The position numbers were made by a program, and so were the translations under genes. Below are positions 1-64,000 of a stretch of 64,000 bases of DNA, piece after piece. Numbering within the stretch: the first letter of the stretch is position 1; the number at the start of each line of letters is the position of its first letter. The DNA is taken from the NCBI GenBank assembly GCA_001821055.1, contig MHRT01000006.1:8572-72571 (forward strand), written 5' to 3'. The stretch is from Candidatus Taylorbacteria bacterium RIFCSPHIGHO2_12_FULL_45_16 (GTDB taxonomy: Bacteria; Patescibacteriota; Minisyncoccia; Phycocordibacterales; PALSA-1337). The notes below the pieces were generated by a model, which was not told the DNA's origin, searched no databases, and was given only the letters and a program-made list of their open reading frames with translations.

Positions 1-15
1 AAAGACGCTTTTCAT

Positions 16-849
16 TTAATATGTTTTGCCTAAAAATACTTTTTCCAAAACTCCAGTGGAAATAATTTCTTGTGGCCGTCCCTCGGTATAGATTTTACCC
101 TTGTCCAAGACATAGGCACGGTTCGTAATTTCCAACAATGACTTCAAATTGTGCTCTACAACAATGATGGCTGTCTTGCGACGTTCGTTGATCTCGCGGA
201 TCTTGGCGAAAACTTCTTTGACTATCTTAGGTGCCAAACCGAGTGATGGTTCATCCAACAATAATACCTTGGGGTCAGTCATCAGTCCGCGGGCAATAGC
301 TAACATCTGCTGTTGACCACCGGAAAGCGTGCCTGACTTGGCTTTGAGCTTGGCGCGCAGGGCCGGAAAAAGATCCAGGACATTCTCCATTCGCTCCTTG
401 CGCTCCTTGTTGCTCTTCACAGACCAGCCACCAATCTCAATATTTTCATAAACAGTCAAATGTTTGAACACCCGTCTGCCTTGCGGCACGAATGAAATGC
501 CACGATGGACGACTTCATGCGAAACAGGAGTGAAAGCGTGGTCTTCCCAATAAACTCGGCCAGACTCGATCGGAGCCAGACCGAAAATAGCTTTCAGGAT
601 CGTGGATTTGCCGGCGCCATTCGGTCCCATCAGAGCCACCACCTCACCTTCGTCGATATTGACCGAAGTACCATCCAGCGCCTTGACTCCACCATAGTGG
701 ACGTGAATGTCGCGGAGAGAAAGGAGGGTTTCTTTGAATGCCACCGTATTTGACATGACTAAATTATAGCGTCTAGCGAGGATTTGTGGAAGCTTGAGTA
801 TAGGATATTGCAAAATTTGCATTTCTGGAGAAGATATTCTTTCCTTCAC
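16..849 (-). CDS. livF: Branched-chain amino acid ABC transporter ATP-binding protein (LivF-like)
   Basis: Walker A GPNGAGKST, signature LSGGQQQMLAIARGL, Walker B LLLDEPSLGLAP; LivF-type length and motifs. Confidence 0.85.
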   Translation of the reverse strand: MKERISSPEMQILQYPILKLPQILARRYNLVMSNTVAFKETLLSLRDIHVHYGGVKALDGTSVNIDEGEVVALMGPNGAGKSTILKAIFGLAPIESGRVYWEDHAFTPVSHEVVHRGISFVPQGRRVFKHLTVYENIEIGGWSVKSNKERKERMENVLDLFPALRAKLKAKSGTLSGGQQQMLAIARGLMTDPKVLLLDEPSLGLAPKIVKEVFAKIREINERRKTAIIVVEHNLKSLLEITNRAYVLDKGKIYTEGRPQEIISTGVLEKVFLGKTY

Positions 850-877
850 GGCGTGGTTTTTATTTCTGTCACTTTAA

Positions 878-1996
878 CTACTCTTCATACCGCACGAACT
901 TCCCATCTTTGATCATCTTCACAAAAATACTTTTGATGGCATCACCCTTCTCATCGATGCTGAAGGTACCGCCCGCTCCATGATAATCTTTGGTTTCATA
1001 TAAACACGCCTTAACCGCCACGACATTAATGCCGACTTTTTCAAAACAGGAATGGATCAATCGGGCCGCATCATAAGTATTGGCTGCGATAGTATCAGGA
1101 CTGGTTCCAAATTGGCCCTTGTATGAATCATAAAATGATCTGACTGATGAATCAGAATTCAAATCGTCGTATGAATAGGGGTACAACAATCCTTCCGACG
1201 CGCCATCGGATTGTGTCAGCAGTTCCGGTCCTTCAACTCCGATATTATAAAATTGCGCCGTAATACCAAGTTCATTGGCTTGTTTCAAAAGTACCGCACC
1301 TTGTTTCGGCGTAATGATGAGGAAAATATCCGTGGGATTGAGACTTTTGACCTTCGACAGTTCGGTTCGAAAATCATTGGCTTTCGAATCGAACTTCTCG
1401 ATTAATCCTACTTTCTTGCCCTGGGCTTCTATGACCGAACGAAACGTCTTGACGTAAGGATCAGTGATGGCGGTATTCAGTGCCAGGAAATGGATGGTGT
1501 CGCTCTTCATTTTTCCAGCCACGAACCGCGCGAAAATAGGAGCTTCCTGGTCGCTGTTATGGATCATCCTGAAGACATAATCACCCAATTGTGATATTTC
1601 CGAGGACTGCGCTCCAGTGACTATCATTAAAACCTGTGACTGCTCGGCTACAGGACCAGCCGCCATGACTTCGGATGAGCCATAAGGACCAATGATGAAC
1701 TTGGTGTTATCTAAGTCGATCAACTTTCTCAATGCGCTAACGGCCGTCTGGGCTTCATAGCGACTGTCTTCGACGACAAAACTTACCTTATATTTGCCAC
1801 CTGATTCATTGATGTCTTTTTCCGCAATCTCCAAAGCGTTCCTGCTGTATTCCCCCGCATCGGCTCTGGCACCGGTCAACGGAGCAATGACTCCGATCTT
1901 GACAGTCTCCGACGCGGCTGGTCTTTGAGCCACGATGACCCAGATGACCACTATAATAATAATTAAGGCTGTAATTACTTTCGCGGTTTTTGACAT
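878..1996 (-). CDS. ABC transporter substrate-binding protein, Leu/Ile/Val-binding (LivK-like) family, N-terminal TM anchor
   Basis: N-terminal MSKTAK plus hydrophobic helix IIIIVVIWVIV; periplasmic-binding-protein type I fold signature (KIGVIAPLTG...); paralog of 2002, 3802, 8241, 13051. Confidence 0.8.
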   Translation of the reverse strand: MSKTAKVITALIIIIVVIWVIVAQRPAASETVKIGVIAPLTGARADAGEYSRNALEIAEKDINESGGKYKVSFVVEDSRYEAQTAVSALRKLIDLDNTKFIIGPYGSSEVMAAGPVAEQSQVLMIVTGAQSSEISQLGDYVFRMIHNSDQEAPIFARFVAGKMKSDTIHFLALNTAITDPYVKTFRSVIEAQGKKVGLIEKFDSKANDFRTELSKVKSLNPTDIFLIITPKQGAVLLKQANELGITAQFYNIGVEGPELLTQSDGASEGLLYPYSYDDLNSDSSVRSFYDSYKGQFGTSPDTIAANTYDAARLIHSCFEKVGINVVAVKACLYETKDYHGAGGTFSIDEKGDAIKSIFVKMIKDGKFVRYEE

Positions 1997-2001
1997 GGTT
2001 T

Positions 2002-3000
2002 TTATTTTACCTCAACCACCTCATTTCCCTTAACTTGTTTGAGAATCAGCGGTCGTTTATAAACTCCCGAGACATCAAACGTGCCTGACAAATCAAGTTT
2101 CTTTTTTATACACTTTGTATCATTGGAACATTCCTTCACTGCTCCAACTGCTATTCGAGCGGCTTGCTTTGACAATTCATATACAGCTCCTTGGGTTCCC
2201 TCCAAATTTCCAGGGTATGAATAGAAAACATCAGGAACCAAGGTGCGGACAGCCGGTAACTCAGTAACGTAAGTTCCGAATATTGGTGCCATCACGCCAA
2301 GTTGACGCAGTTTGATGACTCCATTACCGAAAAAGAAAGCGGCATCTGGAGAATAGATGGCATCAGGTTTCTCCGCCTTTATTTTTGCCAATTCTGATGC
2401 CACATCGCTATTTGCGTCGACAAATATATGATCAATTATTTCTCCGGTGAATTTTTGCTTGAATGCCTTCACATGAGTTTCAGAAAATGCATTGCGATAA
2501 CTGACCAAAGCGACCTTCTTGTATCCCCGTTCGTTCATTTTCATGGCCACAAAAGTGGACTCATCCTCAAGCGAATACTGGACGTTGAAGAAATTTCCTC
2601 CACTCTGTGAATAGAGATCACTTGAAGCAGCTGACGGTACAAGCACAATTGCACCAGTTTCCTTGATGAGCGGTATCACAGCTTCTTGCGGCGATCCGCA
2701 AACCGGACCAATGATGACTTGTATCTTTTCAAATTGTACCAACTTATTGAACGCGGAAACCGCATCCTTCGGCTCGCACTTGTCATCCTCAAAGACGAAT
2801 TCAACGTCAGGAGTTGATGACGCTTCAGATAACACGCCCTTGCGAACTTCCTCGCCATAGTCAGCAAATGGTCCCGAGAGCACAGATATAACACCAACTC
2901 GCAGTGGTTGGTTTGCCGGCTTCTCCCCCTTGGTCGCGATGATCCAGATGATCAGGGCGACAACTATTACCGTAATGATGATTTTTAGCGTCTTTGACAT
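2002..3000 (-). CDS. ABC transporter substrate-binding protein, LivK-like family paralog, TM-anchored
   Basis: MSKTLKIIITVIVVALIIWII anchor then RVGVISVLSGPFADYG; same family as adjacent SBPs. Confidence 0.75.
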   Translation of the reverse strand: MSKTLKIIITVIVVALIIWIIATKGEKPANQPLRVGVISVLSGPFADYGEEVRKGVLSEASSTPDVEFVFEDDKCEPKDAVSAFNKLVQFEKIQVIIGPVCGSPQEAVIPLIKETGAIVLVPSAASSDLYSQSGGNFFNVQYSLEDESTFVAMKMNERGYKKVALVSYRNAFSETHVKAFKQKFTGEIIDHIFVDANSDVASELAKIKAEKPDAIYSPDAAFFFGNGVIKLRQLGVMAPIFGTYVTELPAVRTLVPDVFYSYPGNLEGTQGAVYELSKQAARIAVGAVKECSNDTKCIKKKLDLSGTFDVSGVYKRPLILKQVKGNEVVEVK

Positions 3001-3086
3001 GGTTTTGATGGCTACATTAATAGGTAAATTAGTACGAGGTTATTCTAGCACTTTCAAATAAAAAAAGAACCCCTAACCCAGCATCC

Positions 3087-3116
3087 GATCATTTTGTTGA
3101 CGTCAACAAAATGATC
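3087..3116. promoter_or_regulatory. 30-bp perfect palindrome (candidate operator)
   Basis: gatcattttgttgac|gtcaacaaaatgatc, perfect 15+15 bp inverted repeat centred on GACGTC in divergent intergenic region between SBP gene (2002-3000) and ORF 3229. Confidence 0.5.
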
Positions 3117-3228
3117 ATTTCCGTCAAGCCAGACCTGGTCGGTTTCTAATCTTCATGATTTCTTTATCGTTTCTTCATCAATTCTTTATCACTTCTTCAC
3201 TGTTTCTTCATTCCGGTTTGATACGATT

Positions 3229-3615
3229 TTGAACATGTCAGAAGAATTATGGCGACAATTCATTCAAAAAGCCCGAGAAAGCTACTATAAGATTGGAGCT
3301 ATTCCTTGTCCTGCCTTCGATGGAGAATTAGTATATTTTAATAAATATGGTTGGAATCATATAATTAGGAAAAAAGGCAAAGTTAGACATAGAGAAGAAC
3401 AGATAAGAAGGATCCTCTTGATTCCCTATTTAGCAGAGATAATAAAAACCAGTATTCATTGGAAAGACCACCGTACAGGGAAGGAAAACAGTGAATTCTG
3501 GTCATTTTCAAAAAAATTCAATGACAAGACAATCACCGTGGTCGTACGTCGAGATATGACCAGAAAATATTTCTTCAGCGTTATGGATGCGCGCAACACA
3601 AAAGGCCCCTATTAA
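3229..3615 (+). CDS. Hypothetical protein (128 aa), no recognisable family
   Basis: Clean ORF on opposite strand to flanking SBP genes, followed by hairpin at 3632-3648; basic, no TM. Confidence 0.4.
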   Translation: MNMSEELWRQFIQKARESYYKIGAIPCPAFDGELVYFNKYGWNHIIRKKGKVRHREEQIRRILLIPYLAEIIKTSIHWKDHRTGKENSEFWSFSKKFNDKTITVVVRRDMTRKYFFSVMDARNTKGPY

Positions 3616-3801
3616 GAGCCTTCTGCAGAATCTCTGCGACGTGCAGAGCAAGATTGTTCCGGAGGGACCCGAACCCCCTCAACGCCTCTAGCATGCCATA
3701 TATAAATCACGGCCGTAGCCCTGCGGGACTTACTACATCAGAACTGATCTTTATGTGATAAGTTTAGCGGAAAATTGGTAACTGTCAAGAACATGAGCAG
3801 T

Positions 3802-4896
3802 TTATTTCACCTGAACCGGCTTGATCTCTCCATTCTCCACCATATTGATGACTATCGGCTGAATCCTGACTCCCACTTCATCAAATGAAATCGGACCAGA
3901 TACGCCTTCAGTGTTCACATTCTCGATCCCATCAATCCATTTTTTGTCATCAGAATCATAATTTTCTACCAGCACGTTGAATATGTCATACCCAAAATCT
4001 GCAATAAATCCTGGTTCTGCTCCATATTTTTGCTTGAATGCTTCTTGAAAATCATCAGCTTTACCTGATTTGAGCCAAAGAGAACGCGCGCCATTCAACC
4101 TATTCGTATCACCAAGTATCCTTTTATAATCAGCAAAGCCGGTCTGGAGTTGAGCATCAAAGCCAAAAAATGGTGGCGTCTGATCAATAGTCAATATTTC
4201 CTTAACGGCAATTGCACCATTTTCCGGAGAGGTCAAGAACACCACAGCATCATAATTTTCAGCCGATATTTTTATTGCATAGTCACGAAGATCCGCTCTT
4301 TCACTCACAATGAATGGAGTAAATCCACCCTCATAACCATCGCTGAATGCATTGAAGAAGCTCAAGCCACCGGCAGTATTGTCGTAAATGACAGCTACTT
4401 TTTTAAACTGGTAATTATCTTCTAGATACTGTGCAAATTGTATAATCGGCGCTTCGCCAGAAGGACTCATCTGGAAGATGTTGTCATTCGCTACCCCCAC
4501 AGTTTGTATGCCAAGTTGCATGACCGGAATTCCATCCTTAATCATATCAGTGTGAATAGCATCAATGACCGGTGTTGAAAGCATCATGATTGCGTCGACT
4601 TTGTCGAAATCCATGAGCTTCCTGTAGGCACTCACGCCCTTTTTGGTTTCAAATCCATCATCTTCGATAACCATTCGTATCGAAATGTCGGGATTACTTT
4701 TTCTATATTGGTCAAGGGCAAGTTCAACACCTTTCTGGTAGTTCTGTCCGGCAACTGCATATTCTCCTGACAACGGGAGCATCAAACCAAGCGTCAGTTC
4801 CCCTGGCAGGCGTGAGACATTCCTGAAGACAATAGATATGGCAATAACGATCAATACAGCCACTGATATCCAGATTAGTTTTGTTTTATTTTTCAT
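3802..4896 (-). CDS. ABC transporter substrate-binding protein, LivK-like family paralog, TM-anchored
   Basis: MKNKTKLIWISVAVLIVIAISIV anchor; PBP type I-like body (LGLMLPLSGEYAVAGQ). Confidence 0.75.
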   Translation of the reverse strand: MKNKTKLIWISVAVLIVIAISIVFRNVSRLPGELTLGLMLPLSGEYAVAGQNYQKGVELALDQYRKSNPDISIRMVIEDDGFETKKGVSAYRKLMDFDKVDAIMMLSTPVIDAIHTDMIKDGIPVMQLGIQTVGVANDNIFQMSPSGEAPIIQFAQYLEDNYQFKKVAVIYDNTAGGLSFFNAFSDGYEGGFTPFIVSERADLRDYAIKISAENYDAVVFLTSPENGAIAVKEILTIDQTPPFFGFDAQLQTGFADYKRILGDTNRLNGARSLWLKSGKADDFQEAFKQKYGAEPGFIADFGYDIFNVLVENYDSDDKKWIDGIENVNTEGVSGPISFDEVGVRIQPIVINMVENGEIKPVQVK

Positions 4897-5046
4897 ATAC
4901 CTATCTTATTATTAAATCTGCGATAATAATGATATCAGAAAATACTAAATCATACCAAATTTAAACAATGTACCGTATTCACCTTGTATTATATAAAGAT
5001 TCTAAGAATTCTTGACGAATTTTTCGACAAGGAGTAATATGTACAC

Positions 5047-5874
5047 ATGTATATTGGAACAAAAGCGGCGGCCTTGCTAGGTCTTACCCCAAGCGACGTA
5101 ACTATACTTAAGGCGATTTCCTCCAAGGAATCAGCCATACCTGACATAGCCTCAAGGACCGGTGTACCTCGCACTTCCCTGTACTACATGCTGTCAACAT
5201 TAGAAAGGCGTTCACTTGTCTCGAATTATGAACGTCGAGGTAAAAAATATTGGAAAACCTCATCAGTCGAGGAATTGCGTACGAGATACACCTCCCTATT
5301 TAATGGATTTGATAGTCTTAAAGACGATAGAATCGTGAAGGAAATGTCTCGGGAGACAACAGTGACGTTTTATCGTGGAAATTCCAATGTTATCAATGTG
5401 TTAAGAGAGATATCAGACCTGCCACTAAAAAGTAGATTCTATGGCATCCAACCAGAGGCTTCTATCATTCAAGCGGTCACAAGAAATGACATAAAAGAAA
5501 TAATCCGCTTCAATCGGAAGATAAATTCTAAAAAGTTGATAGTAGAAGGTATCATTCATGAGAAAGGAACTGATTCCATGATTAAAGTCTTGCCTACGAG
5601 AATCGGAATAGAACTCTTAAAAAGTTTCTCAAATCGCTCTGCCGACACAGTCAAACTACCAGATAATTATTTAAACAAAACAAAATCAGAGATATATCTT
5701 TACAATAACAAAATCGCCATCGTTAATTGGTCGGAAGAATTCGCAGTTATTATACAAAATAAAGATGTCTTCGATCTACTCAAAGAAATGTTCAACTCGA
5801 CCAAATATCTTCTCGAGAGATACGATCAGAACGAAAAGATCGCCAGAAAACTTGTGGACTTCGGCAGTGTCTAA
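5047..5874 (+). CDS. Winged-helix transcriptional regulator-like protein (TrmB/MarR-like N-terminal HTH)
   Basis: N-terminal segment LTPSDVTILKAISSKESAIPDIASRTGVPRTSLYYMLSTLERRSLV resembles TrmB-type wHTH; TTGACG-N17-TAATAT promoter-like site upstream (approx 5003-5031). Confidence 0.5.
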   Translation: MYIGTKAAALLGLTPSDVTILKAISSKESAIPDIASRTGVPRTSLYYMLSTLERRSLVSNYERRGKKYWKTSSVEELRTRYTSLFNGFDSLKDDRIVKEMSRETTVTFYRGNSNVINVLREISDLPLKSRFYGIQPEASIIQAVTRNDIKEIIRFNRKINSKKLIVEGIIHEKGTDSMIKVLPTRIGIELLKSFSNRSADTVKLPDNYLNKTKSEIYLYNNKIAIVNWSEEFAVIIQNKDVFDLLKEMFNSTKYLLERYDQNEKIARKLVDFGSV

Positions 5875-5877
5875 GCA

Positions 5878-6630
5878 CTACTCCCCCAAATACGCCTCAA
5901 TAACGTCTTTGCGCGCCAGCACCTCGCTCGGCTTCCCTTCTGCCAATAGCTGACCGGCATCCAGCACATAGAGATGATCGGACAATTCGCGGATCAGGTC
6001 CATGTTGTGCTCGATCAGCACCACCGTCTTGCCGTGCTCGCGTAATTCCTTCATCACTGCCACCACCGTCTTCGTCATTTCCGGAAAAAGTCCGGCGAAC
6101 GGCTCGTCGAAGAAGACAATCTCGATATCACCGACGCCACCATGGACAATGGCCAGCACTCGGGCGATCTCCAGAAGTTTACGCTGGCCATAAGAGAGGT
6201 TCTTGGCCAGCTCATTGCGCTTGTCCCAAAGACCAACTTTCCGGAGCACTTCCTCGGCCTTCTCCAAATGAAAGGCTGTGTGCCTCTCGAACAGCGACCG
6301 CCAGATGCTCCGCTCCGTCAGGACCACCAGGATATTATCCAGAACCGGCATCTGTTCGAACAAGCGGACATCTTGGAATGTGCGAGTTATGCCATAGAAC
6401 GGGACTTCGTAGGCTCTAATACGGGTTAGTTTTTCTGCGCCAGCAATGATGACTTCTCCGCCATCGATCTCGTGCATGCCAGTGAGGACATTGACCAGTG
6501 TTGATTTGCCCGAGCCGTTCGGCCCGATGATCGAGGTGATCTTGCCTGACTCAAAGGAAATCGAAAGTTTGTTGACGGCATAGACTCCGTCGAAGTGCTT
6601 GGTCAGGTTGTGGGTGGTAAGGAGGGGCAT
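5878..6630 (-). CDS. livG: Branched-chain amino acid ABC transporter ATP-binding protein (LivG-like)
   Basis: GPNGSGKST Walker A, LSYGQRKLLEIARVLA signature, FFDEPFAG Walker B, LivG-type N-terminal extension. Confidence 0.85.
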   Translation of the reverse strand: MPLLTTHNLTKHFDGVYAVNKLSISFESGKITSIIGPNGSGKSTLVNVLTGMHEIDGGEVIIAGAEKLTRIRAYEVPFYGITRTFQDVRLFEQMPVLDNILVVLTERSIWRSLFERHTAFHLEKAEEVLRKVGLWDKRNELAKNLSYGQRKLLEIARVLAIVHGGVGDIEIVFFDEPFAGLFPEMTKTVVAVMKELREHGKTVVLIEHNMDLIRELSDHLYVLDAGQLLAEGKPSEVLARKDVIEAYLGE

Positions 6631-6636
6631 GGATTT

Positions 6637-7326
6637 TTATGCCAGATTAATCAGGCTTTTTGTGATACGTTGAACTTCTTTTCTGAAAAATTCCTTTACT
6701 ACCTTCCAGCTTACTTCGAAGTAAATTTCTGGGGTAGGATCATCTTCGGCATCCTCAAAATAGACAAGGCTTTTGAGGACATGGCTGGGGTTTTGTTTGA
6801 CTGAATATTGGAGTTGCGCGGACTCAATACTCTTCATGAGGTCTTGAACGTGGAGAGAAATCCAGTAGAGGTCGATGAAATCGCGTTTTTTGCCGCGTTG
6901 ACATATTGCCACGATTTTCATGGCGGCGATGTCCTCAGGTCTGACCAGAGAAACAGTTCCGATCTTTAAAAACGGCTTGGAAAAAGTGACGAACGGATAG
7001 GCGATCAAGCTTATTTTAGCTCCATCAATTTCCCCGAATATCGTCCCTGGACTAAGTGAGGTTGTTTTCCATGCCCCAAGCATACTCAATGTCTCTTCAG
7101 CTTTTTTTTCGTCAAAAGATTTCTCGGTGGTGAAAAAATCAAGATCTACGGACTTGCAATGTCCGACTTGCAGTGCAAGCGCTGTTCCCCCAGCCAAATA
7201 CCATCCGCCTGTTGAAAAAAATTGAAAGGTAATGCATTTCAAAAATGCCTTCTGCGTGACATCAGGCAGAGCACTCAAATGCAATCCATCTAAAACTAGT
7301 TGATCTATGTTAGGAGAAGCGTCCAT
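6637..7326 (-). CDS. Nucleotidyltransferase, AbiEii/DUF1814-like (type IV TA / abortive infection toxin family)
   Basis: Motifs YLAGGTALALQVGHCKSVDLDFF and KIVAICQRGKKRDFIDLYWI match the AbiEii NTase fold signature; 6 bp upstream of livG stop, overlaps upstream small ORF by 22 nt. Confidence 0.6.
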   Translation of the reverse strand: MDASPNIDQLVLDGLHLSALPDVTQKAFLKCITFQFFSTGGWYLAGGTALALQVGHCKSVDLDFFTTEKSFDEKKAEETLSMLGAWKTTSLSPGTIFGEIDGAKISLIAYPFVTFSKPFLKIGTVSLVRPEDIAAMKIVAICQRGKKRDFIDLYWISLHVQDLMKSIESAQLQYSVKQNPSHVLKSLVYFEDAEDDPTPEIYFEVSWKVVKEFFRKEVQRITKSLINLA

Positions 7327-7529
7327 AATGCTTTTGATTTAGGGGCGACTTGGCTTCGGGGTAAATCCATAACCTGTCTGATCTCTTCTTTTGGATAGGT
7401 TTTGAAAAGCCAGCCAACCTCATCAAGTTGTCCAAAATCCAAAATCCGTTCAATGATGTATCGAGCATTTTTCTTGATATCAATATTGTCCGGATTGGTA
7501 TCCCAGAACAGCGATTGCCTGAATTTCAT
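7305..7529 (-). CDS. Small protein (74 aa), putative cognate partner/antitoxin of the AbiEii-like nucleotidyltransferase
   Basis: Overlaps NTase start by 22 nt (translational coupling geometry); conserved-looking LFWD...ARYIIERILDFG segment; far shorter than canonical AbiEi. Confidence 0.4.
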   Translation of the reverse strand: MKFRQSLFWDTNPDNIDIKKNARYIIERILDFGQLDEVGWLFKTYPKEEIRQVMDLPRSQVAPKSKALWTLLLT

Positions 7530-7588
7530 GCCTATATTATAGCATATTTCAGCTCCAAAATCACCGAAAATGGCAAGTAATTGTCCGC

Positions 7589-8239
7589 TTATTCATCCTC
7601 TAGAAGCGGTGGATATTGTTCAGGACCAACGCCTCGCTGATCAATAACTTTCGGAAGATAGTCCATCTCATCGACCCGCTTGGAGGCGCGGCGACCAATA
7701 TATTTAAAACTGAATTCATGGCTGTCTCCAAAGTCGAATACAAAATTAAGTCTGGGATAAGCAACGTAGTCCAGCTCCGCAATCCGAACCATATTAGTGT
7801 GATATGTCGGATATTGGTCGTTATCGAAACCCCTGGAACCTATAGAGTAAGGCGAGTATGAATGCCGAAATACTTTGCCATTCCTGATCTCTGGAAAATA
7901 GAAAGCGTGCAAATGATCATTATCCCAACCCATTGATTCTATTATCCCCTTGGCCAGATCCCCGAATGTCTGACTGCCTTCAATTTCAAATTCGCGCCAA
8001 ACCGGCTTTTTCCAAAGATAATCAACGCGGAATTTGAATACGTCTTGATAAAACGGTTCTTTCTTCTCAAAGACTCCGCTCATGTATTTTTTATAATCTT
8101 CATATTCCTTGATGATCCCCTTCAAGGCCTCAACATGCCTCTTCTCGGCGATTGCCTGATTGATCGTCTTGTAAAAAGACTTTTCGCCTTGGATCGGTGG
8201 GATGTGTCTGGTCAGGTTTTTTGTAGATAATGCAGGCAT
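7589..8239 (-). CDS. pRiA4b ORF-3-like family protein
   Basis: VWREFEIEGSQTFGDLAKGIIESMGWDNDHLHAFYF matches the hallmark W-R-x-I-E-V...L-H-x-x-I-x-x-x-F-G-W-x-x-x-H-L-H-x-F motif of PF07929. Confidence 0.6.
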   Translation of the reverse strand: MPALSTKNLTRHIPPIQGEKSFYKTINQAIAEKRHVEALKGIIKEYEDYKKYMSGVFEKKEPFYQDVFKFRVDYLWKKPVWREFEIEGSQTFGDLAKGIIESMGWDNDHLHAFYFPEIRNGKVFRHSYSPYSIGSRGFDNDQYPTYHTNMVRIAELDYVAYPRLNFVFDFGDSHEFSFKYIGRRASKRVDEMDYLPKVIDQRGVGPEQYPPLLEDE

Positions 8240-8240
8240 A

Positions 8241-9353
8241 TTATTTTAATGATTCAATCTTACTTACCTTGCCACCATTTAGTTGGAATACAGCTAGTGG
8301 AAGATGGCTACGACCATCTGAAGAAATAGTGAGTTTTCCAGACGTTCCTTGATACTCCTTAAAATCTTTCATAGCTTCTAATATCTCTTTTTGGTCCGTG
8401 CTCTTTTTCAGGAATGAGAACAATATGTTGGCGGAGTCATATGATTGACCGGCTGGCATCCCTGGTGCTACTCCAAATTTATCGGTAAATTTTTTGATAA
8501 AATCAGTTGCATAATAATCCGGAGCAATAAATTGTAGACCCTCCGTCCATTGAGAAGTCTCACCTGCTAAATAATCATCAACTTCAATACCATAAAGTTT
8601 TCCTTTGAAACCCAGATTGTGGACCTCTTTGCTCGAATTAACGAATTGATAATAGGTTCCGAAATAAATAGCTTCAGGTTTCGTCGCTAAAACCTTTGTG
8701 ACAGGCAACTTCATATCTGAAGCTGATGGCTGCACAACTTCAACATCGGTCACGTTGCCTCCTAGTGCCTTAAATTTATCGACAAAAGCATTAGTAACAG
8801 TTTGCTCCCAAGCATCCAATGTTCCAATTACCCCTACCTTGCGAATACCTTGATTGTAGACATATTCTGCTAGTTGGCCTGACTCGCTTTCGGCATCAGT
8901 CCAAATAAGAACTGGGTTGCTTAGATTTGTACGATTCTGCACAGGAAGAAACCCAGGTGCAATTGAAGGGATTTGGGTTTGTTCAATCAAAGGAATAACT
9001 GACGCGGTTTCTGTTTGATTTAAAGGTCCAATAATAGCAGTTACTTTTTCAATTCCTGTAGCGTGTTGAAAGACAGAAACTGTACGCTTTGGATCGCTAG
9101 CAGTATCTTCATAAATCATCTGGATTTGTCTGCCATTAATTCCTCCTGCGTTATTAATTTCTTCAGTAGCAAGCTCAATTCCTTTCTTAGCATTTTCTCC
9201 CCATGCGGAAGCACCCCCAGTAAGACTGAGGAGTGAAGCGACTTTTATTGGTTCTGTGGATGTCGGAGTAGTACTTGGTGATTTGCTCGAGACTGCCCAG
9301 ATGATGAGAATGACGACGATAATGGCCATGATCACTCCGATTGTTTTTTTCAT
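8241..9353 (-). CDS. ABC transporter substrate-binding protein, LivK-like family paralog, TM-anchored
   Basis: Likely start MKKTIGVIMAIIVVILIIW (ATG at 9353; the longer tracked ORF starts upstream without SBP-like sequence); PBP type I-like body. Confidence 0.75.
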   Translation of the reverse strand: MKKTIGVIMAIIVVILIIWAVSSKSPSTTPTSTEPIKVASLLSLTGGASAWGENAKKGIELATEEINNAGGINGRQIQMIYEDTASDPKRTVSVFQHATGIEKVTAIIGPLNQTETASVIPLIEQTQIPSIAPGFLPVQNRTNLSNPVLIWTDAESESGQLAEYVYNQGIRKVGVIGTLDAWEQTVTNAFVDKFKALGGNVTDVEVVQPSASDMKLPVTKVLATKPEAIYFGTYYQFVNSSKEVHNLGFKGKLYGIEVDDYLAGETSQWTEGLQFIAPDYYATDFIKKFTDKFGVAPGMPAGQSYDSANILFSFLKKSTDQKEILEAMKDFKEYQGTSGKLTISSDGRSHLPLAVFQLNGGKVSKIESLK

Positions 9354-9471
9354 GGAATAAGCTGGCTTAAGGTATTCCTTGATTAATGAGAAAAGTATAG
9401 CAATATTGCGGAAAAATGCTACTGGGGTGGCGTGACGTTTCCTTTTGTCTAAATTCCTGTAAAATAGCAAG

Positions 9472-10572
9472 ATGGATAGAAAGAAAAAACCAGATAATCA
9501 AATAGCTTTTTACCAGGCACCAGATGGTGCTGTAAACATTGAAGTTCTCTATGCTGAAGAGAATATTTGGCTTACCCAGAAAAGAATGGCAGAACTTTTT
9601 GATTGCTCACCAGACAATATCTCGCTTCATCTGAAAAACATTTATTCTGAAGATGAACTCGAGCAAGACGCAACTACCGAGGAATTCTCGGTAGTTCAAA
9701 AGGAGGGTAATCGCGAGGTAAACAGAAAAAACTTATTCTATAGTCTTGAAGCAATAATTGCCGTGGGTTATCGAGTCAATTCAGAAAGAGGCACTCAATT
9801 TCGTCAATGGGCGACCGGTATTCTTAAGAGCTATATCCATAAAGGTTTTGCACTTGATAACGATCGTTTGAAATATGGTTCTCGTTTTAGCGCACGTTAT
9901 TTCGATGAATTGTACGAAGAAATTCGTGACATTCGTACGAGTGAGCGTAGATTGTATCAAAAAGTCACCGATATTTATGCTACATCCATCGATTATTCGC
10001 CAAAAGCCTTTGAAACGAAGGAATTTTTTGCCACTGTTCAAAATAAACTCCATTTTGCCATTACTGGGAAAACTGCAGCTGAAATTGTTTCAGAACGAGT
10101 CAGCAGTAAAAAAGATTATCTGGGGCTTACCTCATGGCGACGATCACCGAGTGGAAAAATCATGCCGAGTGATGTTGTTATTGCAAAAAATTACCTGAAT
10201 ACAAAAGAGTTAGCTGATCTTAATCGGATCGTAAATATGTACCTTGACTATGCAGAAATGCAAGCGGCTCGTGGCAAGGTTATGTATATGAAGGACTGGA
10301 TTCTCAAGCTCAATACTTTCTTGAAATTTAGTGAGCATGACTTGCTTACAAATCCTGGGAAGGTAAGTCACCAAGTAGCTGAAAATCTAGCACTTGGTGA
10401 ATACGAACAATACAGGAAGGTACAAGATAAAAATTACATTTCAGATTTTGATAATGAAGTAAATAAACTACTAGATGTAAAAAATAAACCAAAGAAAAAG
10501 AAGGCGCAGAAAACTCGCCCCCAGTCGAAATGCGGGCGGCGGGCTTCGATTGAAATAGGAACGAGTCCTTGA
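9472..10572 (+). CDS. RhuM family protein (virulence/defence-island associated)
   Basis: N-terminal IAFYQAPDGAVNIEVLYAEENIWLTQKRMAELFDCSPDNISLHLKNIY and RGTQFRQWATGILKSYIHKGFALDNDRLKYG are diagnostic of RhuM family. Confidence 0.75.
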   Translation: MDRKKKPDNQIAFYQAPDGAVNIEVLYAEENIWLTQKRMAELFDCSPDNISLHLKNIYSEDELEQDATTEEFSVVQKEGNREVNRKNLFYSLEAIIAVGYRVNSERGTQFRQWATGILKSYIHKGFALDNDRLKYGSRFSARYFDELYEEIRDIRTSERRLYQKVTDIYATSIDYSPKAFETKEFFATVQNKLHFAITGKTAAEIVSERVSSKKDYLGLTSWRRSPSGKIMPSDVVIAKNYLNTKELADLNRIVNMYLDYAEMQAARGKVMYMKDWILKLNTFLKFSEHDLLTNPGKVSHQVAENLALGEYEQYRKVQDKNYISDFDNEVNKLLDVKNKPKKKKAQKTRPQSKCGRRASIEIGTSP

Positions 10573-10653
10573 CTTTTTGAATTAAATCAAATAGTGTTAT
10601 CTCTAACTGGCAAGAAAGAACTAAACAAAAAAGAATCGTCTCAAGATTCAACA

Positions 10654-10680
10654 AAATCCGCTTTGGAGCGGATTTTTGTT
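10654..10680. terminator. Bidirectional rho-independent terminator between RhuM and livM
   Basis: aaatccgc-tttgga-gcggattt hairpin followed by T-run; A-run on other side. Confidence 0.6.
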
Positions 10681-10697
10681 TTATGAGTAAGAAACTC

Positions 10698-11564
10698 CTA
10701 CAACCTATACTCCCCCACCAAACCCTGCGGCCGATAGAGCATCAGAACTATCAAAATAACTCCATAAACAACTTGCCTCATCTGTGCCGCCACATCCGAA
10801 GGAAAACCGACAAAGCGCAGGATCTCCGGCAATAGTATGAGACAAACCGCGCCCAGAACTGCTCCCTTATTATTCGCCAGACCGCCGAGAATGACGATAG
10901 CCAGCAGGAAGATGGATTCATTCAAAGTGAATGTCGATGGATCGATGAAGGTGATATAGCTAGCGAACAATGCGCCGGCCACCGAGGCCATGACCGCGCC
11001 GATGACAAAAATGGCCAGCTTGTACCAGAGCGTGTGATAGCCGAAAACACAGATGGCTTCTTCATCTTCACGGATGGCTTTGAGAACCCGGCCGAACGAC
11101 GAGCGAGTGACATAGACGCAGACGCCGTAAACTAGAAGACCAAGCAAAAAAGCAAGAAGCAAAAAGGAAAGGTTATCGGAAAACGTAAACCCAAATATAG
11201 ACGGTCGTGGAATCCCGGGGATGCCGAGCGGTCCGCGGGTCAAATCCTGCCAATTGAGAAAGACGCTGTAGATGATGACATTGAAACCGAAGGATCCGAG
11301 AGCGTAATAGTCATCCTTGAATTTTGACAGGACAAAACCGATGGCCAAACTCAAGACGGCGGTGATGATCATCCCCAGAATGAGCGCCAGAAAGAAATTC
11401 ATCCCCGTAGTCGTGAGCAATATGGCAGTCACATAAGCACCGATGCCATAGAAAGCGGCCTGGGTGATCGAAAGCAATCCGGCATAACCGACAATGAGGT
11501 TCAATGACAACCCGAGAATGCCGTAGATGCAGATGAGGATGACTAGGTGGATGAGGTATTCCAT
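10698..11564 (-). CDS. livM: Branched-chain amino acid ABC transporter permease (LivM-like)
   Basis: 8-10 TM helices, LivM-type motifs (GYAGLLSITQAAFYGIGAY...), sits with livH/livG/livF. Confidence 0.8.
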   Translation of the reverse strand: MEYLIHLVILICIYGILGLSLNLIVGYAGLLSITQAAFYGIGAYVTAILLTTTGMNFFLALILGMIITAVLSLAIGFVLSKFKDDYYALGSFGFNVIIYSVFLNWQDLTRGPLGIPGIPRPSIFGFTFSDNLSFLLLAFLLGLLVYGVCVYVTRSSFGRVLKAIREDEEAICVFGYHTLWYKLAIFVIGAVMASVAGALFASYITFIDPSTFTLNESIFLLAIVILGGLANNKGAVLGAVCLILLPEILRFVGFPSDVAAQMRQVVYGVILIVLMLYRPQGLVGEYRL

Positions 11565-11600
11565 GGGAGTGAATGAGAGGAATGAAAAGAATAAGAAGAA

Positions 11601-11990
11601 TTAAGAATTAGGAACAAGTGTCTTTGATTTTCTAATTAAACCAATCAGCAACTGGTGGGCTATCACAATCTGTCGAGCGATTTCGTTGAATAGTTTTCTG
11701 TCGGTATATCCAATATCCTTGCAAACAAGCAATTGATTTTCAAGCTCAATCAAGGATCCTTGAGCCTGATAATAAAACTGGACTTTTTCTTTATAACTTT
11801 TTCTGCCAAATCCTTCCGCAATATTTGATGTTACTGATACGGCCGCGCGCTGCATCTGACTGGTCAATCCAAATAATTCAGACTTTGGAAAATTCTTTGT
11901 CATTTTATAAATAGCAACGACAAATTTGTGGGCTTCCTGCCAAGCCTTTATATCCGTAAATCTCGTAATTTTCTGTGTTGTGTTGTTCAT
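11601..11990 (-). CDS. Four-helix-bundle protein (23S rRNA intervening-sequence protein family, TIGR02436)
   Basis: IKAWQEAHKFVVAIYKMTKNFPKSELFGLTSQMQRAAVSVTSNIAEGFGR matches the family signature closely. Confidence 0.75.
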   Translation of the reverse strand: MNNTTQKITRFTDIKAWQEAHKFVVAIYKMTKNFPKSELFGLTSQMQRAAVSVTSNIAEGFGRKSYKEKVQFYYQAQGSLIELENQLLVCKDIGYTDRKLFNEIARQIVIAHQLLIGLIRKSKTLVPNS

Positions 11991-12057
11991 AATTCTTCTG
12001 ATTCACAATTCTTTTCATTCTTTTTTATTCCTCTCATTCTTTTCTTATTCCTCTTAT

Positions 12058-12924
12058 TCACCTCTTCAAAATCCCCTGTGGCCGCCACAGCAAGAAAATG
12101 ATCAGCACCCCGAACGCTATGGCATCCTTCCATTCTCCGGAGATCTTCCAGATACCGAAGTTCTCGACGAAACCGAGGAAGAATGCCCCGAGGACGCCTC
12201 CGTAGATGTTCCCGATGCCGCCGATGATGGAAGCGATCACGCCTTTCAATAGGAGCGACATGCCCATGGTCGGCTCGATGCCGGTGTCGAAGCCGATCAG
12301 GATGCCGGCCAGACCGGCGATGGCTGAGCCGATGAAGAAGATCCAACCGATAATCTTCGGCGTATTGATCCCAACAATCTTGGAGACTTCTTCGTCATCG
12401 CCCACGGCTTTGACGGCTTTGCCGAAGATGGTGAACTTGAGGATGAGAGCCATGCCTGCCATGATGACCAGGCCGCAGATGAGGATGATGAGCTGAACTT
12501 CGGTGATGACTCCGCCGAGGATATCATAGACCTTTCCCGCTCCGGCGCTCTGGGTCAGGGTCTGGAATTGGCTGGTGAAGAGGATGGCTATGAGCGCCTG
12601 AACCGCCGTGAATGCGCCCAAGGATCCGACCAGGAGCACCATGCCCGAAGATTTGCGGGCGCGCAATGGCGAGTAGACGAATTTGTAGAGCAAAAAGCCG
12701 ATAATGCCGGCGATGAGGATGCCGAGCAGAATGGAAATGTAGAGGTTGAGGCTGAGAGTCTTGTAGAAATAAAAGACGGCATATCCTCCGACGGCCGTCA
12801 GCGCCCCGTAGCCCAGGTCGAAGAATTTGACCGTGCCGTAAATGAGGTTGAACCCCAGCGCGACCATGGTATAGATCGCTCCGGCGATGATGCTGTTGAC
12901 TATCAGTTGAGGGATGATGTCCAT
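12058..12924 (-). CDS. livH: Branched-chain amino acid ABC transporter permease (LivH-like)
   Basis: Probable start MDIIPQLIVNSIIAG; LivH-type TM topology and motifs (GINTPKIIGWIFFIGSAIAGLAG). Confidence 0.8.
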   Translation of the reverse strand: MDIIPQLIVNSIIAGAIYTMVALGFNLIYGTVKFFDLGYGALTAVGGYAVFYFYKTLSLNLYISILLGILIAGIIGFLLYKFVYSPLRARKSSGMVLLVGSLGAFTAVQALIAILFTSQFQTLTQSAGAGKVYDILGGVITEVQLIILICGLVIMAGMALILKFTIFGKAVKAVGDDEEVSKIVGINTPKIIGWIFFIGSAIAGLAGILIGFDTGIEPTMGMSLLLKGVIASIIGGIGNIYGGVLGAFFLGFVENFGIWKISGEWKDAIAFGVLIIFLLWRPQGILKR

Positions 12925-13050
12925 GGCTGTGGCTCTATACGCCGGATCCGCACTCAATGTTGCGCTATAAATATATACCAAAACCCGCTCTGTGGCGAGC
13001 GGGCTAGTGGAGTTGCGATTGACAAGATAGCTCTACAGCCTTAATAGATT

Positions 13051-14184
13051 CTATTGCACTACTTCAATTTTACCATTCTTGACTATTTTTACTGTATAGT
13101 CGGCTGTCTTAGGATCACCATTGCTGTCAAAACTAATTTCTTTTGAAGAGACACCTCCAGCATAAACAGTCTTATAGAGTTCATCCTTGATCGCCGTTGG
13201 TTCTACGCCAGCATTTTTTAATACTTGAGCTAAAATATGAACTCCATCGTAAGCGGTCGGGGTACATACTGCTATTTCATCCGTACCAACCTTAGTCTTC
13301 ATTGCTGTCTTGAAAATTTCACTTGGGCTTGAAGAAGGAACAGTAAAATATATACCTTCAGCTGCACTACCGGCATCAGTGATGATTTGCTGATCATCCC
13401 ATGCGTCTCCTCCAAACATCGAAACTTTGTATTTCAAGTCTGCAAGCTGCTTTAGAGCAGGAACAGTTTGTCCAGCATATCCTAGGAAATAGATGACATC
13501 TGGATTGGCCACCTTAATCTTAGAAAGCTGCGACCTAAAATCTTTATTCGTCTCCTGAAATCCTTCAGACGCCACAACAGTCCCGCCCAGTTCAACAAAT
13601 TTCTTTGAGAAAGTTTCGTTCAGGCCAATACCCCAATCTGTTTGAATATATAGAATAGCAACTTTTGATTTGTTGAGTTTGTTCTTAATATAATCAGCAG
13701 CGAACACCCCCTGGAAATTATCAGATGGATAATTTCTAAAGATATAGTCCCCCGCATTGGTGATTGCCGCAGCCGAAGAACAGTACGACAATACGACGGT
13801 CTTACTCTGTTCAGCCAAGCCGGTAAAAGCTGAAGTCTCCCCAGAACATGCTCCACCGAACACAACTGGAACTTTGTCTACATTTATGAGTTTTTGCGCA
13901 GCCGCTGCCGCATCTTTACTCGTACACTTTCCATCTTCATAAATAATCTCGAGCGGTCTACCATTTATTCCCCCGTCTGCATTAACTTCACTGAGAGCAA
14001 TCTCTATTGCTGCCTTGGCATTCTGACCAACATTGGCCGCATTACCCGTGAGCGGCCCGATGAACCCAATCTTGATCGGCTCACTCGACGTCGGTGCACC
14101 TCCCTTCTTCGTGGCCGCTGAAATTCCCCAGATGATGAGAATGATGACGATCAAACCGACTATAATTTTTGCTGTTTTGGACAT
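13051..14184 (-). CDS. ABC transporter substrate-binding protein, LivK-like, TM-anchored (first gene of the locus)
   Basis: MSKTAKIIVGLIVIILIIWGI anchor; KIGFIGPLTGNAANVG PBP type I signature. Confidence 0.8.
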   Translation of the reverse strand: MSKTAKIIVGLIVIILIIWGISAATKKGGAPTSSEPIKIGFIGPLTGNAANVGQNAKAAIEIALSEVNADGGINGRPLEIIYEDGKCTSKDAAAAAQKLINVDKVPVVFGGACSGETSAFTGLAEQSKTVVLSYCSSAAAITNAGDYIFRNYPSDNFQGVFAADYIKNKLNKSKVAILYIQTDWGIGLNETFSKKFVELGGTVVASEGFQETNKDFRSQLSKIKVANPDVIYFLGYAGQTVPALKQLADLKYKVSMFGGDAWDDQQIITDAGSAAEGIYFTVPSSSPSEIFKTAMKTKVGTDEIAVCTPTAYDGVHILAQVLKNAGVEPTAIKDELYKTVYAGGVSSKEISFDSNGDPKTADYTVKIVKNGKIEVVQ

Positions 14185-14317
14185 GATGATAAATAGTTAT
14201 GTGAATAAAATTTAATAAAATGAGCGCTTTGCCCCTAGGCGAGACATTACTACGCATAGAATAACATACCGGATATGGTATGCAAACTCTGTCTTATTTT
14301 CACTTTCTGCGAAATTG

Positions 14318-14388
14318 CTGCGGGAGTTGGAGTCGGACCAACATTAGAAGCTTCAAAGGCTCCTGTCCTACCGTTAGACGATCCCGCA
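14318..14388 (-). tRNA. tRNA-Gln (anticodon TTG), non-canonical T-loop
   Basis: Cloverleaf by eye: acceptor UGCGGGA/UCCCGCA with U1-A72 typical of tRNA-Gln, D-loop with GG, anticodon loop CUUUGAA, T-stem GUUGG/CCAAC but T-loop UCCGACU instead of UUCGAAU. Confidence 0.5.
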
Positions 14389-14440
14389 ATGATGCTATGT
14401 AGAGTAGCTTAAAAATAAGCTTATTTCAATCTTGGTCCAT

Positions 14441-14698
14441 TTAGCTATACAATTCCGAGTGGGTGCCAATGTTTACAAATATGGTTATAGAAAGCTGTTC
14501 ACGAAATATTGCTCGATAATTACCAGTAACATTTATGCTCCTACATCCCGGGTATTTCCTTTTCACCGAATGATTATTTAATAAAACGTTGTATGGATCT
14601 GTCACAAAGAGAATCGCACGCACCCGAAATTGCTCCTGTATTTTAATTGGGAGTTTGTTGAATTTTTTCTTGAAAGTGTCATGGTATATTATTCGCAC
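14441..14698 (-). CDS. Type II toxin, RelE/ParE superfamily (YafQ-like mRNA interferase)
   Basis: 85 aa; C-terminal GNYRAIFREQLSITIFVNIGTHSELY parallels YafQ/RelE catalytic region (…RTGTHAALF). Confidence 0.65.
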   Translation of the reverse strand: MRIIYHDTFKKKFNKLPIKIQEQFRVRAILFVTDPYNVLLNNHSVKRKYPGCRSINVTGNYRAIFREQLSITIFVNIGTHSELYS

Positions 14699-14716
14699 GA
14701 CACAATCATATCATGC

Positions 14717-14992
14717 TTATTTTCTCAAATGCGCGATCATTTCATCTACTGTGGAAAAAGTTGGGGACAAGTTCTTGCCGGCCGCAATATCTTTCAAAGC
14801 TTCATCGACTTCCCAACGAGTTTTTAAATTAAAATCAGGAACGAGTTCTATCTTAAATTTATTCTCCACAAATGCCTTGATAGCAAACTTCAAGACAGAC
14901 GAAAAAGGCATACCCTGAGCTTTAGCCTTCTTCATGGCCAAACTCTTGAGCTTACTATCTACATTGAAGATTACTTGGCTGGTAGTACTCAT
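14717..14992 (-). CDS. Type II antitoxin, RelB/DinJ family
   Basis: 91 aa immediately upstream of toxin; VIFNVDSKLKSLAMKKAKAQGMPFSSVLKFAIKAFVENKFKIEL resembles DinJ RHH antitoxin. Confidence 0.6.
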   Translation of the reverse strand: MSTTSQVIFNVDSKLKSLAMKKAKAQGMPFSSVLKFAIKAFVENKFKIELVPDFNLKTRWEVDEALKDIAAGKNLSPTFSTVDEMIAHLRK

Positions 14993-15068
14993 GGTATTTC
15001 TTTATATAATTAATACATATATCTTATATAATTAAAATATATATGTCAATATCGAGCTAGATTTGCGT

Positions 15069-16094
15069 TTACTTACAAATCTCGACCACTGCAAGCTCCA
15101 GCGGCAGTGTCTCTATCCGCGCCCTGCCGATGCCATCAGCTGTCGAAAGGAGCACCGAAAGCATTGCTGGGGTGACGGCGGCGGTAGCAGACTTGTCAGC
15201 TTGGACCTCAATGAACGCCCAGTCATCATCAGAAACGCGCTCTTTGACTGATGCCACCGAAGAAGCCGAATGCTGTATAAGTAGAATGAATCGCATCTTC
15301 TCCAAAACAAGGGTCGAAAATGTGCTCATGGAAACGCCTGATTTTTCGGTCTCAGAAATGATATTCAACGCCTGATCCGCATTTTTTGCCATCAAGGCTT
15401 CGATGAATGAGTTGACCAGACCAGCTCGAGGAGCGCCGGTAATGACTTCCACTTCAGCGCGAGTCAGTTTCTTGTCGGCCGAAGACGAGATAACTTTTTC
15501 CAACATTCCCAGAGCATCACGGAATGAACCGTCGCCGAGAAGCGCGATCAGGTCCGAAGCGCCAGCGTCGAGGTCATAACCCTCCTTTTTGGCTATTACA
15601 GCTATGTGCTTGCGGATAACCTCACGGGAAGGTTTGCGGAATGAAAAAGTCTGACAGCGCGAAATGATGGTATCTGGGACTTTATCGATCTCGGTTGTTG
15701 CCAGAATGAAAATCACGTGCTTCGGTGGTTCTTCAAGCGTCTTCAAAAGCGCGTTCCAAGCATCCTTGGAGAGCATGTGGACTTCGTCAATAATGTAGAC
15801 CTTGAAGGGACTAGAAAATGGCATCACTGAGACGTGCTCGCGCAGTTCGCGGATATCATCGATGCCACGGTTGGAAGCGGCATCTATCTCATACACATCC
15901 TCGTCAGCAGTCTTCAAAGCTTTGGCGAGGATTCGGGCGACGCTGGTCTTGCCTGTGCCACGACTTCCGGAAAAGAGATAAGCATGCGACGGCTTGCCGT
16001 TTTCAACGCTATCTTTGAGGGTGTTGACGACAGAGTCCTGACCGATAACCTCGGACCATTTGGCGGGACGATATGTGCGATAGAGGACGGGCAT
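15069..16094 (-). CDS. dnaX: DNA polymerase III subunit gamma/tau (short form)
   Basis: YRPAKWSEVIGQD..., Walker A GSRGTGKTS, sensor and DEVHML box, SRCQ motif. Confidence 0.85.
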   Translation of the reverse strand: MPVLYRTYRPAKWSEVIGQDSVVNTLKDSVENGKPSHAYLFSGSRGTGKTSVARILAKALKTADEDVYEIDAASNRGIDDIRELREHVSVMPFSSPFKVYIIDEVHMLSKDAWNALLKTLEEPPKHVIFILATTEIDKVPDTIISRCQTFSFRKPSREVIRKHIAVIAKKEGYDLDAGASDLIALLGDGSFRDALGMLEKVISSSADKKLTRAEVEVITGAPRAGLVNSFIEALMAKNADQALNIISETEKSGVSMSTFSTLVLEKMRFILLIQHSASSVASVKERVSDDDWAFIEVQADKSATAAVTPAMLSVLLSTADGIGRARIETLPLELAVVEICK

Positions 16095-16208
16095 GAGTTA
16101 AGTATAAAGGAAAGAATCAAAGAATGGAAATATGAAAAATTTATTAAAAACCGGGAATAAAAAACCGCCGTTTCCCCCAAATCCAAGTGGCAAATCAGTT
16201 ATCCCCAA

Positions 16209-17330
16209 CTACTTTTTTAGATATTCTTTGACGATTTTGTCAACTTGGCTGGCATTCTTGGTCTCCATCAGCTTGACCCGGAGCTCCTTGGCGCCATCCC
16301 AGCCGGAAACATAGACTTTGAAGTGCTTCTTCATCACGGCAAAATTTTTCAAGCGTTTTGCACCGCAAAAAGTCTTCTCAAAAAGTTTGGCATGCTCGAC
16401 CATTATTGTTAAGCGCTCTTCGGGAGTCTTCGGATCGGCATCGCGCCAAAGTCTGGCATTTTGGAAAAGCCACGGAGTCCCGAAAATCCCCCGGCCAATC
16501 ATTACCCCATCACAACCTGATTCTCTCACCTTCGCAACCGCATCAACAACCGATTCCACATCACCATTGCCGATAATCAGAGTCCGTTCCGTCGGATTTA
16601 TGTCAGCCTGAACCTCATCTCGCAATTTGATGATTTTCGGCATCAGTTCCCAATGCGCTGGCACATCGGACATTTCTTTGCGAGTCCGGAGATGGACGGT
16701 CAAGGCAGGTAAATTCGGTTGATGAACTTCAAGTAAAGTTTTCAACCATTCCATGTCGACTTTGTTGTAGCCGATGCGGGTTTTTATGCTCACAGGAATA
16801 ATATTTCTGGTGTTGTCAGTTTTTCCTCCCTTGCTTAGCTCGAAAGGCGCTTTCTTTTTTGTTTTTTCTTCCCACCCCTGTCGCGCCGCCCTCAAGACCT
16901 CCAACGCATTTCCCGGATCTTTCATCGCCGTCGCCCCTCCACCCTGCTTTTCAACCGCCCGATCCGGACAACCCATATTGATATCCAAGCCATCGAAGCC
17001 CAACTCTGCGCACAATTTCGCCGCTTTTTTCATCGCCTCCGGATGCCCGGTAAAAAGTTGGGCGACGATCGGCCGCTCTTTCTCCGAAAACTTCAAGTCA
17101 ACCAATAGCCTATTTTTTCCGACCGAATCTAGTCCATCAGCCGAAACAAATTCTGTCCATATCACATCCGGTTTGCCATATTTGGCGATCATCGAGCGAA
17201 ACGCAAAGTCGGTCACATTGGCCATGGGAGCGAGGACGAAAAATGGCTTCGGAATGGAGCGCCAAAAATCATGCTTTGGGACAATTTTTTGAACTTTCAT
17301 AGAACTGCTACTGTACCACGCAAAATTCAA
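16209..17330 (-). CDS. dus: tRNA-dihydrouridine synthase
   Basis: FVLAPMANVTDFAFR, TIM-barrel Dus motifs, conserved Cys (MGCP) region. Confidence 0.85.
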   Translation of the reverse strand: MNFAWYSSSSMKVQKIVPKHDFWRSIPKPFFVLAPMANVTDFAFRSMIAKYGKPDVIWTEFVSADGLDSVGKNRLLVDLKFSEKERPIVAQLFTGHPEAMKKAAKLCAELGFDGLDINMGCPDRAVEKQGGGATAMKDPGNALEVLRAARQGWEEKTKKKAPFELSKGGKTDNTRNIIPVSIKTRIGYNKVDMEWLKTLLEVHQPNLPALTVHLRTRKEMSDVPAHWELMPKIIKLRDEVQADINPTERTLIIGNGDVESVVDAVAKVRESGCDGVMIGRGIFGTPWLFQNARLWRDADPKTPEERLTIMVEHAKLFEKTFCGAKRLKNFAVMKKHFKVYVSGWDGAKELRVKLMETKNASQVDKIVKEYLKK

Positions 17331-17386
17331 ATTGGCAAAAATTGCAGTTCATAATTTACAATTCCTTTCATTCTCCTTATTCTTCC

Positions 17387-18355
17387 TTATTCCCTCACCT
17401 TTTCCAAAAGCTTTATCACATCAGCATCGCGGTTGCCGCTACCCAAGACCACAATTGCGTACACATTTTTGCTTTTGCCAAGAGTGAATAGAGACGCCCC
17501 CGTACTGTTCGCCTCCGTCGTATATCCATTTTTCCCTCCTATATAATATGACCAACTCAAGAAATGAGTCGGATTGACCCAAGTGTGCGAACGAATAGTT
17601 TTTGATTTTAGCGCCGTCGTCTCAATAATCATCGGGTCGTTTTTCCGTATCCAATCAAGCATAAGCGTGAGATCATTCACCGTTGAGACATTTTGCGACG
17701 ACAATCCAGAGGCGTCGGCAAAATAAGTGCGGTACGCGCCAATCGATTGCGCCCAATCGTTCATAGCTCGAATGAATTGCGGCCGGCCGTAGGCCAAGGC
17801 AAAGGCTTCGGCGGAATCATTTGAAGATACCATCAAAAGAGGATACAGAAGGTCCGACGCTTTGAATGTTTCTCCAACTCGGAATCCTGCCGTGTTACCA
17901 TAAGTCGCCATGACATTTCGTCCGACAATGATGCGTTCATTTGGATCAATCAGTCTACGCGCGACGACAGCTGTGGCCAGTTTGGTCAATGAAGCAATCG
18001 GCATGAGTTGATCAGGATTGTGTTCGACGGTCACATCGTCAAGAGTCAGATTTTTCAATATATATCCTTTGGCAGTTATCCCTTTTCCGGATGCCGCAGG
18101 GAGTGCTTGCGCCGCAGCGTTGATGAGATTCTCTTCTTCGCTTGCGGTATATCGTATCGTCCTTTTACCGCCGGATATGGAAGTGCCGTCAGTCGGCTTG
18201 ATAGCGGAAGCAACCGTGGCTGACAGTGACACGGGTAAAATAGAAACTAGGCGAGGCTTTATATCGCCCCAAACATAGGCTCCGCTATACGCAATACCTA
18301 TGCCAACGGCTATTGCGGATATACCGCCGAAAACCACCACAAAGAATTGCTTCAT
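17387..18355 (-). CDS. D-alanyl-D-alanine carboxypeptidase (peptidase S11, PBP5-like)
   Basis: SxxK (IASLTKLAT), SxN (VSSNDSA), KxG (GKNGYT) motifs; N-terminal TM. Confidence 0.75.
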   Translation of the reverse strand: MKQFFVVVFGGISAIAVGIGIAYSGAYVWGDIKPRLVSILPVSLSATVASAIKPTDGTSISGGKRTIRYTASEEENLINAAAQALPAASGKGITAKGYILKNLTLDDVTVEHNPDQLMPIASLTKLATAVVARRLIDPNERIIVGRNVMATYGNTAGFRVGETFKASDLLYPLLMVSSNDSAEAFALAYGRPQFIRAMNDWAQSIGAYRTYFADASGLSSQNVSTVNDLTLMLDWIRKNDPMIIETTALKSKTIRSHTWVNPTHFLSWSYYIGGKNGYTTEANSTGASLFTLGKSKNVYAIVVLGSGNRDADVIKLLEKVRE

Positions 18356-18380
18356 GGATACAGTATACTATATGAGTCTC

Positions 18381-19286
18381 CTACCGTGCGAAACGATGAT
18401 ATATATTTGGACTATAACGGACATCAATATAATCAAATTTCATATACTCCTTCTTGGCCCGAGCGGCGGAGAGGATATGGTTCCAGAATAAAATAAGATT
18501 CGATATCTGCTCCATGGCTGGAGAAATCGTATTGAAATACACTATCGCCGTACTGGAACTCATGTCTGGATTGCGGATATAAATCTCGTATTCCCTGTCG
18601 TTCTTCATAAGCATGGCGTCAATTGTGATATTATTGCGCTGAATGGTCTCGTAAACTTGTTGGATGACGGAAAATTCCTCTGTGGATGTGGCTCGAGTGC
18701 CGACAAGTTTGGTCAAGGAATCAGTGCTTCCATCACTCGACTCCAGGTCTGGCACATAATACCTATTATAGACATCTCCGGAAAAAGAAGGCGCCTTTTT
18801 GAACAATATACCTGATGAATCCGCAAAATAACAGGCATCCGAATCATCGAGCGACAATTCATTGTTGTTGAAGTCGGGCAAGGTCGCGCAGACCACCGCC
18901 GATGGTATTTTTTCATGCACCGTCACGATGAGCGTGTGGAAACCGGCCCTGCGCAAATCTATTGATTCAACTTCCCGGTATATGTTCCAGATGACCGAGC
19001 GAATTTCGGAACGAGGATATATCAATGAGTTGTTTCGGGGGAACACGCCAATATAGCTTCCGGACAGTATTTCCGTGACTTTGTCATGCAAAATCTGGAC
19101 CTCCTGATTTTCGACGCCCGCAATTTGCACATTCGTAATAGTAAACAGATTGGTTGAGACTACGCCCCAAACGACAAGAATACTGATGCATAACATACCA
19201 GCAATACCGATAACGCACGAAGTCAGGCGCGCCCGACGCCTGGCTATAAAAGTTTTTGATTGTCTGGATCGGTGACGAGAACGCAT
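18381..19286 (-). CDS. ftsQ: Cell division protein FtsQ/DivIB-like (POTRA domain)
   Basis: Basic N-terminus, single TM, then ITNVQIAGVENQEVQ...LRRAGFHTLIVTVHEKIPSAVVC POTRA-like pattern. Confidence 0.55.
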   Translation of the reverse strand: MRSRHRSRQSKTFIARRRARLTSCVIGIAGMLCISILVVWGVVSTNLFTITNVQIAGVENQEVQILHDKVTEILSGSYIGVFPRNNSLIYPRSEIRSVIWNIYREVESIDLRRAGFHTLIVTVHEKIPSAVVCATLPDFNNNELSLDDSDACYFADSSGILFKKAPSFSGDVYNRYYVPDLESSDGSTDSLTKLVGTRATSTEEFSVIQQVYETIQRNNITIDAMLMKNDREYEIYIRNPDMSSSTAIVYFNTISPAMEQISNLILFWNHILSAARAKKEYMKFDYIDVRYSPNIYHRFAR

Positions 19287-19310
19287 TTGGTGTTACCAAT
19301 TAGGAAAAGC

Positions 19311-20579
19311 CTATTGTGTATTTAAACTTTCTTTACCAAGATAAGAGACAAGTGGTTCCGGAACTTTGATTGTGCCATCGTCCTGCTGATAATTTTCGAT
19401 GAGAGACACGAGGATGCGTGGCGTCGGAATGGCGGTAGAATTGAGCGAGTGGGTGTAGCGGAGAATCCCTTCGGCGTCACGATAACGGATGTTGAGCCTG
19501 CGTGTTTGGAAATCATGGAAATAAGACGCCGATGAAATCTCACGGTATCTTTTTTCTTTTGGAACCCAGAGCTCAATGTCGTATTTTTTCACCTGCCCAA
19601 GTCCGAGATCGCCACCACAGTTAATCACGGTGCGGTATGGAATGCCCAACGACTCTATAAACTCTTCGGTATTACGATTGACTTCTTCATGGTGCTTGAC
19701 TGATGTCTCGTGATTGGCTTCGCAGATGATAACTTGCTCAAACTTGTAGAATTCATTGACGCGAATCAAACCATTCGTATCTTTGCCGTGCGCTCCAGCT
19801 TCCCGACGATAACATGGAGAAAAACCAAGATAACGTTTTGGCAATTCGGCCATCAACAATGTTTCGTCATTATGCATTCCCATAAGCGGGACTTCGGCGG
19901 TGCCGGCCAAATAATCTCCGTCCTGGGTCTTGTACATATCTTCTTCTCCTTGTGGCAGATAGCCTGTGCCGAAGAAATTTATTTTGCGGACAATGACTGG
20001 GGGCAATATAGGCGTGAAATTTTTCTTGGAAAAAAAGTCAAGCGCATAGTTCCAAATGGCAAAACACAGCTTCACGCCATCACCGACCAGAAAATATCCA
20101 CGGAAACCATGGACTTTACTGCCACGCTCAAAATCAGCTAGGCCAAGTTTGGTCATCAGTTCAATGTGGTCTTTTGGTTCAAATCGAAAGGTCGGCTTGT
20201 CGCCCCAGACTCTGATTTCTTTGTTTTCTGCGTCGCTCTCCCCATCAGGCACAGACATGTCCGGAATGTTCGGCACGCGGAGCATCGCATTCTGCCAATC
20301 AATCATCACTTGTTTCAACGTGGCTTCATCGGTCTCCAAAGCGATCTTGACCGTCTTCATGCCGGCAATAAGGGAGACACGTTCATCGGATGAGACTGCC
20401 GAGGCGATTCTTGAACTTGCGGCATTCTGTTCCGCGCGACGAGACTCAACGCCTACAAGAAGCGTGCGGCGTTTGTCGTCAAGCGCCAGAAGTTCGTCAA
20501 CTTTGAAATCAAGACATTTCTTCTTGGCGGCTAGGTCAATAAGGTCCTTATTCTCGCGAATGAATTTGATGTCTAACAT
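19311..20579 (-). CDS. serS: Serine--tRNA ligase
   Basis: MLDIKFIREN coiled-coil N-term, class II motifs (FSPCYRREAG, GLGQ..., RY REISS). Confidence 0.9.
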   Translation of the reverse strand: MLDIKFIRENKDLIDLAAKKKCLDFKVDELLALDDKRRTLLVGVESRRAEQNAASSRIASAVSSDERVSLIAGMKTVKIALETDEATLKQVMIDWQNAMLRVPNIPDMSVPDGESDAENKEIRVWGDKPTFRFEPKDHIELMTKLGLADFERGSKVHGFRGYFLVGDGVKLCFAIWNYALDFFSKKNFTPILPPVIVRKINFFGTGYLPQGEEDMYKTQDGDYLAGTAEVPLMGMHNDETLLMAELPKRYLGFSPCYRREAGAHGKDTNGLIRVNEFYKFEQVIICEANHETSVKHHEEVNRNTEEFIESLGIPYRTVINCGGDLGLGQVKKYDIELWVPKEKRYREISSASYFHDFQTRRLNIRYRDAEGILRYTHSLNSTAIPTPRILVSLIENYQQDDGTIKVPEPLVSYLGKESLNTQ

Positions 20580-20704
20580 ATAAATAGTGTATCATAATCA
20601 ACGCGAATATTGAATTTCCCCTCCTTTCGAACAAAAACTACATAGTTGCACTCGCTCGCTTATCATTACGAGGTCGCGGATTATCATAGATCAATTACAA
20701 CCTC

Positions 20705-21670
20705 ATGAATCTTACTATTTATACCATCACCCCATACCAATATCCCGAATTACTTCAACAGATTCGCCCACTGCCAAAACAGCTCTATGTGGCCGGAACC
20801 ATCCCGCCTGATGATCAAATATTTCTTTGCGTCATCGGATCGCGCATGCACAGCGCTTATGGCAAGGAAGCCTGTAGAAAAATCATCCTCGGATTGCACG
20901 GCCAGCCAGTAGTCATCGTATCCGGCATGGCTGTAGGCATTGATTCGATCGCCCATGAAGCTGCATTGGAAGCTGGATTGAAAACAGTCGCTTTCCCCGG
21001 TTCGGGACTTTCTTCCCAAACGCTCTATCCTCCCAGCCGGCGCAATCTGGCGGAACGCATATTGAACTCTGGTGGTGCGCTCATTTCATCTTTTCAACCG
21101 GAGCAAGCCGGGACAATTTGGACTTTCCCGTATCGCAATCGCTTGATGGCTGGCATTTCGCATGCCACGTTAATAATAGAAGGACGACAAGGTTCAGGTA
21201 CGCTTGGCACAGCCACTTATGCCACGGAGCTGGGACGCGATGTTATGATTGTACCTGGTTCAATCTTTTCCGAACTTTCCTACGGCCCGCTCCTCCTTAT
21301 GAAAGAAGGCGCCTCGCCGGTAACCTCAGCCGAGGATGTTCTGCATGAGCTCGACTTTGTCCGTGAGCGTCTGGCGAAAGTAGAGCGCAGTCCAGAGCGT
21401 CTGGCGGCTACTTTGGCAAAGATGAAGAAGCGGGAAGAGACGCGGCTGGCTGGGAAAACGGCAATACAAGGTCCCCAGGTGGATATAAGTCAACTTGTGC
21501 TTTCAGGTGAGGAACGGACAGTGTATGAGTGTTTGCGCGATAAACCCCTGCCGGCGACTGATATTATGGAGAGATTATCTATGCCGGTTTCGATCTTCAA
21601 TATCACAGTTTCGGAATTGGAAATGAAGGGTCTAGTCGCGCAAGAATCTGGTCGCTACAAAAAATTATAA
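20705..21670 (+). CDS. dprA: DNA processing protein DprA (Smf)
   Basis: Rossmann-like core IGSRMHSAYGKEA...VIVSGMAVGIDSIAHEAAL; synteny immediately upstream of topA. Confidence 0.85.
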   Translation: MNLTIYTITPYQYPELLQQIRPLPKQLYVAGTIPPDDQIFLCVIGSRMHSAYGKEACRKIILGLHGQPVVIVSGMAVGIDSIAHEAALEAGLKTVAFPGSGLSSQTLYPPSRRNLAERILNSGGALISSFQPEQAGTIWTFPYRNRLMAGISHATLIIEGRQGSGTLGTATYATELGRDVMIVPGSIFSELSYGPLLLMKEGASPVTSAEDVLHELDFVRERLAKVERSPERLAATLAKMKKREETRLAGKTAIQGPQVDISQLVLSGEERTVYECLRDKPLPATDIMERLSMPVSIFNITVSELEMKGLVAQESGRYKKL

Positions 21671-21708
21671 TTTGCCACTCTCCGTATTATCATGTAATAC
21701 TGTCCTCA

Positions 21709-24021
21709 ATGAAACTAGTCATCGTCGAATCCCCTTCAAAATCAAAGACAATCTCCAAATACCTCGGGGAAAATTTTGTCGTCCGCGCCTCGGTAGGACA
21801 TGTCCGCGATCTGCCCAAATCAAGCAAAAAAGCAATAGATATAGAGGGGGGATTTATTCCTCACTATGAGATAGTAGCCAAAAAGGAGGGCGTGTTGGCT
21901 GATATATCCGCCGAAGCCAAAAAGTCCGATGAAATCATCCTGGCATCCGACCCTGACCGAGAAGGAGAAGCTATCGCTTGGCATATTTCCGAAATACTCA
22001 AAGAGCGACTCGGCAAGACCGTGGCCAGAAAAATCAAACGCATCGCTTTTCATGAAATTACCAAAGAGGCAATAGAGGAAGCTTTGCAACATCCGCGGAT
22101 TATCGACGAAAACCTCAAAGAGGCTCAGGAAGCCAGACGCGTACTCGATCGTCTCGTCGGCTATGACCTATCGGGACTTATCTGGAAAAAAGTCCGTTAT
22201 GGTCTCTCCGCCGGCCGGGTACAATCGCCCGCTTTACGCATCATAGTTGAGCGCGAGCGCGAGATACGAGCGTTCAAATCAGAAGCATTTTGGGTGATTG
22301 AGGGTATATGGAAAACAGTGACCGGCGAATCACTTGGACTTGTCTGCTCCAAAGAACCACGAGACAAAAAAGAAGTTGAGGATATTATCACGCGAGCTCG
22401 CACGGAAAAATGGCAAGTCATCGACATCGAAGAGTCGGAAGTCAAACGCGCACCGCGCGCGCCGTTCATCACCTCTACTTTGCAGCAAGCCGCCAGCTCT
22501 CGTCTTGGTTTTTCTCCTTCAAGAACCATGGGTATCGCCCAGAAACTCTATGAATCTGGAGCCATTACTTATATGCGCACGGACTCGACCAACCTCGGAA
22601 CGCAGGCGCTCGATCAGATCGGCGCGGTCGTCAAAAAACAATATGGCGAAAATTATCTTTCATTCAGAAAATACACAACTAAAAGCAAGAATGCCCAAGA
22701 AGCGCATGAAGCCATCCGTCCGTCTCATTTTGACAGATTGAATGCCGGGCATACCGATGAGCAGAAAAAATTATACCGTTTGATCTGGCAACGCGCCGTA
22801 GCTTCACAGATGACGGATGCGCAAATCATGCGCACCAAGATTATTGCCAAAATTCAGACCTCAAGGTCTGACCTTGCTGAATTCCCAAATTTCGAAGCCA
22901 CCGGCTCACGCATTCTATTTGACGGCTGGCTCAAGGCCGATCCGGAGTCCAACGGCGAAGAAATTACTTTACCAAAATGCGCAAAAGACGAGCCGCTTGA
23001 TTTGATCTCCATTGACTCACAGGAAAAACAGACTCTGCCGCCACCGAGATACACCGAAGCTGGTCTGATCAAAGAATTGGAAAAACGTGGTATTGGCCGA
23101 CCTTCAACATATGCTTCCATCTGCAAAACAATCGAAGATCGGGGTTATGTGGCAAAAGAAGGTCGTTCACTGAGACCAACAGATACTGGTGAAGTCGTCT
23201 CTTCATTCCTGGAAGAATACTTTCCAACCTATATCAGCGACACATTCACGGCCGAGATGGAAGACCATTTGGATGAAATAGCCAACGGCACTCGCACTTA
23301 TCTAAAGACGCTGAGTGAATTCTACGGCCCTTTTCATAAAGAGGTCAAATCAAAGGAAAAAGTCGCCAAAGCCACCAATCTCGGAGTCGCCGATGCGAAA
23401 TTCAAGTGTCCAAAATGTGGCACGACACCAATGGAGATCAAGTTGGGTCGCAACGGCAAGTTTTTGTCGTGCGTGAAATATCCGGATTGCGATGGCGCGC
23501 TCACTTTGGACGGTCATGAATTCAAAAAAGACGAGCCTATTGGTACGGATCCGACGACAGGCCTGCCCATCTTCGTCTTGAACGGCAGATTCGGTCCTTA
23601 TGTGCAGTTGGGATTGAAGTTACCGAAGATTAAAAAGACGCGCAGCAAAAAATTGGTTATTTCTGAAACAATCACAACCCTTATCACCCCCGCCCCAGAA
23701 AGCCCAGTTGAAACTACCCCCGCCCCCATCAAACCAAAGATGGCTTCTATTCCACGTGGCACCGATCCTTCAACAGTCACAGTAGTTGATGCCCTCAAAT
23801 ATTTGTCCTTGCCGCGCAACCTAGGCGTAGATCCAAAAACTGGCAAAGATGTGGTCGCCTCCGCCGGACGCTTCGGACCATATGTTGTGTCTGATGGCAA
23901 TTATCGTTCAATAAAAACGCCTGACAATGTTTATGATATTGATCTGAAGCGCGCGTTGGAGATGCTGGCCGTGGAAAAAAAGCCCAGAGGATTCGCAAAA
24001 AAGAAAAAGGCGGTGGAATAA
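21709..24021 (+). CDS. topA: DNA topoisomerase I
   Basis: MKLVIVESPSKSKTISKYLG TOPRIM start, active-site Tyr region, C-terminal Zn-ribbon (CPKCG) and Lys-rich repeats. Confidence 0.95.
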   Translation: MKLVIVESPSKSKTISKYLGENFVVRASVGHVRDLPKSSKKAIDIEGGFIPHYEIVAKKEGVLADISAEAKKSDEIILASDPDREGEAIAWHISEILKERLGKTVARKIKRIAFHEITKEAIEEALQHPRIIDENLKEAQEARRVLDRLVGYDLSGLIWKKVRYGLSAGRVQSPALRIIVEREREIRAFKSEAFWVIEGIWKTVTGESLGLVCSKEPRDKKEVEDIITRARTEKWQVIDIEESEVKRAPRAPFITSTLQQAASSRLGFSPSRTMGIAQKLYESGAITYMRTDSTNLGTQALDQIGAVVKKQYGENYLSFRKYTTKSKNAQEAHEAIRPSHFDRLNAGHTDEQKKLYRLIWQRAVASQMTDAQIMRTKIIAKIQTSRSDLAEFPNFEATGSRILFDGWLKADPESNGEEITLPKCAKDEPLDLISIDSQEKQTLPPPRYTEAGLIKELEKRGIGRPSTYASICKTIEDRGYVAKEGRSLRPTDTGEVVSSFLEEYFPTYISDTFTAEMEDHLDEIANGTRTYLKTLSEFYGPFHKEVKSKEKVAKATNLGVADAKFKCPKCGTTPMEIKLGRNGKFLSCVKYPDCDGALTLDGHEFKKDEPIGTDPTTGLPIFVLNGRFGPYVQLGLKLPKIKKTRSKKLVISETITTLITPAPESPVETTPAPIKPKMASIPRGTDPSTVTVVDALKYLSLPRNLGVDPKTGKDVVASAGRFGPYVVSDGNYRSIKTPDNVYDIDLKRALEMLAVEKKPRGFAKKKKAVE

Positions 24022-24298
24022 GGAGACATTAGTCCAGATTGACTTCATGTGCATATATGCGAAGATGTCCATGGAGTGCTTCCGACACAATGCAAAACGC
24101 GAGCACGCCGCGGAAAAGTATACATAGACTCCCAACATGCGTGATATCCAGACTTCTGGTCCCTCAAAAAAGAGGGATGCTGCATTGAGGCCATTTGCAG
24201 CCTCGCATCTGGTAAGATCCGTGATTGCAAAAAGGAAGATCGTGATTACGGCTTGTGACGTCGCTATGATATCCGGCGACGCATACGCGGACATCGCT

Positions 24299-24329
24299 CG
24301 ACCATTCGGAAGTGGTCGAGCGCTTTTTT
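24299..24329 (+). terminator. Rho-independent terminator-like hairpin in topA/parB convergent spacer
   Basis: cgaccattcggaagtggtcg hairpin then cttttttc. Confidence 0.45.
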
Positions 24330-24342
24330 CCCAGTAAAACCA

Positions 24343-25389
24343 TCAGAGTGAAAAATTCTTCAGCAAATACAAATCCTCATTCTCTTCTTTCTGCACATCA
24401 ACTGGAGCGCGATCATCGACGGGTGGAGTAGAGTTTGTGTCTGAAATGTTCGGCTGGGAATTTACCTCGCCAGAGTCTGGAACTTCTGATTTTGAATTTG
24501 GGATTTGCTCTCGCCTCGCTGAAGCTGCGGCGAAGCGGATAGGACTTGGAGTTTCGGATTTCTGTTTACTTAACTTCTCCAAAAGCGTCCGCAAATCGTC
24601 CGGCGAGAAAAAATCGATAGTCACCGTCCCACCATCCTTGGTCTTTTCGATCCTGACTCGCGTACCCAATGATTCCGTAAAATTCTTCTCCATCTCAATC
24701 ATGGCTGGATCTAAATATTTACCTTTATTGCGGATGCGCTCCGTGGCCACGCGACGCGACAATCCTTCAGCCTCGCGGACCGTCAGTCTCTTGGCCATGA
24801 TCTCCTTAAATAGAACCACCTGCTCTTCTGGCCTATCAACAAGCATCAAGAGTGGACGTGTGTGTCCCTCAGAGATTTTCCCTTCTTCAAGCGCGCTTAT
24901 CATCTCATCAGGCAGCGTCAAAATACGCATAGAGTTGGAAACATATTCGCGACTCTTGCCGACTTTCTCGGCGATCTGAGATTGTTTCAAGTTGAATTCC
25001 TTGGCAAGCCGTTCAAAAGAACGCGCGCGGTCAACCGCATTCAAATCTTCGCGCTGGAGATTCTCAATGATGGCCATTTCCAGCTTGAGCTGTGGATCTT
25101 CCGGGGCACTCCTGATGAGTGCTGGAACTTGAGACAGACCAGCCAATCTGGAAGCCCGAAGACGGCGTTCGCCAGATATGAGCTCATATTCCACTGTCAT
25201 ACCACCACTTTCATGAAATACTTCTTTGCGGGTTACCACCAAGGGTTGTAACACGCCGTACATACGAATGGATTCTGCCAAACTCTTGAGTGCCACCTCG
25301 TCAAATTCGCGTCGAGGCTGATAGGGGTTAGGGCTGATTTTGTCCACTTCTATCCAGAAGATAGCGTCATTTACATATGCGGTGGTCAT
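24343..25389 (-). CDS. parB: ParB/Spo0J family partition protein (no adjacent parA)
   Basis: ParB box GERRLRA, HTH region, disordered C-terminal tail. Confidence 0.8.
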   Translation of the reverse strand: MTTAYVNDAIFWIEVDKISPNPYQPRREFDEVALKSLAESIRMYGVLQPLVVTRKEVFHESGGMTVEYELISGERRLRASRLAGLSQVPALIRSAPEDPQLKLEMAIIENLQREDLNAVDRARSFERLAKEFNLKQSQIAEKVGKSREYVSNSMRILTLPDEMISALEEGKISEGHTRPLLMLVDRPEEQVVLFKEIMAKRLTVREAEGLSRRVATERIRNKGKYLDPAMIEMEKNFTESLGTRVRIEKTKDGGTVTIDFFSPDDLRTLLEKLSKQKSETPSPIRFAAASARREQIPNSKSEVPDSGEVNSQPNISDTNSTPPVDDRAPVDVQKEENEDLYLLKNFSL

Positions 25390-25494
25390 AGTATAATTGT
25401 ATCAGAAAGCTAGTGCTATGAAAAATCAATCGAAAAAAGAAACTGTGAGGATTACGCTGCCGCCGCGACAGCCCGTTTCAACTGCCCACAGAGC

Positions 25495-25737
25495 ATGGAC
25501 TATGTTCAAACACAATGTCCTCAATCCTATTTGGAGAACGAGGACTGGTCCAAAGCCAGTGGTTCGGTTTTAAAGGTGAAAGGCATTACCATGAAAATCG
25601 AGCATTTTGTTATGCGCTCCATCGCGCCTCTTCGAAACCCTTGGGTAGCTTGGTCAATACTCATCGGATCTATCGCCCTTTCAATGTTTTTCACCTTGGT
25701 CGACCCGGCTCCTGTCCGACACTGGCTCGGACTCTGA
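25495..25737 (+). CDS. Hypothetical small membrane protein (80 aa; may start at internal Met)
   Basis: ORF with one hydrophobic helix (WVAWSILIGSIALSMFFTLV) followed 30 nt later by a rho-independent terminator; weak. Confidence 0.25.
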   Translation: MDYVQTQCPQSYLENEDWSKASGSVLKVKGITMKIEHFVMRSIAPLRNPWVAWSILIGSIALSMFFTLVDPAPVRHWLGL

Positions 25738-25766
25738 CCGGTAAATCGTCCTGACAGTTCACCACA

Positions 25767-25800
25767 CCGCCTTTCGACAAGCTCAAGGCGGCATTTTTTG
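25767..25800 (+). terminator. Rho-independent terminator upstream of tRNA-Leu
   Basis: ccgcctt-tcgacaagctc-aaggcgg followed by cattttttg. Confidence 0.6.
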
Positions 25801-25842
25801 TATTTGATTTTAAGGGAAATTCGGGTAGACTGGTACGAGTAT

Positions 25843-25927
25843 GCCGGGATGGCGGAATTGGTAGACGCACACGACTCAAAATCGTGCGGAGTAATCCATG
25901 GGAGTTCGATTCTCCCTCCCGGCACCA
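25843..25927 (+). tRNA. tRNA-Leu (anticodon CAA), encoded CCA
   Basis: GCCGGGA acceptor, long variable arm, anticodon loop CUCAAAA, T-loop UUCGAUU, 3-prime ...UCCCGGCACCA. Confidence 0.85.
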
Positions 25928-25936
25928 AAATATATT

Positions 25937-26968
25937 ATGTCTGAAACGAAGAAAAGCCCACTCCTCGTGATTCTCGGACCTACGGCCGTGGGCAAGAGCG
26001 ACTTGGCCATAAAGATCTCCAAATGGATTGCGCGAAAAAAGATCGGCGGTTATAAAGGCGCTGAAATAATCTCCGCGGATTCGCGGCAAGTTTATCGTAG
26101 TTTGAATATTGGCACCGGAAAAATCACCAAAAAAGAAATGGCGGGCATCAAACATCACCTTCTAGATGTCGCCGATCCGCGCCAGCGATTTAGCGTCGTT
26201 GATTATGTCAGGTTAGCGCGAAAAGCCGAGGCTGATATTCGCGTCCGAGGGAAGTTACCGATAATCTGCGGAGGCACCGGTTTTTACATTTCGGCGCTGG
26301 TTGACGGCATATCCATACATGATGCTCCGCCGGACAGAGCCTTGCGCGAAACACTCAAAAGAAAACCTGCGGCCAAACTACTGGAAATGCTGGCGAAGAT
26401 AGACCTTGGGCGCGCGAAGTCCATGAGCTCCGGCTCTAGAAACGGTGATGATAGGAATCCGAGACGACTGATTCGCGCCATTGAGATAGCCTTGGCGGAA
26501 AATAAAGTGAGGGGGCTGTCGGTTCTCGTCAATCAGCCAGTAGAGATTGCCACCAGCGCGATGCGTTCCGACAAACAACCCCCTCGGGATAATTATGACT
26601 CATTATTTATCGGTTTGAAAGTCCACCGCGATATCCTAAGATCGCGAATACATGACAGGCTTATCAGACGATTGAAGCAAGGAATGATTACCGAAGCAAA
26701 ACGACTACATATTCCGCCGACGAAGGGGGCGGCCTTATCCTGGAAACGCATGGATGAGTTGGGTCTTGAATATAGATATCTGGCGTATTTTTTGAAAAAT
26801 GAACTGACTCGAGAAGAACTCATTGATCGCCTATCGACCAAGATTTGGCAGTATGCAAAAAGGCAGATGACGTGGTTCAAGAGAGATGCGAGAATCACAT
26901 GGTTTGAGCCGGATCAGAAAGAATTAATCGAGGATTTGGTCAAAACTTTTCTTGTAAATAAACAGTAG
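25937..26968 (+). CDS. miaA: tRNA dimethylallyltransferase
   Basis: P-loop GPTAVGKSDLAI, MiaA body; tracked ORF start at 25898 lies inside the tRNA, ATG at 25937 (MSETKK) is the likely start. Confidence 0.85.
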   Translation: MSETKKSPLLVILGPTAVGKSDLAIKISKWIARKKIGGYKGAEIISADSRQVYRSLNIGTGKITKKEMAGIKHHLLDVADPRQRFSVVDYVRLARKAEADIRVRGKLPIICGGTGFYISALVDGISIHDAPPDRALRETLKRKPAAKLLEMLAKIDLGRAKSMSSGSRNGDDRNPRRLIRAIEIALAENKVRGLSVLVNQPVEIATSAMRSDKQPPRDNYDSLFIGLKVHRDILRSRIHDRLIRRLKQGMITEAKRLHIPPTKGAALSWKRMDELGLEYRYLAYFLKNELTREELIDRLSTKIWQYAKRQMTWFKRDARITWFEPDQKELIEDLVKTFLVNKQ

Positions 26969-27227
26969 GTAAATAAAGTGGCAGCAGACTGTGAAGTCCG
27001 CTGCCGGAAAAGGTGGGTGTGCAGAGTGTAAATCGCTTGCGCAATCCGCATGAAAAGCGTACGAAGTCGAAAGCAAGAGTCAGCTACAGTAATTCCGGAA
27101 CAACAGCCCCATGCCCATGAAAAGGCATCTGGAACAATCCGTAACACCGCTCTGCTTCGCTAAACGACCCAGTATCACCAGCACCACCCGCATCTATCCT
27201 AGCAGATTACATCGGGTCTGTCAATCC

Positions 27228-28376
27228 CTACTTCCCCTTTCTCTTCAAATACTTCTTCCCTTTCAGCTTCTCTGGTAGATACCCCGTCTTGTCGTATTTC
27301 TCATATCCTTTTCCATAATTTAGCTCCTTCATCAATTTTGTTGGTGCGTTCCTGATCTTGAAGGGGATTGAAATATTTCCTGTCTTCTTCACATCATCCA
27401 GCGCTTCAAAATAAGCATCATAGGCGGAACGGTCCTTGGCCGCTAGAGCCAGATATGTCGTACCATGCGCCAAGTTGATCTGGGCTTCGGGCATACCTAT
27501 AACATCCACGGCATTGAAAACCGCGTTGGCGACAACCAGCGCCGTCGGCTGTGCCAGCCCTATATCTTCCGAGGCAAAAATAATCATTCGTCTAGCAATG
27601 AACTTCGGGTCCTCACCGCCCGCCAACATCCGTGCCAGATAATATATGGCCGCGTCGACGTCACCTGCCCGCAAACTTTTGATGTAGGCTGAAATCGTAT
27701 CATAGTGTTCCTCCCCTTTTTTATCAAAACGTATGAACATGTGCTCAAAAGCACTTTTGAGAGTATCCACCGTCACCGAGCCATAGAAACGCTTGGTGTT
27801 TTCTAGGGCGGTAATGGCAATGCGCGCATCACCGTTGGCTAGATTGATCAGCCATTGGAGCGCGTCTTTTGGCACCTTTATCTTGGCTCTTTCAATAATT
27901 TTCACCAAGTTCTTTTCCGAAAGACTCTCCAGCACAAATACCCGACATCGCGACAGCAAAGCTGAAATCACTTCAAAGCTTGGATTTTCCGTAGTCGCCC
28001 CTATCAGAGTCAGCTTACCGCTTTCCACAAATGGCAAAAGGTAGTCCTGCTGGGCTTTGTTGAAGCGATGAATCTCATCCAAGAATAAGACTTTTGGCCG
28101 CTGGTCCAAAAGCGTGTCAGGCTCATTGACAATGGCTTTGATGTCATCCTTCCCCGCCGAAACAGCTGACAATTCGTAAATGCGAGCATTGACTGCCTTG
28201 GCATAAATCCGAGCGATAGTCGTTTTCCCAGTCCCCGGCGGTCCCCACAGAATGAAGGAAAAGAGGTGCTTGCCCTCGATGGCCGTGCGTAATGGTTTAT
28301 TCCGGCCTACCAAATGCGCCTGACCAACAAAGTCTTTGAGGGTAGTGGGACGGATGCGTGAGGCGAGGGGTTCCAT
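27228..28376 (-). CDS. rarA: Replication-associated recombination protein A (AAA ATPase RarA/MgsA)
   Basis: FILWGPPGTGKTTIARIYA Walker A, FLDEIHRFNKAQQD, MgsA C-terminal domain. Confidence 0.85.
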   Translation of the reverse strand: MEPLASRIRPTTLKDFVGQAHLVGRNKPLRTAIEGKHLFSFILWGPPGTGKTTIARIYAKAVNARIYELSAVSAGKDDIKAIVNEPDTLLDQRPKVLFLDEIHRFNKAQQDYLLPFVESGKLTLIGATTENPSFEVISALLSRCRVFVLESLSEKNLVKIIERAKIKVPKDALQWLINLANGDARIAITALENTKRFYGSVTVDTLKSAFEHMFIRFDKKGEEHYDTISAYIKSLRAGDVDAAIYYLARMLAGGEDPKFIARRMIIFASEDIGLAQPTALVVANAVFNAVDVIGMPEAQINLAHGTTYLALAAKDRSAYDAYFEALDDVKKTGNISIPFKIRNAPTKLMKELNYGKGYEKYDKTGYLPEKLKGKKYLKRKGK

Positions 28377-28533
28377 AGTGGTAGTATACGCCTGAAATAA
28401 TTAAATACAAAAACACTTCATTCGGTTCAATCTGGACGGGGTTTGGCAGATTTCGATCAAAAAGCTGCAGAGCGTCTATCGCTGTTCGAGGAGTTATCAA
28501 AAAGTACCAAACGGAGATTGCTTGTTTATTCTG

Positions 28534-28604
28534 CGGGCGATGGAAGAATCGAACTTCCGACAGCGGTTTTGGAGACCGCAGTTATGCCACTTAACTAATC
28601 GCCC
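28534..28604 (-). tRNA. tRNA-Trp (anticodon CCA)
   Basis: Reverse strand: GGGCGAU acceptor, D-loop AGUGGCA, anticodon loop CUCCAAA, T-arm GGAAG-UUCGAUU-CUUCC; classic rpmG-tRNA-Trp arrangement. Confidence 0.75.
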
Positions 28605-28641
28605 TACTAGTTGCTAGTATACTGGTAACTAGTATACTAGT

Positions 28642-28800
28642 CTATTTCTTGGTCTCCTTAAAGACCACGTGCTTGCGCAGTTTGGCGCTGTATTTCTTGA
28701 GTTCAATCTTCTTTTCGACAGTCTTCTTGTTCTTGCGAGACCAATAAGTCTCGCCGGTTGATTTGTTTTTGAGCACGATAAGTTGTGTCTGTTTGGCCAT
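28642..28800 (-). CDS. rpmG: 50S ribosomal protein L33 (Cys-less form)
   Basis: Untracked 52-aa ORF MAKQTQLIVLKNKSTGETYWSRKNKKTVEKKIELKKYSAKLRKHVVFKETKK matches L33 (TTKNKR...LELKKY...HV.YKE.K). Confidence 0.8.
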   Translation of the reverse strand: MAKQTQLIVLKNKSTGETYWSRKNKKTVEKKIELKKYSAKLRKHVVFKETKK

Positions 28801-28920
28801 GTTATTGGTAAGATTGTGTCATCAAAGGATAAAAATAATGTCGCCGTACTATAGCATATAAAAATATAGGGCGCAACGAGGAAATCGTTGCGCCCACACA
28901 TTCATCACTGTTCTCTGCTG

Positions 28921-30036
28921 TCAGATCTCCGTTGTCGTAACTGGCGTAGCTGGGCTACTGCCTCCGCCTCCTCCAAAGCTTGGAGCTGTGTAGAAACGGT
29001 GGAAGTTGATCCATCCTCGATCAATTGGTTTGGAACCGTTTGGCAGAGCCGTCACCACTACCTTGCCAACGTTCATGTTCGCCGTGTTGACCCGAGTCTC
29101 CTTTCCCCAAGGATAAACGACACTGTTGTCTTTGAGTTCAAGAGCGACCATATCGCCTTGCTCGGTAACTTGATGCACATAGAATGTGACGTCGCCCCAG
29201 AGTGATAGCTCCAAGCCGCCAGCATCCACGTCCGTGAACATGACTTTTCCCGTCATGTTCGTCCCAGCAGTAGTGGGAACACTGCAATCAAACGAAATGC
29301 TCCCAAGGATGAACCATGCATCAGTGCGATCGCTGGGGAATTCAACCCCTACGACATTGCCAATGTATCTGATCGCAACGTAGCCTTCATCAGGTGTGAC
29401 CGGCTCCTTGAATGGCTCGAGTGTTCCTTGTCCCAATGGACTACCATCACTTCGTTTGCGGAGTATGTAGTGATACGAGCCGCCGACTGGCGAGAGGTAT
29501 ACGGCAAAATTGCCGTTTTCGTCACTGCCATAACCGTATCCGTAGGGGAATCCTTCGATATCAAGTTCGACATCATTCGGATCAGTCCCCAGCGGTAACG
29601 GCAACACAGTCTTGATGTCGCCAGGCCGCAGGATGACCTCTATGCGATCACCTTTGATGACGTTCCGCAAGTAAGTGTACCCGTAACCGGCATATGCGCC
29701 TTTTGAGGAACGCGCATCCACATTCAGATTGACATCCTTCATGCGGCCCCCATTCCCCATGGGAATACCGAAGATGGGCTTCGGTAACGGGATGTTCACG
29801 TCGTTGATGACGAGATTGGTGATGGCAAAGTCTGACTTGCGCACCACAAACCGCATCCAGGTATCCTGCCACAGATCATTGACCAACGACTTGGCATTGA
29901 GGTTGCATTCGAATGACGTTGGTGGCTTCATGACGAATCCACGGGCCACATTCAACGGGTTGACGGCATCGTCCTGAGCCTGCACACACATGCAGAAGGC
30001 GATGAGTGAAAAGAAACCTGCGATTAGTTTTTTCAT
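28921..30036 (-). CDS. Hypothetical secreted protein (371 aa, signal peptide, Gly/Tyr-rich beta-type domain)
   Basis: MKKLIAGFFSLIAFCMCVQAQ signal peptide; no recognisable family; C-terminal GGGGG-S/T tail. Confidence 0.5.
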   Translation of the reverse strand: MKKLIAGFFSLIAFCMCVQAQDDAVNPLNVARGFVMKPPTSFECNLNAKSLVNDLWQDTWMRFVVRKSDFAITNLVINDVNIPLPKPIFGIPMGNGGRMKDVNLNVDARSSKGAYAGYGYTYLRNVIKGDRIEVILRPGDIKTVLPLPLGTDPNDVELDIEGFPYGYGYGSDENGNFAVYLSPVGGSYHYILRKRSDGSPLGQGTLEPFKEPVTPDEGYVAIRYIGNVVGVEFPSDRTDAWFILGSISFDCSVPTTAGTNMTGKVMFTDVDAGGLELSLWGDVTFYVHQVTEQGDMVALELKDNSVVYPWGKETRVNTANMNVGKVVVTALPNGSKPIDRGWINFHRFYTAPSFGGGGGSSPATPVTTTEI

Positions 30037-30069
30037 TTATGCTTGAGTTTTGCTGTTGAGTTGACCGAA

Positions 30070-30303
30070 TTACTTGACCGAGACCGTAACCGTGTTTGAG
30101 AGACTGAAACCGAGAGCATTGAGTGCTTCCTCGGTTACATCCTGCGCATTTGTTGTTTCCGGCACCACACCCCAGCCATTTTCGGACTGGTTTTGGCTTT
30201 CCGATGTCGGTTCCACGGCTTCTTGCCGAGGTGGAACCTTGAGGCCCACCAGCAGAAGCCCACCAGCAACCGCAACGCAGAATCTGAGTTTCTTATTCTT
30301 CAT
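30070..30303 (-). CDS. Hypothetical small secreted protein
   Basis: Probable start MKNKKLRFCVAVAGGLLLVGL (signal peptide); acidic mature part; directly upstream of secreted protein gene. Confidence 0.4.
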   Translation of the reverse strand: MKNKKLRFCVAVAGGLLLVGLKVPPRQEAVEPTSESQNQSENGWGVVPETTNAQDVTEEALNALGFSLSNTVTVSVK

Positions 30304-30544
30304 TTGTTTCTTTCCAACAGTCCTTCGACAATACGCATCGCCCCGCTCCACAACAGGTGGAAAGGCTTGATTTGTCTATCTTTCTGACAATATGTGATTG
30401 CCAAAGGACTGAAAACGGGACCAGTAAGTCCCATGTAATTCGCCCCCAAATATAGCACAAGCGGTGTAGCTTGTCAATAGGGTATATGAATTTGAAGCAG
30501 AGTACAATAGAGACATACCGAGGTTCCACCTCGGTGCAATATCC

Positions 30545-31753
30545 ATGCGCAGACTCCTCACTCGCCTATCTCGTCTAAGATTTCCCTATGAACCGCTCAT
30601 TACGGTCAAGATTTCGCGTGGGCGGCTGATACATAATCTTCGCGAATTCATGAAGACCGCGCCAAAAGGAACGATTGCGCCCGTGCTAAAAAGTAACGCC
30701 TACGGGCACGGCTTGATTGAAGTAGCACGCATAATTGAAGCAGAAAGACGAAATCATCTGGGCCGGAGAAGTAAGGAAAAAGACCGTATTCCCTTTCTGG
30801 TTGTTGATTCCTTTTTTGAAGCGGTGGCCTTACGAGCCGCGCGAATAAAATCTCCTTTACTCATCATCGGGTACACGCGACCGGAAACAATTGCTCGATC
30901 ACGACTGCGCGATGTCTCGTTCATCATTACTTCGATCGAGACCTTGAAGCATATCGCCGAGTATCAGTATTCATTTTTGGATTTCGGTGGCCGGCGCATC
31001 TTCATTCACCTCAAAATAGACACGGGCATGCACCGCCAAGGCATACTGCCAAGCGAGCTCAATCAAATTTCCAATATTTTGGAGATGAACCCCTCTATCG
31101 CCCTCAAAGGAATATGCTCCCATTTTTCTGACGCCGACAATGCTGACCCTTCATCAACCGAATCACAGACGCATGTCTGGAATAAGATCGTACGGGAAAT
31201 GAGCCAACAATACACCTCAATCGAATACATCCACATCAGCAATACCGATGGGCATCGATATGTATCGGAAAGTCATGCCAACCTCTCGCGTCTCGGACTT
31301 GGTCTTTATGGTCTCGTGGACGGCAATTCATTTTCTCCGACGCTGGACATCAAACCAGTCATGAGTATGGAGACTATCATCACGGGAATCAAGAAAATCC
31401 AGCGTGACGACACGGTCGGCTACGGCAATACCTTCAAAGCTGAAAAAGAAATGCTCATCGCCACCATTCCCGTCGGGTATTTTGAAGGAATTGACCGCCG
31501 ACTTTCAAACTGCGGGAGTGTCTTGGTTGGTACCGAACACATACCTTGCCCCATCATCGGACGCGTCAGTATGAATATAACGACAATTGATGTCAGTCAC
31601 ATGCCTGAAGTGAAAATGGGCGCGCCGGTCACCGTCATCAGCAATACAGCAGTTGATCAAAATTCCATCATGAATATGGCGAAAATCGCACGGACTATTC
31701 CCTATGAAATCGCGGTACATGTGCCGGAGCAGTTGAAAAGAGTCGTGATATAA
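30545..31753 (+). CDS. alr: Alanine racemase
   Basis: PLP-lysine motif APVLKSNAYGHG, C-terminal beta domain with catalytic Tyr region. Confidence 0.85.
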   Translation: MRRLLTRLSRLRFPYEPLITVKISRGRLIHNLREFMKTAPKGTIAPVLKSNAYGHGLIEVARIIEAERRNHLGRRSKEKDRIPFLVVDSFFEAVALRAARIKSPLLIIGYTRPETIARSRLRDVSFIITSIETLKHIAEYQYSFLDFGGRRIFIHLKIDTGMHRQGILPSELNQISNILEMNPSIALKGICSHFSDADNADPSSTESQTHVWNKIVREMSQQYTSIEYIHISNTDGHRYVSESHANLSRLGLGLYGLVDGNSFSPTLDIKPVMSMETIITGIKKIQRDDTVGYGNTFKAEKEMLIATIPVGYFEGIDRRLSNCGSVLVGTEHIPCPIIGRVSMNITTIDVSHMPEVKMGAPVTVISNTAVDQNSIMNMAKIARTIPYEIAVHVPEQLKRVVI

Positions 31754-31790
31754 GGTATTTTATACGTGGAAAACAACCAGGAGGGTATAT

Positions 31791-32108
31791 ATGACCTTAT
31801 GGATATTGATTGTGTCTTTGATCTGCTTTGACATGCTGTATAGTCGGGCCAAAGTCGCGCAAGTGGCCAGATCTGCCGTGTACAGAAAAAACTGCCAAAA
31901 ATATTTCCGTGCCAGAAAAGAGCGCATGGAACATGAAGAACTGAATGGTGTCGACAACGCTATAGCTCATTTTCGGCTCCAAGAGCTAATCAGGATAGAA
32001 GTCGGGGCACTGGAATTTTTGCGGAATTATCATCCTCGGGAAAGCGCTTATTTGGAGATTGACCTACGAGCGCTTCTGCGACGGATGGATGACACCGTCA
32101 TTCACTAA
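31791..32108 (+). CDS. Hypothetical protein (105 aa)
   Basis: ORF followed by clean terminator at 32135-32166. Confidence 0.35.
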   Translation: MTLWILIVSLICFDMLYSRAKVAQVARSAVYRKNCQKYFRARKERMEHEELNGVDNAIAHFRLQELIRIEVGALEFLRNYHPRESAYLEIDLRALLRRMDDTVIH

Positions 32109-32134
32109 GAAATCCAATGAGAAGCGACTGAGCA

Positions 32135-32166
32135 AGACCGGAAAAAGCTCCGGTCTTTATTTATAG
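32135..32166 (+). terminator. Rho-independent terminator
   Basis: aagaccgg-aaaaagct-ccggtctt + tatttat. Confidence 0.6.
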
Positions 32167-32219
32167 TTAATTCAAAATAAAGCCAGACTTGTGTCTACTT
32201 TATGGGGTACAGATCACTG

Positions 32220-32303
32220 TGCGCAGGGAGGGATTTGAACCCCCGTAGCCCATAGGGCGATGGATTTACAGTCCATTGCAATTGACCGCTCTGCCACCTG
32301 CGC
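32220..32303 (-). tRNA. tRNA-Tyr (anticodon GTA)
   Basis: Reverse strand GCGCAGG acceptor, long variable arm, anticodon loop CUGUAAA, T-loop UUCAAAU. Confidence 0.8.
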
Positions 32304-32376
32304 GCATAAACACCAAAGAACCTCTTGGATTCTAGCGGTTTTTTCGATTTATCACAAGTCACTATGACAGGATAAT

Positions 32377-35148
32377 CTACTTTTGCCCCACCATCTTTGG
32401 CATCACAATAGGAATCTCCTCTTTATCGCGTCGAACGGGAGTCCGCGGCGATAATGGACTTTTCTTTTTTACTTCAAATCTAAACTCAACCGAAGCTTCT
32501 TGAGAGAAACCTTTTTCAATCGGTCTTACATCAACCTCTATAACACCCCCTTTTGTCACCTCCTGGCTGATAAGCAGATTGGCAACCGGCGTAAGAATTT
32601 TGTTCTGAATCAAACGCTTCAACGGACGGGCGCCATACTGCGGATTGTAGCCTTCTTTAGCAAGATAATCGAACACTAGAGTTGAAAGCGTCAGACCGAT
32701 ATGTTTGTCAGCCAAACGCTTGACTATCTGCTCGACCTGAATCTTCACAATCTCACGAATAGCTGCCGGTGAAAGAATATCAAATATGATCATATCATCA
32801 ACGCGGTTCAGAAATTCTGGGCGAAAATAATCTTTAAGCGAAGACATGATCTTGTTTTTGGCCTCTATATAATTTTCGCGGTCGCGGTTGCCGCTTTCGC
32901 GAGCAAAGCCGATTTTTTCCATGCGATCTATATGCTGAGCTCCGATATTGGAAGTCATGATAATCACTGTGTTGCGGAAATTTACCGTGCGACCTTTCGA
33001 ATCCGTCAGACGACCGTTATCCAAAACTTGCAAAAGCACATTGAAAACCTCCGGATGGGCTTTTTCAATCTCATCAAAAAGAATGACGGCATACGGGCGA
33101 TGGCGTACGGCTTCCGTGAGCCCACCCGCTTCGTCATACCCGACATATCCTGGAGGCGCGCCTATAAGTTTGGACACTGAATGCTTTTCCATGAATTCAG
33201 ACATGTCCACGCGGATTAGCGCCTTGTCGTCATTAAAGAGAAATTCCGCCAAAGCCTTGGTCAATTCGGTTTTGCCGACGCCGGTAGGACCTAGGAAAAT
33301 GAACGAACCAATTGGACGGTTCGGATCGGAAATACCGGCCCTAGAACGTCGGATAGTGTCGGAAATTTTGGTGACCGCTTCATTTTGACCGACGATTCGT
33401 TTTTTGAGTTCATCTTCCATGCGCGTAAGTTTTGCGGCTTCAGATTCCAGCATTCTTGAAACCGGAATGCCCGTCCAACGCGCGACCACGCCGGCGATAT
33501 CTTCGGCGTTGATTTCTTCTTTGAGAATGCGTCGGGATGATTGAAGCTTCTGAAGGCGCTTGGTTTTCTGTGCAAGATCTTTTTCGAGCGCGGGGATGGT
33601 GCCGTAACGGATTTCGGCCGCTTTGGACAAATCCGCCCTGGCTTCCACCATCTCAGCCTCAACACGCAATCCTTCAAGCTCTTTCTTGAGGCGTTTTATG
33701 TCACCAATAGTCTCTTTCTCATTTGTCCATTTGAGTTCCAGCTCAGAAGTTCCTTCCTTGAGATCGGCAATCTCTTTTTCTATTTTGGACATGCGACTTT
33801 TTGCTTCTTTGTTCGATTGTCCTCTAGAACCTTGGCGAAGAGAAATCTCTTTTTTCAAAGCCTCTCGTTCAATCTCAAAACGCATAATCTTTCTCCGAGT
33901 CTCTTCCAGCGCTGGCGGCATATTTTCCAAAGAAATACGTAACGAAGAGGCGGCCTCGTCAATAAGATCAACGACCTTGTCCGGCAAGAATCGGTCTGTA
34001 ATATAACGGCTCGCCAATGTCACCGCCGCCACAATAGCGTCATCGGTAATGCGCACGCCGTGGAAGAGTTCATATTTTTCTTTTAGGCCGCGCAAAATAG
34101 CGATGGCGTCTTCGGTCGATGGTTCATTGACGAAGACCGGTTGGAAACGGCGAGTCAGCGCCGGATCTCTCTCTATGTATTTTTGATATTCCTTGAGCGT
34201 GGTAGCTCCGATGGCGCGAAGTTCACCGCGAGCCAAGGCCGGTTTCAACATGTTGGAGGCGTCCATGGAACCTTCGGACGCGCCAGCACCGACCAGTGTG
34301 TGCATCTCGTCAATAAAAAGAATAACTTTGCCGTCGGCCTTCTCGACTTCCCTTAGAATATTTTTGAGACGCTCTTCAAATTCACCGCGATATTTTGTGC
34401 CGGCGATGAGCGAACCTAGGTCAAGCGAAACGAGTTCTTTGTCTTTGAGGGATTCTGGAATATCCCCCTGGGCCATGCGAATGGCTAGGCCTTCGGCAAT
34501 GGCAGTCTTGCCGACGCCGGCTTCACCGATCAAAATCGGGTTATTCTTGGTGCGACGCGAGAGAATCTGGATAATGCGCATAATCTCGCTGTCACGACCA
34601 ATGACCGGATCAAGTTTGTTTTCCTTGGCAAGTTTGGTGAGCGAACGGGCGTATTTGTACAGCGTACGAAATTTCTTTGGTTCAGCGTCTTTCGTCTGAG
34701 GATTCTTTTTGAGTTCTTCGACGATCTTCACCACTGCTTCGCGATCAATTTTGAAACGGCTGAGAATGTCACGAGCGATACAAGGTATGTCAAAAATGGA
34801 CAAAAACACATGTTCCGTGGAGATGAATTCATCCTTCATGGATGTAGCCACGCGCACGGAATTGTCGAGAATCTGCGCCAAATCCGGAGTGAGATAGATT
34901 TGGTACGACGGAGACAAAACGTTGGAACCTTCGGGGGCTTCGATATGTTCCAGAACGATATCCGACAACATCGGTGTATCTATTTCCATTTTGTCGAGAA
35001 TGGAGGTGACCATGCTTTCTTCCTGGAGAATCAGGGCGCAAAGAAGATGCACGGGATTGACGTGATTTTGGCCTCGTTCTATGGCGAGTTCATGGGCTCT
35101 GCGCAAGGCTTCCCTGGCTTTTGTGGTGAGTTTGCTAAGTGGAGGCAT
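32377..35148 (-). CDS. clpB: ATP-dependent chaperone ClpB
   Basis: Clp N-domain, two AAA modules ([15 protein letters not shown]; [15 protein letters not shown]), long coiled-coil M-domain between them, C-terminal extension. Confidence 0.9.
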
Positions 35149-35253
35149 GAGGATATAGTACTATAAAAATGGGTAATGAGTCAATTATGTGCATACGAAT
35201 CCAATCCAAAAAATATTCACAAAAATCACGTCTGTTTTGGAGTTAATAGAGTG

Positions 35254-37521
35254 TTACTTCGCCACCCTGACCGCATCTTCAAATTGGATTGAAAGTAACT
35301 TAGAAGCCCCATCCGAACCCATAGTCACACCGTAAAGAATTCCTGCGCGCGACATGGTTTCGCGATTGTGTGTTATTAGGATCAATTGTGAATGTTTGGA
35401 AAGGCTTTCAATCATATCGCCGTATTTTTTGGAATTCGCTTCATCCAAGGCCGCGTCAGTTTCATCAAGAATAATGAAAGGCGGCGGATTGACTTGAGAG
35501 ACTGCAAACAAAAGTGCTATGGAAGTCAACGCGCGTTCGCCGCCGGAAAGCATCATCAGGCCTCTGACTTTTTTGCGCGGCAAGCTGACATTGACCTCCA
35601 GGCCTTCTGGACCTTCTTCGACAGAATCTTCAGGGAGGTCCGACCTTAACGCCTCGCCTAGATCTTCCATGTCACTCTTCCGGCGATGCCTCATTTCCTT
35701 GACCACAGACAATTCTGCTTTTCCACCGCCAAACATCAAAGAGAAGAAATTTTGAAACTCGGTATTTATCTTCAAAATCCCAGTCTTGAATTCAATGTCA
35801 ATCCGCACATCAAGCTCGGCGATAAGCGCCAGCAATTCTTTCTTGGCTTTTTCTAGATCTTCAAGCTCGCGCGCCAAAAAAGTATCACGCTCTTCCGTCT
35901 CCCGATACTCATTTATGACTTCCGTGCCGCCGATCGCACCCGAATCTTCCAGCCGAATTTTAATTTTCTCAATCTGTCTGCGACGATCCGCCTGCAATTT
36001 TCTGGCGTTTTCCGAGGCCGAATCTTCGTGAGGTCCGACCTCCGAAAATGTCACGGCCTCCCTACCGGCTATTATTCCAGCTTCCCCAAGTTCGCGCTTA
36101 AATGCTTCTTCATCATGGACGATTGAATTCAAGGCGGTGTCTAGATTGCTGACCACGTTTCTGACCTCATTTTGCCTGGCGATAATTCGAAAGACGTCCT
36201 TTTCCGCGTCGCGGTTGGTATCTTTTTCTTTCTCAATCATTTGTTTCAATTCGGCATATCCATGAACATATTTAGACTCGATTTCGGATAATGAGAAAAG
36301 TTTAGACTCCAAAGAATCGCGTTCCTTTGATAATTTTTTGACCTCCTGGTCCATATCGCCAATCAGAGCCGAACCAGTATTGGATCTGTGGCTGGCGATG
36401 AATCTTTTCAAAACCGAAATCACTTCACCAAATAATTTTTTGGCATCCTCAATAACCCCGAACGATTCAACCGTCCGCAGAACTTCTTCAACATCCCTCA
36501 AGTAAACTGTCCGTGATTCCTCATTTTTCAGACGCGACTCTTCTTTTTCGATGGCTCTTTTATTGGCTGAAATTTCACCTTCAATACGCCCAAGCTCGCG
36601 ACCGATGGTATCCTTGTCGGCGCGCGTCTCGGCCAGTTTTCCCTCAAGCACGATTACCTCATCGCTCTTCTTATCTTTATTTTTTGAATCAGTCAATATC
36701 TTTTTGGCTCGCTCCAATTCCTTGTCCAGCTCCGCCAGCTCTTTCTTCGGTTCAAAAATTTCCCGAGTCATCCTCTCCTTTTCCGTGCGTATGTAAATAT
36801 CCTCGTGAGTGAAATAATCTTTGTAGAGCACCACAAGTTCCAGACGCATCTCTTCAGTCTTTTCCACTTTCTCCACCTGTTTCTTCAAGAATTTCAGGTG
36901 TGGAGCTATTTCCCGGCGTAGCGACGCAACACGTTCCATGTTTTCTTCGGTTCTCTCCAGTTTGCGGATGCTTTCCAGTTTTTTCCATTGAAAAATCTTA
37001 AGACCCAAGGCGTCTTCGATCATTTCTCTTCGTTCACGGATCGAGGCCGAAAGAATCCTATCAGCCTCCCCTTGTGAAATAATTTGGTGTCCGGTCGCCC
37101 CGATATGCGCGCCAGCCAACATTTCAATGACATCCTTCAGACGCACCTGACTGCCATTCAATAAATATTCATTGTTGTTGTCGCGATGGACCACGCGTTC
37201 AATATTCACTTCGTCAAAATCAATTCCAGTAAAAAGTTTCCGTGAATTATCAAATGTCAGCTTGACGCTGGCTCGATTTGCTCGGCCTGTCCCGGTTCCG
37301 ACTGATCCGTCTCCTCCGCCATTCCAGATCATGTCCTCGCCGCGCTTGCCGCGTAGAGACTTGATGGATTGTTCGCCCAGCACGAAACGGAAGGCTTCGG
37401 CGATATTGGATTTGCCCGAACCATTCGGTCCGACAACACCAGTGATTGGTGTGGTGAAGCTCAAAGAAGACTTCTTGGCAAAGGATTTAAAACCCGAGAG
37501 TTCGAGAGACTTCAGATACAT
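35254..37521 (-). CDS. smc: SMC-family chromosome segregation ATPase, short hinge-less form (755 aa)
   Basis: N-terminal MYLKSLELSGFKSFA...GPNGSGKSNI and C-terminal LSGGERALTSIALLFAVSQ...FIILDETDAALD are SMC head halves; only ~380 aa of coiled coil, no hinge-like segment; rnc-smc synteny. Confidence 0.75.
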   Translation of the reverse strand: MYLKSLELSGFKSFAKKSSLSFTTPITGVVGPNGSGKSNIAEAFRFVLGEQSIKSLRGKRGEDMIWNGGGDGSVGTGTGRANRASVKLTFDNSRKLFTGIDFDEVNIERVVHRDNNNEYLLNGSQVRLKDVIEMLAGAHIGATGHQIISQGEADRILSASIRERREMIEDALGLKIFQWKKLESIRKLERTEENMERVASLRREIAPHLKFLKKQVEKVEKTEEMRLELVVLYKDYFTHEDIYIRTEKERMTREIFEPKKELAELDKELERAKKILTDSKNKDKKSDEVIVLEGKLAETRADKDTIGRELGRIEGEISANKRAIEKEESRLKNEESRTVYLRDVEEVLRTVESFGVIEDAKKLFGEVISVLKRFIASHRSNTGSALIGDMDQEVKKLSKERDSLESKLFSLSEIESKYVHGYAELKQMIEKEKDTNRDAEKDVFRIIARQNEVRNVVSNLDTALNSIVHDEEAFKRELGEAGIIAGREAVTFSEVGPHEDSASENARKLQADRRRQIEKIKIRLEDSGAIGGTEVINEYRETEERDTFLARELEDLEKAKKELLALIAELDVRIDIEFKTGILKINTEFQNFFSLMFGGGKAELSVVKEMRHRRKSDMEDLGEALRSDLPEDSVEEGPEGLEVNVSLPRKKVRGLMMLSGGERALTSIALLFAVSQVNPPPFIILDETDAALDEANSKKYGDMIESLSKHSQLILITHNRETMSRAGILYGVTMGSDGASKLLSIQFEDAVRVAK

Positions 37522-37853
37522 GGCGGTAAATATACCTTATATTATAGCGTATTTTTAGATAAAAAAATGCCCCAAGATGGCGGCATGAGACTCTAGACCA
37601 AGTGTAGTTTTGCTTCTGCAATCAGCGACCGCGAAAAAACCTCGGTGCAGGACGGATATTCAGGAATCTTCCTGAACCATGGCGAATAAATCCCCAACCA
37701 AGCAGTGCTAGCGAATAGTTAGCGGCAGACTGAATCTCCTGTACCATTTGCTTGATCCGAGCTTTTTCATCACGTTCCGACTTCGAAAGAACAGATCTCT
37801 TCATAAAAAACCTTTGGTTGAATTCACCACAATCGTACCAAATTCATAAAAAA

Positions 37854-38561
37854 TCACCACCCCTTGGCCTCCAGCGCCTTCTCGGCCGCCTGCTGTTCAG
37901 CCTCTTGCTTGGACTGGCCTGTACCGGAAGCAATATGAACATCTTTGAGGAAAACACCCAGTGTGAATTTTTTGTCGTGATCAGGCCCGATTTCCTTGAG
38001 AGTCTTGTACGAAGGGGTTATGCTTTCTTTTTCCTGGGCAACTTCCTGAAAACGACTCTTGGCATCAATCCAGAGTTTCTTTTTTATAATCTCTTCAATA
38101 TCAATAACTTGGAGCACCTGTTCGGAAATGAAGTTGGCGGCGGCATTATAACCCTGATCCATGTAGATCGCTCCGATGATCGCCTCAACGGCATTGGCCA
38201 AGATAATGGCGCGCGCGCGACCGGTATCTTTGGCTTCTCCTTTTGACAACAAGATGAATTCATTCAAGCCCACATGCTCGGCCACTTTGATCAAACTCAT
38301 AGTATTGACGATTGCTGAACGATAAGCCGTCAGCTCCCCTTCCTGTTTCTCTGGATATTTACGAAACAAATAACTTGTGACCACCAATTCCAAAACCGCG
38401 TCTCCCAGAAATTCGAGGCGCTCATTGTGCTCCATGCCCGAAACTTTGTTTTCATTCAAATAGGAACGATGGGTGCAGGCAGTTCGAAGTAGAGTGATGT
38501 CGCGGAATTCGATGCCGATCTTAGTTGCTAATTTCTCGATGATGTTTTTCATACTTGACAA
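37854..38561 (-). CDS. rnc: Ribonuclease III
   Basis: ERLEFLGDAVLELVV catalytic signature, C-terminal dsRBD. Confidence 0.9.
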   Translation of the reverse strand: MSSMKNIIEKLATKIGIEFRDITLLRTACTHRSYLNENKVSGMEHNERLEFLGDAVLELVVTSYLFRKYPEKQEGELTAYRSAIVNTMSLIKVAEHVGLNEFILLSKGEAKDTGRARAIILANAVEAIIGAIYMDQGYNAAANFISEQVLQVIDIEEIIKKKLWIDAKSRFQEVAQEKESITPSYKTLKEIGPDHDKKFTLGVFLKDVHIASGTGQSKQEAEQQAAEKALEAKGW

Positions 38562-38645
38562 ATGATTTGGATATTATTACAGCTATTAACGAAAGGACAA
38601 CTATGTAACCGTCAATTGCCAGGCACAGACTGCTGGGCTTTTTAT

Positions 38646-39545
38646 TTACTTTTCCGAACTTACAATCTGCACTGCTTTCGTAACTATCGGCAGGATGTCA
38701 TTATAAAAATTCAATTCAAGAATATCGGCCAGTTTGAACCACTTGGCGTCATCAAGTCCTGGTTTCTTGGCTAATTGTAATTCTGTAAATTTAGACTCGG
38801 TTAAATAATAGTGGACCTGCTTTCTAATTTTCCCGATTTCTGGATCATTGGCAATATACTCATTTTGTCCCAAATCTTCAATAATCTTCACCTCAAGACC
38901 GATCTCCTCTTTGACCTTGGCGACCGTGCCTTCGCTAGGGTCAACACCCTCCGGAATTTTACCTTTTGACAGGGTCCAGTGGCCAAAGGCATCATGAACG
39001 AAAGCGAAATATATTTCTTCGTCTTTTTTGCCATACACCACTGCTCCGCCCAAATGTTGGATTGGCATCTGCTCATATGGAACCTCGACCTTCTTCTTTT
39101 TGACTGGTTGAGCATCTTTGCCTGGTTCACCAAGCTCTTTGTACACGGCACCAAGTACGCCGTTGACGAATCGTCCGCTAGTTTCACCACCAAATGTTTT
39201 AGCCAACTCGATGGACTCGTTTATGGCGACTTTTGCCGGAACTTCGGCTCGATCGGCAAACAAAAGCTCATATAGACCGAGACGCAGGACATTGCGGTCA
39301 ACCGGAGAAATTTTGTCCAAAGGCCAATCAGGCGCAGCTTTGGCGATGATATCATTCAAGTCCTGTTTCTTGGCCAGAATGCCCTTCATCAAAGAATCAA
39401 TAAATGAAACATCAGTAACCCCGGGAGCAAACTCCTTGGTATTGCGGGCGATGATGGCTGACACGGTCTCGTCACGCTGACCACGCGCGTCCCACTCAAA
39501 GAGGGACTGCAGAACAACTGAACGAGAGAGATGTCTATTGGCCAT
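38646..39545 (-). CDS. nusB: Transcription antitermination factor NusB fused to a C-terminal Nudix-fold domain
   Basis: N-terminal 150 aa NusB (SRSVVLQSLFEWD...RFVNGVLGAVYKE); Lys-rich linker; C-terminal ~135 aa with GHWTLSKGKIPEGVDPSEGTVAKVKEEIGLEV (degenerate Nudix box). Confidence 0.7.
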   Translation of the reverse strand: MANRHLSRSVVLQSLFEWDARGQRDETVSAIIARNTKEFAPGVTDVSFIDSLMKGILAKKQDLNDIIAKAAPDWPLDKISPVDRNVLRLGLYELLFADRAEVPAKVAINESIELAKTFGGETSGRFVNGVLGAVYKELGEPGKDAQPVKKKKVEVPYEQMPIQHLGGAVVYGKKDEEIYFAFVHDAFGHWTLSKGKIPEGVDPSEGTVAKVKEEIGLEVKIIEDLGQNEYIANDPEIGKIRKQVHYYLTESKFTELQLAKKPGLDDAKWFKLADILELNFYNDILPIVTKAVQIVSSEK

Positions 39546-39674
39546 TTTGATTAAAGAACAGATATCATTTTATGTGACTTGTAAGAAACTCTAAATTCTA
39601 AGTTCTAAATCCTAAAAAAGATCAAATGCTTCTCAATTTAGAATTTAGTGTTTAGAGTTCAGAACTTTACTAAC

Positions 39675-39896
39675 TTACTTCTTGGCGGTTTCCGTCTGTT
39701 TCTTGGTCTTCTTGGCGACTTTAGCCGCCAGATCCAAAATCTTGCGTCCATTATACCATCCGCAATTCATACAGACAGTGTGGCTCTTGTGGCCGACGCC
39801 GCAATTTTGACACTTTGAAACACGCCCAGCGACAAGTGCGTGATGTGAGCGCCTATTATTGCGATGTGAGCGTGTGGCACGCATGCGAACTACCAT
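39675..39896 (-). CDS. rpmF: 50S ribosomal protein L32
   Basis: MVVRMRATRSHRNNRRSHHAL...KCQNCGVGHKSHTVCMNCGWYNGRKI matches L32 Zn-ribbon form; tracked ORF begins at an upstream TTG. Confidence 0.75.
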   Translation of the reverse strand: MVVRMRATRSHRNNRRSHHALVAGRVSKCQNCGVGHKSHTVCMNCGWYNGRKILDLAAKVAKKTKKQTETAKK

Positions 39897-40120
39897 GAAA
39901 AGTAGTATCGCATATTCAGAAGTTTTTCGCAAACTACGCGCGAGCCTATCCTAAGCATCCACTAAGTATGATATACGGACCACGGGCCGAGAGTCTTTAT
40001 CTTGTCATGTAATCCAGCAGAAGATAGATCATTGTCAAGTCAGAGAAAATGCTGTACATTACTGTTTGTCATATACCCATAAGCGTCTTGATAGATATCG
40101 AATGATTATTGAAGAAAAGA

Positions 40121-40193
40121 GCGCCCATAGCTCAGTTGGTAGAGCAGATCCCTCTTAAGGATAAGGTCGTAGGTTCGATCCCTACTGGGCGCA
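40121..40193 (+). tRNA. tRNA-Lys (anticodon CTT)
   Basis: GCGCCCA acceptor, D-loop AGUUGGUAG, anticodon loop CUCUUAA, T-arm GUAGG-UUCGAUC-CCUAC; followed by perfect hairpin gcaaccctgc-tgat-cgcagggttgc at ~40204-40229. Confidence 0.8.
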
Positions 40194-40279
40194 CTACTTC
40201 GCAACCCTGCTGATCGCAGGGTTGCTTCGTAGCGCGAGCACTCTGAATACGCTCACTGTTAAACAAGACACGGCACAGC

Positions 40280-40308
40280 TTGACATATATTTATAAATAT
40301 GATAGTAT
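40280..40308 (+). promoter_or_regulatory. Sigma70-type promoter TTGACA-N17-TAGTAT
   Basis: Near-consensus boxes upstream of ORF 40430; the tracked ORF start at 40280 is the -35 box itself read as TTG. Confidence 0.45.
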
Positions 40309-40429
40309 CTTGGACAGATTCTTAAACAGACGTTTCTGCTCAATATATCCGGGCGTAAGCTTGGGAGCAGGACATCAACTCGGCGCAAGCCGAAAACTCG
40401 TGCGAATGCACATTGGAAAACCGAATACT

Positions 40430-40918
40430 ATGAAGAAAAATATTGATACGACCAAAAAGGCCGAGACCAAAACCCTTCGCAGCCGCAAAGCCGCGTGCGA
40501 CAAAACCACCACGAAAACGGCCGCGAAGAAAAAGGTTGTCCTGCCCCTCTACTGCAACAGGAAGAACCCCTTCACGCCGGAAGCGTGGGCATGGGTAAAC
40601 AAGGAAGACGTTTGGCCCGGAACGGATAAACCTTTGTGTTTCATGCCGCCAAATCTGATCTTCGAGATCGCGAATGCGCAAAGACGAACACTGGACCTGG
40701 ACCAAGTCAAAGTTCTGGTTTACCCTGAAGGACCGACTGCCGAAATGTGCTCGTTATTGGCGGCAAAAAAGCCAACCCCTGAAGAAAAAATCTTCACCCC
40801 GGTGAACTATGCTTACGCCGTCAGTCCCAAAGGGTTGGAGCAAATCGAGGCAGGCACGCCTCTGGCTGAAGTAAAGGGTTTTTTTTCGGGGCGGACCATA
40901 CTACGTCAACAAAGGTAA
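40430..40918 (+). CDS. Hypothetical protein, Lys/Thr-rich N-terminus, GC-rich
   Basis: ATG MKKNIDTTKKAETK...; no family recognised. Confidence 0.4.
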   Translation: MKKNIDTTKKAETKTLRSRKAACDKTTTKTAAKKKVVLPLYCNRKNPFTPEAWAWVNKEDVWPGTDKPLCFMPPNLIFEIANAQRRTLDLDQVKVLVYPEGPTAEMCSLLAAKKPTPEEKIFTPVNYAYAVSPKGLEQIEAGTPLAEVKGFFSGRTILRQQR

Positions 40919-41324
40919 GACGGAGGCAAAGGCATTCAGTGGGAGTCCGCTCCGCTTCAATTCTTCCAGCAAATGCTACTGGAGAAATGATGGGTCTTCG
41001 CTCGTAATCCAGGCAAAAGCGATAGGCCTCAAGTTAAACGGCAGCGAAGAAGATCCAGTGTGGGGTGTGCCCTTCAGTGAAATCGAAAAGGTCATCAAGG
41101 CACAATTACGGAAAACCGAGCTCTTCAATTTGGCCTCCCAGATGGCTGGAGACCTTACAAATGGACGCGAGGAAAACCGACGCCGGCGCTGGGATCATCG
41201 TATCGGTGATCATCCCTTCGAACATGGCAAGCGGAAAGACCGCCCGCGAAACAGGCATCACTCGGCCGAGGAGGCCGATTAACAAAAATATCTCGTGAAT
41301 TGAGATCAAACAAATATAACCCAG

Positions 41325-41360
41325 CCCCGGACAAATCACTGTCTGGGGCGAAATTTTTTA
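41325..41360 (+). terminator. Rho-independent terminator
   Basis: ccccggaca-aatcac-tgtctgggg + cgaaattttttat. Confidence 0.6.
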
Positions 41361-41420
41361 TACCAGAGAACCTATATTTTTAGGCCTATTTTTACCTTAC
41401 TTTAGCAAAGCACATAAAGC

Positions 41421-41448
41421 TTGACAAAGCCATTGTATATGTTATAAT
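41421..41448 (+). promoter_or_regulatory. Sigma70-type promoter TTGACA-N16-TATAAT
   Basis: Perfect -35 and -10 hexamers ~65 nt upstream of first ATG of the 41514 gene. Confidence 0.55.
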
Positions 41449-41513
41449 AGCACGAGTAACTGAAGACTTGATCGTAGTGACTTTTGAAAACAAAAACCTT
41501 GCCCGAAGTCATC

Positions 41514-42683
41514 ATGCTTTGGGTATCAACAGAAAAGACAAGACATATGAAGAAAACAACACCTGCAGGATTCACCACTGCACAGCTTGCCGCAGCACGA
41601 AAAAGCGGAGGGACTATCAAGCTTGGTGGTCCGGCTCCCGCCAAATCGGCAACAAAACCCGCTCCCACGACAACCAAACCCGTCGCGACCACCGTCAAGG
41701 TGAGCACTCCGGCAAAGACGGCAACATCCGGTGCCCCGACAAAGGCAAAGATGGCACGCATCCGCAAGAAGGTGACGACTGGCACTTCTGCTTCTGGTCG
41801 AACGCCGGCGGCAATCCCGCCGATTATTCCGCCGCCAGTGATTCCACCGCCCATTCCAGTTTCGACACCATCGAAAGTTTCGTGGTGGAAAAAATTGATT
41901 CGGGCAAACACAGCAACGGCTACGGCACCGGTCCGTCACCACAATTGGTTCGGATGGTTGTTCTTGATCATCGTGATCTTGGCAATCATCATTGGGCTGA
42001 TGTGGAAGAACAGCTGGCTCTTCTTCTCGGAGAAACCAGCAGTTCAGATCGTTCGCGGGGTACTCGCGCCTCAAGTCGAAGTTTCGAATGCCCTGATTCC
42101 ACTGCCAGCGAGCACAAATCAGACACTGGCGACCGTTACACCGACAAACCCACCGGTACCTGTATTGGCAGTGACTCCGACATCCGGAGTCTCAAACAAC
42201 ACGGTTCCGCATAATCAACAGTGGCCTTCAAAAGTCACTGGCATCGAAGGCGACAACAACGACGGAAACACCGTCGTAAACAACTTCGGTACCATAAACT
42301 ACACTACGGATGGTAGCAAAGGTGTAATGATCACGGTCAAGACGAACCTACCGGGGGAGGTAAATGTACCGTTCAGGTTGCCACCTGGATGTACATCTGT
42401 CCGTGAAATCCGAGTCCACCCTTCATCGTGGAACAGTTCCGATGTTCCGCCAGTCAACGTGGAGATGAAGCCCGGCGAATACGTCAGGGTCATTCCCCCA
42501 CCAACCTGGCTGATGGACGGCCCTTACGTGGCCGACGGTCCCATCATGGTTACTCACGACGGGGTCACTTGGGACCACCGGAATTCCGCCAGGATTACAG
42601 TCAAGGAGTGGGGTTACTACATGTTGCCAGGTACAACGGCATGCAATGTGGTGATCAACTTCAAGAACCCAAAGCACCAGTAA
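41514..42683 (+). CDS. Hypothetical single-pass membrane protein with Pro/Thr-rich basic N-terminal region and ~220-aa extracytoplasmic domain
   Basis: Central TM WFGWLFLIIVILAIIIGLMW; PPIIPPPVIPPPIP repeats; tracked start 41484 is TTG, first ATG 41514 (alt 41548). Confidence 0.5.
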   Translation: MLWVSTEKTRHMKKTTPAGFTTAQLAAARKSGGTIKLGGPAPAKSATKPAPTTTKPVATTVKVSTPAKTATSGAPTKAKMARIRKKVTTGTSASGRTPAAIPPIIPPPVIPPPIPVSTPSKVSWWKKLIRANTATATAPVRHHNWFGWLFLIIVILAIIIGLMWKNSWLFFSEKPAVQIVRGVLAPQVEVSNALIPLPASTNQTLATVTPTNPPVPVLAVTPTSGVSNNTVPHNQQWPSKVTGIEGDNNDGNTVVNNFGTINYTTDGSKGVMITVKTNLPGEVNVPFRLPPGCTSVREIRVHPSSWNSSDVPPVNVEMKPGEYVRVIPPPTWLMDGPYVADGPIMVTHDGVTWDHRNSARITVKEWGYYMLPGTTACNVVINFKNPKHQ

Positions 42684-42701
42684 ATTCGAGTCCGATTCAC
42701 A

Positions 42702-42739
42702 GCGCGCGGAATGGAAACATTCCGCGCGTCTCCTTTTAT
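42702..42739 (+). terminator. Rho-independent terminator
   Basis: gcgcgcggaatg-gaaa-cattccgcgcg + tctccttttat. Confidence 0.65.
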
Positions 42740-42819
42740 ACGTATAGAAAGTGCTTCAAAATAGAAACAAAATCTATTTATTTCTGTATATAAAACCTAA
42801 TTTAATCTAGGTTTTGAGC

Positions 42820-42849
42820 TTGACATTATGGCATATATCATGATACAAT
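42820..42849 (+). promoter_or_regulatory. Sigma70-type promoter TTGACA-N18-TACAAT
   Basis: Near-consensus boxes ~100 nt upstream of ATG 42952, which has a GGTGAG SD. Confidence 0.5.
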
Positions 42850-42951
42850 TGTCACAAAACCAATGGTACCTGTGCGGTATCAAAGAAACTTGAAAACCAA
42901 CTTCAAACCAATGGCTTTCTACGCACGAGAGAGTCTAGATGGTGAGAAACT

Positions 42952-43926
42952 ATGAACACCAATGACACAGAACAGGTAAAAAAACCTGTACCCTATTACC
43001 GAACGATGGATAGAAAGATATTTGTATGGGTCGGCAATGCAACCTTACTTGCATCTTTCGTCATCCTGACGGCAATGGGCCTCGAGTACATAACGCCGTT
43101 TGCCTTCGGGGCATGCGTGCTAGCTATGTGCTACTTCGTGACCATCATCTTGTTCTTCCTCGGAGGATACAAGAAATTCCTCGCTCCTGTGGCTGATCTG
43201 CATGCCGGCGTACTGATCAATCGGTTCTTTGGCCGCAAGGCACCCAAAACCGATACGGAAAGTTTGAGTCTCAAACCAGCCGCCTTTCTGGAGGAAGTAA
43301 GTTCTGGAATCTGGAACTCAAAATTCCCCTGGCAATCGGTTACATATGTCAACCTTCAGCGACATGTTGCCGTTGGAGGAAAACCTGGGGAATCTTACTC
43401 CTATGATCAGATTGCGCACACTTTCCTCTGGTTCGGCACCGTGAGAGCGGTGCAAGGATACTGCTGTACCTTGGTCAGGATTGGGGCACAAGCCGCAATA
43501 AATTCGATTGAAGGCCTGACTGATGCCGCCGTTTCCGTGGATATCAACAAGAGGAAATGGAAAGAAATAATTAGGGAACAAGCTCATCTCGCAAAAAACC
43601 TCGAAGAGCACTATGGTGGCGACGGGAACATGAGTGATAAGGAAGCCGGATTTGGCTTGGCCATAGAGCGTCTTGTTCTTCGAAAAGTAACTCGTAGCAA
43701 GGAGCTCCAGGATTCCGCCGAACTCGTCGAGCGCAATAGAAATCTGAGAGAAGCTGTCAGGATACTTAAAGGAAGCAAGTTGGCGGAAGGAACACATCTC
43801 ACGGACAAAGAAGCAACCGACCGTGTGCTCATGGAAGCCGGTAAGGGCGACTTGAGGGTGTTCGAAGGCCTTGAAGGCATGGGAAGAAATGTGCTCCTTA
43901 ACGTTGACAGGGGCGGAAACAAGTAA
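42952..43926 (+). CDS. Hypothetical membrane protein (two N-terminal TM helices, cytoplasmic alpha-helical domain)
   Basis: ATG with SD; TM helices VWVGNATLLASFVILTAMGL / AFGACVLAMCYFVTIILFFLGG; no family recognised. Confidence 0.5.
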   Translation: MNTNDTEQVKKPVPYYRTMDRKIFVWVGNATLLASFVILTAMGLEYITPFAFGACVLAMCYFVTIILFFLGGYKKFLAPVADLHAGVLINRFFGRKAPKTDTESLSLKPAAFLEEVSSGIWNSKFPWQSVTYVNLQRHVAVGGKPGESYSYDQIAHTFLWFGTVRAVQGYCCTLVRIGAQAAINSIEGLTDAAVSVDINKRKWKEIIREQAHLAKNLEEHYGGDGNMSDKEAGFGLAIERLVLRKVTRSKELQDSAELVERNRNLREAVRILKGSKLAEGTHLTDKEATDRVLMEAGKGDLRVFEGLEGMGRNVLLNVDRGGNK

Positions 43927-43941
43927 CCGAATGGAGTCATT

Positions 43942-44457
43942 ATGGCAAATGAGAGTAATGAGAATTCCTTGATCGTCGGACCGGAACAAGGTTCGATAAA
44001 TCTTGAGGGCGACCCAAAAGCGAAGTGGTATGCTCGTGCAATCACGGGCGGGCCACAACAATTCGGCCTGATCGTCCTATTCATGCTCACCTTGATCACG
44101 GTCTGGTACTTTCGGACATACGGTCTAAGCGGGCTAGTAACCGAAGGATCACGAAGATGGAATTGGGGTGACGCCCTCCAACCGTCGCGATCAACTACTC
44201 AACCATCCATCACCATCACAAAAGATGTCTGGAGTACGGAAGTACATCCCGGGAATAGAAAATTCTGGGTGTTATCGATCACGCCACCAGCCAGACGTCT
44301 AGTAATGGTCAATAACAACCCCGACTTGATCTATCCATTGCCAGCAGGGCCAGCTAACGAGGTGGTCGTCGGCCACGACGTCGAATCGTTGAAATGGATG
44401 ATCGTGCCGGACGAAACCGTCCAGTATTCAACCATCACATACGAATACAGACGTTGA
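43942..44457 (+). CDS. Hypothetical single-TM protein (171 aa)
   Basis: GGAG SD then ATG; TM FGLIVLFMLTLITVWYF; ends at bidirectional terminator. Confidence 0.45.
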   Translation: MANESNENSLIVGPEQGSINLEGDPKAKWYARAITGGPQQFGLIVLFMLTLITVWYFRTYGLSGLVTEGSRRWNWGDALQPSRSTTQPSITITKDVWSTEVHPGNRKFWVLSITPPARRLVMVNNNPDLIYPLPAGPANEVVVGHDVESLKWMIVPDETVQYSTITYEYRR

Positions 44458-44475
44458 GACAGTTCTTTGCAAAAC

Positions 44476-44508
44476 GGCCTAGGAGCAATCCTAGGCCGTC
44501 CTTTTTTT
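44476..44508. terminator. Bidirectional rho-independent terminator
   Basis: ggcctagg-agcaat-cctaggcc flanked by aaaa and ctttttttat; separates + strand island genes from - strand pilin-like array. Confidence 0.7.
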
Positions 44509-44525
44509 ATCATGAAAATACTCTC

Positions 44526-44819
44526 TTATATTCCCTTCACCGTATTCGAGATTATTTGGATAATCCCCCAAGCCGATAACATAATAAACATCCCGATGAC
44601 TCCTCCCCACATGCTCCTCTTGCCTTTTTCATGAGTCTCACCTCCGGGTTCTCCCCAAACAACTTGAAAAACCCCGTAAGCAAAGACTACAACCGCCGCG
44701 GCAAACAGAAGAACAATAATCGGATCAATTATGTGAGTGAAAATCGGGTTGACTACCCTGCCAAAAGCATCCGCATTCACTTCGGCGTATGCGTTCTCAA
44801 CAAAAGGTAAAAAACTCAT
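44526..44819 (-). CDS. TrbC/VirB2-like two-TM pilin-family small protein, paralog 1
   Basis: 98 aa from ATG right after upstream stop; two hydrophobic helices IIVLLFAAAVVVFAYGVFQVV / MWGGVIGMFIMLSAWGIIQII separated by short polar loop. Confidence 0.45.
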   Translation of the reverse strand: MSFLPFVENAYAEVNADAFGRVVNPIFTHIIDPIIVLLFAAAVVVFAYGVFQVVWGEPGGETHEKGKRSMWGGVIGMFIMLSAWGIIQIISNTVKGI

Positions 44820-44824
44820 GAAGA

Positions 44825-45181
44825 TTAAGGGATCTGGCGAGGATACTGAACCTGTGGAAATTGGTTGACTGGAGCGTTGGTATCGGTGCGGAAAGTATTG
44901 GTCAAGATGCGGACAAGTCCCCAAATAGAGAGGATGACGAAGAGGCCAACTATGCCCCAGAGGATGGATTGACCGATAGGTCCGCGAGCTTCTTTGTCGC
45001 CGGCCATAATGTAACGAATGACATTGAAAATGATGAAAATAACCGCGAAGGCTATGAGGATTTCTATTACGACATTGCCAATATTGGTGAGTTTGTAAGT
45101 CAGAGAATTGACATCAGTGATCGCTTGAGCAGAAACGACGGTCGGAATAGAGACTGCGAGAACTGCTAGTATTTTCTTCAT
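44825..45181 (-). CDS. TrbC/VirB2-like two-TM pilin-family small protein, paralog 2
   Basis: Signal peptide MKKILAVLAVSIPTVVSAQA, then helices VIEILIAFAVIFIIFNVIRYI / ILWGIVGLFVILSIWGLVRIL. Confidence 0.55.
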   Translation of the reverse strand: MKKILAVLAVSIPTVVSAQAITDVNSLTYKLTNIGNVVIEILIAFAVIFIIFNVIRYIMAGDKEARGPIGQSILWGIVGLFVILSIWGLVRILTNTFRTDTNAPVNQFPQVQYPRQIP

Positions 45182-45316
45182 GATAATATTGTTATGTTTA
45201 TTAGTGTTGTTAATTATACATTACATATCAGACAATACAATCTAACTACTGTGGATTACAAAACTGTTGGAAGTTAATATGAAATCTATTTTTGTTCAAG
45301 TAGACGAGACTTTGCG

Positions 45317-45844
45317 TCAAAAGCTTGGATCTCGTGATGAGTTAGGGTTCGCATTATTTGGTGTAGTGACAGAAGATGGATTACCTGACACACCAGGAGC
45401 AACTCCTCTAGGAGTACCCGTATTCACGGTCCCGGGAGTAACCGAAGAAGGATTACCGCTTGTATTGCCTCCCGCCGGAAACAATCCCTTGAACGATGTC
45501 CAGGAAGCCGGTTGATTGTTTTCGTTTTTTAACCCAAAGGTATTTTGCAATATATTGACCAATCCCCAAAATGAAAGAATGACGAAGAATCCTATGAGAC
45601 TATACATGACGTACAAGCTGGCGTTTTTTCTGTCTTCATTCGGCTTGATGAAGTACTGGATGATGTACCAGACAAAGATGACCACGGCCAGACCGATCAT
45701 TAAGACCAAGAACTGGTTCAAATAACCAATGATTATATTGATGACGCAAGCCAGATTTTTCTGTGAACAGACTTGTGCCTGAGTTACAAAGGGAAAAATA
45801 ACAAGAATGAAAGCTGAAAGATAGAGTGGAAATTTTTTAAACAT
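45317..45844 (-). CDS. TrbC/VirB2-like two-TM pilin-family protein with Gly/Asn/Pro/Ser/Thr-rich repeat tail, paralog 3
   Basis: Signal peptide, two helices, C-terminal tail with SGNPSSVT duplicated. Confidence 0.55.
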   Translation of the reverse strand: MFKKFPLYLSAFILVIFPFVTQAQVCSQKNLACVINIIIGYLNQFLVLMIGLAVVIFVWYIIQYFIKPNEDRKNASLYVMYSLIGFFVILSFWGLVNILQNTFGLKNENNQPASWTSFKGLFPAGGNTSGNPSSVTPGTVNTGTPRGVAPGVSGNPSSVTTPNNANPNSSRDPSF

Positions 45845-45866
45845 GATAATAATGATTAATAATTAA

Positions 45867-46292
45867 TTATTTGCCGATGGCGCTACGAACACTGTTAATG
45901 GTCTTTGGGTCTACGGTACCCGACAAAGAAAGCGTGTTGATGACGACCTCAATGATCACTCGAGCGCCAATGACCACGGCCACACCGACCACAATCCACC
46001 ACAGCCAATTCTTGAGATCTTTCATTTTCGTCACGTCGCCCCGAGAGACGATATACTGAAAGCCAACCCAGATCAAAGCCAGAACGGCTATAATTATGAC
46101 GACGTAACTGAATATTTCCACGAAACTCTGAACCAAACCGGCAACGGAATCAACTTTTAGCGGGTTGGAAAGAGTAAATGTTTTCGTTGAGTCTGAGGTT
46201 GATTGGGCAAAAACAAATACCGGCAAAAACAAAAGGGTGGTTAGGCCAAAAAAATATTTTAGTTTATAGGATGTGGTTTTAATCATGAACAC
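45867..46292 (-). CDS. TrbC/VirB2-like two-TM pilin-family small protein, paralog 4
   Basis: Signal peptide ...LPVFVFAQS, helices VVIIIAVLALIWVGFQYIV / WLWWIVVGVAVVIGARVII. Confidence 0.55.
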   Translation of the reverse strand: MFMIKTTSYKLKYFFGLTTLLFLPVFVFAQSTSDSTKTFTLSNPLKVDSVAGLVQSFVEIFSYVVIIIAVLALIWVGFQYIVSRGDVTKMKDLKNWLWWIVVGVAVVIGARVIIEVVINTLSLSGTVDPKTINSVRSAIGK

Positions 46293-46293
46293 T

Positions 46294-46902
46294 TTAAGGG
46301 CTTCCCAACAGAGTCTTGAAACCGCTATTATCAGTCAGCCAACTCAAGATCTGATAAACAATGAACCAGGCCGATAGCATTATTATAAACCCTAAGAAGA
46401 TTTTGGGGAAGATACTATGAGCTTTGTCGATTTTGGCTTTTTGGCCAGAAATATAAAGTAAACCAGCATAAGATAACATCAGTATGGCAACCAAAACGCC
46501 CAGAACCATCATTATATTGATCAGATGCTGAACTAGAAGAATAACGGCGTCGAAATCACAAGGCACGTAATCACGATTGTTGTTTGCGGCTTTGAATTCC
46601 GCCATCGTCTTTATACTGAATTGAGTATAAGCTCCGGTGACATCTTTTGGCAGACTCGGCCCATCACAGACCGCTATTCTGAAGGCAGAACTGTTGGGAT
46701 TGGTGGAGGGTTCCAGCTGGGATTGCAGGGTGCGAGCCGGAACGGTAGTCGGAGGTGGTGGTGGCTGATTGCCGACAGATTGAGCTTTTACAATACTGTC
46801 TGACCAGACATTTGAAGTCAAAACCACCACGACAATCAAACAAATACTAGCACAGACTTTGGTATTTTTTGAAAATATTTTATTTTGATTACATTTGTTC
46901 AT
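46294..46902 (-). CDS. TrbC/VirB2-like two-TM pilin-family protein with Pro-rich, Cys-containing N-terminal region, paralog 5
   Basis: Signal peptide, PPPPPTT stretch, CDGPS...PCDFD, then helices IMMVLGVLVAILMLSYAGLLYI / IFLGFIIMLSAWFIVYQIL. Confidence 0.5.
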   Translation of the reverse strand: MNKCNQNKIFSKNTKVCASICLIVVVVLTSNVWSDSIVKAQSVGNQPPPPPTTVPARTLQSQLEPSTNPNSSAFRIAVCDGPSLPKDVTGAYTQFSIKTMAEFKAANNNRDYVPCDFDAVILLVQHLINIMMVLGVLVAILMLSYAGLLYISGQKAKIDKAHSIFPKIFLGFIIMLSAWFIVYQILSWLTDNSGFKTLLGSP

Positions 46903-46928
46903 ATTTTACCGTTCACAATTCACTTCTA

Positions 46929-48227
46929 CTACTGTAAAGCTTCTCTCAACAATATATCATACTGCTCCCCCGCGCTCTGGATGGCTTGATACGACGACTT
47001 GGACCCACTAGTGATGTCTTGAATCATCGTACCAAAGAGATCCCGAGACTTTTGCGGATCAGCATCCAGCCAGGTCTTGGAAATCAGGGCTGTTTCATTG
47101 AATACGGAAATGTATGGATCGCTGGAACCTTGGGCAATAACATCGCGACGGACCGTCGGCAAATACAACGTAAGATTTAGTTCGGAAATATTGGCCGGAT
47201 CGGTCAAGATGGAGATAACTTGGAAGACCGCGTCGGCATAAGGCGAAGTACGAACAATGGAAAAACCATTCATTTTGGCGTAAGTGGCTTTGGTTCCACC
47301 GGATCGCAACTGCGGCAAAGGCGCAACATCAAAATTGATGTTAGCATTCTTGGCGCGAATATCCTTGAGCTCGGAAGAAAAACCAAAATAGGTCGCCAGA
47401 CTTCCGGACAAAAAGGCGGATTTTGAAGCCGGCATTCCCCTGTTCCATGAATAGTTGGGGCTGGCGGGATCAACAAATTTGATGAAAAAGGTAACGGCCG
47501 GCGTTGGATCTGGTGAAAATGACGGCTTCAGAGTGCTTTGAATAAAACCATCATTGTCCGTCCTGGTTATAGGATTCCCAGCCTGCATAATCAATGAGGC
47601 AAGAATCTCGCGCGCATTGCCAACGTTGGTGAAATCGCCAAGCGCGATGGCAGACTTGCGAATATTACCGTTCTGGTCTTTGGAGGTTAGTTTGGCATTG
47701 AGTGAAGTGAATTCATCCCAGAATTTCGGATACGTAGCCAAGCCGGCAGCATTGAAGATGTCACGATTCCAGTACATAACAAGCGGATCAACCGTAAATG
47801 GGATGGCGATTAGACCGTTGGAATTTAGATAGATTACACCCTCTTCAATAAAATTGTCCATGAATGTCCTCTGCGACAAGGCACTAAATGGTATGGCCAC
47901 GAGCTTGTCGTAGTGCGGCAAGAGCATGTCAGCTGGTATCAATATACCATCGGGCCCGGTACCCCGCGCCAGCGCGGCGATAAATTCTTGTGAGAATGTG
48001 GCGGAGTTTTTTTGGACATAATTGACCACAATCGGTTGTGACAAATTTGTATTTACTTTGGCAACATAGGAGTTGAACGTATCCGCCGAAAATGTCCCCC
48101 AAAAAGTCACCGGCGGTATAGTAGTACTCGAACTACTTCCTTTATAAAGAGCAAACGCAGCTACTCCGCCGACAAGAAAAATAAGAAAGATGGCGATCGT
48201 GATGATTTGAAATTTAGTTATTTTCAT
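46929..48227 (-). CDS. ABC transporter substrate-binding protein, family 1 (sugar-type), TM-anchored, orphan
   Basis: N-terminal TM, VTFWGTF family-1 start motif, ~430 aa; no cognate permease/ATPase nearby. Confidence 0.7.
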   Translation of the reverse strand: MKITKFQIITIAIFLIFLVGGVAAFALYKGSSSSTTIPPVTFWGTFSADTFNSYVAKVNTNLSQPIVVNYVQKNSATFSQEFIAALARGTGPDGILIPADMLLPHYDKLVAIPFSALSQRTFMDNFIEEGVIYLNSNGLIAIPFTVDPLVMYWNRDIFNAAGLATYPKFWDEFTSLNAKLTSKDQNGNIRKSAIALGDFTNVGNAREILASLIMQAGNPITRTDNDGFIQSTLKPSFSPDPTPAVTFFIKFVDPASPNYSWNRGMPASKSAFLSGSLATYFGFSSELKDIRAKNANINFDVAPLPQLRSGGTKATYAKMNGFSIVRTSPYADAVFQVISILTDPANISELNLTLYLPTVRRDVIAQGSSDPYISVFNETALISKTWLDADPQKSRDLFGTMIQDITSGSKSSYQAIQSAGEQYDILLREALQ

Positions 48228-48237
48228 AAGTGTATAA

Positions 48238-48753
48238 TTAACGCCTAAAAATCAACCCATAATGATGATCGCCGGCGTTAAATGAATTCTCCAGTTTGAA
48301 ACCGTTTTTTTCAAAAAGCATTTGTGCTTTCATGGCCGGCACGATGACTTTTGGACTCAAGGGAGTGATACCGCTCCAATCAATCACCAGAACTTTACCC
48401 TCGAGTCTGAGAATGCGCTTAATTTCAAGACAAAAATCGTCCGGCTTCTCTACCTGAAACAATACATTGGAGGCAACCACGCAATCTGCGATACCTTCGC
48501 GAAGCTTTGTGCCGCCGATCTTTTCGACATTCCCCCAGACGACCTCAATATTGTGCACACCCTGCGCAGTAGCCATAGAACGTAGTCGCTCCAGAAGATT
48601 TTTTTGAACATCAACAGCATATACCCTGCCGCTCGAACCGACTTTCTTGGCGGCTTCAAGGCTATAAAAACCGGAACCAGCCCCCAAGTCAACAACTTTC
48701 TGGCCTTCAGTAAGACCTAATTTAGCAAGATTTGAGACAGGGTCTGAAAACAT
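48238..48753 (-). CDS. Class I SAM-dependent methyltransferase
   Basis: Motif I VVDLGAGSGFYS, motif post-I AVDV, small Rossmann MTase size. Confidence 0.75.
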   Translation of the reverse strand: MFSDPVSNLAKLGLTEGQKVVDLGAGSGFYSLEAAKKVGSSGRVYAVDVQKNLLERLRSMATAQGVHNIEVVWGNVEKIGGTKLREGIADCVVASNVLFQVEKPDDFCLEIKRILRLEGKVLVIDWSGITPLSPKVIVPAMKAQMLFEKNGFKLENSFNAGDHHYGLIFRR

Positions 48754-48849
48754 AGGTTAATTATAGCGCATTTGCCAACAAGCATAAAAGAGTCTGGGGA
48801 CAAGAGAAATTTGGCAGTTTGTCACACTCTATGAGGTACGGATCAATTG

Positions 48850-48936
48850 CGGAGGGTAAGGGATTCGAACCCTTGATGAGGTTTCCCCCATACCACCTTT
48901 CCAAGGTGGCGCACTCGACCACTATGCGAACCCTCC
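48850..48936 (-). tRNA. tRNA-Ser (anticodon GGA)
   Basis: Reverse strand GGAGGGU acceptor, long variable arm, anticodon loop UUGGAAA, T-arm AGGG-UUCGAAU-CCCU. Confidence 0.8.
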
Positions 48937-48994
48937 TTACTTGTAACTTGTGACTGGTTACTAGTGACCAGTTACAAGTTCACCAGTTATTAGC

Positions 48995-49906
48995 TCACCA
49001 TCTTCCGCTCGCTCCGCCACCACCGGACATCCCACCACCAAAACCGCCGAAGCTACCACCTCCCGACCCACCATGACCGCCACCGAAAAATATCGGCCAA
49101 AAACCGCCATGATCTTTTCCATCTGATGGTCGTTTGGAGACAATAAAATCAAAGATAAGACCAAGGATGGTTAGGATTACAATCGCACCGATACCGATAA
49201 ACACAAATCCCCAAATCAAGCCTACCACGGCGCCGATAATCGCTCCAACAACCCCACCAAGCCACCATGATTTGGTTTTGCCAAAAATTCGCGCGAACAT
49301 ATTTAGGATGATGATTACAAAAAAGAAGAGGGCGGCGAAATCGACATCCGTATTTGAGTTTGCTGGATTTCGAATGGATAAATCGGCAACTGAATACTGC
49401 GCCGCTTCCGGAGAATTTTTGATGATAGCTCCCAAAGCATCAACCGTCCCAGAGATACCCAACGCGTATTTTCCCTCCCTGAAGGCCGGCGTCATTACCG
49501 TGCGGATAATATTACTAGATTGGATGTCCGTGACTGGACCCTCCAGACCATATCCAACCTCAAGACGCATTTGTCGATCATCAATCGCTACGAGAATAAG
49601 TAGACCCCTATCTTTTGCCCTATCACCCACGCCCCACTCCGCAAAAAGTTTCGTGGCATAGCTTTCAATCGTCTCATCGCCAAGCGATTGGATAATAACT
49701 GCAGAAATTTCCACGCGGGTTTCTTTTTTTAGATTGAGAAGCTTTGTTTCAATGTCTTGTCTTTCTTGCAGGCTTAAAATACCCGCGAAATCATTCACGA
49801 AGCCGGTTGGTCTGCCGGGACTTGTATAAGCAAAAACAGAGCTAAGAGACAGGAGGCAGAAGGTAAAAACGAACAAACCAGTAAGGATCGGTGTAAACTT
49901 CTTCAT
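48995..49906 (-). CDS. TPM domain-containing protein (YgcG-like) with C-terminal TM and Gly-rich tail
   Basis: FVNDFAGILSLQERQDIETKL...RGLLILVAIDDRQMRLEVGYGLEG TPM signature. Confidence 0.75.
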   Translation of the reverse strand: MKKFTPILTGLFVFTFCLLSLSSVFAYTSPGRPTGFVNDFAGILSLQERQDIETKLLNLKKETRVEISAVIIQSLGDETIESYATKLFAEWGVGDRAKDRGLLILVAIDDRQMRLEVGYGLEGPVTDIQSSNIIRTVMTPAFREGKYALGISGTVDALGAIIKNSPEAAQYSVADLSIRNPANSNTDVDFAALFFFVIIILNMFARIFGKTKSWWLGGVVGAIIGAVVGLIWGFVFIGIGAIVILTILGLIFDFIVSKRPSDGKDHGGFWPIFFGGGHGGSGGGSFGGFGGGMSGGGGASGRW

Positions 49907-49929
49907 CGAGATATATGTCGGCGAACAGA

Positions 49930-50487
49930 TTATTGCAGATCGACTTTTGGAGCCGTCTCGGCGCCGGCCTGCGCTTCAAAATATTCCATCTTCTCAAAAC
50001 CAAAGAGCGATGCCACTATGGCGCGAGGGAAGCGTTGAATGGCGACCTGGTATATTTTGATTGTGTCGTTGAATCGACCACGCTCTGTACTGATGCGATT
50101 TTCCGTACCTTCGAGCTGGGTCATGAGATCGCGCACATTCTCGGAGGATTTCAGCGTTGGGTAATTTTCAATAACGGCCAAAAGGCGTCCAAGCGATGTC
50201 TCCAGCTGTCCAGCGGCAAGCGCTTTGTCGGGCACGGTTTGCGCGCCGGCGTATCTGGTGCGAGCATCGGCAAGAGCCGTGAAGATAGTCTGCTCTTGAG
50301 TCAGAATACCTTTGACGGATTCGACGAGATTTGGAATCAAATCAAAGCGACGCTGATATGAGGTTTCCACCTGTTGCCATTGAGCCGTCGCGTTTTCGCG
50401 TAGAGTCACCAAACCGTTGTACGATGACCAAAAGTATAGAACTATTGCGATGATAACAATGCCTATAATGATTAAAGGTTTTTTCAT
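49930..50487 (-). CDS. lemA: LemA family protein
   Basis: N-terminal TM then NGLVTLRENATAQWQQVETSYQRRFDLIPNLVE LemA signature; canonical LemA-TPM pair. Confidence 0.8.
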   Translation of the reverse strand: MKKPLIIIGIVIIAIVLYFWSSYNGLVTLRENATAQWQQVETSYQRRFDLIPNLVESVKGILTQEQTIFTALADARTRYAGAQTVPDKALAAGQLETSLGRLLAVIENYPTLKSSENVRDLMTQLEGTENRISTERGRFNDTIKIYQVAIQRFPRAIVASLFGFEKMEYFEAQAGAETAPKVDLQ

Positions 50488-50522
50488 TTTTGAATTTGTA
50501 GGATTTAGGACTCAATGTCTAA

Positions 50523-51206
50523 TTACTTCGGTGCCTTAGTCTCGTCAATTCCTTGAGGTATCGCGACGAACCCGAATGATTTGACCATATCAGTAAAGGC
50601 AACATCGGCGGAATTTATAAGGGCCTTGTTATTATTTTGCGCTTGGGTGATGTTTGACCCCGTCAAACCTTTGGTTGCCGGATCAAGCGTGATTGATGAC
50701 AAGGCGAACATATAACAAATACTGTCTTTTTGGAGGGAATACATGCGATTGAAGTATCCTCGTCCTTGAACGGTATTGGACATGGAGATAGTGTTGAGTG
50801 TTTGCGAACCGACTTTGAGAGTGCCGCGATCTTTGACGGTTGTTACTGGCGGAAATGCACACTTACCGGAAATCACATTGACATCCACCTGTAGTTTTGC
50901 CACTGTTGAAACTTGGGCTTTGTCTATCGGTATTATGAACGAAACACTCATGCTATTTTCGGTCTTTTCCCACACGGTCGGATACTTGACCGAAAAACCC
51001 AGTTCGGCATTGTGGTATTCCGATGTTTGACTTGAGACTTTTGTAGTTCCACTGACTGGAGCCGACGGTGACACGGTGCCACCAGTTGTCGTGGTTGTCG
51101 AAATGCCTGTGGTTGAGGTACTCTGATCTGACGGGGCTCCACCATAAATAACTATGAGCACGATTGCTATAATAATAAGAACGATTGCGACTATGGATTT
51201 TTTCAT
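50523..51206 (-). CDS. Hypothetical membrane-anchored protein with Ser/Thr-rich linker
   Basis: MKKSIVAIVLIIIAIVLIVIY anchor, TTTTTGGT linker, ~150 aa globular domain. Confidence 0.45.
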   Translation of the reverse strand: MKKSIVAIVLIIIAIVLIVIYGGAPSDQSTSTTGISTTTTTGGTVSPSAPVSGTTKVSSQTSEYHNAELGFSVKYPTVWEKTENSMSVSFIIPIDKAQVSTVAKLQVDVNVISGKCAFPPVTTVKDRGTLKVGSQTLNTISMSNTVQGRGYFNRMYSLQKDSICYMFALSSITLDPATKGLTGSNITQAQNNNKALINSADVAFTDMVKSFGFVAIPQGIDETKAPK

Positions 51207-51278
51207 ATAATATTTAATTAGTTGTTAATTTTTGCCTAGTGCCTAGCCTAGTAAAAAACATTGTAACACATAATGGGA

Positions 51279-52928
51279 TTAGTATCCCATGCCGGCCATG
51301 CCAGGATTCGCCGGCGCGTCTTTCTTTTCTTCAGGGTCGTCGGCAACAGCCGCTTCAGTCGTGAGAAGTATTGCCGCGGCTGAACAGGCGTTTTCTACGC
51401 CCAAACGAGTTACTTTGACCGGATCGACTATGCCCGCGACTATCATGTCAATGACCATTTCGTCTTTGAGCGCATCATAGCCAAGATTCCCCTTTCCGTT
51501 TTTTATCTTGTCCACGATAACCGAACCGTCTTCCTTACCGGTATTGATGACGATCTGTCGAAGCGGCGATTCAAGCGCTTTGATGACGATATCCGTACCG
51601 AGAATTATTTCCGGGGAAAGAGTGTCCTTGTGATTCTTGAGCCATTCAGCAAGCTTGGTGGCGACTTTGACCAAAGCCACCCCGCCGCCGGCTACGATGC
51701 CTTCTTCGATGGCCGCTTTGGTAGCATTGACGGCATCTTCTATCTTTAATTTCAGATATTTCATTTCTGTCTCCGTAGCCGCGCCGACGCGGATGACTGC
51801 CACGCCACCAGAAAGTTTGGCGATGCGTTCTTCTATTTTTTCTTTGTCATATTTTGAATCGGTGTTTTCGCGCTGTTTCTTGAGTTGGACGACGCGGGCT
51901 TCAATATCGGACTTTTTGCCTTTACCGCCGACAATAACGGTATTATCCTTGGTTGAAATAACTTTGCGGGCCTTACCAAGCATCGAGAGGGCAACTTTTT
52001 CAAATTTGATGCCGACTTCTTCGGTCACGACGGTCGCGCCGACGGTCACAGCGATATCTTCAAGTATGGCTTTCTTGGTATCACCATACCCTGGAGCTTT
52101 GATGGCAAGCACATTGAACACGCCTCGCAGTTTATTGACTACAAATGTCGCCAACGCCTCGCCGTCAACATCTTCGGCAATTATGACTAACTCCTTTTTG
52201 CCGGATTGCGCCAGCTGTTCAAGCAACGGCAAAATCTCTTTGACAGAGGAAATCTTTTTGTCAGTTATGAGAATGGCGGGATCTTTGACTTCAGCCTCCA
52301 TGCGTTCCGGATTGGTGACCATATATGCGGAAATGTAACCTTTGTCAAATTGAATGCCTTCAACTATTTCCGGATCCTCCAGAGTCGTCGATTGCGACTC
52401 TTCAACCGTCACCACGCCGTCTTTGCCGACTTTTCTGATCGTATCTGCAATTATTTTACCCAGTTCAGATGATTCGGCTGAAATCGTAGCCACTTGATGA
52501 ATCTCTTCGTCTGATTTGATTGGTTTGGCCAGTTTTTTGAGCTCCTGTAATACATACTTGGAGGCAGTTTCAATACCAAATCTGATACCCATAGCACTGA
52601 CGCCCATAGTCGTATGCTTCATACCTTCGGAGACAATCGCTTGCGTAAGAATGGCGGCCGTTGTGGTTCCGTCTCCGGCCATATCATTTGTTTTACCGGC
52701 AACTTCTTTGATGATTTCGGCGCCCATATTCTCAAACCTGTCTTTGAGCGTGATCTCCTTCGCTATCGAAACACCGTCATTGGTAATAGTTGGACTGCCA
52801 TAGCCTTTGTCCAAGACGATGTTCCGACCGCGTGGACCAATCGTGATTTTAACTGCATCTGCCACGGCGTCAACTCCGCGTCTCAGAGCTTTTCGAGCTT
52901 CTTCGTTGTAGAGAATTCGTTTAGACAT
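51279..52928 (-). CDS. groEL: Chaperonin GroEL
   Basis: AAVEEGIVAGGGVALV and equatorial ATP-binding motifs; 549 aa. Confidence 0.95.
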   Translation of the reverse strand: MSKRILYNEEARKALRRGVDAVADAVKITIGPRGRNIVLDKGYGSPTITNDGVSIAKEITLKDRFENMGAEIIKEVAGKTNDMAGDGTTTAAILTQAIVSEGMKHTTMGVSAMGIRFGIETASKYVLQELKKLAKPIKSDEEIHQVATISAESSELGKIIADTIRKVGKDGVVTVEESQSTTLEDPEIVEGIQFDKGYISAYMVTNPERMEAEVKDPAILITDKKISSVKEILPLLEQLAQSGKKELVIIAEDVDGEALATFVVNKLRGVFNVLAIKAPGYGDTKKAILEDIAVTVGATVVTEEVGIKFEKVALSMLGKARKVISTKDNTVIVGGKGKKSDIEARVVQLKKQRENTDSKYDKEKIEERIAKLSGGVAVIRVGAATETEMKYLKLKIEDAVNATKAAIEEGIVAGGGVALVKVATKLAEWLKNHKDTLSPEIILGTDIVIKALESPLRQIVINTGKEDGSVIVDKIKNGKGNLGYDALKDEMVIDMIVAGIVDPVKVTRLGVENACSAAAILLTTEAAVADDPEEKKDAPANPGMAGMGY

Positions 52929-53015
52929 ATTGTATAGAGATTATTAATGAATAATTAGAAGAATCGCAAATATCGCTTGTTCTTTTCTAGTCACTAATTA
53001 CTGATTATTAGTTAA

Positions 53016-53321
53016 TTATTTTATAATCGCCAATATCTCACTTTCCTTGACCAAATAATACTCCTCGCCATCCACACTAATTCTGTCGCCCCACTGGAAA
53101 ATGACCTTGTTGCCGACTTTGACAACCGGCATGATTGTTTTGCCATCTTCCGTTCTACCTGGACCGACCGCCATGACTTCCCCACGCTTGCCGTTTTTTT
53201 CTTCGTCAACTGTAATGGGAATAATGATTCCCGACGAGGTCTGCTTTTCCTTCTCATCGACATGTTCACGGATCAGCACACGGTCCTGAAGCGGTTTTAT
53301 CTTTTTTGAGATGTCTTTCAT
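53016..53321 (-). CDS. groES: Co-chaperonin GroES
   Basis: IKPLQDRVLI..., mobile loop, 101 aa directly upstream of groEL. Confidence 0.9.
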   Translation of the reverse strand: MKDISKKIKPLQDRVLIREHVDEKEKQTSSGIIIPITVDEEKNGKRGEVMAVGPGRTEDGKTIMPVVKVGNKVIFQWGDRISVDGEEYYLVKESEILAIIK

Positions 53322-53524
53322 GTTTGATTTATGGCTTGAATTAGGTTGGTAAAATGAACTGATAAATCGATCCCCCGTCTAAAAATGCCTTGTAAAAGGC
53401 AGTGGTAATATGTAGCTATTATATACATGTTGGGATTGAACGCAACTTGACAATAATCTATTTTTATACTTATATACTTTTCAAAATTTGCAAACCACGA
53501 CCCCCTATGCTACGATAATAACCA

Positions 53525-53746
53525 ATGAAGTCTCTCCTCCCCTATATCCAGCTTATTCTGTCGGTACTTTTAATTGCGACAATCCTCGTGCAGCGCACCG
53601 GTGCTCAGGTAGGCGGCGCTTTTGGCGGATCGGATAACTTCAGCTCGGCATTCCATACGCGTCGCGGATTTGAGAAAATCCTCTTCATCGTAACGATCAT
53701 CATCAGCGTGCTGTTCGCGGTCTCGGCCTTACTTAATCTTATCTAA
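53525..53746 (+). CDS. secG: Preprotein translocase subunit SecG
   Basis: Two TM helices with Gly-rich loop GAQVGGAFGGSDNFSSAFHTRRGFEK typical of SecG. Confidence 0.7.
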   Translation: MKSLLPYIQLILSVLLIATILVQRTGAQVGGAFGGSDNFSSAFHTRRGFEKILFIVTIIISVLFAVSALLNLI

Positions 53747-53859
53747 ATAAACGACACGAGTTACATGAACATCACGGATGGGCACATTTCATCCTGAATA
53801 TTCAACCGATAAATTCATAGTATCCATAGATTCATACTTACAGTTTTCTTTCCAGTATC

Positions 53860-55608
53860 GTGACTAACCTACCCCAACAAGAACTCCGTCTCAAACACGG
53901 AATCACCATATTAAATTATCTACGACGCTTCTCGGCAACCGAGAAAGTCATATTCGGCGCGTTTGTCATAGTGGCATGCGTAACCACTATTGTTATGCTC
54001 GCCCGATTGAATGAGCAGTTCACTATTGAAATCCCAGCCTATGGCGGTATACTCCACGAAGGAATCATCGGTCTGCCACGCAGTGTCAATCCCGTGCTGG
54101 CTTTAAGCGATGTTGACCGCGATATCGGAGCGCTCGTGTACGCGGGATTGACAAAATACGACGACGGAAAAATCGTAACCGATCTGGCCCAATCATACTC
54201 CATATCAAAAGATGGCCTGACATATACATTCAAACTCAAACCAAATCTAAGATTTCAAGACGGTAACACGCTTACCACGGAAGACATAGCATTCACCATA
54301 CAAAAAATCCAAGATCCGGCCATAAAAAGCCCGCGGCGCGTTGATTGGACAGATGTGACAGTCAAAGTTATCTCCCCGATTGAGATAAGTTTCATCCTCA
54401 AGCAGGCATACAGTCCATTTTTGACCAACACGACTATCGGTATAATTCCAAAACATGTCTGGAGTTCCGTCAGTGACGACCAATTCATTTTCAGCCAATA
54501 CAATATAGAGCCGATCGGATCAGGACCATATCGTTTTTCATCAATCGCTCGCGACAACGACGGCATACCGACACACTACACACTCGTGTCATCAAGTGAA
54601 TATTATGACAAGAGACCTTATATACCAACCATTGTTTTTATTTTCTTTCCAGACGAAGAGGGCGCTCTGGTCGCACTTGACCAAGGTTCAATAGACAGTA
54701 TAAGCGGCCTGTCTCCACGGGCCGGACAAATGATTGCCTCAGATCTGGCCCAAGCCTACACTGTGCTTGATACCTCATTGCCTCGCATATTCAGTGTTTT
54801 TCTAAACCAAGATCAAGCCCCGATATTCGGTGACAAAATCGTTCGCCAGGCACTCAATATGTCAATTGATCGAGACAAACTCGTCAATATCGTATTAAAG
54901 GGCTACGGAACTCCGCTTCAAGGCCCTGTCCCCTTTGTCTCTTCATCAATAACTTCAATCCAAACTCTTGGCAGTACGACGCCGATCGAAGCGGCCCGAA
55001 TGCTTCTGGAGAAAAATGGCTGGAAGAATGTCGGTGGTGTATATAGCAAAAAAAACACCAAAACCGGCACTACCACATTGGCTTTTGATATATACACGGT
55101 AGATTCTCCTGATCTCAAAGAAACAGCGGAACTTGTCAAAAATACTTGGGTGGAACTCGGAGCGAATGTCACGGTTAAAGTCTATGAGGGCACTGATTTT
55201 TATCAAAATATCATCCGCACCCGCAAATACGACGCACTTTTGTTTGGGGAGGCTATCGGCAAAGATCGTGATCTTTACGCGTTTTGGCATTCATCACAAC
55301 GCAAGTCGCCAGGATTGAATGTGGCAATGTACGCCAATGGAAAAGTCGACACGTTACTTGACAGCATACGCACGACTAGCGACGACGAAACAAAAGATGC
55401 CAAATACATCCAATTCGATCAGCTGATTCGTTCCGACATTCCGGCTATCTTTCTGTATACTCCGGATTTCATTTATGCCGTGTCGAAATCGCTCAAAAAC
55501 ATCAACATTGATTCAATGACGGTTCCGGCCGATCGATGGAGCGAGATAACACGCTGGTATATAGAGACTGAAAAAGTATGGGACATAAAACTATTTACTA
55601 AAAAATAA
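53860..55608 (+). CDS. ABC transporter substrate-binding protein, family 5 (peptide/nickel-type), TM-anchored, orphan
   Basis: N-terminal TM, ~580 aa, family-5 SBP pattern (GGILHEGIIG...LTKYDDGKIVTDLAQS); no adjacent permeases. Confidence 0.75.
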   Translation: MTNLPQQELRLKHGITILNYLRRFSATEKVIFGAFVIVACVTTIVMLARLNEQFTIEIPAYGGILHEGIIGLPRSVNPVLALSDVDRDIGALVYAGLTKYDDGKIVTDLAQSYSISKDGLTYTFKLKPNLRFQDGNTLTTEDIAFTIQKIQDPAIKSPRRVDWTDVTVKVISPIEISFILKQAYSPFLTNTTIGIIPKHVWSSVSDDQFIFSQYNIEPIGSGPYRFSSIARDNDGIPTHYTLVSSSEYYDKRPYIPTIVFIFFPDEEGALVALDQGSIDSISGLSPRAGQMIASDLAQAYTVLDTSLPRIFSVFLNQDQAPIFGDKIVRQALNMSIDRDKLVNIVLKGYGTPLQGPVPFVSSSITSIQTLGSTTPIEAARMLLEKNGWKNVGGVYSKKNTKTGTTTLAFDIYTVDSPDLKETAELVKNTWVELGANVTVKVYEGTDFYQNIIRTRKYDALLFGEAIGKDRDLYAFWHSSQRKSPGLNVAMYANGKVDTLLDSIRTTSDDETKDAKYIQFDQLIRSDIPAIFLYTPDFIYAVSKSLKNINIDSMTVPADRWSEITRWYIETEKVWDIKLFTKK

Positions 55609-55611
55609 ATC

Positions 55612-57651
55612 ATGAGTAATATCAATCCATCATACGATCCACGTCGACCGCAAAACTTCAAATTCCAACGCCGGCCGAATCAGAACCGAACCCGTATTTT
55701 ACGAAACAATGATATCTCCGGCTCACCAGACACCGACAAAAAACCTGTATATCATCATGATCACAAGGGACGCATCCACCAACCTTTGAGCACACAAGCC
55801 GCAAACGGTCACCGTGTCGTCCTCGGCCGTGGCGCTCTCAAGCATCCTGGCGCCGTAAAACATATAGCCGGAGCGCGTATGAACATTATCCGTCCGGACG
55901 CCGCCAAACCGATGCGGCGCAGTCAGGCAAAACCGATGATTCGGCGCGAGGGAGATATTATGCCGCCATTGGCACCAGATTCGATCCGTATCATTCCACT
56001 CGGCGGCGTGGAGGAAATCGGCAAGAATATGACCGCTATCCAATATGGCGACGACATCGTCGTTGTTGATATTGGTTTCCAATTTAAAGATGATGACACG
56101 CCGGGTATAGATTTTATTCTACCTAACACAAAGTATCTTGAGGAACGCCAAGACAAAATTCGGGCCATTATCATCACCCATGGGCACTTGGACCACATAG
56201 GCGGCATTCCATATATCATGCCGCGCATTGGCAATCCACCGATTTACACACGTCTTTTGACCTCAATTCTCATACAAAAGCGCCAGGAGGAATTTCCTCA
56301 TGTTCAGAAAATAGAAATGAAAGTCGTCGAGAAAAACGAGACTATCACCGTGGGAAAGTTGCGGGTCAAGTTCTTCGCAGTGACTCACACGATTCCGGAT
56401 TCAATGGGTATTATCATTGAGACTCCCCACGGATCAATCGTGCACACTGGTGATTTGAAACTTGATCACATGGACGGTATACCGACTGATCAAGAGGTCG
56501 CCGAATATGACCGGGCATTCAAGCACGAAAAAGTTCTTATACTCATGGCCGACTCCACAAATGTGGAAAACCCTGGATTTTCCCTGCCGGAAAAAGTCGT
56601 GCACAAAAACCTGGAGCTTATCATCCAAAATATGTCCGGTCGGCTCATTATCGCCACTTTCTCTTCCCTGCTTGAACGCTTGCTCAAAATAGTGGAGTTT
56701 TCGGAAAAATACGGCAAGAAAGTGCTGATTGAGGGACGCAGTTTGAAACAAAATATTGAGATTTGCAAAAGTCTCGGTCTGGTCAAAGCAAAGAATGAAA
56801 CTTTCATCACAGCTGATGACATAGACAATTATCCGCCGGATCGGATCGTCATCCTCTCAACTGGCGCCCAAGCCAACGATTTTTCGGCTCTGGTGCGCAT
56901 GTCCAACAAGACGCACGCCAAGATCAGATTGACGCCACGTGACACAGTGGTGCTCTCGTCGTCGGTCATTCCCGGCAATGAGCGTCCCATTCAGAAATTG
57001 AAAGACAATATTTCCCGCCAAGGTGCCAAAATTTTGCACTACCGGATCGCCGATGTTCATTCATCCGGCCACGCCAACCGCGACGAGACGGCCTGGATTC
57101 ATCGGGCCATCAAGCCGAAATTCTTCATGCCGCTCCATGGCTATCATTATATGTTGCGAGCGCATTGCGATGTGGCCAAAGAAGCCAATGGTTTGAGCGA
57201 ATCGGATGTGGTCATTCCAGACAATGGTTCAGTGATTGAAATCCAAAATAAAGGCACCAAATTGGTCAAATTGAAGGAGAAAGCAGCTTCAGGGTTGGTC
57301 TTGGTTGACGGTTTTTCCGTCGGCGATGTCCAAGATGTGGTCATTCGTGACCGCCAAGCGCTAGCGCAGGACGGCATCTTCATCATCTTTGGCATTTTGA
57401 ACGCCCAGACGGGAAAGTTAAAGAAATCGCCGGACATTATTTCCCGTGGTTTCGTCTATTTACGCGAGTCGCAAGATCTGCTCCACGAGGTCCGTCTGAT
57501 CATCAAAGAAACCGTGGAAAAATCAACTCGCGGCCAGAATCCGATCAATCTTGATTTCGTCAAGGATACAGTCACGGATACAGTTGCCCGCTTCCTGATG
57601 CAAAAGACAGCCAAGAGGCCCATGGTCATACCGGTGTTGTTGACAATCTAA
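55612..57651 (+). CDS. rnj: Ribonuclease J (start uncertain; possible ~116-aa basic N-terminal extension)
   Basis: IIPLGGVEEIGKNM, metallo-beta-lactamase HxHxDH (ITHGHLDHIGG), beta-CASP and C-terminal domain; alternative start near 55960. Confidence 0.85.
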   Translation: MSNINPSYDPRRPQNFKFQRRPNQNRTRILRNNDISGSPDTDKKPVYHHDHKGRIHQPLSTQAANGHRVVLGRGALKHPGAVKHIAGARMNIIRPDAAKPMRRSQAKPMIRREGDIMPPLAPDSIRIIPLGGVEEIGKNMTAIQYGDDIVVVDIGFQFKDDDTPGIDFILPNTKYLEERQDKIRAIIITHGHLDHIGGIPYIMPRIGNPPIYTRLLTSILIQKRQEEFPHVQKIEMKVVEKNETITVGKLRVKFFAVTHTIPDSMGIIIETPHGSIVHTGDLKLDHMDGIPTDQEVAEYDRAFKHEKVLILMADSTNVENPGFSLPEKVVHKNLELIIQNMSGRLIIATFSSLLERLLKIVEFSEKYGKKVLIEGRSLKQNIEICKSLGLVKAKNETFITADDIDNYPPDRIVILSTGAQANDFSALVRMSNKTHAKIRLTPRDTVVLSSSVIPGNERPIQKLKDNISRQGAKILHYRIADVHSSGHANRDETAWIHRAIKPKFFMPLHGYHYMLRAHCDVAKEANGLSESDVVIPDNGSVIEIQNKGTKLVKLKEKAASGLVLVDGFSVGDVQDVVIRDRQALAQDGIFIIFGILNAQTGKLKKSPDIISRGFVYLRESQDLLHEVRLIIKETVEKSTRGQNPINLDFVKDTVTDTVARFLMQKTAKRPMVIPVLLTI

Positions 57652-57730
57652 TTGTAGTATATAAACTACGGCCGAAAGTCTTTTTCTTGAGAGAGAGTGT
57701 AGCAAAAAAATAATTTGTCAAGAAGAAAAA

Positions 57731-59098
57731 CTACAACCCCTGCAACGGATCAATCATAGTTCTCTGGATCATATCCGCCTTGGCGATGACCTGATTGCCG
57801 TAAGTCGCGACCAACGATGAAGCACTGCATGATTTGCCGGAATAATATCTGCAGGCCGCGTTGCGTTCAGCTGAATAGGTGCCCGCGGATGCTCCCAAGT
57901 CACCCAGATATATTGAAGAAGCCATGAAAGCGTGGGCCGGATTCCATGGGTCTGGTATGCCCGACAAACCAAGCGCGTTTGCGATACGATTTTCAAATAA
58001 TATCCAAGTTGAAGCGATGAATTGGGCCGGGCCCATAGCGCCACCCCAGCCGACGGATTGTGGACAGGAAACAACTTGTTTGTAGGGATCGCCGCCAAGA
58101 TTTTTTATAATTTCTAAAAACGGTTCAACATCGCGGCCGGGTTTCATGACATTGGATAGAGCGTTCCCCGTCTTTTTACTGACACCGGCGCCCGTTGTCG
58201 GATTGGTCAAATAACATGAACCGACATTGGCGCCAAGCGCCGATTCTTGGGTCAGGATTGCTAGGACAAATGCCGGTCTAACTCCTGTTTTTGCCGACGC
58301 GACCTGGGCATATTTGAGCGCGTCACCAAATGGGATAGGGTTGGCGTCGCGCAACTGGAATAAAGCCGCGCGGATTTGAGCGGCTTTGGTTCGTTTTTCG
58401 GCAAGAAGCGTCGCGTATGATTTTTCGTTGCCTTTACTGATATTCAATAAGCGTTGCTTCTCCGTTTCATTGGCTTTGATACTTTTTTCTTCTTGCTGAA
58501 TGGCGTATCGCGCGTCAACCTCGGCGCTTCTGCGCTTGTCAAGATTGGTTTTTTCTGTTTCAGTCTCAGTCTTATCGGAACGAATCTGCTCAAATGTCGT
58601 TTTCAACCCCTGCTGTACAGATTCAAAACTGTCAATATCCTTAAAAAATCCCGTCACGCTAGATTGTGAAAGAATCACTTCCGGCAACGAATACGAACCT
58701 ATCTCATTTGTTTTTCGCATAATGGCCGCCAAAGTATCCCGTCCATTATCTATACGATCTTCCAGTTCAATAATATAAGTTTCTTTGGTTTTGATGTCTT
58801 TTCCCAGACTTTCAATCAAAAGATTTTTGGCTCGAATGTTGAGCTGAGCGACTTTTATTTTGGCAGTCAAGACGGTAATGTCTTTCTGTAAAGAAGCGCT
58901 TTGACCTTGAGCGGAAATAAGGTCTTTTTCAGCTTGCTTCTGTTCGGCCTCTACTTGGGCCAATTCCTGCTCCAGACGAGCTTTTTGATCAGGCGTCAAA
59001 GCTTGGGCGTGGATGAGAGCAGGAAATAAGAGGTAAGAAGTAAAAGGTAAGAGAATTACAAAAATCACTGTAATTAGAAAATTGGTCTTGGTAATCAT
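57731..59098 (-). CDS. Membrane-anchored coiled-coil protein with C-terminal lytic transglycosylase (SLT/GH23-like) domain
   Basis: N-terminal TM, ~230 aa heptad-rich coiled coil, then AILTQESALG ... GAMGPAQFIASTW ... AERNAACRYYSG resembling SLT catalytic motifs. Confidence 0.65.
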   Translation of the reverse strand: MITKTNFLITVIFVILLPFTSYLLFPALIHAQALTPDQKARLEQELAQVEAEQKQAEKDLISAQGQSASLQKDITVLTAKIKVAQLNIRAKNLLIESLGKDIKTKETYIIELEDRIDNGRDTLAAIMRKTNEIGSYSLPEVILSQSSVTGFFKDIDSFESVQQGLKTTFEQIRSDKTETETEKTNLDKRRSAEVDARYAIQQEEKSIKANETEKQRLLNISKGNEKSYATLLAEKRTKAAQIRAALFQLRDANPIPFGDALKYAQVASAKTGVRPAFVLAILTQESALGANVGSCYLTNPTTGAGVSKKTGNALSNVMKPGRDVEPFLEIIKNLGGDPYKQVVSCPQSVGWGGAMGPAQFIASTWILFENRIANALGLSGIPDPWNPAHAFMASSIYLGDLGASAGTYSAERNAACRYYSGKSCSASSLVATYGNQVIAKADMIQRTMIDPLQGL

Positions 59099-59166
59099 GT
59101 CTGTTGATTATAACAAATAAACCCCACCCACACAGGGTGCGGTCTCTGTCTACATGTAACCCAATC

Positions 59167-59886
59167 CTACTTTTTTTCCGGCTTTTTATCAGAGGATTTT
59201 TTGTCGGTAGCTTTTTGATCACCTCCCTCTTTGACGGCCGGAGCTTCAGCGCCAGCTTCACCTTCTTTGATTTCTTTGCCCTTGGTTTCAACTTCTATGG
59301 CAGTCATGTCAATGGCCGCCGGCGCCTCTTCAATCTCTTCCTTGGCTTCGGCGATGGAAGCAATGACCTCCTCGGGGTTAATCTTGAGTTCAACGCCTTT
59401 CGGCAAGATAAGATCCTTGGCTTTGATGACATCCGCAAATTCAACAAGCTTGGAAATATCAACGATGAGGTCGTGCGGCAAATCCCGAGGCGCGGCTTCA
59501 ATCTCGATTTCACGATGAACTTTGACGAGGATGCCTGCCTTGTCTTTGACGGCCGGAGACACGCCGGAAAATACAAGTTGCACAGCGACTTTTACTTTTT
59601 TACCTTTTTCTATGACATAAAAGTCGGCATGACGCGGTTCGCCAGATAGAGGATGGATATCAACTTCATGGATAAGGGTTTCGTGCTCTATTCCACTGGC
59701 GTCTTTGAGAATGACAACCGATGATTCGCCGGCCTTTTTCCAGACTTTACTGAACTCTTTGGCGTTCAAGGCGATAGATGTAGAATCCTCCTTTGGGCCA
59801 TAAAAAACGGCCGGCATTTTACCCGCTTCTCTCAAAGCTTCCAATTTTGAGCTTGAATCACGCTTTTCGGCGGTTAATGACAACAT
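59167..59886 (-). CDS. rplY: 50S ribosomal protein L25 / general stress protein Ctc
   Basis: L25 N-domain (EKRDSSSKLEALREAGKMPAVFYG) + Ctc C-domain + Lys/Glu-rich tail. Confidence 0.8.
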   Translation of the reverse strand: MLSLTAEKRDSSSKLEALREAGKMPAVFYGPKEDSTSIALNAKEFSKVWKKAGESSVVILKDASGIEHETLIHEVDIHPLSGEPRHADFYVIEKGKKVKVAVQLVFSGVSPAVKDKAGILVKVHREIEIEAAPRDLPHDLIVDISKLVEFADVIKAKDLILPKGVELKINPEEVIASIAEAKEEIEEAPAAIDMTAIEVETKGKEIKEGEAGAEAPAVKEGGDQKATDKKSSDKKPEKK

Positions 59887-59958
59887 GGCAAGTAGTTTAC
59901 ACTAGTTGCGGCAAAAAGCAAATTTTCTTGGAAACCCACACACATGTTATTAAAATAT

Positions 59959-60882
59959 TTACTTCTCTATGGCCAGATTATGCTTGGCGGCTCCTTCAGC
60001 ATATATTTGTTCGATTTCAGAAGTGGCAAGATTTCGATTATAGACCATGACATCGTCGATGAGACCATGGAACAGGTCATTTCCAGCATTACTCGATGAA
60101 CCAATAAATATCCCCCTCGGACTAATTGCTGGACTAAAACCATCACATCCAGACAGGGGTCCAAGCACCTTTCCATTAAGATACACTGTGCCAGCGTTTC
60201 CATTTATTGATACTGTAACATTGTACCACTTATTGATGACAACTGCATTCGAGAAAGTATAACTACATGAACCTGAATCAGAAGCTGAGTCAACATACAG
60301 CCCCCCATTTCGTAAGTCGATATAAAGATTACGATTACTTAACGCTGTAACGGCACTGCTTGACACTGCAAGTACGGCATCATAATTACTAATTGTTGTC
60401 GGTTTGATCCAGACACTGGCTGTTATGCTCGTCAAGGAAGTAGAAGTAAGCGGACTAAGTGGTGCAGCACGACCATAAGAAGCATACTGCAACGCAGTGC
60501 CATCTAAAACAAGTGAATTTCCCGAGCCTGAAGGCGAATCTGCCGGTGTTGGACGACAATAGGAAGGATTGACGCATCCGCTTCCCAATGTGGCGGTAAA
60601 ACCATTACCCGAGGTATCCAGAGCCGTCGTGCCGGGCGCTTCATTAAAATTATACGCCACAATGGCATCGGCTCCCAAAAGACGATGGTTATAGGTGGCA
60701 AACTTGATGCCGGCCCCGACAATCCCCTTCTGGCGCGCGCTTTGGAGAGAAGCAAATACCACGCTTGACAACATGCCGATGATGGAAATAACCACGAGAA
60801 GCTCTATCAAAGTAAAGGCGCGAGTATGGCCACGCGCGCCAAGTGTCTGGAGTGATACAGGCGAAAAGGAAGAAATCTTCAT
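59959..60882 (-). CDS. Type IV pilin-like protein (prepilin N-terminal methylation motif) with LamG/concanavalin-like domain
   Basis: FTLIELLVVISIIGML class-III signal helix; LamG-like body (LVLDGTALQYASY...LYIDLRNGGLYVD...LFHGLIDDVMVYNRNLATSEI). Confidence 0.65.
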   Translation of the reverse strand: MKISSFSPVSLQTLGARGHTRAFTLIELLVVISIIGMLSSVVFASLQSARQKGIVGAGIKFATYNHRLLGADAIVAYNFNEAPGTTALDTSGNGFTATLGSGCVNPSYCRPTPADSPSGSGNSLVLDGTALQYASYGRAAPLSPLTSTSLTSITASVWIKPTTISNYDAVLAVSSSAVTALSNRNLYIDLRNGGLYVDSASDSGSCSYTFSNAVVINKWYNVTVSINGNAGTVYLNGKVLGPLSGCDGFSPAISPRGIFIGSSSNAGNDLFHGLIDDVMVYNRNLATSEIEQIYAEGAAKHNLAIEK

Positions 60883-60991
60883 AAAAATTAGAGGAAATAA
60901 ATTATCATAATAAAAATCACCACTACGTTGGCAAGTGCCGAAGCGCCAAGGACAAGATAGACGGATGTTGGAAAACGCTGAGTCTGTGTCT

Positions 60992-61237
60992 TCATATGAA
61001 GTATGTTATCACATAATAAGTGATCACGAGATTGACGACGACAACGGCTATCAACACTACTTGAGCGGCGGCAGGAGATTTGACTATACCCTTTCGCATC
61101 AGCCAAGCAACCATCTTTGGTTGTCTGGATGAACCAGAGGAAAAATTCCCGCCCGAAAAAGACGACCCCTGTTTGGCATACGGTGGACGACCGCCGTAAC
61201 TGGCTTTATCTTCATCAAATTCTACGCCTGAACTCAT
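60992..61237 (-). CDS. Hypothetical small C-tail-anchored protein (uncertain; overlapping alternative frame 60888-61106)
   Basis: 81-aa ORF with C-terminal hydrophobic helix in AT-rich DNA; weak. Confidence 0.25.
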   Translation of the reverse strand: MSSGVEFDEDKASYGGRPPYAKQGSSFSGGNFSSGSSRQPKMVAWLMRKGIVKSPAAAQVVLIAVVVVNLVITYYVITYFI

Positions 61238-61285
61238 TTTATTTTTATTAATTATCTATTTTTATTCTATAACACTATTATACAG

Positions 61286-62143
61286 TCAAACGCTGAATAT
61301 TTTAAGCTTTTCTTCCACGACCTTTTGCATGGCCAATTTGGCTGATTTCATATATTTGTACGGCGCCAGCTCATCCGGATTGTCCGAAAAGGCCTTCATA
61401 AGACCCAGACGATACGCCATGCGCAATTCCGTATTCACATGAACAATAGCTACCCCGGCTTTGATTGTGCCATGAATATCATCGGCTGAATTGCCGGAAG
61501 CGCCATGTAAAACAATAGGAATATTCGTCGCTTCGGAAATCTCCCGCACGCGACGAATATTAAGAGCCGGATCGCCTCCACGGATGATGCCATGAACATT
61601 ACCGACGGCGGGAGCAATCAAATCGATTTTTGTTTCCTCGACAAACTTAGCGGCAAGCTCCGGCTTCGTCATATTATCATCGCCAACAACTACGCCGTCT
61701 GGTATGGAGTCTAAAATCTTGGATGAGGTACCGATGAAACCAAGCTCTCCTTCAACCAAAACATCACTACCGGATTTTTTGGCGTATTCAACGCACTTTT
61801 TGGTGATTTTTATATTTTCTTCGAAAGAAAGCTTGGCACCGTCAAAAATCACCGAGTCAAAACCGGCATCTATCGCTTCCGTAACGCCTTTATACGAATA
61901 GGTATGATCGGCATTCAAGAATACCGGTTGTTTGTTTTGTTCCCTGAAGCTTTCCACTATTGCCACAATTTGGTGAACACCTATATAGTCACGCTCACCC
62001 TCCGATACACCAACAATGACAGGCAAGTTCAGTTCCTTGGCGGCGTCAGCAATAGCCCAGATACCATCAAGAGTAGAAACATTGAAATGGCCGATGGCAC
62101 GATGATTAGCGGCTGCTTTTGAAATATAGTCGCGTAAGCTCAT
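61286..62143 (-). CDS. fba: Fructose-bisphosphate aldolase, class II
   Basis: Likely start MSLRDY...; GHFNVSTLDG, Zn-binding His residues, IVLHGASG motif. Confidence 0.85.
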   Translation of the reverse strand: MSLRDYISKAAANHRAIGHFNVSTLDGIWAIADAAKELNLPVIVGVSEGERDYIGVHQIVAIVESFREQNKQPVFLNADHTYSYKGVTEAIDAGFDSVIFDGAKLSFEENIKITKKCVEYAKKSGSDVLVEGELGFIGTSSKILDSIPDGVVVGDDNMTKPELAAKFVEETKIDLIAPAVGNVHGIIRGGDPALNIRRVREISEATNIPIVLHGASGNSADDIHGTIKAGVAIVHVNTELRMAYRLGLMKAFSDNPDELAPYKYMKSAKLAMQKVVEEKLKIFSV

Positions 62144-62208
62144 GGGGTAAGTATAGCACCCAGTACAACAATTCCACAAAGGAATCATCATAATGCTATA
62201 ATATCTCT

Positions 62209-63204
62209 ATGTTCCACAAGTCCATTGACCTTATTGCTATCGGCGATCTTGCCACTGACGCTTTCATCCGCCTAAAAGAAGCCGAAGTGCATTGCCGTCT
62301 TGATCACAATGCCTGCGAAATATGTCTGCCATACGGCGAAAAAATACCTTTTGAATACACTAAAGTCATTAAGGCCGTGGGCAACGCGGCCAACGCGGCC
62401 GTCGCCGGTACTCGCCTCGGTCTGCGTACGGCATTGGTTTCCAATATTGGTAACGATCAAAATGGGCATGAATGCATGAATGAACTGCAACATAATGGCG
62501 TCATCACCTCATATATACAAAAACATTCCAGAAAAGCAACAAATTATCATTTTGTGTTATGGTACGGAGCGGAAAGAACCATATTGGTCAATCATGTAAA
62601 TTATCAATATGACTTGCCGAAACTACCGGAGACGCGATGGGTCTATCTGACATCATTGGCCGACAACACATCCCACTACCACAATGCCATAACCGACTAT
62701 CTTGAGGCTTATCCGGAAATACGATTGGCTTTCCAACCCGGGACATTCCAGATGAAACTCGGTTTTGATGAGCTAAAGCGTATATACGCGCGTACCGATG
62801 TTTTCGTGGTGAATGTTGAGGAAGCTCAACATATGCTAAAAACCAACTCAAAAGACATAAAATTGCTCCTGAAGAAAATCCACGAGCAGGGACCAAAACT
62901 AGTCCTTGTGACTGACGGACCGAGAGGATCGTATATGTACGACGGCGACCACTCATACTTCATGCCAACATATCCTGATCCGAAGCCGCCGTTTGAGCGC
63001 ACCGGTTGCGGTGATGCTTTTGCTTCCACTTTTGTCTCCGCTCTTGCAGTGGGAAAATCACCACTTGAGGCCCTGATGTGGGCGCCAATCAATCCAATGT
63101 CTGTAGCTCAATTCGTGGGATCACAGGAAGGTCTGCTTACTAGAGAACAATTGGAATGGTGGCTAAAAAAAGCGCCGGAGGGTTACCGAGTGAAAGAGAT
63201 CTAG
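62209..63204 (+). CDS. PfkB-family carbohydrate kinase
   Basis: N-terminal IGDLATD, C-terminal anion hole TGCGDAFASTFVSAL; ribokinase-like size. Confidence 0.75.
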   Translation: MFHKSIDLIAIGDLATDAFIRLKEAEVHCRLDHNACEICLPYGEKIPFEYTKVIKAVGNAANAAVAGTRLGLRTALVSNIGNDQNGHECMNELQHNGVITSYIQKHSRKATNYHFVLWYGAERTILVNHVNYQYDLPKLPETRWVYLTSLADNTSHYHNAITDYLEAYPEIRLAFQPGTFQMKLGFDELKRIYARTDVFVVNVEEAQHMLKTNSKDIKLLLKKIHEQGPKLVLVTDGPRGSYMYDGDHSYFMPTYPDPKPPFERTGCGDAFASTFVSALAVGKSPLEALMWAPINPMSVAQFVGSQEGLLTREQLEWWLKKAPEGYRVKEI

Positions 63205-63252
63205 AAAACAACGAGTAAATCTCAATAATACAATAACCATCACTATACTTGA

Positions 63253-64000
63253 TCACTGACAGTTGGAAATTTGGCCGTCCCTAAATTCTCGCCACTTGCC
63301 ATCAACAATCGCATTTCTAGCGTCTTTCGCCAAATGCACCAAAAAATACAAGTTGTGGATGGAGGTAAGTGTCGCCGCCAACATTTCCTTGGCCCTAAAA
63401 AGATGGGCAATGTAGGCTCTTGTGTAATTGACGCATGTATAACATCCGCAATCTTCTTCTATTGGTCCAAAATCATCGGTAAATTGGGCGTTGGTCAAAT
63501 TGAGACGACCAGTCTTTATTTTCTGCGGGACCTGACCAAATGAGATCTTTTTCGTGTAGGCGGCACCATTGCGCGCAATACGAGTCGGCGTGACGCAATC
63601 AAAAGTATCGACGCCATTTTCAATGCCCAAAATCAGATCAATCGGCTCGCCGATGCCAAGCAAGTGTCGCGGTTTATTTTCTGGCAACTCTTCGCAAACC
63701 CAACCAACGGCGGTACCGATATCTTCCTTGTCAAACGATCCGCCGATGCCAAAACCTTCAAAATCCATAGAACCGATGGTCCGAGCGCTTTGGCGACGCA
63801 AATCTTCATGACGACCGCCTTGGACTATACCAAATAGAGCTGGTACAAAAAGCAGAGTTTTTTTGGACACGCCGTCAACCTCTGGTGAAGTTGCGACTGA
63901 TTCCCACTCGCCATCGCTTTCTCCGAAGCGTCCAAAAGACTCTATTGCCTTACCTGCTTTATGTCTCACCAGACACCGCTTAGCCCATCTATGCGTCCTC
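63253..64000 (-). CDS. tgt: Queuine tRNA-ribosyltransferase (tRNA-guanine transglycosylase), 5-prime-truncated by window edge
   Basis: LFGIVQGG, LLGIGEP, Zn site CxCxxC...H (CGCYTCVNYTRAYIAHL); N-terminal ~140 aa must lie beyond 64000. Confidence 0.8.
   Translation of the reverse strand, partial: RTHRWAKRCLVRHKAGKAIESFGRFGESDGEWESVATSPEVDGVSKKTLLFVPALFGIVQGGRHEDLRRQSARTIGSMDFEGFGIGGSFDKEDIGTAVGWVCEELPENKPRHLLGIGEPIDLILGIENGVDTFDCVTPTRIARNGAAYTKKISFGQVPQKIKTGRLNLTNAQFTDDFGPIEEDCGCYTCVNYTRAYIAHLFRAKEMLAATLTSIHNLYFLVHLAKDARNAIVDGKWREFRDGQISNCQ

Follow-up and report, generated by a model that had tools for sequence, protein, structure and literature searches.

A compact two-gene cassette in the genome of Candidatus Taylorbacteria bacterium RIFCSPHIGHO2_12_FULL_45_16 is probably an autonomous toxin-antitoxin system of the MenAT/AbiE class. 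It lies in contig MHRT01000006.1, within a stretch of 64,000 nt that was analysed as a whole (the window, whose positions serve as coordinates throughout), and consists of a small gene of the DUF6922 family, the proposed antitoxin, followed by an overlapping gene for a DUF1814 nucleotidyltransferase (NTase), the proposed toxin (Table 1).

Table 1. Positions of the cassette, its elements and the adjacent genes in the window.
Feature	Positions	Strand	Basis or remark
DUF6922 + NTase cassette	6637-7544	-	
Extended -10 element TGcTATAAT	7536-7544	-	Read from sequence
DUF6922 protein, 74 aa, proposed antitoxin or NTase regulator	7305-7529	-	PF21956 match
Overlap of DUF6922 and NTase genes, 22 nt	7305-7326	-	
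DUF1814 (AbiEii/MenT-type) NTase, 229 aa, proposed toxin	6637-7326	-	PF08843 match
Motif II codons C57-K58-S59-V60-D61-L62-D63 of NTase	7138-7158	-	Sequence read
livG-like ABC ATPase, 250 aa	5878-6630	-	ABC_tran and BCA_ABC_TP_C matches; context only
PF07929 protein (pRiA4b ORF-3 / MM3350-like), 216 aa	7589-8239	-	PF07929 match; outside cassette
Peripla_BP_6 binding-protein gene	8241-9470		

A first-pass annotation of this DNA had described three ORFs, an overlap of 22 nt between two of them and a 6-bp gap to a livG-like gene, and all of these are present on the minus strand. The NTase ATG sits within the Leu68-Trp69 codons (TTA TGG) of the DUF6922 gene, and 6 nt separate the NTase stop codon (6637-6639) from the ATG of the livG-like gene (6628-6630). 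On the other side, 59 nt of the same strand lie between the PF07929 gene and the DUF6922 gene, and the stop codon of the Peripla_BP_6 gene is followed after 1 nt by the start of the PF07929 ORF. A scan for -35/-10 elements and terminators revealed no terminator-like sites throughout 5700-9700, including the gap between the cassette and livG, and no second copy of the cassette was found within the 64-kb window. The GC content of the cassette is 0.41-0.45, as against about 0.54 for the neighbouring livG-like gene. The surroundings are ordinary genes, in this genome those of a liv-type ABC transporter operon, into which the cassette appears to have been inserted.

Profile searches placed all three proteins above the curated Pfam cut-offs, with no match to AbiEi. 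The NTase matched PF08843 (AbiEii) with an E-value of 1.2e-15 and 58.5 bits (cut-off 22.5) over residues 37-201, and was matched partially and weakly by the AbiEii models of PADLOC (best E 2e-9). Comparison of its AF2 model (pLDDT 93.5) with the PDB using Foldseek gave MenT4 (6y56, E 6.6e-7) as the best match, followed by JHP933 (4o8s/4ok0), MenT3 (8xhr), MenT1 (8an5/8an4) and then CCA-adding enzymes; the top matches, with a probability of 1.00 and TM-scores of 0.43-0.58, correspond to a MenT/AbiEii-type fold. The GGTAL and K..A...R...RD motifs on which the first assignment to the AbiEii family was based were both read in the protein, as A45-G46-G47-T-A-L (motif I) and K137..A140...R144...R148-D149, and the assignment is confirmed; both catalytic/metal-binding aspartates of the S-x-D-x-D motif, D61 and D63, are intact. 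Among 201 sequences, G46, D61 and D63 are each found in 199, K137 and R144 each in 200, and R148, D149 and D152 in every one, and G47 is also conserved. The conserved residues line up with those critical for the activity of MenT1 (T39, D41, K137 and D152; PMC11375011) and of AbiEii (G49, R63, D67, D69, K173, R180 and D192; PMC3985639). Ser59, likewise present in 201/201 sequences, is modelled in the loop that leads into strand 62-66 and, by motif register, is a candidate equivalent of the T39, S78 and T65 acceptors (PMC11375011; bioRxiv 10.64898/2026.01.19.700257).

The 74-aa protein matched PF21956 (DUF6922) with an E-value of 1.4e-19 and 69.8 bits (cut-off 27) over profile positions 1-51 of 52. 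Because a word-indexed search found 299 homologues, and an exhaustive one with a threshold of E<=1e-3 gave 2244 cluster representatives, the ORF is considered a genuine gene rather than a chance reading frame. Its AF2 model (pLDDT 89) contains four helices and no strands, and L68 and W69 are invariant in an alignment of 29 sequences. The earlier view that this partner lacks the winged helix of AbiEi holds, as the model is all-helical and nothing was matched in Pfam beyond DUF6922, or in PADLOC and NCBIfam at E<=0.1. Searches against PDB sequences and folds, 8an5 included, also gave no match to MenA1 or to any antitoxin, and homology of DUF6922 to AbiEi/MenA was rejected. The model had no significant neighbour in the PDB or BFVD, and a literature search found no paper naming DUF6922. 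A hint of PUF/Pumilio repeats was rejected as a chance helix-turn motif: the summed profile matches reached E 0.004, with every repeat insignificant singly, hhalign gave 5.8% probability over 20 columns, and Foldseek an E-value of 8.8. Certain relatives of DUF6922 bear an N-terminal HTH_17/MerR domain (E 2.7e-12), and in others an HTH_11/DeoR domain is more weakly matched in the same place. A small upstream partner that overlaps its neighbour, and has HTH fusions among its relatives, presents an antitoxin-like architecture. On that architecture, which is the evidence for its role, DUF6922 is most probably the dedicated partner and antitoxin of the NTase, and it is proposed as an antitoxin family new to the MenAT/AbiE class.

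The pairing of the two genes recurs across genomes: in 80/80 independent loci of NTase homologues, the gene immediately 5' of the NTase and in the same orientation is a DUF6922 ORF. Of the two sequence findings that would have counted against the first-pass annotation, loss of the catalytic aspartates and lack of conservation of the small ORF beside homologous NTases, neither is observed. The genes overlap by 22 nt in 50 of these loci, by 28 nt in 10, by 25 nt in 7 and by 4 nt in another 7. Pairwise identities of the NTase and DUF6922 proteins correlate (r=0.67; Mantel 0/999), with mean identities across Patescibacteria lineages of 53-56% for both. An overlapping NTase of the family comes next after three of four distant DUF6922 proteins that have N-terminal extensions, whereas one distant two-domain DUF6922 protein is followed by an integrase-family gene instead. 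Matching stretches are patchy, numbering 330 among 185,579 species genomes, and 148 flanking ORFs fell into 125 clusters; no conserved third partner emerged, as among 101 flanking proteins each Pfam family occurred twice at most. The two genes form a unit, accessory and mobile in character.

The extended -10 element ends 6 nt before the DUF6922 ATG (A at 7529). Similar elements, with a -10 hexamer matching at no fewer than 5 of 6 positions and placed 4-8 nt before an in-frame start, are present at 59 of the 80 loci; the TG extension accompanies 56 of these, and in 44 the distance to the start is exactly 6 nt. Among random ATGs the frequency was 3.5%, and flanking genes had such a hexamer in 34/142 cases and one with TG in 13/142, a range of 9-24% for these genes. 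A generic -35/-10 scan misses the extended -10 box, as the -35 hexamer is absent. Since the box abuts the start codon, it would give rise to a leaderless or near-leaderless mRNA for both genes, and it is likely the cassette's own promoter, of leaderless type. No inverted repeats were found in 7480-7640, upstream of DUF6922, and with no such operator there is no sign of autoregulation. The leaderless-type promoter went unmentioned in the first-pass annotation.

DUF1814 toxins (MenT, AbiEii) are a current model for the switching off of an NTase by partner-induced auto-phosphorylation. By homology, the Taylorbacteria NTase is expected to be a toxin of this kind that adds nucleotides to tRNA 3' acceptor ends, by which aminoacylation and translation would be blocked. 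DUF6922, translationally coupled to it, would bind the toxin, and since a DNA-binding domain is absent, its action would most likely be post-translational, like that of MenA1, a 7.4-kDa protein without a winged helix or a C-terminal antitoxicity domain (PMC11375011). It may also trigger the toxin's auto-phosphorylation at the invariant Ser59, which precedes the catalytic Asp61 by two residues; MenT1 auto-phosphorylates when induced to do so by a minimal helical partner that has no kinase motifs (PMC11375011). The first-pass annotation had called the genes a "non-canonical type IV TA/Abi pair". That the partner is not an AbiEi stands, but the type IV label is outdated, as antitoxin-induced auto-phosphorylation of the toxin in AbiE and MenAT is now classed as type VII, with MenAT1 a mixed II/VII system (PMC11375011; bioRxiv 10.64898/2026.01.19.700257).

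MenAT1 of Mycobacterium tuberculosis (Rv0078A/Rv0078B) resembles the cassette in combining a DUF1814 NTase with a very small helical partner, in having Ser or Thr at position -2 relative to the catalytic Asp (T39-x-D41 in MenT1, S59-x-D61 in the Taylorbacteria NTase; PMC11375011), and in its conserved downstream Lys and Asp; the structural search with the NTase model also picked up MenT1. However, DUF6922 has no detectable similarity to MenA1 in sequence or fold, and the NTase is longer (229 aa, versus chains of 184-195 residues) and structurally nearer to MenT4 and JHP933. The Patescibacteria host and the leaderless-type extended -10 promoter also set the cassette apart. In AbiE of Streptococcus agalactiae and Lactococcus lactis, as in the cassette, the toxin belongs to PF08843, motifs I-IV of the two align in register, and the genes overlap in a bicistronic unit that begins with the partner (PMC3985639). 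It differs from AbiE in that the partner, of only 74 aa, is not a COG5340 AbiEi and has neither winged helix nor C-terminal domain, that the promoter region is without inverted repeats, and that the Taylorbacteria copy has Cys for the motif-II Arg. JHP933, a DUF1814 NTase from the Helicobacter pylori plasticity zone, is the second-best structural match (E 5e-6) and the sole PDB sequence touched by the family profile, at the G..S.DLDF and R.K.RD..DL stretches, although this sequence match is insignificant (E 0.41). We know of no DUF6922-type partner of JHP933.

To our knowledge, studies of DUF1814 toxin partners have dealt with two types, AbiEi/MenA3 and MenA1, and toxin-antitoxin biology is essentially unstudied in Patescibacteria. 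The cassette would add the uncharacterised DUF6922 as a third partner family of these toxins, one whose members are small enough for the "minimal partner" idea to be put to direct biochemistry, and it would represent a compact, self-promoted unit scattered through reduced Patescibacteria genomes. As a rule, the antitoxins of a single toxin family vary, and for this reason the finding is useful rather than surprising to specialists. A more far-reaching reading, in which DUF6922 would be a third, structurally unrelated class of DUF1814 regulator that forces auto-phosphorylation of Ser59, and the Taylorbacteria NTase a toxin naturally attenuated by the motif-II Arg-to-Cys change, with the leaderless promoter co-opted in the liv operon, is tentative and rather doubtful; if true, the model in which any minimal binding partner suffices as trigger would extend to a large Patescibacteria-centred family.

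The motif-II Arg lies four residues before the first Asp (R63 in AbiEii, R76 in MenT3), and the Taylorbacteria NTase has Cys57 (codon TGC, 7156-7158) at this position, as seen by setting R63-S64-T65-x-D67-x-D69 of AbiEii, of which T65 is the phospho-acceptor (bioRxiv 10.64898/2026.01.19.700257), against C57-K58-S59-V60-D61-L62-D63. Arg stands here in 199/201 relatives, and Cys in two sequences only, the Taylorbacteria NTase and a 99%-identical twin (P0001). The Arg-to-Cys change is an observation additional to those of the first-pass annotation, which did not mention it. Because Cys57 occupies the place of an Arg essential to AbiEii toxicity, where the R63A mutant is non-toxic (PMC3985639), the toxin may be attenuated or inactive in this organism. 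It is quite conceivable, if short of probable, that R57C killed the toxin altogether and that the pair persists here as a harmless remnant, or for a promoter driving livG: in homologues, the residues at this place coordinate the gamma-phosphate of the NTP (bioRxiv 10.64898/2026.01.19.700257; PMC11375011), and the short gap to livG holds no terminator. However, both ORFs are full-length and all other conserved residues are intact, Cys differs from Ala so that residual activity is possible, and the age of the change cannot be told from one substitution. An identical protein is found on 24 contigs in the 24 of 35 indexed blocks that were read, from which it follows that the Cys57 allele is stable in nature. 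Whether or not it is disarmed, the Taylorbacteria copy offers a ready natural R57C variant at an AbiEii-essential residue.

If the cassette is a working toxin-antitoxin pair, it might serve in abortive infection against phages, as lactococcal AbiE does, rather than in stabilisation of the genome or an island or in stress-induced growth arrest. The NTase matches to the AbiEii models of Pfam and PADLOC, the phage resistance conferred by AbiE systems (PMC3985639) and a RhuM/PDC-S05 candidate defence gene 2 kb away are in line with this function, which is nevertheless unlikely, as no homologues were found on viral contigs or in PHROG, the surroundings are housekeeping genes rather than defence islands, and MenAT homologues have been tied to growth control instead (PMC11541572). 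Carriage by phages was itself rejected: IMG/VR contigs contained no relatives, the PHROG search was empty, and no significant structural neighbour was found in BFVD.

Less likely still is a two-subunit cellular enzyme, with DUF6922 as a positive cofactor or substrate-specificity subunit and a benign role for the NTase in modifying or repairing RNA 3' ends in Patescibacteria. Strong sequence conservation over many Patescibacteria lineages, the housekeeping neighbours, the likeness of the NTase fold to CCA-adding enzymes as well, and a partner unlike known antitoxins are compatible with such an enzyme, and so would be an apparent DUF6922-NTase fusion (P0374). The fusion was set aside as a possible frameshift, its last DUF6922 helix being replaced by a sequence that looks out of frame. 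A housekeeping enzyme, however, would sit poorly with the patchy distribution, the completely variable flanks, a GC content below that of the neighbours and the cassette's own promoter. Small overlapping upstream genes are typical of toxin-antitoxin pairs, HTH fusions like those of the DUF6922 relatives are a frequent trait of antitoxins, and all characterised DUF1814 enzymes are growth-inhibiting toxins (PMC7450476, PMC3985639), all of which argues for the toxin-antitoxin pair. On the other side of that reading are the lack of likeness between DUF6922 and known antitoxins in sequence or predicted fold, the weak PADLOC matches, the missing operator, the integrase-family exception and Cys57; high conservation and housekeeping neighbours, for their part, would fit a non-toxic cellular function too.

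The PF07929 gene does lie directly upstream in the same orientation, as had been noted, and its product matches PF07929 with an E-value of 2.4e-15 and 57.1 bits (cut-off 26.6) and PDB entry 2i1s with 8e-5. The likeness to MM3350 / pRiA4b ORF-3 (2i1s) concerns this 216-aa neighbour only, with no genomic tie to the NTase cassette. The proposal that this protein, the 74-aa protein and the NTase form one three-gene defence or addiction module is highly improbable, since despite adjacency on one strand across a gap without a terminator, and a tendency of PF07929 homologues towards accessory-gene surroundings, PF07929 was found in 0/80 NTase/DUF6922 loci (within 6 kb on either side) and DUF6922 or this NTase in 0/80 loci of PF07929 homologues (within 5 kb on either side), the closest NTase relatives (L004 and L005, 72-74% identity) have no PF07929 gene, and the promoter-like element of the cassette separates PF07929 from DUF6922. 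The PF07929 gene is an unrelated accessory neighbour outside the cassette and should not be annotated as belonging to the DUF6922-NTase system. Three of its homologues, viewed singly, were in unrelated contexts, and the accessory genes often found beside PF07929 homologues include Fic, AAA_14/DUF4143, PIF1 helicase and Bro-N.

Whether the three adjacent ORFs proposed in the first-pass annotation form one module was evaluated at 80 genome loci with NTase homologues (44-74% identity; mostly Patescibacteria MAGs by record titles), using custom-built profiles of all three proteins. The 74-aa DUF6922 ORF was present directly upstream of the 229-aa NTase, on the same strand, in 80/80 loci, and a homologue of the 216-aa PF07929 protein occurred within ±6 kb of the NTase in 0/80. 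Reciprocally, DUF6922 or this NTase was found in none of 80 metagenome loci with PF07929 homologues. The unit is therefore the DUF6922-NTase cassette, and PF07929 is a mere neighbour; the pairing of the small ORF with the NTase, and its conservation beside homologous NTases, were upheld, while the three-gene module, lacking co-occurrence of PF07929 and NTase in either direction, was not. In PADLOC the NTase matched AbiEii only in part and the 74- and 216-aa ORFs matched nothing; NCBIfam matched none of the three. The closest database protein, at 99% identity, belongs to Candidatus Taylorbacteria (Patescibacteria), and the same locus was found on many metagenome contigs. The downstream ABC ATPase is termed livG-like because of its C-terminal domain.

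Features of the cassette, its surroundings and the compared loci (Pfam matches of the three ORFs are well above the curated cut-off)
Feature	Locus	Position	Strand	Match or remark
liv-type ABC transporter cluster	window	3802-14184
275-aa protein	window	5047-5874	+	N-terminal IclR/TrmB-type HTH; low-GC stretch
250-aa ABC ATPase, livG-like	window	5878-6630		branched-chain transporter C-terminal domain present
229-aa NTase	window	6637-7326	-	PF08843 (AbiEii)
ORF overlap	window	7305-7326	-	exact 22 nt also in 50 of loci L004-L083
74-aa DUF6922	window	7305-7529	-	PF21956
Promoter-like element	window	7544-7530		TGcTATAAT + 6 nt, directly upstream of DUF6922 ATG
216-aa ORF	window	7589-8239	-	PF07929
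Periplasmic binding-protein gene	window	8241-9470
RhuM-family protein, 366 aa	window	9472-10572	+	PF13310, E 2.5e-105
129-aa ORF	window	11601-11990	-	between two permease genes; local GC about 0.37-0.39
Second NTase-like ORF	L030	2236-2529		family profile match
Second NTase-like ORF	L059	5132-5755		family profile match
Second NTase-like ORF	L066	7103-7699		family profile match
Second NTase-like ORF	L071	1530-1940		family profile match
PF07929 homologue beside AAA_14/DUF4143 or Fic/DOC	L086/L087	6744-8030
PF07929 homologue beside AAA_14/DUF4143 or Fic/DOC	L088	4710-5996
PF07929 homologues beside AAA_14/DUF4143 or Fic/DOC	L099, L101, L127, L140-L143, L146, L162

On the minus strand of the window, the 22-nt overlap of the two cassette ORFs and the 6 nt between the NTase stop and the livG-like ATG were confirmed as originally described; 1 nt separates the binding-protein stop from the start of the PF07929 ORF. 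Of the 80 loci, 50 have an overlap of exactly 22 nt and a further 24 have one of 28, 25 or 4 nt. Within the C-terminal helix of DUF6922, the Leu68-Trp69 codons (TTA TGG) supply the NTase ATG; both residues are invariant in a 29-sequence alignment, and dual coding may explain the exact overlap and, in part, this invariance. Pairwise identity of one protein correlates with that of the other (r=0.67, 78 pairs, 0/999 permutations as high). In four loci the cassette is accompanied by another NTase-like ORF that is far more divergent (family-profile E 9e-8 to 5e-19), which points to NTase modules from different subfamilies arranged in tandem.

The NTase is a member of PF08843/DUF1814, and its confident AlphaFold model (pLDDT 93.5) matched, in order, MenT4, JHP933, MenT3, MenT1 and CCA-adding enzymes among solved structures. 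The motifs quoted in the first-pass annotation are present, and G46, G47, S59, D61, D63, K137, R144, R148, D149 and D152, thus including the catalytic aspartates, are essentially invariant in 201 family sequences, with S59 kept in 201/201. C57-K-S59-V-D61-L-D63 of the window copy is in register with R63-S-T65-x-D67-x-D69 of AbiEii, T39-x-D41 of MenT1 and R76-x-S78-x-D80 of MenT3, in which the aspartates and lysine are required for activity, the motif Ser/Thr is where the antitoxin induces auto-phosphorylation, and, in AbiEii, Arg to Ala substitution is non-toxic (PMC3985639; PMC11375011; bioRxiv 10.64898/2026.01.19.700257). With these key residues conserved, the family appears to be catalytically competent and under MenT-like regulation. 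Arg occupies position 57 in 199/201 sequences; the window NTase has Cys57 (TGC), shared only with its 99%-identical twin, a change that, judging from the AbiEii mutant, may leave this organism with a weakened or inactive toxin.

DUF6922 stands as a real family: it has 299 close homologues and, at E<=1e-3, 2244 cluster representatives, almost all of them 60-170 aa in length. Its model (pLDDT 89) shows four helices but no strand and is thus not a winged helix, bearing out the earlier reading of the partner. Neither the model, against solved structures and viral models, nor the profile, against the PDB, found a significant neighbour or an antitoxin, respectively, and a literature search returned no paper mentioning DUF6922. 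A likeness to Pumilio repeats was weak and was lost on profile comparison. Some relatives carry N-terminal extensions, one a clear HTH_17/MerR domain; of four extended relatives placed on contigs, three are followed by an overlapping NTase of the same family. The fourth (P0326; 186 aa; 3300-nt contig, JGI sample 3300075153) is a tandem double DUF6922 whose gene lies upstream of, and overlaps by 4 nt, a Phage_integrase-family gene instead of an NTase gene, and so DUF6922 may have partners besides NTases. Small size, position upstream of the toxin gene, translational coupling and DNA-binding fusions in some relatives fit an antitoxin role. MenA1, a helical protein of 7.4 kDa, is the analogue studied in most depth: it sequesters MenT1 and also induces auto-phosphorylation of that toxin (PMC11375011).

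The main rival explanation, a benign two-subunit enzyme, would account for the high conservation of the pair and for its mostly housekeeping neighbours. However, distribution is patchy (330 stretches in 185,579 species genomes), relatives of DUF6922 fused to HTH domains exist, and genomic context is variable: 148 flanking ORFs fall into 125 clusters, with no Pfam family in more than 2 of 101 flanking proteins. The cassette also has its own promoter-like element. A -10 hexamer (at least 5/6 matches, 4-8 nt before the start) precedes DUF6922 in 59 of the 80 loci, at exactly 6 nt in 44 and with a TG extension in 56, compared with 34 and 13 (with TG) of 142 flanking genes under the same permissive procedure, and 3.5% of random ATGs. 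This extended -10 element, 6 nt before the start, predicts a leaderless transcript. Together with the window's GC of 0.35-0.45 in the cassette and other interspersed genes versus 0.50-0.56 in the ATPase and permease genes at the core of the liv operon, these are signs of an autonomous cassette. No terminator-like site was found between the cassette and livG, so read-through is possible.

Under the toxin-antitoxin reading, the cassette combines a known toxin family with a so far undescribed partner family and has a distinctive promoter of leaderless type; nearly all instances found here are from Patescibacteria. DUF6922 differs from the AbiE antitoxin in having no wHTH/COG5340 domain, and from the MenAT1 partner in lacking homology to it. 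Beyond what is directly observed (gene order, conservation of domains, fold and motifs, the promoter-like element, no PF07929 link), the system would work like MenAT1 or AbiE. From family knowledge, the NTase would extend tRNA 3' ends, halting translation, and DUF6922 would bind and neutralise it; more speculatively, neutralisation could proceed through Ser59 auto-phosphorylation, with Cys57 attenuating the window copy. Antitoxin swapping within one toxin family is expected, and DUF6922 is a tractable new partner with which the auto-phosphorylation model can be tested. Some cassette-bearing MAGs are titled Gammaproteobacteria, Bdellovibrionales, Chlamydiae or Planctomycetota (L024, L037, L039, L041, L056, L058, L070, L077); their cassette proteins nevertheless resemble those of Patescibacteria, with 44-56% identity to the query, and the labels may reflect mis-binning, mislabelled records or horizontal transfer.

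Neighbours of PF07929 homologues vary and include accessory-looking AAA_14/DUF4143 ATPases, Fic, PIF1-type helicases and Bro-N; AAA_14/DUF4143 and Fic/DOC genes recur (9/124 neighbours each, counts inflated by near-duplicate contigs). No paper mentioning PF07929 was found in a literature search. The liv-type cluster is interrupted by several unrelated lower-GC accessory genes (a TrmB/IclR-like HTH gene, the cassette, PF07929, a RhuM gene and a bAvd-like gene) and seems to have received small genes of a selfish or accessory kind repeatedly. The RhuM gene lies antisense between a permease and the binding-protein gene, and a further match of its product is to PDC-S05, a candidate defence family in PADLOC (E 1.5e-143). 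The 129-aa ORF is annotated in the identical locus L001 as 23S_rRNA_IVP with a weak bAvd match, which indicates a four-helix-bundle protein. The 275-aa HTH protein is encoded antisense, in the interval separating livG from the next binding-protein gene; its weak PADLOC matches (E 8e-7 to 1e-4) are to the HTH portion of CARF/Csa3/CasR regulators.

Follow-up and report, generated by a model that had tools for sequence, protein, structure and literature searches.

Hypervariable surface loci of the replacement type, such as O-antigen and glycosylation islands, lie between conserved flanks. Replacement-type flexible genomic islands keep a fixed position between such flanks, differ between close relatives in that functional analogues without homology fill the same place, and combine envelope proteins with a recombination breakpoint at a conserved edge, as does the locus described here. 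Unlike O-antigen and glycosylation islands, it consists of membrane proteins around a putative SPFH scaffold and has no glycosyltransferases; it further differs from replacement-type islands in its small size (3-9 kb) and in inner promoter-terminator spacers that would allow sub-cassette exchange. SPFH-NfeD operons (E. coli QmcA-YbbJ, PDB 8z5g; archaeal stomatin-STOPP) are two-gene units that resemble two of the genes reported below, G3 and G4. VirB2-like pilin arrays have been described in Patescibacteria (PMC12102498), and one is essential in Ca. Southlakia epibionticum (PMC10633639); the array beside our locus is of this kind, and array and locus are both variable envelope components, although the locus itself contains no pilin. 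The available portions of these two papers mention neither SPFH genes nor this cluster beside the arrays.

The window, that is, the whole 64-kb stretch of DNA that was analyzed, comes from a genome of Candidatus Taylorbacteria, which belongs to the CPR (ultrasmall bacteria). A first-pass annotation had singled out a block of four genes in it and had read this as either a tRNA-inserted island without an integrase or a surface-protein cassette; its observations were partly confirmed and its interpretation is partly supported. The block is in our view probably a lineage-specific, replacement-type hypervariable cell-envelope cluster around an SPFH scaffold and not a mobile element. It belongs to Candidatus Taylorbacteria and close relatives, where it occupies a fixed slot from tRNA-Lys(CTT) to a VirB2-like pilin array.

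Transcription units and encoded proteins

The tRNA-Lys gene was recovered directly upstream of the block, as annotated (Table 1). The block itself is predicted to form three autonomous units (G1 alone, G2 alone and a G3-G4 operon); in each, a near-consensus promoter with an extended -10 element is followed by a leader of some 100 nt, and an intrinsic terminator ends the unit. All three promoters of the first-pass annotation were found again and rank among the top four promoter-like sites by score when 14 kb are scanned; in the window only five sites, P1, P2 and P3 among them, join a perfect TTGACA to an extended -10 element. Its three clean terminators likewise proved to be the strongest in the 14-kb scan, with stems of 10-12 bp and 7-8 GC pairs. 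G4 starts 16 nt past the G3 stop codon, and the interval is free of terminators.

Table 1. Positions of the features of the locus within the window.
Feature	Position	Strand	Description or basis
tRNA-Lys (anticodon CTT)	40121..40194	+	ARAGORN; Rfam tRNA, 70 bits
Promoter P1	40280..40308	+	TTGACA-17-TAGTAT, TG-extended, 10/12; predicted to drive G1
G1a, 5' part of G1	40430..40918	+	162 aa, Lys/Thr-rich N-terminal tail; ORF, translation
T8 homopolymer, G1 frame break	40879..40886	+	Three-frame translation
G1b, 3' part of G1	40887..41282	+	131 open codons, +1 frame, basic tail at end
Intrinsic terminator T1	41324..41359	+	10-bp stem, 7 GC pairs, T-rich tail
Promoter P2	41421..41448	+	TTGACA-16-TATAAT, TG-extended, 12/12; predicted to drive G2
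G2, predicted bitopic membrane protein	41547..42683	+	378 aa from ATG; ORF, translation
Intrinsic terminator T2	42702..42739	+	12-bp stem, 8 GC pairs
Promoter P3	42820..42849	+	TTGACA-18-TACAAT, TG-extended, 11/12; predicted to drive G3-G4 operon
G3, divergent SPFH/Band 7 membrane protein	42952..43926	+	324 aa
G4, small protein	43942..44457	+	171 aa; ORF, translation
Intrinsic terminator T3	44474..44509	+	11-bp stem, 7 GC pairs, T7 tail; closes G3-G4 unit
Five VirB2/TrbC-like pilin genes	44526..46902	-	Pfam T4SS_pilin/TrbC matches

These signals are kept in relatives. The P1 hexamers and their spacing also precede the G1 homologue of L009, which carries an identical 12/12 P2 promoter; P3 is kept in L009, L015 and L016, and promoter strength in L009 is the same as in the window. 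Promoter and leader stretches are 76-78% identical between the window and relatives, and the 222-nt intergenic stretch that contains T1 is 76% identical to that of L009. T2 reaches 92% identity to L009 and 87% to L016, with the adjoining genes only 25-58% identical as proteins.

None of the four genes gives a passing match in Pfam, PHROGs, PADLOC or NCBIfam, so the annotated lack of a recognizable family holds at that level; it fails for one conserved family, as G3 can be assigned to SPFH by structure, profile-profile comparison and Pfam-matching family members. Membrane anchoring applies to G2, G3 and G4, which have one, two and one hydrophobic helices, but not to G1, which is predicted to be soluble.

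Reading-frame analysis indicates that G1 is a single gene whose frame is broken by a +1 shift at the T8 run. G1a has no hydrophobic helix and matches the first half of a single L009/L018 gene (265-275 aa) with 26% identity over 152 aa (tblastn), and G1b matches the second half of that gene, uninterrupted in L009/L018, with 31% over 133 aa. The family-invariant residues S170, G171, W211 and G212 are retained beyond the shift. The frame can be restored by a +1 shift or by a T7 or T10 run; the same T8 stands in all four distinct assembly records (one contig under L001/L006, and L002, L003 and L007), and a collection of 15 billion proteins does not contain the in-frame T7 and T10 proteins.

In G2, a single hydrophobic helix (residues 134-152) separates an N-terminal region of 130 residues rich in Thr, Ala, Pro and Lys, which bears out the annotated low-complexity parts, from a beta-rich C-terminal region with a GDNNDGNTVVNNFG motif. 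The low-complexity tail and the beta-rich domain would lie on opposite sides of the membrane. An alternative upstream start (TTG at 41484) is possible. G2 is a sequence orphan, itself the sole match among 5.8 billion proteins; it shares 25% identity with its positional counterpart in L009 (366 aa) and 29% with that in L016, and proteins at this position share a common architecture in 17 species.

G3 combines two N-terminal hydrophobic helices with a core at about residues 135-250 and C-terminal helices. AlphaFold2 models it with medium confidence (pLDDT 61 overall, 70-88 in the core) and leaves residues 72-134, between anchor and core, unmodeled. All 50 matches listed by Foldseek against the PDB have the SPFH fold (48 SPFH-family proteins, QmcA among them, and two major vault proteins), with a best E of 1.8e-7; among these listed matches, those to isolated SPFH domains reach a TM score of 0.80, and superposition on mouse and Pyrococcus stomatin gives TM up to 0.80 and an rmsd of 2.3-2.7 Å over about 112 residues. 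Two members of the family, those of L022 and L067, exceed the Band_7 gathering score of Pfam, and hhalign pairs G3 with the type-B family at 94% probability (E 1.4e-7). Together, the model, the profile-profile comparison and the Pfam-matching relatives identify G3 as a divergent member of the SPFH/Band 7 superfamily of scaffolds (stomatin, prohibitin, HflK/C, QmcA, flotillin; PF01145), with which it shares membrane anchoring at the N-terminus and long C-terminal helices. Unlike typical SPFH proteins, the G3 of the window is too diverged for sequence search, falling below every Pfam threshold and giving no match in NCBIfam or in a PDB sequence search. A further difference is that its gene is hypervariable between close relatives, with two deep allele classes (types A and B) at one locus. 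We know of no SPFH gene with this property.

G4 has a helix at residues 41-59 and, C-terminally, a beta-sandwich domain about 85 aa long, for which AlphaFold2 gives pLDDT 82-96. Foldseek against the PDB returned no fold of significant similarity (best E 0.04), and its matches include no NfeD chain; an exhaustive search yielded 14 relatives, and Pfam gave no match for ten relatives. The sandwich is jelly-roll- or cupin-like and belongs to an undescribed family. G3 and G4 resemble SPFH-NfeD operons in that an SPFH gene is followed within 16 nt by the gene of a small membrane-anchored partner in one transcription unit. Unlike NfeD partners, G4 has a single N-terminal anchor and no NfeD or OB-fold signal, and Pfam NfeD matches none of the 89 ORFs of at least 100 aa in the gaps between tRNA and pilins, including 15 proteins at the G4 position. 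The positive-inside rule suggests that the G4 domain lies outside the cell and the SPFH domain of G3 in the cytoplasm. A G4-like domain also occurs once in an unrelated context, beside a DUF87/TrwB-type ATPase.

A conserved slot in relatives

A genome scan with the neighboring NusB-Nudix protein as query gave 80 species loci. tRNA-Lys follows L32 in 37 of them, often with tRNA-Leu(TAG) next to it, and the tRNA-Lys of L009 is 100% identical to that of the window. Where enough downstream sequence was present, an SPFH-like gene lies on the same strand 3-9 kb downstream (23 of 28 loci); four loci whose sequence runs on for 5-10 kb past tRNA-Lys lack it. The order in these 23 species is L32, tRNA-Lys, 3-9 kb of + strand genes, the SPFH gene and the VirB2-like pilin array, usually with a small anchored beta-sandwich protein between the last two. 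All 19 genome-scan loci that reach the pilin array have the SPFH gene at the pilin-proximal end of the gap, and the gene for a small anchored partner follows it in 14 of the 19 (15 of 20 with the window). Five more contigs, found through relatives of G3 and G4, carry an unknown gene, a gene at the SPFH position and a G4-like gene in that order; four (L015, L097, L103 and L104) have the G3-G4 pair beside pilin genes, and the fifth (L016) ends before the pilins. The architecture of a bitopic protein, a two-helix SPFH protein and a small anchored protein recurs across relatives, which share the gene order beside tRNA-Lys. The pilin array is convergent with the block and holds the same position in relatives; tRNA-Lys is the conserved left border of a variable locus and the array its conserved right border. 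GroEL, LemA and a solute-binding protein are also syntenic. A comparison of relatives for an empty site, as the first-pass annotation had suggested, found one (L034), in which tRNA-Lys and tRNA-Leu lie about 100 bp from the pilin array.

Divergence, replacement and alternative readings

Amino-acid identity between the window and L018 is 89% for NusB-Nudix and for RNase III, 81% for the solute-binding protein and 57-80% for the pilins, and falls to 58% for G3, 50% for G4, 26-31% for G1 and 25% for G2. The coding regions of the block thus diverge far faster than the flanks (25-58% versus 81-89%), and the coding DNA of G1 and G2 has no blastn-detectable similarity to relatives. On a neighbor-joining tree of NusB and RNase III, built without support values, carriers of SPFH type A are interspersed with carriers of type B; this could also reflect ancient paralogues and differential loss. 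The sister pair L021 and L022 carry types B and A, respectively, and their 4.8-kb gaps show no blastn similarity between flanks that are 75-83% identical in DNA. L015 and L032 are 97% identical from the middle of G4 through 4.8 kb of pilins and the solute-binding protein, whereas their G3 proteins are about 26% identical, as is the N-terminal half of G4 (about 25%), the last 44 residues of which are 100% identical. Alleles were swapped here by recombination with a breakpoint inside G4. This direct evidence comes from one strain pair, of which L015, a 7.6-kb contig derived from just one sequencing run, could be a mis-joined assembly.

The marked rise in GC that had been noted is real but modest (49.6% versus 45.9% and 45.5% in the flanks). 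Per-gene values (GC 0.49-0.54, GC3 0.54-0.59) compare with 0.461 ± 0.039 and 0.489 ± 0.078 for other ORFs of the window, and all four genes are inside its GC and GC3 range. Across 20 species, gap GC (0.46-0.58) varies less than flank GC (0.38-0.63), with a regression slope of 0.40, and is above flank GC in 15 (Wilcoxon p=0.005). This compressed range could stem partly from amino-acid composition; GC2 of G2 is 0.52, against 0.38 elsewhere.

A remnant of an integrative element or prophage in tRNA-Lys that later lost its integrase would have in common with tRNA-associated islands the abutment on the tRNA 3' end, the GC 3-4 points above the flanks and the empty site of L034, and would also fit the non-homologous content of sister species and the proteins without family annotation. 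The block lacks the other marks of such islands: the tRNA-Lys 3' end, proposed as a guide to an att site, is not repeated anywhere in the 64 kb, no integrase, recombinase or phage-like protein was found, and searches for similarity to phages, plasmids and viral contigs gave none. Moreover, 23 other species have clusters of the same architecture and orientation here, the promoters and terminators of different species are orthologous, and GC stays in the normal gene range of the window. This origin is largely refuted and we regard it as very improbable. What survives of the island idea is the non-homologous sister content, the one empty site, the composition drawn to a common mean and the one allele swap. 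An ordinary core region, inherited vertically and changing fast by point mutation under relaxed constraint or positive selection, would instead account for the conserved synteny and gene architecture, for the gradual fall in identity to L018 from G3 to G2, as expected of per-protein constraint, for low-complexity regions, which evolve fast anyway, and for the G1 frameshift, which suggests relaxed constraint. Point mutation cannot, however, be the source of the abrupt switch inside G4 from 97% identical flanks to about 25% protein identity. The alternation of two SPFH classes between sister taxa, the absence of blastn similarity between L021 and L022 gaps within flanks about 80% identical, and a gap GC that tends to one shared value across the 38-63% GC span of the genomes also speak against purely vertical change, which we consider unlikely.

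The cluster could also be an accessory module of the VirB2-like pilus or a T4SS-like apparatus and not an independent envelope module, with an SPFH ring that scaffolds pilin insertion or pilus assembly and with G2 and G4 as pilus-associated adhesins. The pilin-proximal SPFH gene of the 19 loci that reach the array, with its frequent partner, the G3-G4 pairs beside pilins in the extra contigs, the ATPase next to one G4-like domain, and the essential and variable nature of VirB2-like arrays, the former in a cultivated Saccharibacterium (PMC10633639, PMC12102498), are in line with this proposal. Against it, the whole neighborhood is colinear throughout the family, so that adjacency to pilins is not independent evidence; block and array converge and each has its own termination, no VirB4- or VirB6-typical family is among the 25 most frequent of the 90 Pfam families of the window, and L034 has a pilin array without the cluster. 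We view the proposal, its ring and adhesin version taken jointly, as doubtful; some functional link of the cluster to the neighboring array is possible.

For the hypervariable envelope cluster that we favor, a mechanism is proposed in which coding regions diverge or are exchanged through homologous recombination and in which flanks and promoter-terminator spacers are retained; being conserved, these spacers can serve as recombination anchors. G3, anchored by its N-terminal helical hairpin, would oligomerize to form an SPFH ring or cage attached to the membrane, where it would organize or protect partner membrane proteins, and G2 and G4 may display fast-evolving domains at the cell surface. The annotated surface-protein cassette is thus broadly right, with three of four proteins membrane-anchored and a hypervariable locus, and with surface exposure as a prediction. 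These episymbionts are thought to depend on host cells, and diversifying selection on G2 and G4 could come from phages or from those hosts.

Genomic setting and expression units

To its left the block (40194-44510) is bordered by housekeeping genes (ClpB, an SMC-like ATPase, RNase III, a NusB-Nudix fusion and L32) and to its right by five minus-strand VirB2/TrbC-like pilin genes, beyond which lie a solute-binding protein, a methyltransferase, tRNA-Ser, TPM, LemA and GroEL/ES. The window belongs to a CPR/Patescibacteria genome recovered from aquifer metagenomes, and exact-protein look-ups found its proteins on over 20 contigs from that population. Families typical of VirB4 or VirB6 are absent from the 25 most frequent of the 90 Pfam families found window-wide. 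The tRNA-Lys(CTT) gene noticed in the first-pass annotation does adjoin the block. tRNA-Leu(TAG), which in most relatives stands directly 3′ of it, is missing here and in the closest relative; none was found in the 64-kb window, including 40194-40280. The reported rise in GC is real (49.6% in the block versus 45.9% and 45.5% on its two sides), but all four genes stay inside the range of the window's genes, with GC of 0.49-0.54 and GC3 of 0.54-0.59 against 0.461 ± 0.039 and 0.489 ± 0.078, respectively, for the other genes.

Features of the block and its immediate neighbours
Feature	Position	Strand	Remark
NusB-Nudix fusion protein	38646-39545	-	299 aa
tRNA-Lys(CTT)	40121-40194		
Promoter P1	40280		10/12 consensus positions
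G1 5′ leader	40315-40435		
G1a ORF	40430-40918	+	162 aa; stop 32 nt past T8 run
T8 run	40879-40886		
G1b, +1 frame past T8	to 41282	+	open for 131 further codons
Terminator T1	41324		
Promoter P2	41421		12/12 consensus positions
G2	41547-42683	+	
Terminator T2	42702		
Promoter P3	42820		11/12 consensus positions
G3	42952-43926	+	
G4	43942-44457	+	
Terminator T3	44474		
Pilin array	44526-46902	-	five small T4SS_pilin/TrbC (VirB2-like) genes

The promoters and terminators proposed from the first reading were both recovered. Each of the three promoter-like sites combines a perfect TTGACA with a TG-extended -10, and a 14-kb scan places all of them within its top four by score. A perfect -35 and an extended -10 occur together at only five sites in 64 kb, three of which fall inside the 4.3-kb block. 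The three terminators are the strongest of the 14-kb scan. In the relative L009 the same three promoters recur with equal scores, as do the terminators, while the coding DNA has diverged, thus indicating that the regulatory DNA is more conserved than the coding DNA it serves. The block comprises three autonomous, strongly promoted and cleanly terminated predicted units. An Rfam scan of 39500-45000 (E ≤ 1) returned the tRNA only, so that the 100-nt 5′ UTRs match no described leader or riboswitch. The predicted fold of the G1 leader is more stable than those of its shuffled counterparts (z = -3.1; 2 of 200 shuffles equal it), and the other 5′ UTRs are unremarkable in folding stability. A shared UTR motif, TTGRAAAAC, was discarded for want of enrichment (4 matches versus 2.8 expected).

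Protein families of the block

At the level of above-threshold matches in Pfam, PHROGs, PADLOC and NCBIfam, the four genes do lack a recognisable family, as first described. Structural and profile comparison nevertheless gives G3 a family, and G1, G2 and G4 stay unannotated. G3 itself does not match Pfam PF01145 at E ≤ 1, and PDB sequence searches with the G1, G3 and G4 profiles gave nothing meaningful. An AlphaFold2 model of G3, built from a 9-sequence alignment (pLDDT 61 overall, 70-88 in the core), was compared with the PDB using Foldseek, and 50 of the 50 matches listed have the SPFH fold: 48 are SPFH-family proteins and two are major vault protein, the types listed being prohibitin, stomatin, HflK/C, QmcA, flotillin, erlin and major vault protein. 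E values reach 1.8e-7, with TM scores of up to 0.80 and rmsd of 2.3-2.7 Å on isolated SPFH domains. Hydrophobic helices lie at residues 23-41 and 52-70, and the model contains helices at 19-69 and 72-92, a strand/helix core at 138-248 and long helices at 250-274 and 285-296, which gives the N-terminal anchor, SPFH domain and C-terminal helical region expected of SPFH/Band 7 proteins.

Two SPFH families, type A (which includes G3) and type B, are found at the G3 position in relatives. The Pfam Band_7 gathering score (23.6) is exceeded by type A members at L022 (37.3 bits) and L067 (24.5 bits) and by the type B proteins of L021, L053 and L054, and the two profiles align with 94% probability in hhalign (E 1.4e-7; 79% in a first local run). 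Because of the fold matches, the members of both types that pass Band_7 and the match between the type A and type B profiles, G3 is assigned from its modelled fold as a divergent SPFH-domain membrane protein. Its closer relatives are few, with only three other clusters among 5.8 billion proteins (52-57% identity), and the contigs that carry them are syntenic with the window. SPFH proteins have well-established precedents as ring scaffolds in the structures of HflK/C-FtsH, QmcA-YbbJ, stomatin and prohibitin. By analogy, G3 could form a membrane-attached oligomeric ring that organizes or shields partner membrane proteins.

A candidate partner is G4, which starts 16 nt past the G3 stop with no intervening terminator and a single terminator after it; the G3-G4 pairing recurs in relatives. 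In sharing one predicted operon with an SPFH gene, G4 resembles the partner in SPFH-NfeD operons, but it differs from NfeD, the classical SPFH partner, in that no similarity to NfeD is detectable. No Pfam match to PF01957 (OB-fold) was found in G4, in ten relatives or in the gap proteins of 20 species (the gap being the variable stretch between tRNA-Lys and the pilin array), and no NfeD chain occurs among the Foldseek PDB matches of the C-terminal domain, so identification of G4 as NfeD was rejected. An exhaustive HMMER search with G4 yielded 14 relatives, mostly small proteins that share a C-terminal domain of approximately 85 residues. This domain is modelled as a small β-sandwich (pLDDT 82-96) with no significant Foldseek neighbour in the PDB (best E 0.04, cupin/jelly-roll-like) and weak jelly-roll matches only among viral structures. 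Contig L101 (4549-7354) encodes a 271-aa protein whose C-terminal domain is G4-like, adjoining a DUF87/TrwB-type ATPase, with an OLD-TOPRIM nuclease plus UvrD helicase (Gabija-like) and type I restriction genes in the surroundings; this context is defence-island-like and unrelated to the Taylorbacteria locus.

The description of the products as membrane-anchored proteins with low-complexity parts applies to G2, G3 and G4, which have one, two and one hydrophobic helices, respectively, and to the G2 N-terminus, whose 130 residues are rich in Thr, Ala, Pro and Lys; G1 has no hydrophobic helix and is not membrane-anchored. A search of 5.8 billion proteins with G2 returned G2 itself only. A protein with one central hydrophobic helix is nevertheless encoded immediately 5′ of the SPFH gene in 17 species; the helix is preceded by a Pro/Ala/Thr/Lys-rich low-complexity region of highly variable length. 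A short Asn/Gly/Val-rich motif follows approximately 60-100 residues past the helix in proteins at the G2 position, in the window as GDNNDGNTVVNNFG.

G1 is one of a small family, represented at four loci, of soluble proteins whose tails are basic, and its reading frame is broken at the T8 run. Both halves align in order to one single-frame gene of 265-275 aa in a relative (26% and 31% identity), and the four-member family alignment continues across the junction (...AEVKGFF|RGGPYYVNKGK...) with invariant residues kept downstream. The T8 run separates the two halves of G1 within the coding region, as does the frame-setting homopolymer of a phase-variable contingency gene; however, T8 is seen in four of four separate assembly records, the truncated 162-aa form is present on 23 contigs, and a collection of 15 billion proteins holds no in-frame T7 or T10 form. 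A pattern scan of metagenomes recovered no copy of the tract of any kind and is therefore uninformative on its length. With no tract-length polymorphism in the assemblies or the protein collection, phase variation finds no support there, and a recent, fixed frameshift is the most economical reading, with a pseudogene, slippage-dependent expression and phase variation as the candidate states of G1. Expression might be rescued through transcriptional slippage or a +1 ribosomal slip on UUU-U. After such a slip at T8, tRNA-Phe could re-pair.

A probable replacement locus between conserved flanks

A genome scan with the NusB-Nudix protein, taking one genome per species, gave 80 loci at 66-92% identity. 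At least 539 stretches in the scan encode relatives of this fusion, which is therefore widespread in the group. tRNA-Lys(CTT) lies 3′ of L32 in 37 of the 80 loci, with tRNA-Leu(TAG) close by in 25 of these 37, usually directly after it. Where enough downstream sequence is available, an SPFH-like gene is found on the same strand as tRNA-Lys, 3-9 kb downstream, in 23 of 28 loci, and was not detected in four; in every SPFH locus that reaches the pilin array (19/19), the gene occupies the pilin-proximal end of the gap. Five further contigs, located through G3 and G4 relatives, have the same gene order, and four of them reach the pilin array.

This distribution bears on whether the block is a mobile island inserted at the tRNA or a surface-protein cassette, the two readings first put forward. 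An island at a tRNA predicts att repeats, an integrase and sporadic presence. The 22-mer from the tRNA 3′ end (≤3 mismatches) and the 13-mer (≤2) match the tRNA itself only, and neither the block proteins nor the family summary of the relatives' 89 gap proteins includes an integrase or recombinase. Scans of phages and plasmids (blastn) and of viral contigs with the block found no relatives, and Pfam, PADLOC and PHROGs identified no phage protein or defence family in it. Among the relatives, L034 has an empty site, where both tRNAs lie approximately 100 bp from the pilin array; this was seen in one species, whereas 23 of the 28 informative species carry the cluster at this position. The smallest cluster is that of L042, the sister of L034. 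The mobile-island reading is not supported, and the surface-cassette reading is supported in a sharper form: a hypervariable locus of the replacement type, with a predicted envelope function and built around an SPFH core. Fixed position and divergent content between conserved flanks, the marks of a hypervariable locus, are both observed.

The divergence is concentrated in the cluster. Against the closest species, L018, amino-acid identity is 89% for NusB-Nudix and for RNase III, 81% for the solute-binding protein and 57-80% for the pilins, and falls to 58% for G3, 50% for G4, 26-31% for G1 and 25% for G2; cluster proteins thus span 25-58% and flank proteins 81-89%. Conservation of the DNA within the block is limited to the tRNA (100%), T2 (92%), promoter/leader segments (76-78%) and the segments encoding the G3 and G4 membrane helices.

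Divergence alone could produce such a gradient, but several comparisons point to replacement. Types A and B are interleaved on a neighbour-joining tree of NusB plus RNase III, to the extent that the sisters L021 and L022 carry B and A, respectively; their flanking DNA shares 75-83% identity, yet blastn finds no similarity in the 4.8-kb gap. From mid-G4 through the pilins and the solute-binding protein, a stretch of 4.8 kb, L015 and L032 match at 97% identity. Upstream, G3 is approximately 26% identical and the N-terminal half of G4 approximately 25%, with the last 44 G4 residues at 100%; the spacer between G2 and G3 shows 83% identity, and of the 14 codons that open G3, 10 are the same in both. 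The switch has the signature of a recombination breakpoint inside G4, seen in one pair, of which L015 is a short single-run contig. Gap GC regresses on flank GC with a slope of 0.40 in 20 species (gap 0.46-0.58, flanks 0.38-0.63) and exceeds it in 15 of the 20 (p = 0.005). Circulation of the genes among lineages would be expected to produce such compression, although amino-acid composition also has a part in it. Replacement, and not divergence alone, is thus supported by sequence comparison, with the recombination evidence drawn from a few genomes. Whole alleles could be swapped between lineages by means of the conserved flanks and spacers.

Further variation within the gap was noted. In L018, L021 and L022 the first gene after the tRNAs encodes a small protein (108-163 aa) with CheY-type-receiver-like sequence, no Pfam match at E ≤ 0.01 and no counterpart in the window. 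A soluble family of approximately 470 aa, encoded on either strand and without a Pfam or NCBIfam match, occurs in L024, L027, L032, L053, L056 and L058. The enlarged 9-kb gap of L065 contains a Virulence_RhuM family protein (locus coordinates 6556-7581); one ORF of the window also encodes a RhuM-family protein. In L012, one JGI contig of the related species, the sequence upstream of the cluster switches approximately 94 nt after the tRNA-Lys position to an unrelated GDYXXLXY-domain gene (L012 1-570 versus L009 5983-6076), attributable to a rearrangement in this strain at the border near the tRNA or to a chimeric assembly. L009 and L010-L013 appear to differ in G2 (366 aa in the former; 257 aa on the opposite strand and 90 aa in the latter), but their DNA is 100% identical and the difference comes from gene calling.

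Possible function and significance

Charge distribution and the pattern of divergence suggest an outward orientation for the C-terminal domains of G2 and G4, with diversifying selection acting on them. The module may serve the VirB2-like pilus next to it: the two are neighbours wherever sequence reaches the pilins, yet the whole region is colinear in this family. Arrays of VirB2-like pilins have been described in Patescibacteria, one cultivated species of which cannot do without its array, and the available text of the reports concerned makes no mention of an SPFH cluster (PMC12102498, PMC10633639). A broader and distinctly speculative proposal, which we regard as unlikely, is that Taylorbacteria-like CPR keep a recombining cassette slot beside the VirB2-like array, in which lineages trade modules made up of an SPFH scaffold, its small ectodomain partner and a bitopic surface protein, the conserved strong promoter-terminator spacers acting both as expression signals and as recombination anchors and the allele setting host-cell specificity or phage susceptibility. 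If true, this would be a previously undescribed role for SPFH proteins, with a fold that stays constant at the centre of a surface module that diversifies.

The locus belongs with systems of known kinds, SPFH operons and hypervariable surface loci, and includes three protein families that lack annotation. CPR bacteria are thought to live attached to host cells and, to our knowledge, very little is known of the envelope proteins that decide their interaction partners. The locus is strongly promoted, fixed in position and hypervariable, combines an SPFH scaffold with the three unannotated families and adjoins a pilin array, and would thus be a compact candidate determinant of strain-level interaction specificity. 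If allele exchange is general, it would also provide a useful marker of strain-level ecological differentiation and a target for genetics in cultivable CPR. For annotation, a slightly GC-rich, tRNA-adjacent block of 'hypothetical' genes is not necessarily a mobile island; G3-type proteins should be labelled as SPFH-domain proteins and gene 1 flagged as frameshifted.

What the first reader, a model, noticed from the sequence alone, without database searches (positions are those of the whole stretch)
44526..48753. Tandem array of five TrbC/VirB2-like two-helix pilin paralogs downstream of a methyltransferase and an orphan sugar-binding protein
All five consecutive minus-strand genes (98-202 aa) share one architecture: cleavable signal peptide, then two ~21-aa hydrophobic helices separated by a short polar loop, the fold of conjugative/T4SS pilins.

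The paralogs differ in their decorated N- or C-terminal tails (Pro-rich, Cys pair, SGNPSSVT repeats).

No VirB4/VirB6/VirD4-like ATPase or channel gene is nearby, so these do not belong to a recognisable T4SS. They may form an uncharacterised surface filament or membrane scaffold.

The array appears co-transcribed after SBP 46929-48227 and ends at a strong bidirectional terminator.
Basis: partly seen in the sequence, partly recalled or inferred. Interest (0 to 1): 0.72.

Follow-up and report, generated by a model that had tools for sequence, protein, structure and literature searches.

The report
Sugar-binder-linked pilin array of Patescibacteria
Five small secretion-pilus-like (VirB2-type) membrane proteins sit in a row in an ultrasmall groundwater bacterium (Candidatus Taylorbacteria); such arrays are already known in this group, but here the array always travels with a sugar-binding protein that in some relatives is fused to the first pilin, which hints at what these unexplained pili do.

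Summary
Window 44526-46902 (-) carries five consecutive two-helix proteins, and all five hit Pfam T4SS_pilin. Three pass the curated cut-off, and p4 also passes TrbC/VirB2.

The window is chromosomal DNA of Ca. Taylorbacteria RIFCSPHIGHO2_02_FULL_45_28. It holds no VirB4, VirB6 or VirD4 gene. However, a 2025 survey lists this assembly as VirB4-positive and already describes 441 VirB2-like arrays in Patescibacteria. The array itself is therefore a member of a known kind, not an orphan filament.

Several points appear to be new:
- The methyltransferase and the "orphan" binding protein (SBP) belong to the unit. The order MT-SBP-p5-p4-p3-(p2a)-p2-p1 is kept in all 32 related genomes retrieved, and in relatives whose SBP is only 35-40% identical to the fusion-protein query.
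- Each position is a separate orthogroup: orthologues are 40-80% identical in loci with SBP at 51-80% (29-42% in the most distant locus), paralogues 21-34%.
- In-frame SBP::p5 fusions occur in at least three divergent lineages.
- A conserved promoter-like element precedes p2-p1.

Best reading: a heteromeric T4SS pilus or conduit module whose p5 subunit tethers an oligosaccharide-binding domain. The T4SS dependence, the ligand and the methyltransferase's role are all inferred.

The parts
48238..48753 (-). Class-I SAM-dependent methyltransferase, 171 aa, with no TM segment. It is the first gene of the conserved cassette.
   Evidence: Pfam Methyltransf_31/11/25 with E down to 7.5e-18. The closest PDB entries are only uncharacterised structural-genomics methyltransferases, 3dh0 and 3i9f. 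It lies directly upstream of the SBP in all 30 of the 32 genome-collection loci that have upstream sequence, and in L036-L042, L045 and L046, in at least three different upstream contexts (gyrA, TPM/LemA, T4CP). A TATAAT lies 7 nt before its ATG.
46929..48227 (-). Solute-binding protein (SBP_bac_1/8), 432 aa, with an N-terminal hydrophobic anchor or signal (residues 1-31). It has an oligosaccharide-binding-protein fold and no ABC permease or ATPase partner nearby.
   Evidence: Pfam E = 1.4e-16. Best PDB match by sequence is 4r9f, MnBP1, E = 7.6e-15. In the AF2 model of the fusion homologue the SBP part has pLDDT above 90. Foldseek best hits are 4r9g, CpMnBP1 with mannotriose (E = 4.8e-22), followed by MalE proteins. 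There are 816 homologues at E <= 1e-5 and 958 50%-identity clusters at E <= 1e-30. No ABC_tran or BPD_transp family appears among the 25 families listed per side for ORFs within 7 kb of the cassette in the related loci.
46294..46902 (-). p5, a VirB2-like pilin of 202 aa. It consists of a signal peptide, a Pro-rich linker, a conserved two-cysteine loop (CDGP...PCDF), a two-helix hairpin and a conserved C-terminal GFKTLLGxP motif. It is the subunit that carries or tethers extracellular modules.
   Evidence: PF18895 at 23.6 bits, below the cut-off. hhalign to p4 gives 96.6% and to p1 96.4%. Orthologue alignment. In-frame SBP::p5 fusions are P0242, P0243, P0361 and P0366. A 419-aa orthologue in L042 has an extra N-terminal domain.
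45867..46292 (-). p4, a TrbC/VirB2-family pilin of 139-141 aa. It has a signal peptide, a variable linker, a conserved TFTLxNPLK motif and a two-helix hairpin.
   Evidence: PF04956 TrbC 43.1 bits (cut-off 27.9) and PF18895 31.1 bits. The AF2 model shows a hairpin, H48-80 and H85-121, with pLDDT of about 95. All 120 listed homologues that carry a source name are from Patescibacteria, and some are named 'TrbC/VirB2 family protein' or 'pilin'.
45317..45844 (-). p3, a VirB2-like pilin of 175 aa. It has a signal peptide, a cysteine pair, a hairpin and a long Gly/Ser/Pro/Thr/Asn-rich C-terminal tail with two SGNPSSVT motifs.
   Evidence: PF18895 at 29.3 bits. Sequence. Tail length varies among orthologues.
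45213..45255 (-). Conserved intergenic element in front of p2: a TCCACA box, a 31-nt spacer and a TATAAT -10-like hexamer. It is a putative internal promoter for p2-p1.
   Evidence: This is the only match to TCCACA-N(24-40)-TAHAAT in the 64-kb window; the chance expectation is 0.52, so it is not significant taken alone. The significance comes from position: the same element sits just upstream of the last p2 gene in at least 18 other related loci. The gap there is 71-135 nt, against 0-40 nt between the other cassette genes.
44825..45181 (-). p2, a VirB2-like pilin of 118 aa and the best-conserved paralogue. It has a signal peptide ending in SAQA, a hairpin and a Pro/Gln-rich tail. It is a candidate major subunit.
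   Evidence: PF18895 at 35.4 bits. Orthologues are 42-80% identical, with 29-42% in the most distant locus, L035. It is duplicated (p2a/p2b) in 7 of the 32 loci, with near-identical loop and TM2, which suggests gene conversion.
44526..44819 (-). p1, a VirB2-like pilin of 97 aa and the smallest paralogue. It has only a 12-aa leader (MSFLPFVENAYA) before the mature part and carries no decorations.
   Evidence: PF18895 at 20.6 bits, below the cut-off. hhalign to p2 gives 99.2%. Most orthologues have a 5-14-aa leader ending in AxA and none has a long one; no leader is called in L012 and L013, and L035 lacks the AxA motif. Public gene calls give 97 aa.
44471..44502 (.). Intrinsic-terminator hairpin shared by the array and the convergent plus-strand gene 43942-44457.
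   Evidence: Terminator scan. RNA folds give a minus-strand 14-bp stem at -24.2 kcal/mol with z = -5.06, followed by UUUUG, and a plus-strand 11-bp stem at -22 kcal/mol with z = -4.17, followed by U7.

Best explanation
The five genes encode ancient, non-redundant VirB2/TrbC-type pilin-like proteins. They form the pilin array of the Patescibacteria-type type IV secretion system (T4SS), whose VirB4 ATPase is encoded elsewhere in this roughly 0.65-Mb genome.

They are the distal part of a deeply conserved cassette: methyltransferase, SBP, p5, p4, p3, (p2a), p2, p1.

**Shown**
- Family membership of the pilins.
- Fixed gene order and positional orthology across relatives.
- Recurrent in-frame SBP::p5 fusions.
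- A conserved promoter-like element in front of p2-p1.
- An oligosaccharide-binding-protein fold for the SBP.

**Inferred mechanism**
- After membrane insertion as helical hairpins with both termini outside the cell, the subunits are assembled by the distant T4SS core. The product is a heteromeric pilus or envelope-spanning conduit.
- The small undecorated p2 and p1, expressed from their own promoter, are the bulk subunits.
- p5, p4 and p3 are minor, decorated subunits.
- p5 holds the sugar-binding domain at the structure by non-covalent docking here and by covalent fusion in some relatives. The domain would either recognise a host surface glycan or capture host-derived oligosaccharide at the contact site.
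- The cytoplasmic methyltransferase acts on a component or substrate of the system. Its target is unknown.
For: **Family and architecture.** Pfam T4SS_pilin hits all five proteins and TrbC hits p4. hhalign links all five orthogroups. The AF2 model shows a helical hairpin.

**Organism and published precedent.**
- The window is Ca. Taylorbacteria GCA_001822595.1.
- PMC12102498 reports 441 arrays of 2-11 VirB2-like pilins in Patescibacteria with mean paralogue identity of 25%. Pilins lie near virB4 in only 1135 of 1948 assemblies. Its Table S1 lists this assembly as VirB4-positive.
- A six-pilin array inside the T4SS cluster of Southlakia epibionticum is essential (PMC10633639; PMC12857230).

**Cassette conservation.**
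- All 32 loci retrieved with the SBP (37-80% identity) are consistent with the same order. 24 have the full array; the other 8 are cut by contig ends.
- The same order is seen for SBP relatives that are 40% and 35% identical to the fusion query P0242, and for the p4 relatives examined.

**Positional orthology.** Orthologues are 40-80% identical in loci with SBP at 51-80%, tracking the SBP's own divergence (29-42% in the most distant locus, L035). Paralogues within the window are 21-34% identical.

**Fusions.**
- P0242 is found in two independent assemblies and P0243 in a third. P0361 is 54% and P0366 38% identical to P0242.
- The AF2 model of P0242 shows an SBP domain (pLDDT above 90), a disordered linker at 437-482, and then the hairpin.
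- This topology is consistent, because the mature pilin N-terminus and the SBP are both extracellular.
- p5 also carries another extracellular domain in L042.

**Other points.** The internal promoter-like element is. The SBP fold is closest to manno- and malto-oligosaccharide binding proteins. A VirD4-type coupling protein lies directly upstream of the cassette in one relative, L008.
Against: - No T4SS core gene lies within the 64-kb window or within 7-10 kb of the cassette in any relative, apart from the T4CP in L008.
- I did not see this genome's virB4 myself. Its presence rests on a published table.
- Genome-wide co-occurrence of the cassette with VirB4 was not tested.
- No pilus has been observed in any Patescibacterium.
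- The downstream neighbourhood (convergent trio, NusB, rnc, smc) is also fairly syntenic. Part of the order conservation could therefore reflect general synteny rather than function.
- In the fusion proteins the SBP keeps its own N-terminal hydrophobic segment. If that segment is an uncleaved anchor, p5 would be pinned in the membrane at both ends and could not leave it for a filament.
- The assignment of major and minor subunits rests only on the promoter-like element and on protein size.
- The fold search of the pilin model was uninformative.
Confidence: 0.7

Rival explanations
1. The cassette is a T4SS-independent membrane machine. The SBP and the five two-helix proteins (10 TM helices in total) would form a new binding-protein-dependent uptake system or membrane scaffold. 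The VirB2-like fold would be re-used as a channel or permease building block, not as a pilus.
For: - The cassette is self-contained and never adjacent to T4SS core genes in the roughly 40 loci seen.
- It always contains an SBP, the hallmark of import systems.
- Five individually conserved subunits in fixed order look like a fixed-stoichiometry complex.
- The SBP::p5 fusion keeps the SBP's own N-terminal hydrophobic segment, which fits a membrane-resident complex.
- No ABC partner is nearby.
Against: - p4 passes the curated TrbC/VirB2 threshold, and all five belong to the T4SS_pilin family.
- Homologous arrays sit inside the T4SS cluster in Saccharibacteria (PMC10633639).
- This assembly has VirB4.
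- No energising component such as an ATPase or ion-coupled permease is in the cassette.
- Two-helix subunits with long, decorated extracellular tails are atypical for permeases.
Confidence: 0.15
2. The paralogues are interchangeable alternative major pilins kept for antigenic or host-range variation. This is the role proposed for VirB2 paralogues in Bartonella and Anaplasma and suggested for Patescibacteria in PMC12102498.
For: - Paralogue identity is low, 21-34%, similar to the 25% average reported for Patescibacteria arrays.
- The extracellular tails and linkers are variable.
- p2 is duplicated in 7 of the 32 loci, with signs of gene conversion.
Against: - Each array position is a distinct orthogroup conserved at 40-80% identity across species in loci with SBP at 51-80%, diverging no faster than the neighbouring SBP.
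- The order is invariant.
- Each paralogue has its own conserved signature motifs: the p5 Cys loop, p4 TFTLxNPLK, the p1 short leader and p2 AITDVNSLTYKLTN.
- This pattern points to specialisation under purifying selection, not diversification.
Confidence: 0.07
3. The array is a remnant or cargo of a conjugative element, a standard conjugation locus broken up by rearrangement.
For: TrbC/VirB2 homology. Weak sub-threshold NCBIfam hits to pilin-like conjugal transfer proteins of Mycoplasma ICEs and of pLS20.
Against: - The context is chromosomal and housekeeping: GroEL, ClpB, SMC, TopA, RNase III and gyrA in relatives.
- GC content is uniform.
- No relaxase, integrase or T4SS core gene is present in the window.
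- The cassette stays in the same chromosomal neighbourhood across deep divergence.
Confidence: 0.02

Closest known systems
VirB2-like pilin arrays of the Patescibacteria T4SS (Southlakia epibionticum ML1 SEML1_0006-0019; Nanosynbacter lyticus TM7x 'Sec-secreted array'; 441 arrays surveyed in PMC12102498)
   Same: Same phylum and the same Pfam families (PF18895, PF04956). Both have tandem arrays of 2-11 sequence-divergent but structurally similar two-helix pilins, with low paralogue identity. Location away from virB4 is common.
   Different: In S. epibionticum the array lies inside the T4SS cluster, whereas here it is remote. The fixed linkage to a methyltransferase and an SBP, the SBP::pilin fusions, the positional orthology of five paralogues and the internal promoter-like element are not mentioned in the papers I could search.
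Conjugative and T4SS pilins TrbC (RP4), VirB2 (Ti plasmid) and TraA (F)
   Same: The architecture is a leader peptide plus two hydrophobic helices joined by a short charged loop. p4 scores above the Pfam TrbC gathering threshold.
   Different: Those are single-copy major pilins of diderm systems, encoded next to virB3/virB4, and some are cyclised or acetylated. Here there are five paralogues in a monoderm, with no adjacent T4SS genes, long decorated tails and one subunit tied to an SBP. Pilus formation is unproven.
VirB2 paralogue arrays of Bartonella and Anaplasma phagocytophilum
   Same: Tandem amplification of virB2-like genes (cited in PMC12102498).
   Different: Those are thought to serve antigenic or host-surface variation. 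Here each paralogue is an old, individually conserved orthogroup.
Pilin-like small membrane proteins of monoderm conjugation systems (NCBIfam NF045849, Mbov_0395 family of Mycoplasma ICEs; NF045890, pLS20_p028)
   Same: p1-p4 give their only NCBIfam pilin-type hits to these families. This fits the monoderm (MPF-FATA) ancestry proposed for the Patescibacteria T4SS.
   Different: All scores are far below the curated cut-offs: 19-27 bits against 40, and 25 against 150. Those proteins are single genes within conjugation clusters.
PrgZ/TraC pheromone-binding proteins of enterococcal conjugative plasmids (from my own knowledge, not tested here)
   Same: A solute-binding protein is encoded with a Gram-positive-type T4SS and has no transporter genes of its own next to it.
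   Different: PrgZ is an OppA-like (SBP_bac_5) peptide binder that feeds the chromosomal Opp permease for signalling. The protein here is a MalE/MnBP-like SBP_bac_1/8 protein coupled, and sometimes fused, to a pilin.
Oligosaccharide-binding proteins of ABC importers (CpMnBP1 4r9f/4r9g; MalE)
   Same: Same fold and family.
   Different: Sequence identity is only 15-21%. No permease or ATPase genes are nearby in any relative. Genetic and physical coupling to VirB2-like pilins is not a feature of known ABC systems.

Membership tests
Pfam PF18895 T4SS_pilin | HMM score at or above the gathering threshold of 26.6 bits | tested here: met
   p2 scores 35.4, p3 29.3 and p4 31.1 bits, all above the threshold. 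p1 (20.6) and p5 (23.6) fall below it. hhalign joins p1 and p5 to the others at 94-99% for p1 and 68-97% for p5.
Pfam PF04956 TrbC/VirB2 pilin | HMM score at or above the gathering threshold of 27.9 bits | tested here: inconclusive
   Met for p4 only (43.1 bits, E = 5.1e-11). p1 scores 12.3 bits, and p2, p3 and p5 give no reported hit. Homology of the others to p4 is supported by hhalign.
VirB2/TrbC-type pilin (architecture) | A cleavable leader followed by two hydrophobic helices joined by a short polar loop | tested here: met
   Hydropathy shows a leader plus two TM helices in p2-p5. The AF2 hairpin in p4 has pLDDT of about 95. p1 departs from this with only a 12-aa leader, a trait conserved in its orthologues. 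Cleavage itself was not tested.
VirB2/TrbC-type pilin (fold match to solved pilins) | Structural similarity to TraA, VirB2 or TrbC pilin structures | tested here: inconclusive
   Foldseek of the p4 model against the PDB gave no hit with E <= 0.001; the best was E = 1.3, to generic helical hairpins. A profile search of PDB sequences found nothing. A two-helix hairpin is too simple for this test.
Type IV secretion system locus | Pilin genes clustered with virB4 and other core genes (virB3, virB6, virB8, virD4) | tested here: not met
   No such gene occurs among the ORFs of 150 aa or more in the 64-kb window, nor within 7-10 kb of the cassette in relatives. The exception is a VirD4-like T4CP next to the cassette in L008.
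Type IV secretion system (genome level) | VirB4 encoded in the same genome | not testable with these tools
   Table S1 of PMC12102498 lists GCA_001822595.1 as VirB4-positive. I could not fetch the rest of the genome to see the gene or measure its distance from the array.
Patescibacteria VirB2 array (as defined in PMC12102498) | 2-11 VirB2-like genes in tandem, or separated by one non-pilin gene, in a Patescibacteria genome, with low identity among paralogues | tested here: met
   Five tandem genes with paralogue identity of 21-34%. The organism is Ca. Taylorbacteria, class Paceibacteria.
Pilus-forming pilin | Polymerises into an extracellular filament | not testable with these tools
   No experimental data exist for any Paceibacteria. 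The reviews treat a Patescibacteria pilus as a possibility only (PMC12857230).
ABC-importer solute-binding protein (SBP_bac_1/8, oligosaccharide class) | Bilobed SBP fold and family HMM match | tested here: met
   Pfam scores of 61.5 bits for both models. Foldseek to 4r9g gives E = 4.8e-22 and TM-score normalised to the target of 0.73.
ABC-importer solute-binding protein (system context) | Encoded with cognate permease and ATPase genes | tested here: not met
   No MalF/G-type permease or ATPase lies next to it in the window, and neither family is among the 25 listed per side for ORFs within 7 kb of the cassette in relatives. A distant partner elsewhere in the genome cannot be excluded.

The most novel reading that the evidence does not exclude
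The VirB2-like array together with its tethered oligosaccharide-binding protein is an uptake device. This would be a pilus or envelope conduit, T4SS-driven or autonomous, that captures host-derived glycans at its p5-SBP subunit and channels them into a cell that cannot make its own building blocks. It would be the first binding-protein-coupled T4SS-type pilus, and it would explain why Patescibacteria keep pilins in a monoderm-type T4SS.
Probability: 0.2. Interest if true: 0.85.

Novelty: new variant of a known kind. Interest (0 to 1): 0.55.

Why it matters
**The open question.** The Patescibacteria T4SS is essential in the one species where it has been tested. It lacks relaxases and, unusually for a monoderm system, has pilin arrays. 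What it transports, and in which direction, is unknown. Reviews speculate about uptake from the host (PMC12857230).

**What this locus adds.** In a large Paceibacteria clade the pilin array is genetically locked to, and sometimes covalently fused with, an oligosaccharide-binding protein. The clade spans 958 SBP clusters at E <= 1e-30. That gives a concrete, testable handle:
- a soluble domain that can be expressed and screened for ligands;
- a defined subunit (p5) to look for at the cell-host interface;
- five non-redundant subunits that argue for a heteromeric structure rather than antigenic variation.

**If the link proves only syntenic.** The finding then reduces to one more example of a published array type.

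Tried and rejected
- **Fold search of the p4 model.** Foldseek against the PDB gave only generic helical hairpins, best E = 1.3. A p4-family profile against PDB sequences found nothing. Neither helps to decide membership.
- **Finding this genome's VirB4.** The genome-collection scan with the SBP did not return GCA_001822595.1 itself. The large ATPase next to the cassette in L008 proved to be a VirD4-type coupling protein, not VirB4. In an ENA assembly the T4CP lies on a different contig from the cassette, among housekeeping genes. VirB4 presence therefore rests on the published Table S1.
- **Co-occurrence test from Table S1.** For another cassette-bearing genome, C7867-002, the table says 'No'. 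That assembly has only 206 annotated CDS, so the entry is uninformative.
- **The roughly 830-aa protein upstream of the methyltransferase.** It is present in about 20 relatives and was suspected to be a T4SS ATPase. It is GyrA.
- **DNA tandem-repeat scan of the array.** Nothing relevant. The SGNPSSVT repeat is a twice-occurring peptide motif, not a DNA repeat array.
- **Methyltransferase function.** Only generic class-I hits (ArsM, UbiE, CbiT-like, all far below cut-offs) and uncharacterised PDB entries. No substrate can be inferred.
- **Holin, transporter-subunit or MscL identities for the pilins.** Only weak sub-threshold Pfam hits typical of hydrophobic sequences. Rejected.
- **Literature.** Searches for an SBP-pilin link in Patescibacteria returned nothing. 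The library is limited to open-access papers.

Full report
**1. What is there**

Window 44526-46902 carries five consecutive minus-strand ORFs. I number them by position from the 3' end:

| Name | Coordinates | Length |
|---|---|---|
| p1 | 44526-44819 | 97 aa |
| p2 | 44825-45181 | 118 aa |
| p3 | 45317-45844 | 175 aa |
| p4 | 45867-46292 | 139-141 aa |
| p5 | 46294-46902 | 202 aa |

- All five hit Pfam PF18895 (T4SS_pilin). p2, p3 and p4 are above the curated threshold. p4 also exceeds the TrbC/VirB2 (PF04956) threshold at 43.1 bits.
- p1 and p5 fall just below the threshold. Profile-profile comparison of orthologue alignments ties them to the rest: hhalign gives p1-p2 99.2%, p4-p5 96.6% and p1-p5 96.4%.
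- Hydropathy shows a leader plus two long hydrophobic helices in p2-p5.
- An AlphaFold2 model of p4, built from 70 sequences, gives a helical hairpin (residues 48-80 and 85-121) at pLDDT of about 95.
- Upstream lie an SBP_bac_1/8 protein (46929-48227) and a small class-I SAM methyltransferase (48238-48753).
- The array ends at a strong hairpin, 44471-44502, at -24.2 kcal/mol and z = -5.1. It is shared with a convergent gene.

Two corrections apply:
- p1 has no ordinary signal peptide, only a 12-residue leader ending in AYA.
- A 135-nt gap separates p3 from p2.

**2. Where it comes from and what surrounds it**

[quoted passage not shown] This is class Paceibacteria in the Patescibacteria (CPR), with an assembly of about 0.65 Mb.
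- Every ORF of 150 aa or more in the 64-kb window was scanned against Pfam. The window is ordinary chromosome: ClpB, SMC, TopA, GroEL, RNase J, RNase III, SerRS, a Liv-type ABC system and others. It has no VirB4, VirB6, VirD4 or relaxase, and GC content is uniform.

**3. What is already known**

- A 2025 survey of 3,035 Patescibacteria genomes (PMC12102498) found VirB2-like pilins in 1,948 VirB4-containing assemblies. The pilins were near virB4 in only 1,135 of them.
- It also found 441 arrays of 2-11 pilin genes, with mean paralogue identity of 25%.
- Its Table S1 includes this very assembly and marks it VirB4-positive.
- In Southlakia epibionticum a six-pilin array inside the T4SS cluster is essential for epibiotic growth (PMC10633639; PMC12857230).
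- The array as such is therefore a further member of a described class. "No recognisable T4SS" does not follow from the absence of neighbouring core genes.

**4. What the relatives show**

*Gene order.* A scan of one genome per species with the SBP returned 32 loci, with SBP identity of 37-80%. I called ORFs and searched them locally with an HMM of the five pilins and with phmmer.
- Every locus is consistent with the same same-strand order: methyltransferase, SBP, p5, p4, p3, p2, p1. 24 loci carry the full array and 8 are cut by contig ends.
- A second p2-like gene is present in 7 loci.
- Each position matches best the same-position gene of the window.
- Orthologues are 40-80% identical in loci with SBP at 51-80%, tracking SBP divergence. 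In the most distant locus, L035 (SBP 38%), they are 29-42% identical. Paralogues within the window are 21-34% identical.
- The same cassette appears around p4 relatives at 46-53% identity and around SBP relatives only 40% and 35% identical to the fusion query P0242.
- The SBP family is large: 958 clusters at 50% identity with E <= 1e-30.

*Upstream context.* It varies, yet the methyltransferase stays with the SBP.
- In most relatives it is gyrA.
- In the window's subclade it is GroEL-LemA-TPM plus a tRNA-Ser.
- In L008 it is a VirD4-type coupling protein.

*Downstream context.* It is also fairly syntenic: a convergent trio, then NusB-NUDIX, rnc and smc. Order conservation alone is therefore not proof of function.

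*ABC partners.* No ABC permease or ATPase family appears among the 25 families listed per side for ORFs within 7 kb of the cassette in these relatives.

**5. Fusion evidence**

- Two of the closest SBP homologues are 594-597 aa long. Their sequences run from the complete SBP, through a Pro/Ala-rich linker, into the mature part of p5 (Cys loop plus hairpin). The p5 signal peptide has been deleted.
- P0242 occurs in an NCBI MAG and independently in a Logan assembly. P0243 occurs in a JGI metagenome. In these the cassette reads MT, SBP::p5, p4, p3, p2, p1.
- An exhaustive search with the fusion found two more fusion-length proteins. They are 54% and 38% identical to P0242 and have the same Cys-loop-hairpin C-terminus. 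One carries precomputed SBP and T4SS_pilin Pfam hits in a single product.
- The AF2 model of P0242 shows a confident SBP domain, a disordered 45-residue linker and the hairpin.
- The topology is coherent, because the SBP and the mature N-terminus of a VirB2-type pilin are both outside the membrane.
- In another relative, L042, p5 carries an extra domain of about 200 residues at the same place.
- p5 thus looks like the subunit that displays extracellular modules, and the SBP is its usual partner.

**6. Other anatomy**

*Signature motifs.* Each orthogroup has its own:
- p5: SxFKLxVCDGP...PCDF and a C-terminal GFKTLLGxP.
- p4: TFTLxNPLK.
- p2: AITDVNSLTYKLTN and NTFRTDTNAP.
- p1: a 5-14-residue leader ending in AxA in most orthologues.

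*Intergenic element.* The gap before the last p2 gene is 71-135 nt in all loci, against 0-40 nt elsewhere. It contains a TCCACA box, often directly after the preceding stop codon, followed 24-40 nt later by a TATAAT-like hexamer.
- The pattern occurs once in the 64-kb window, at 45213-45255.
- It occurs at the equivalent position in at least 18 other related loci.
- I read this as an internal promoter for p2-p1. The function of the TCCACA box is unexplained.

*SBP domain.* It is closest to manno- and malto-oligosaccharide binding proteins: 4r9f/4r9g and MalE.

*Methyltransferase.* It matches only uncharacterised enzymes.

**7. Interpretation**

*Most likely reading (about 0.7 for the overall picture; lower for details).* The cassette encodes the pilin or conduit module of the Patescibacteria-type T4SS. 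It consists of five specialised subunits rather than interchangeable variants, and p5 tethers an oligosaccharide-binding domain.

*Shown:*
- family membership of the pilins;
- fixed order of the cassette;
- positional orthology;
- recurrent SBP::p5 fusions;
- the SBP fold.

*Inferred:*
- dependence on the distant VirB4 machinery;
- formation of an extracellular structure;
- p2 and p1 as bulk subunits;
- whether the SBP serves host recognition or nutrient capture;
- any role for the methyltransferase.

*Main rival (about 0.15).* A T4SS-independent membrane complex or uptake system built from VirB2-like subunits. My data cannot exclude it, because I could not test genome-wide co-occurrence with VirB4.

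*Other rivals.* Antigenic variation (about 0.07) is disfavoured by the orthology pattern. A conjugative-element remnant (about 0.02) is disfavoured by the conserved chromosomal context.

**8. Verdict**

- The array is a member of a published class.
- The obligatory, sometimes covalent, coupling to a sugar-binding protein and a methyltransferase appears not to have been described in the literature I could search. It makes this a new variant of moderate interest.

Noticed in passing
window 45213-45255 (-), and the equivalent position in L004-L008, L010, L015-L018, L020, L024-L027, L029 and L032: A conserved TCCACA box, often abutting the stop codon of the preceding pilin gene, lies 24-40 nt upstream of a TATAAT-like hexamer in the only long intergenic gap of the cassette. 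Similar elements sit just upstream of the methyltransferase in L023 and L026. It could be a promoter with an upstream regulator site; the function of the TCCACA box is unexplained.
   Followed up: partly
window 41484-44457 (+): ORFs 41484-42683, 42952-43926 and 43942-44457: A convergent trio of fast-evolving membrane or secreted proteins with no Pfam hits here is positionally conserved downstream of the array in most relatives, at about 130-190 aa, 315-400 aa and 390-715 aa. The middle gene hits Band_7/SPFH in L039-L041 and in two other loci. Whether it belongs functionally with the cassette is unknown.
   Followed up: partly
window 48849-48936 (-) and 48754-48770: A tRNA-Ser(GGA) lies between the TPM-domain gene and the methyltransferase, at the point where the window's subclade differs from the ancestral gyrA-MT arrangement. 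A TATAAT hexamer lies only 7 nt before the methyltransferase ATG, which suggests a leaderless or near-leaderless mRNA.
   Followed up: no
L018 12760-13727, L019 5324-6206, and other six-pilin loci (L015, L017, L020, L027, L029): Where p2 is duplicated, the two copies share an almost identical cytoplasmic loop and second helix but differ in their N-terminal and C-terminal extracellular parts. This pattern suggests gene conversion or recent partial duplication.
   Followed up: no
L042 11295-12554 (+): The p5 orthologue is 419 aa long, with an additional N-terminal domain of about 200 residues that looks beta-rich. It sits before the Pro-rich linker and Cys loop, and the p4 orthologue there is 240 aa. 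The extra domain was not identified.
   Followed up: no
L008 126-2894 (+): A 922-aa VirD4/TraG-type coupling protein (with DUF8128, DUF87 and T4SS-DNA_transf hits in homologues) lies directly upstream of the cassette in one relative. This protein family is very conserved across Patescibacteria, at 60-78% identity among the 120 hits listed.
   Followed up: partly
window 59959-60882 (-): A protein with an N-terminal prepilin methylation motif (N_methyl) and a Laminin_G_3/concanavalin-like lectin domain. It is a type IV pilus-type (not T4SS) pilin carrying a putative sugar-binding module.
   Followed up: no
window 1-14200: A Liv-type branched-chain amino-acid ABC system with five Peripla_BP_6 binding-protein paralogues. 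It is interrupted by an AbiEii toxin gene, a PRiA4_ORF3-like gene and a RhuM-family gene.
   Followed up: no
window 53860-55608 (+): A second binding protein without adjacent transporter genes (SBP_bac_5, oligopeptide type) lies next to RNase J. Locally orphan binding proteins seem common in this genome.
   Followed up: no
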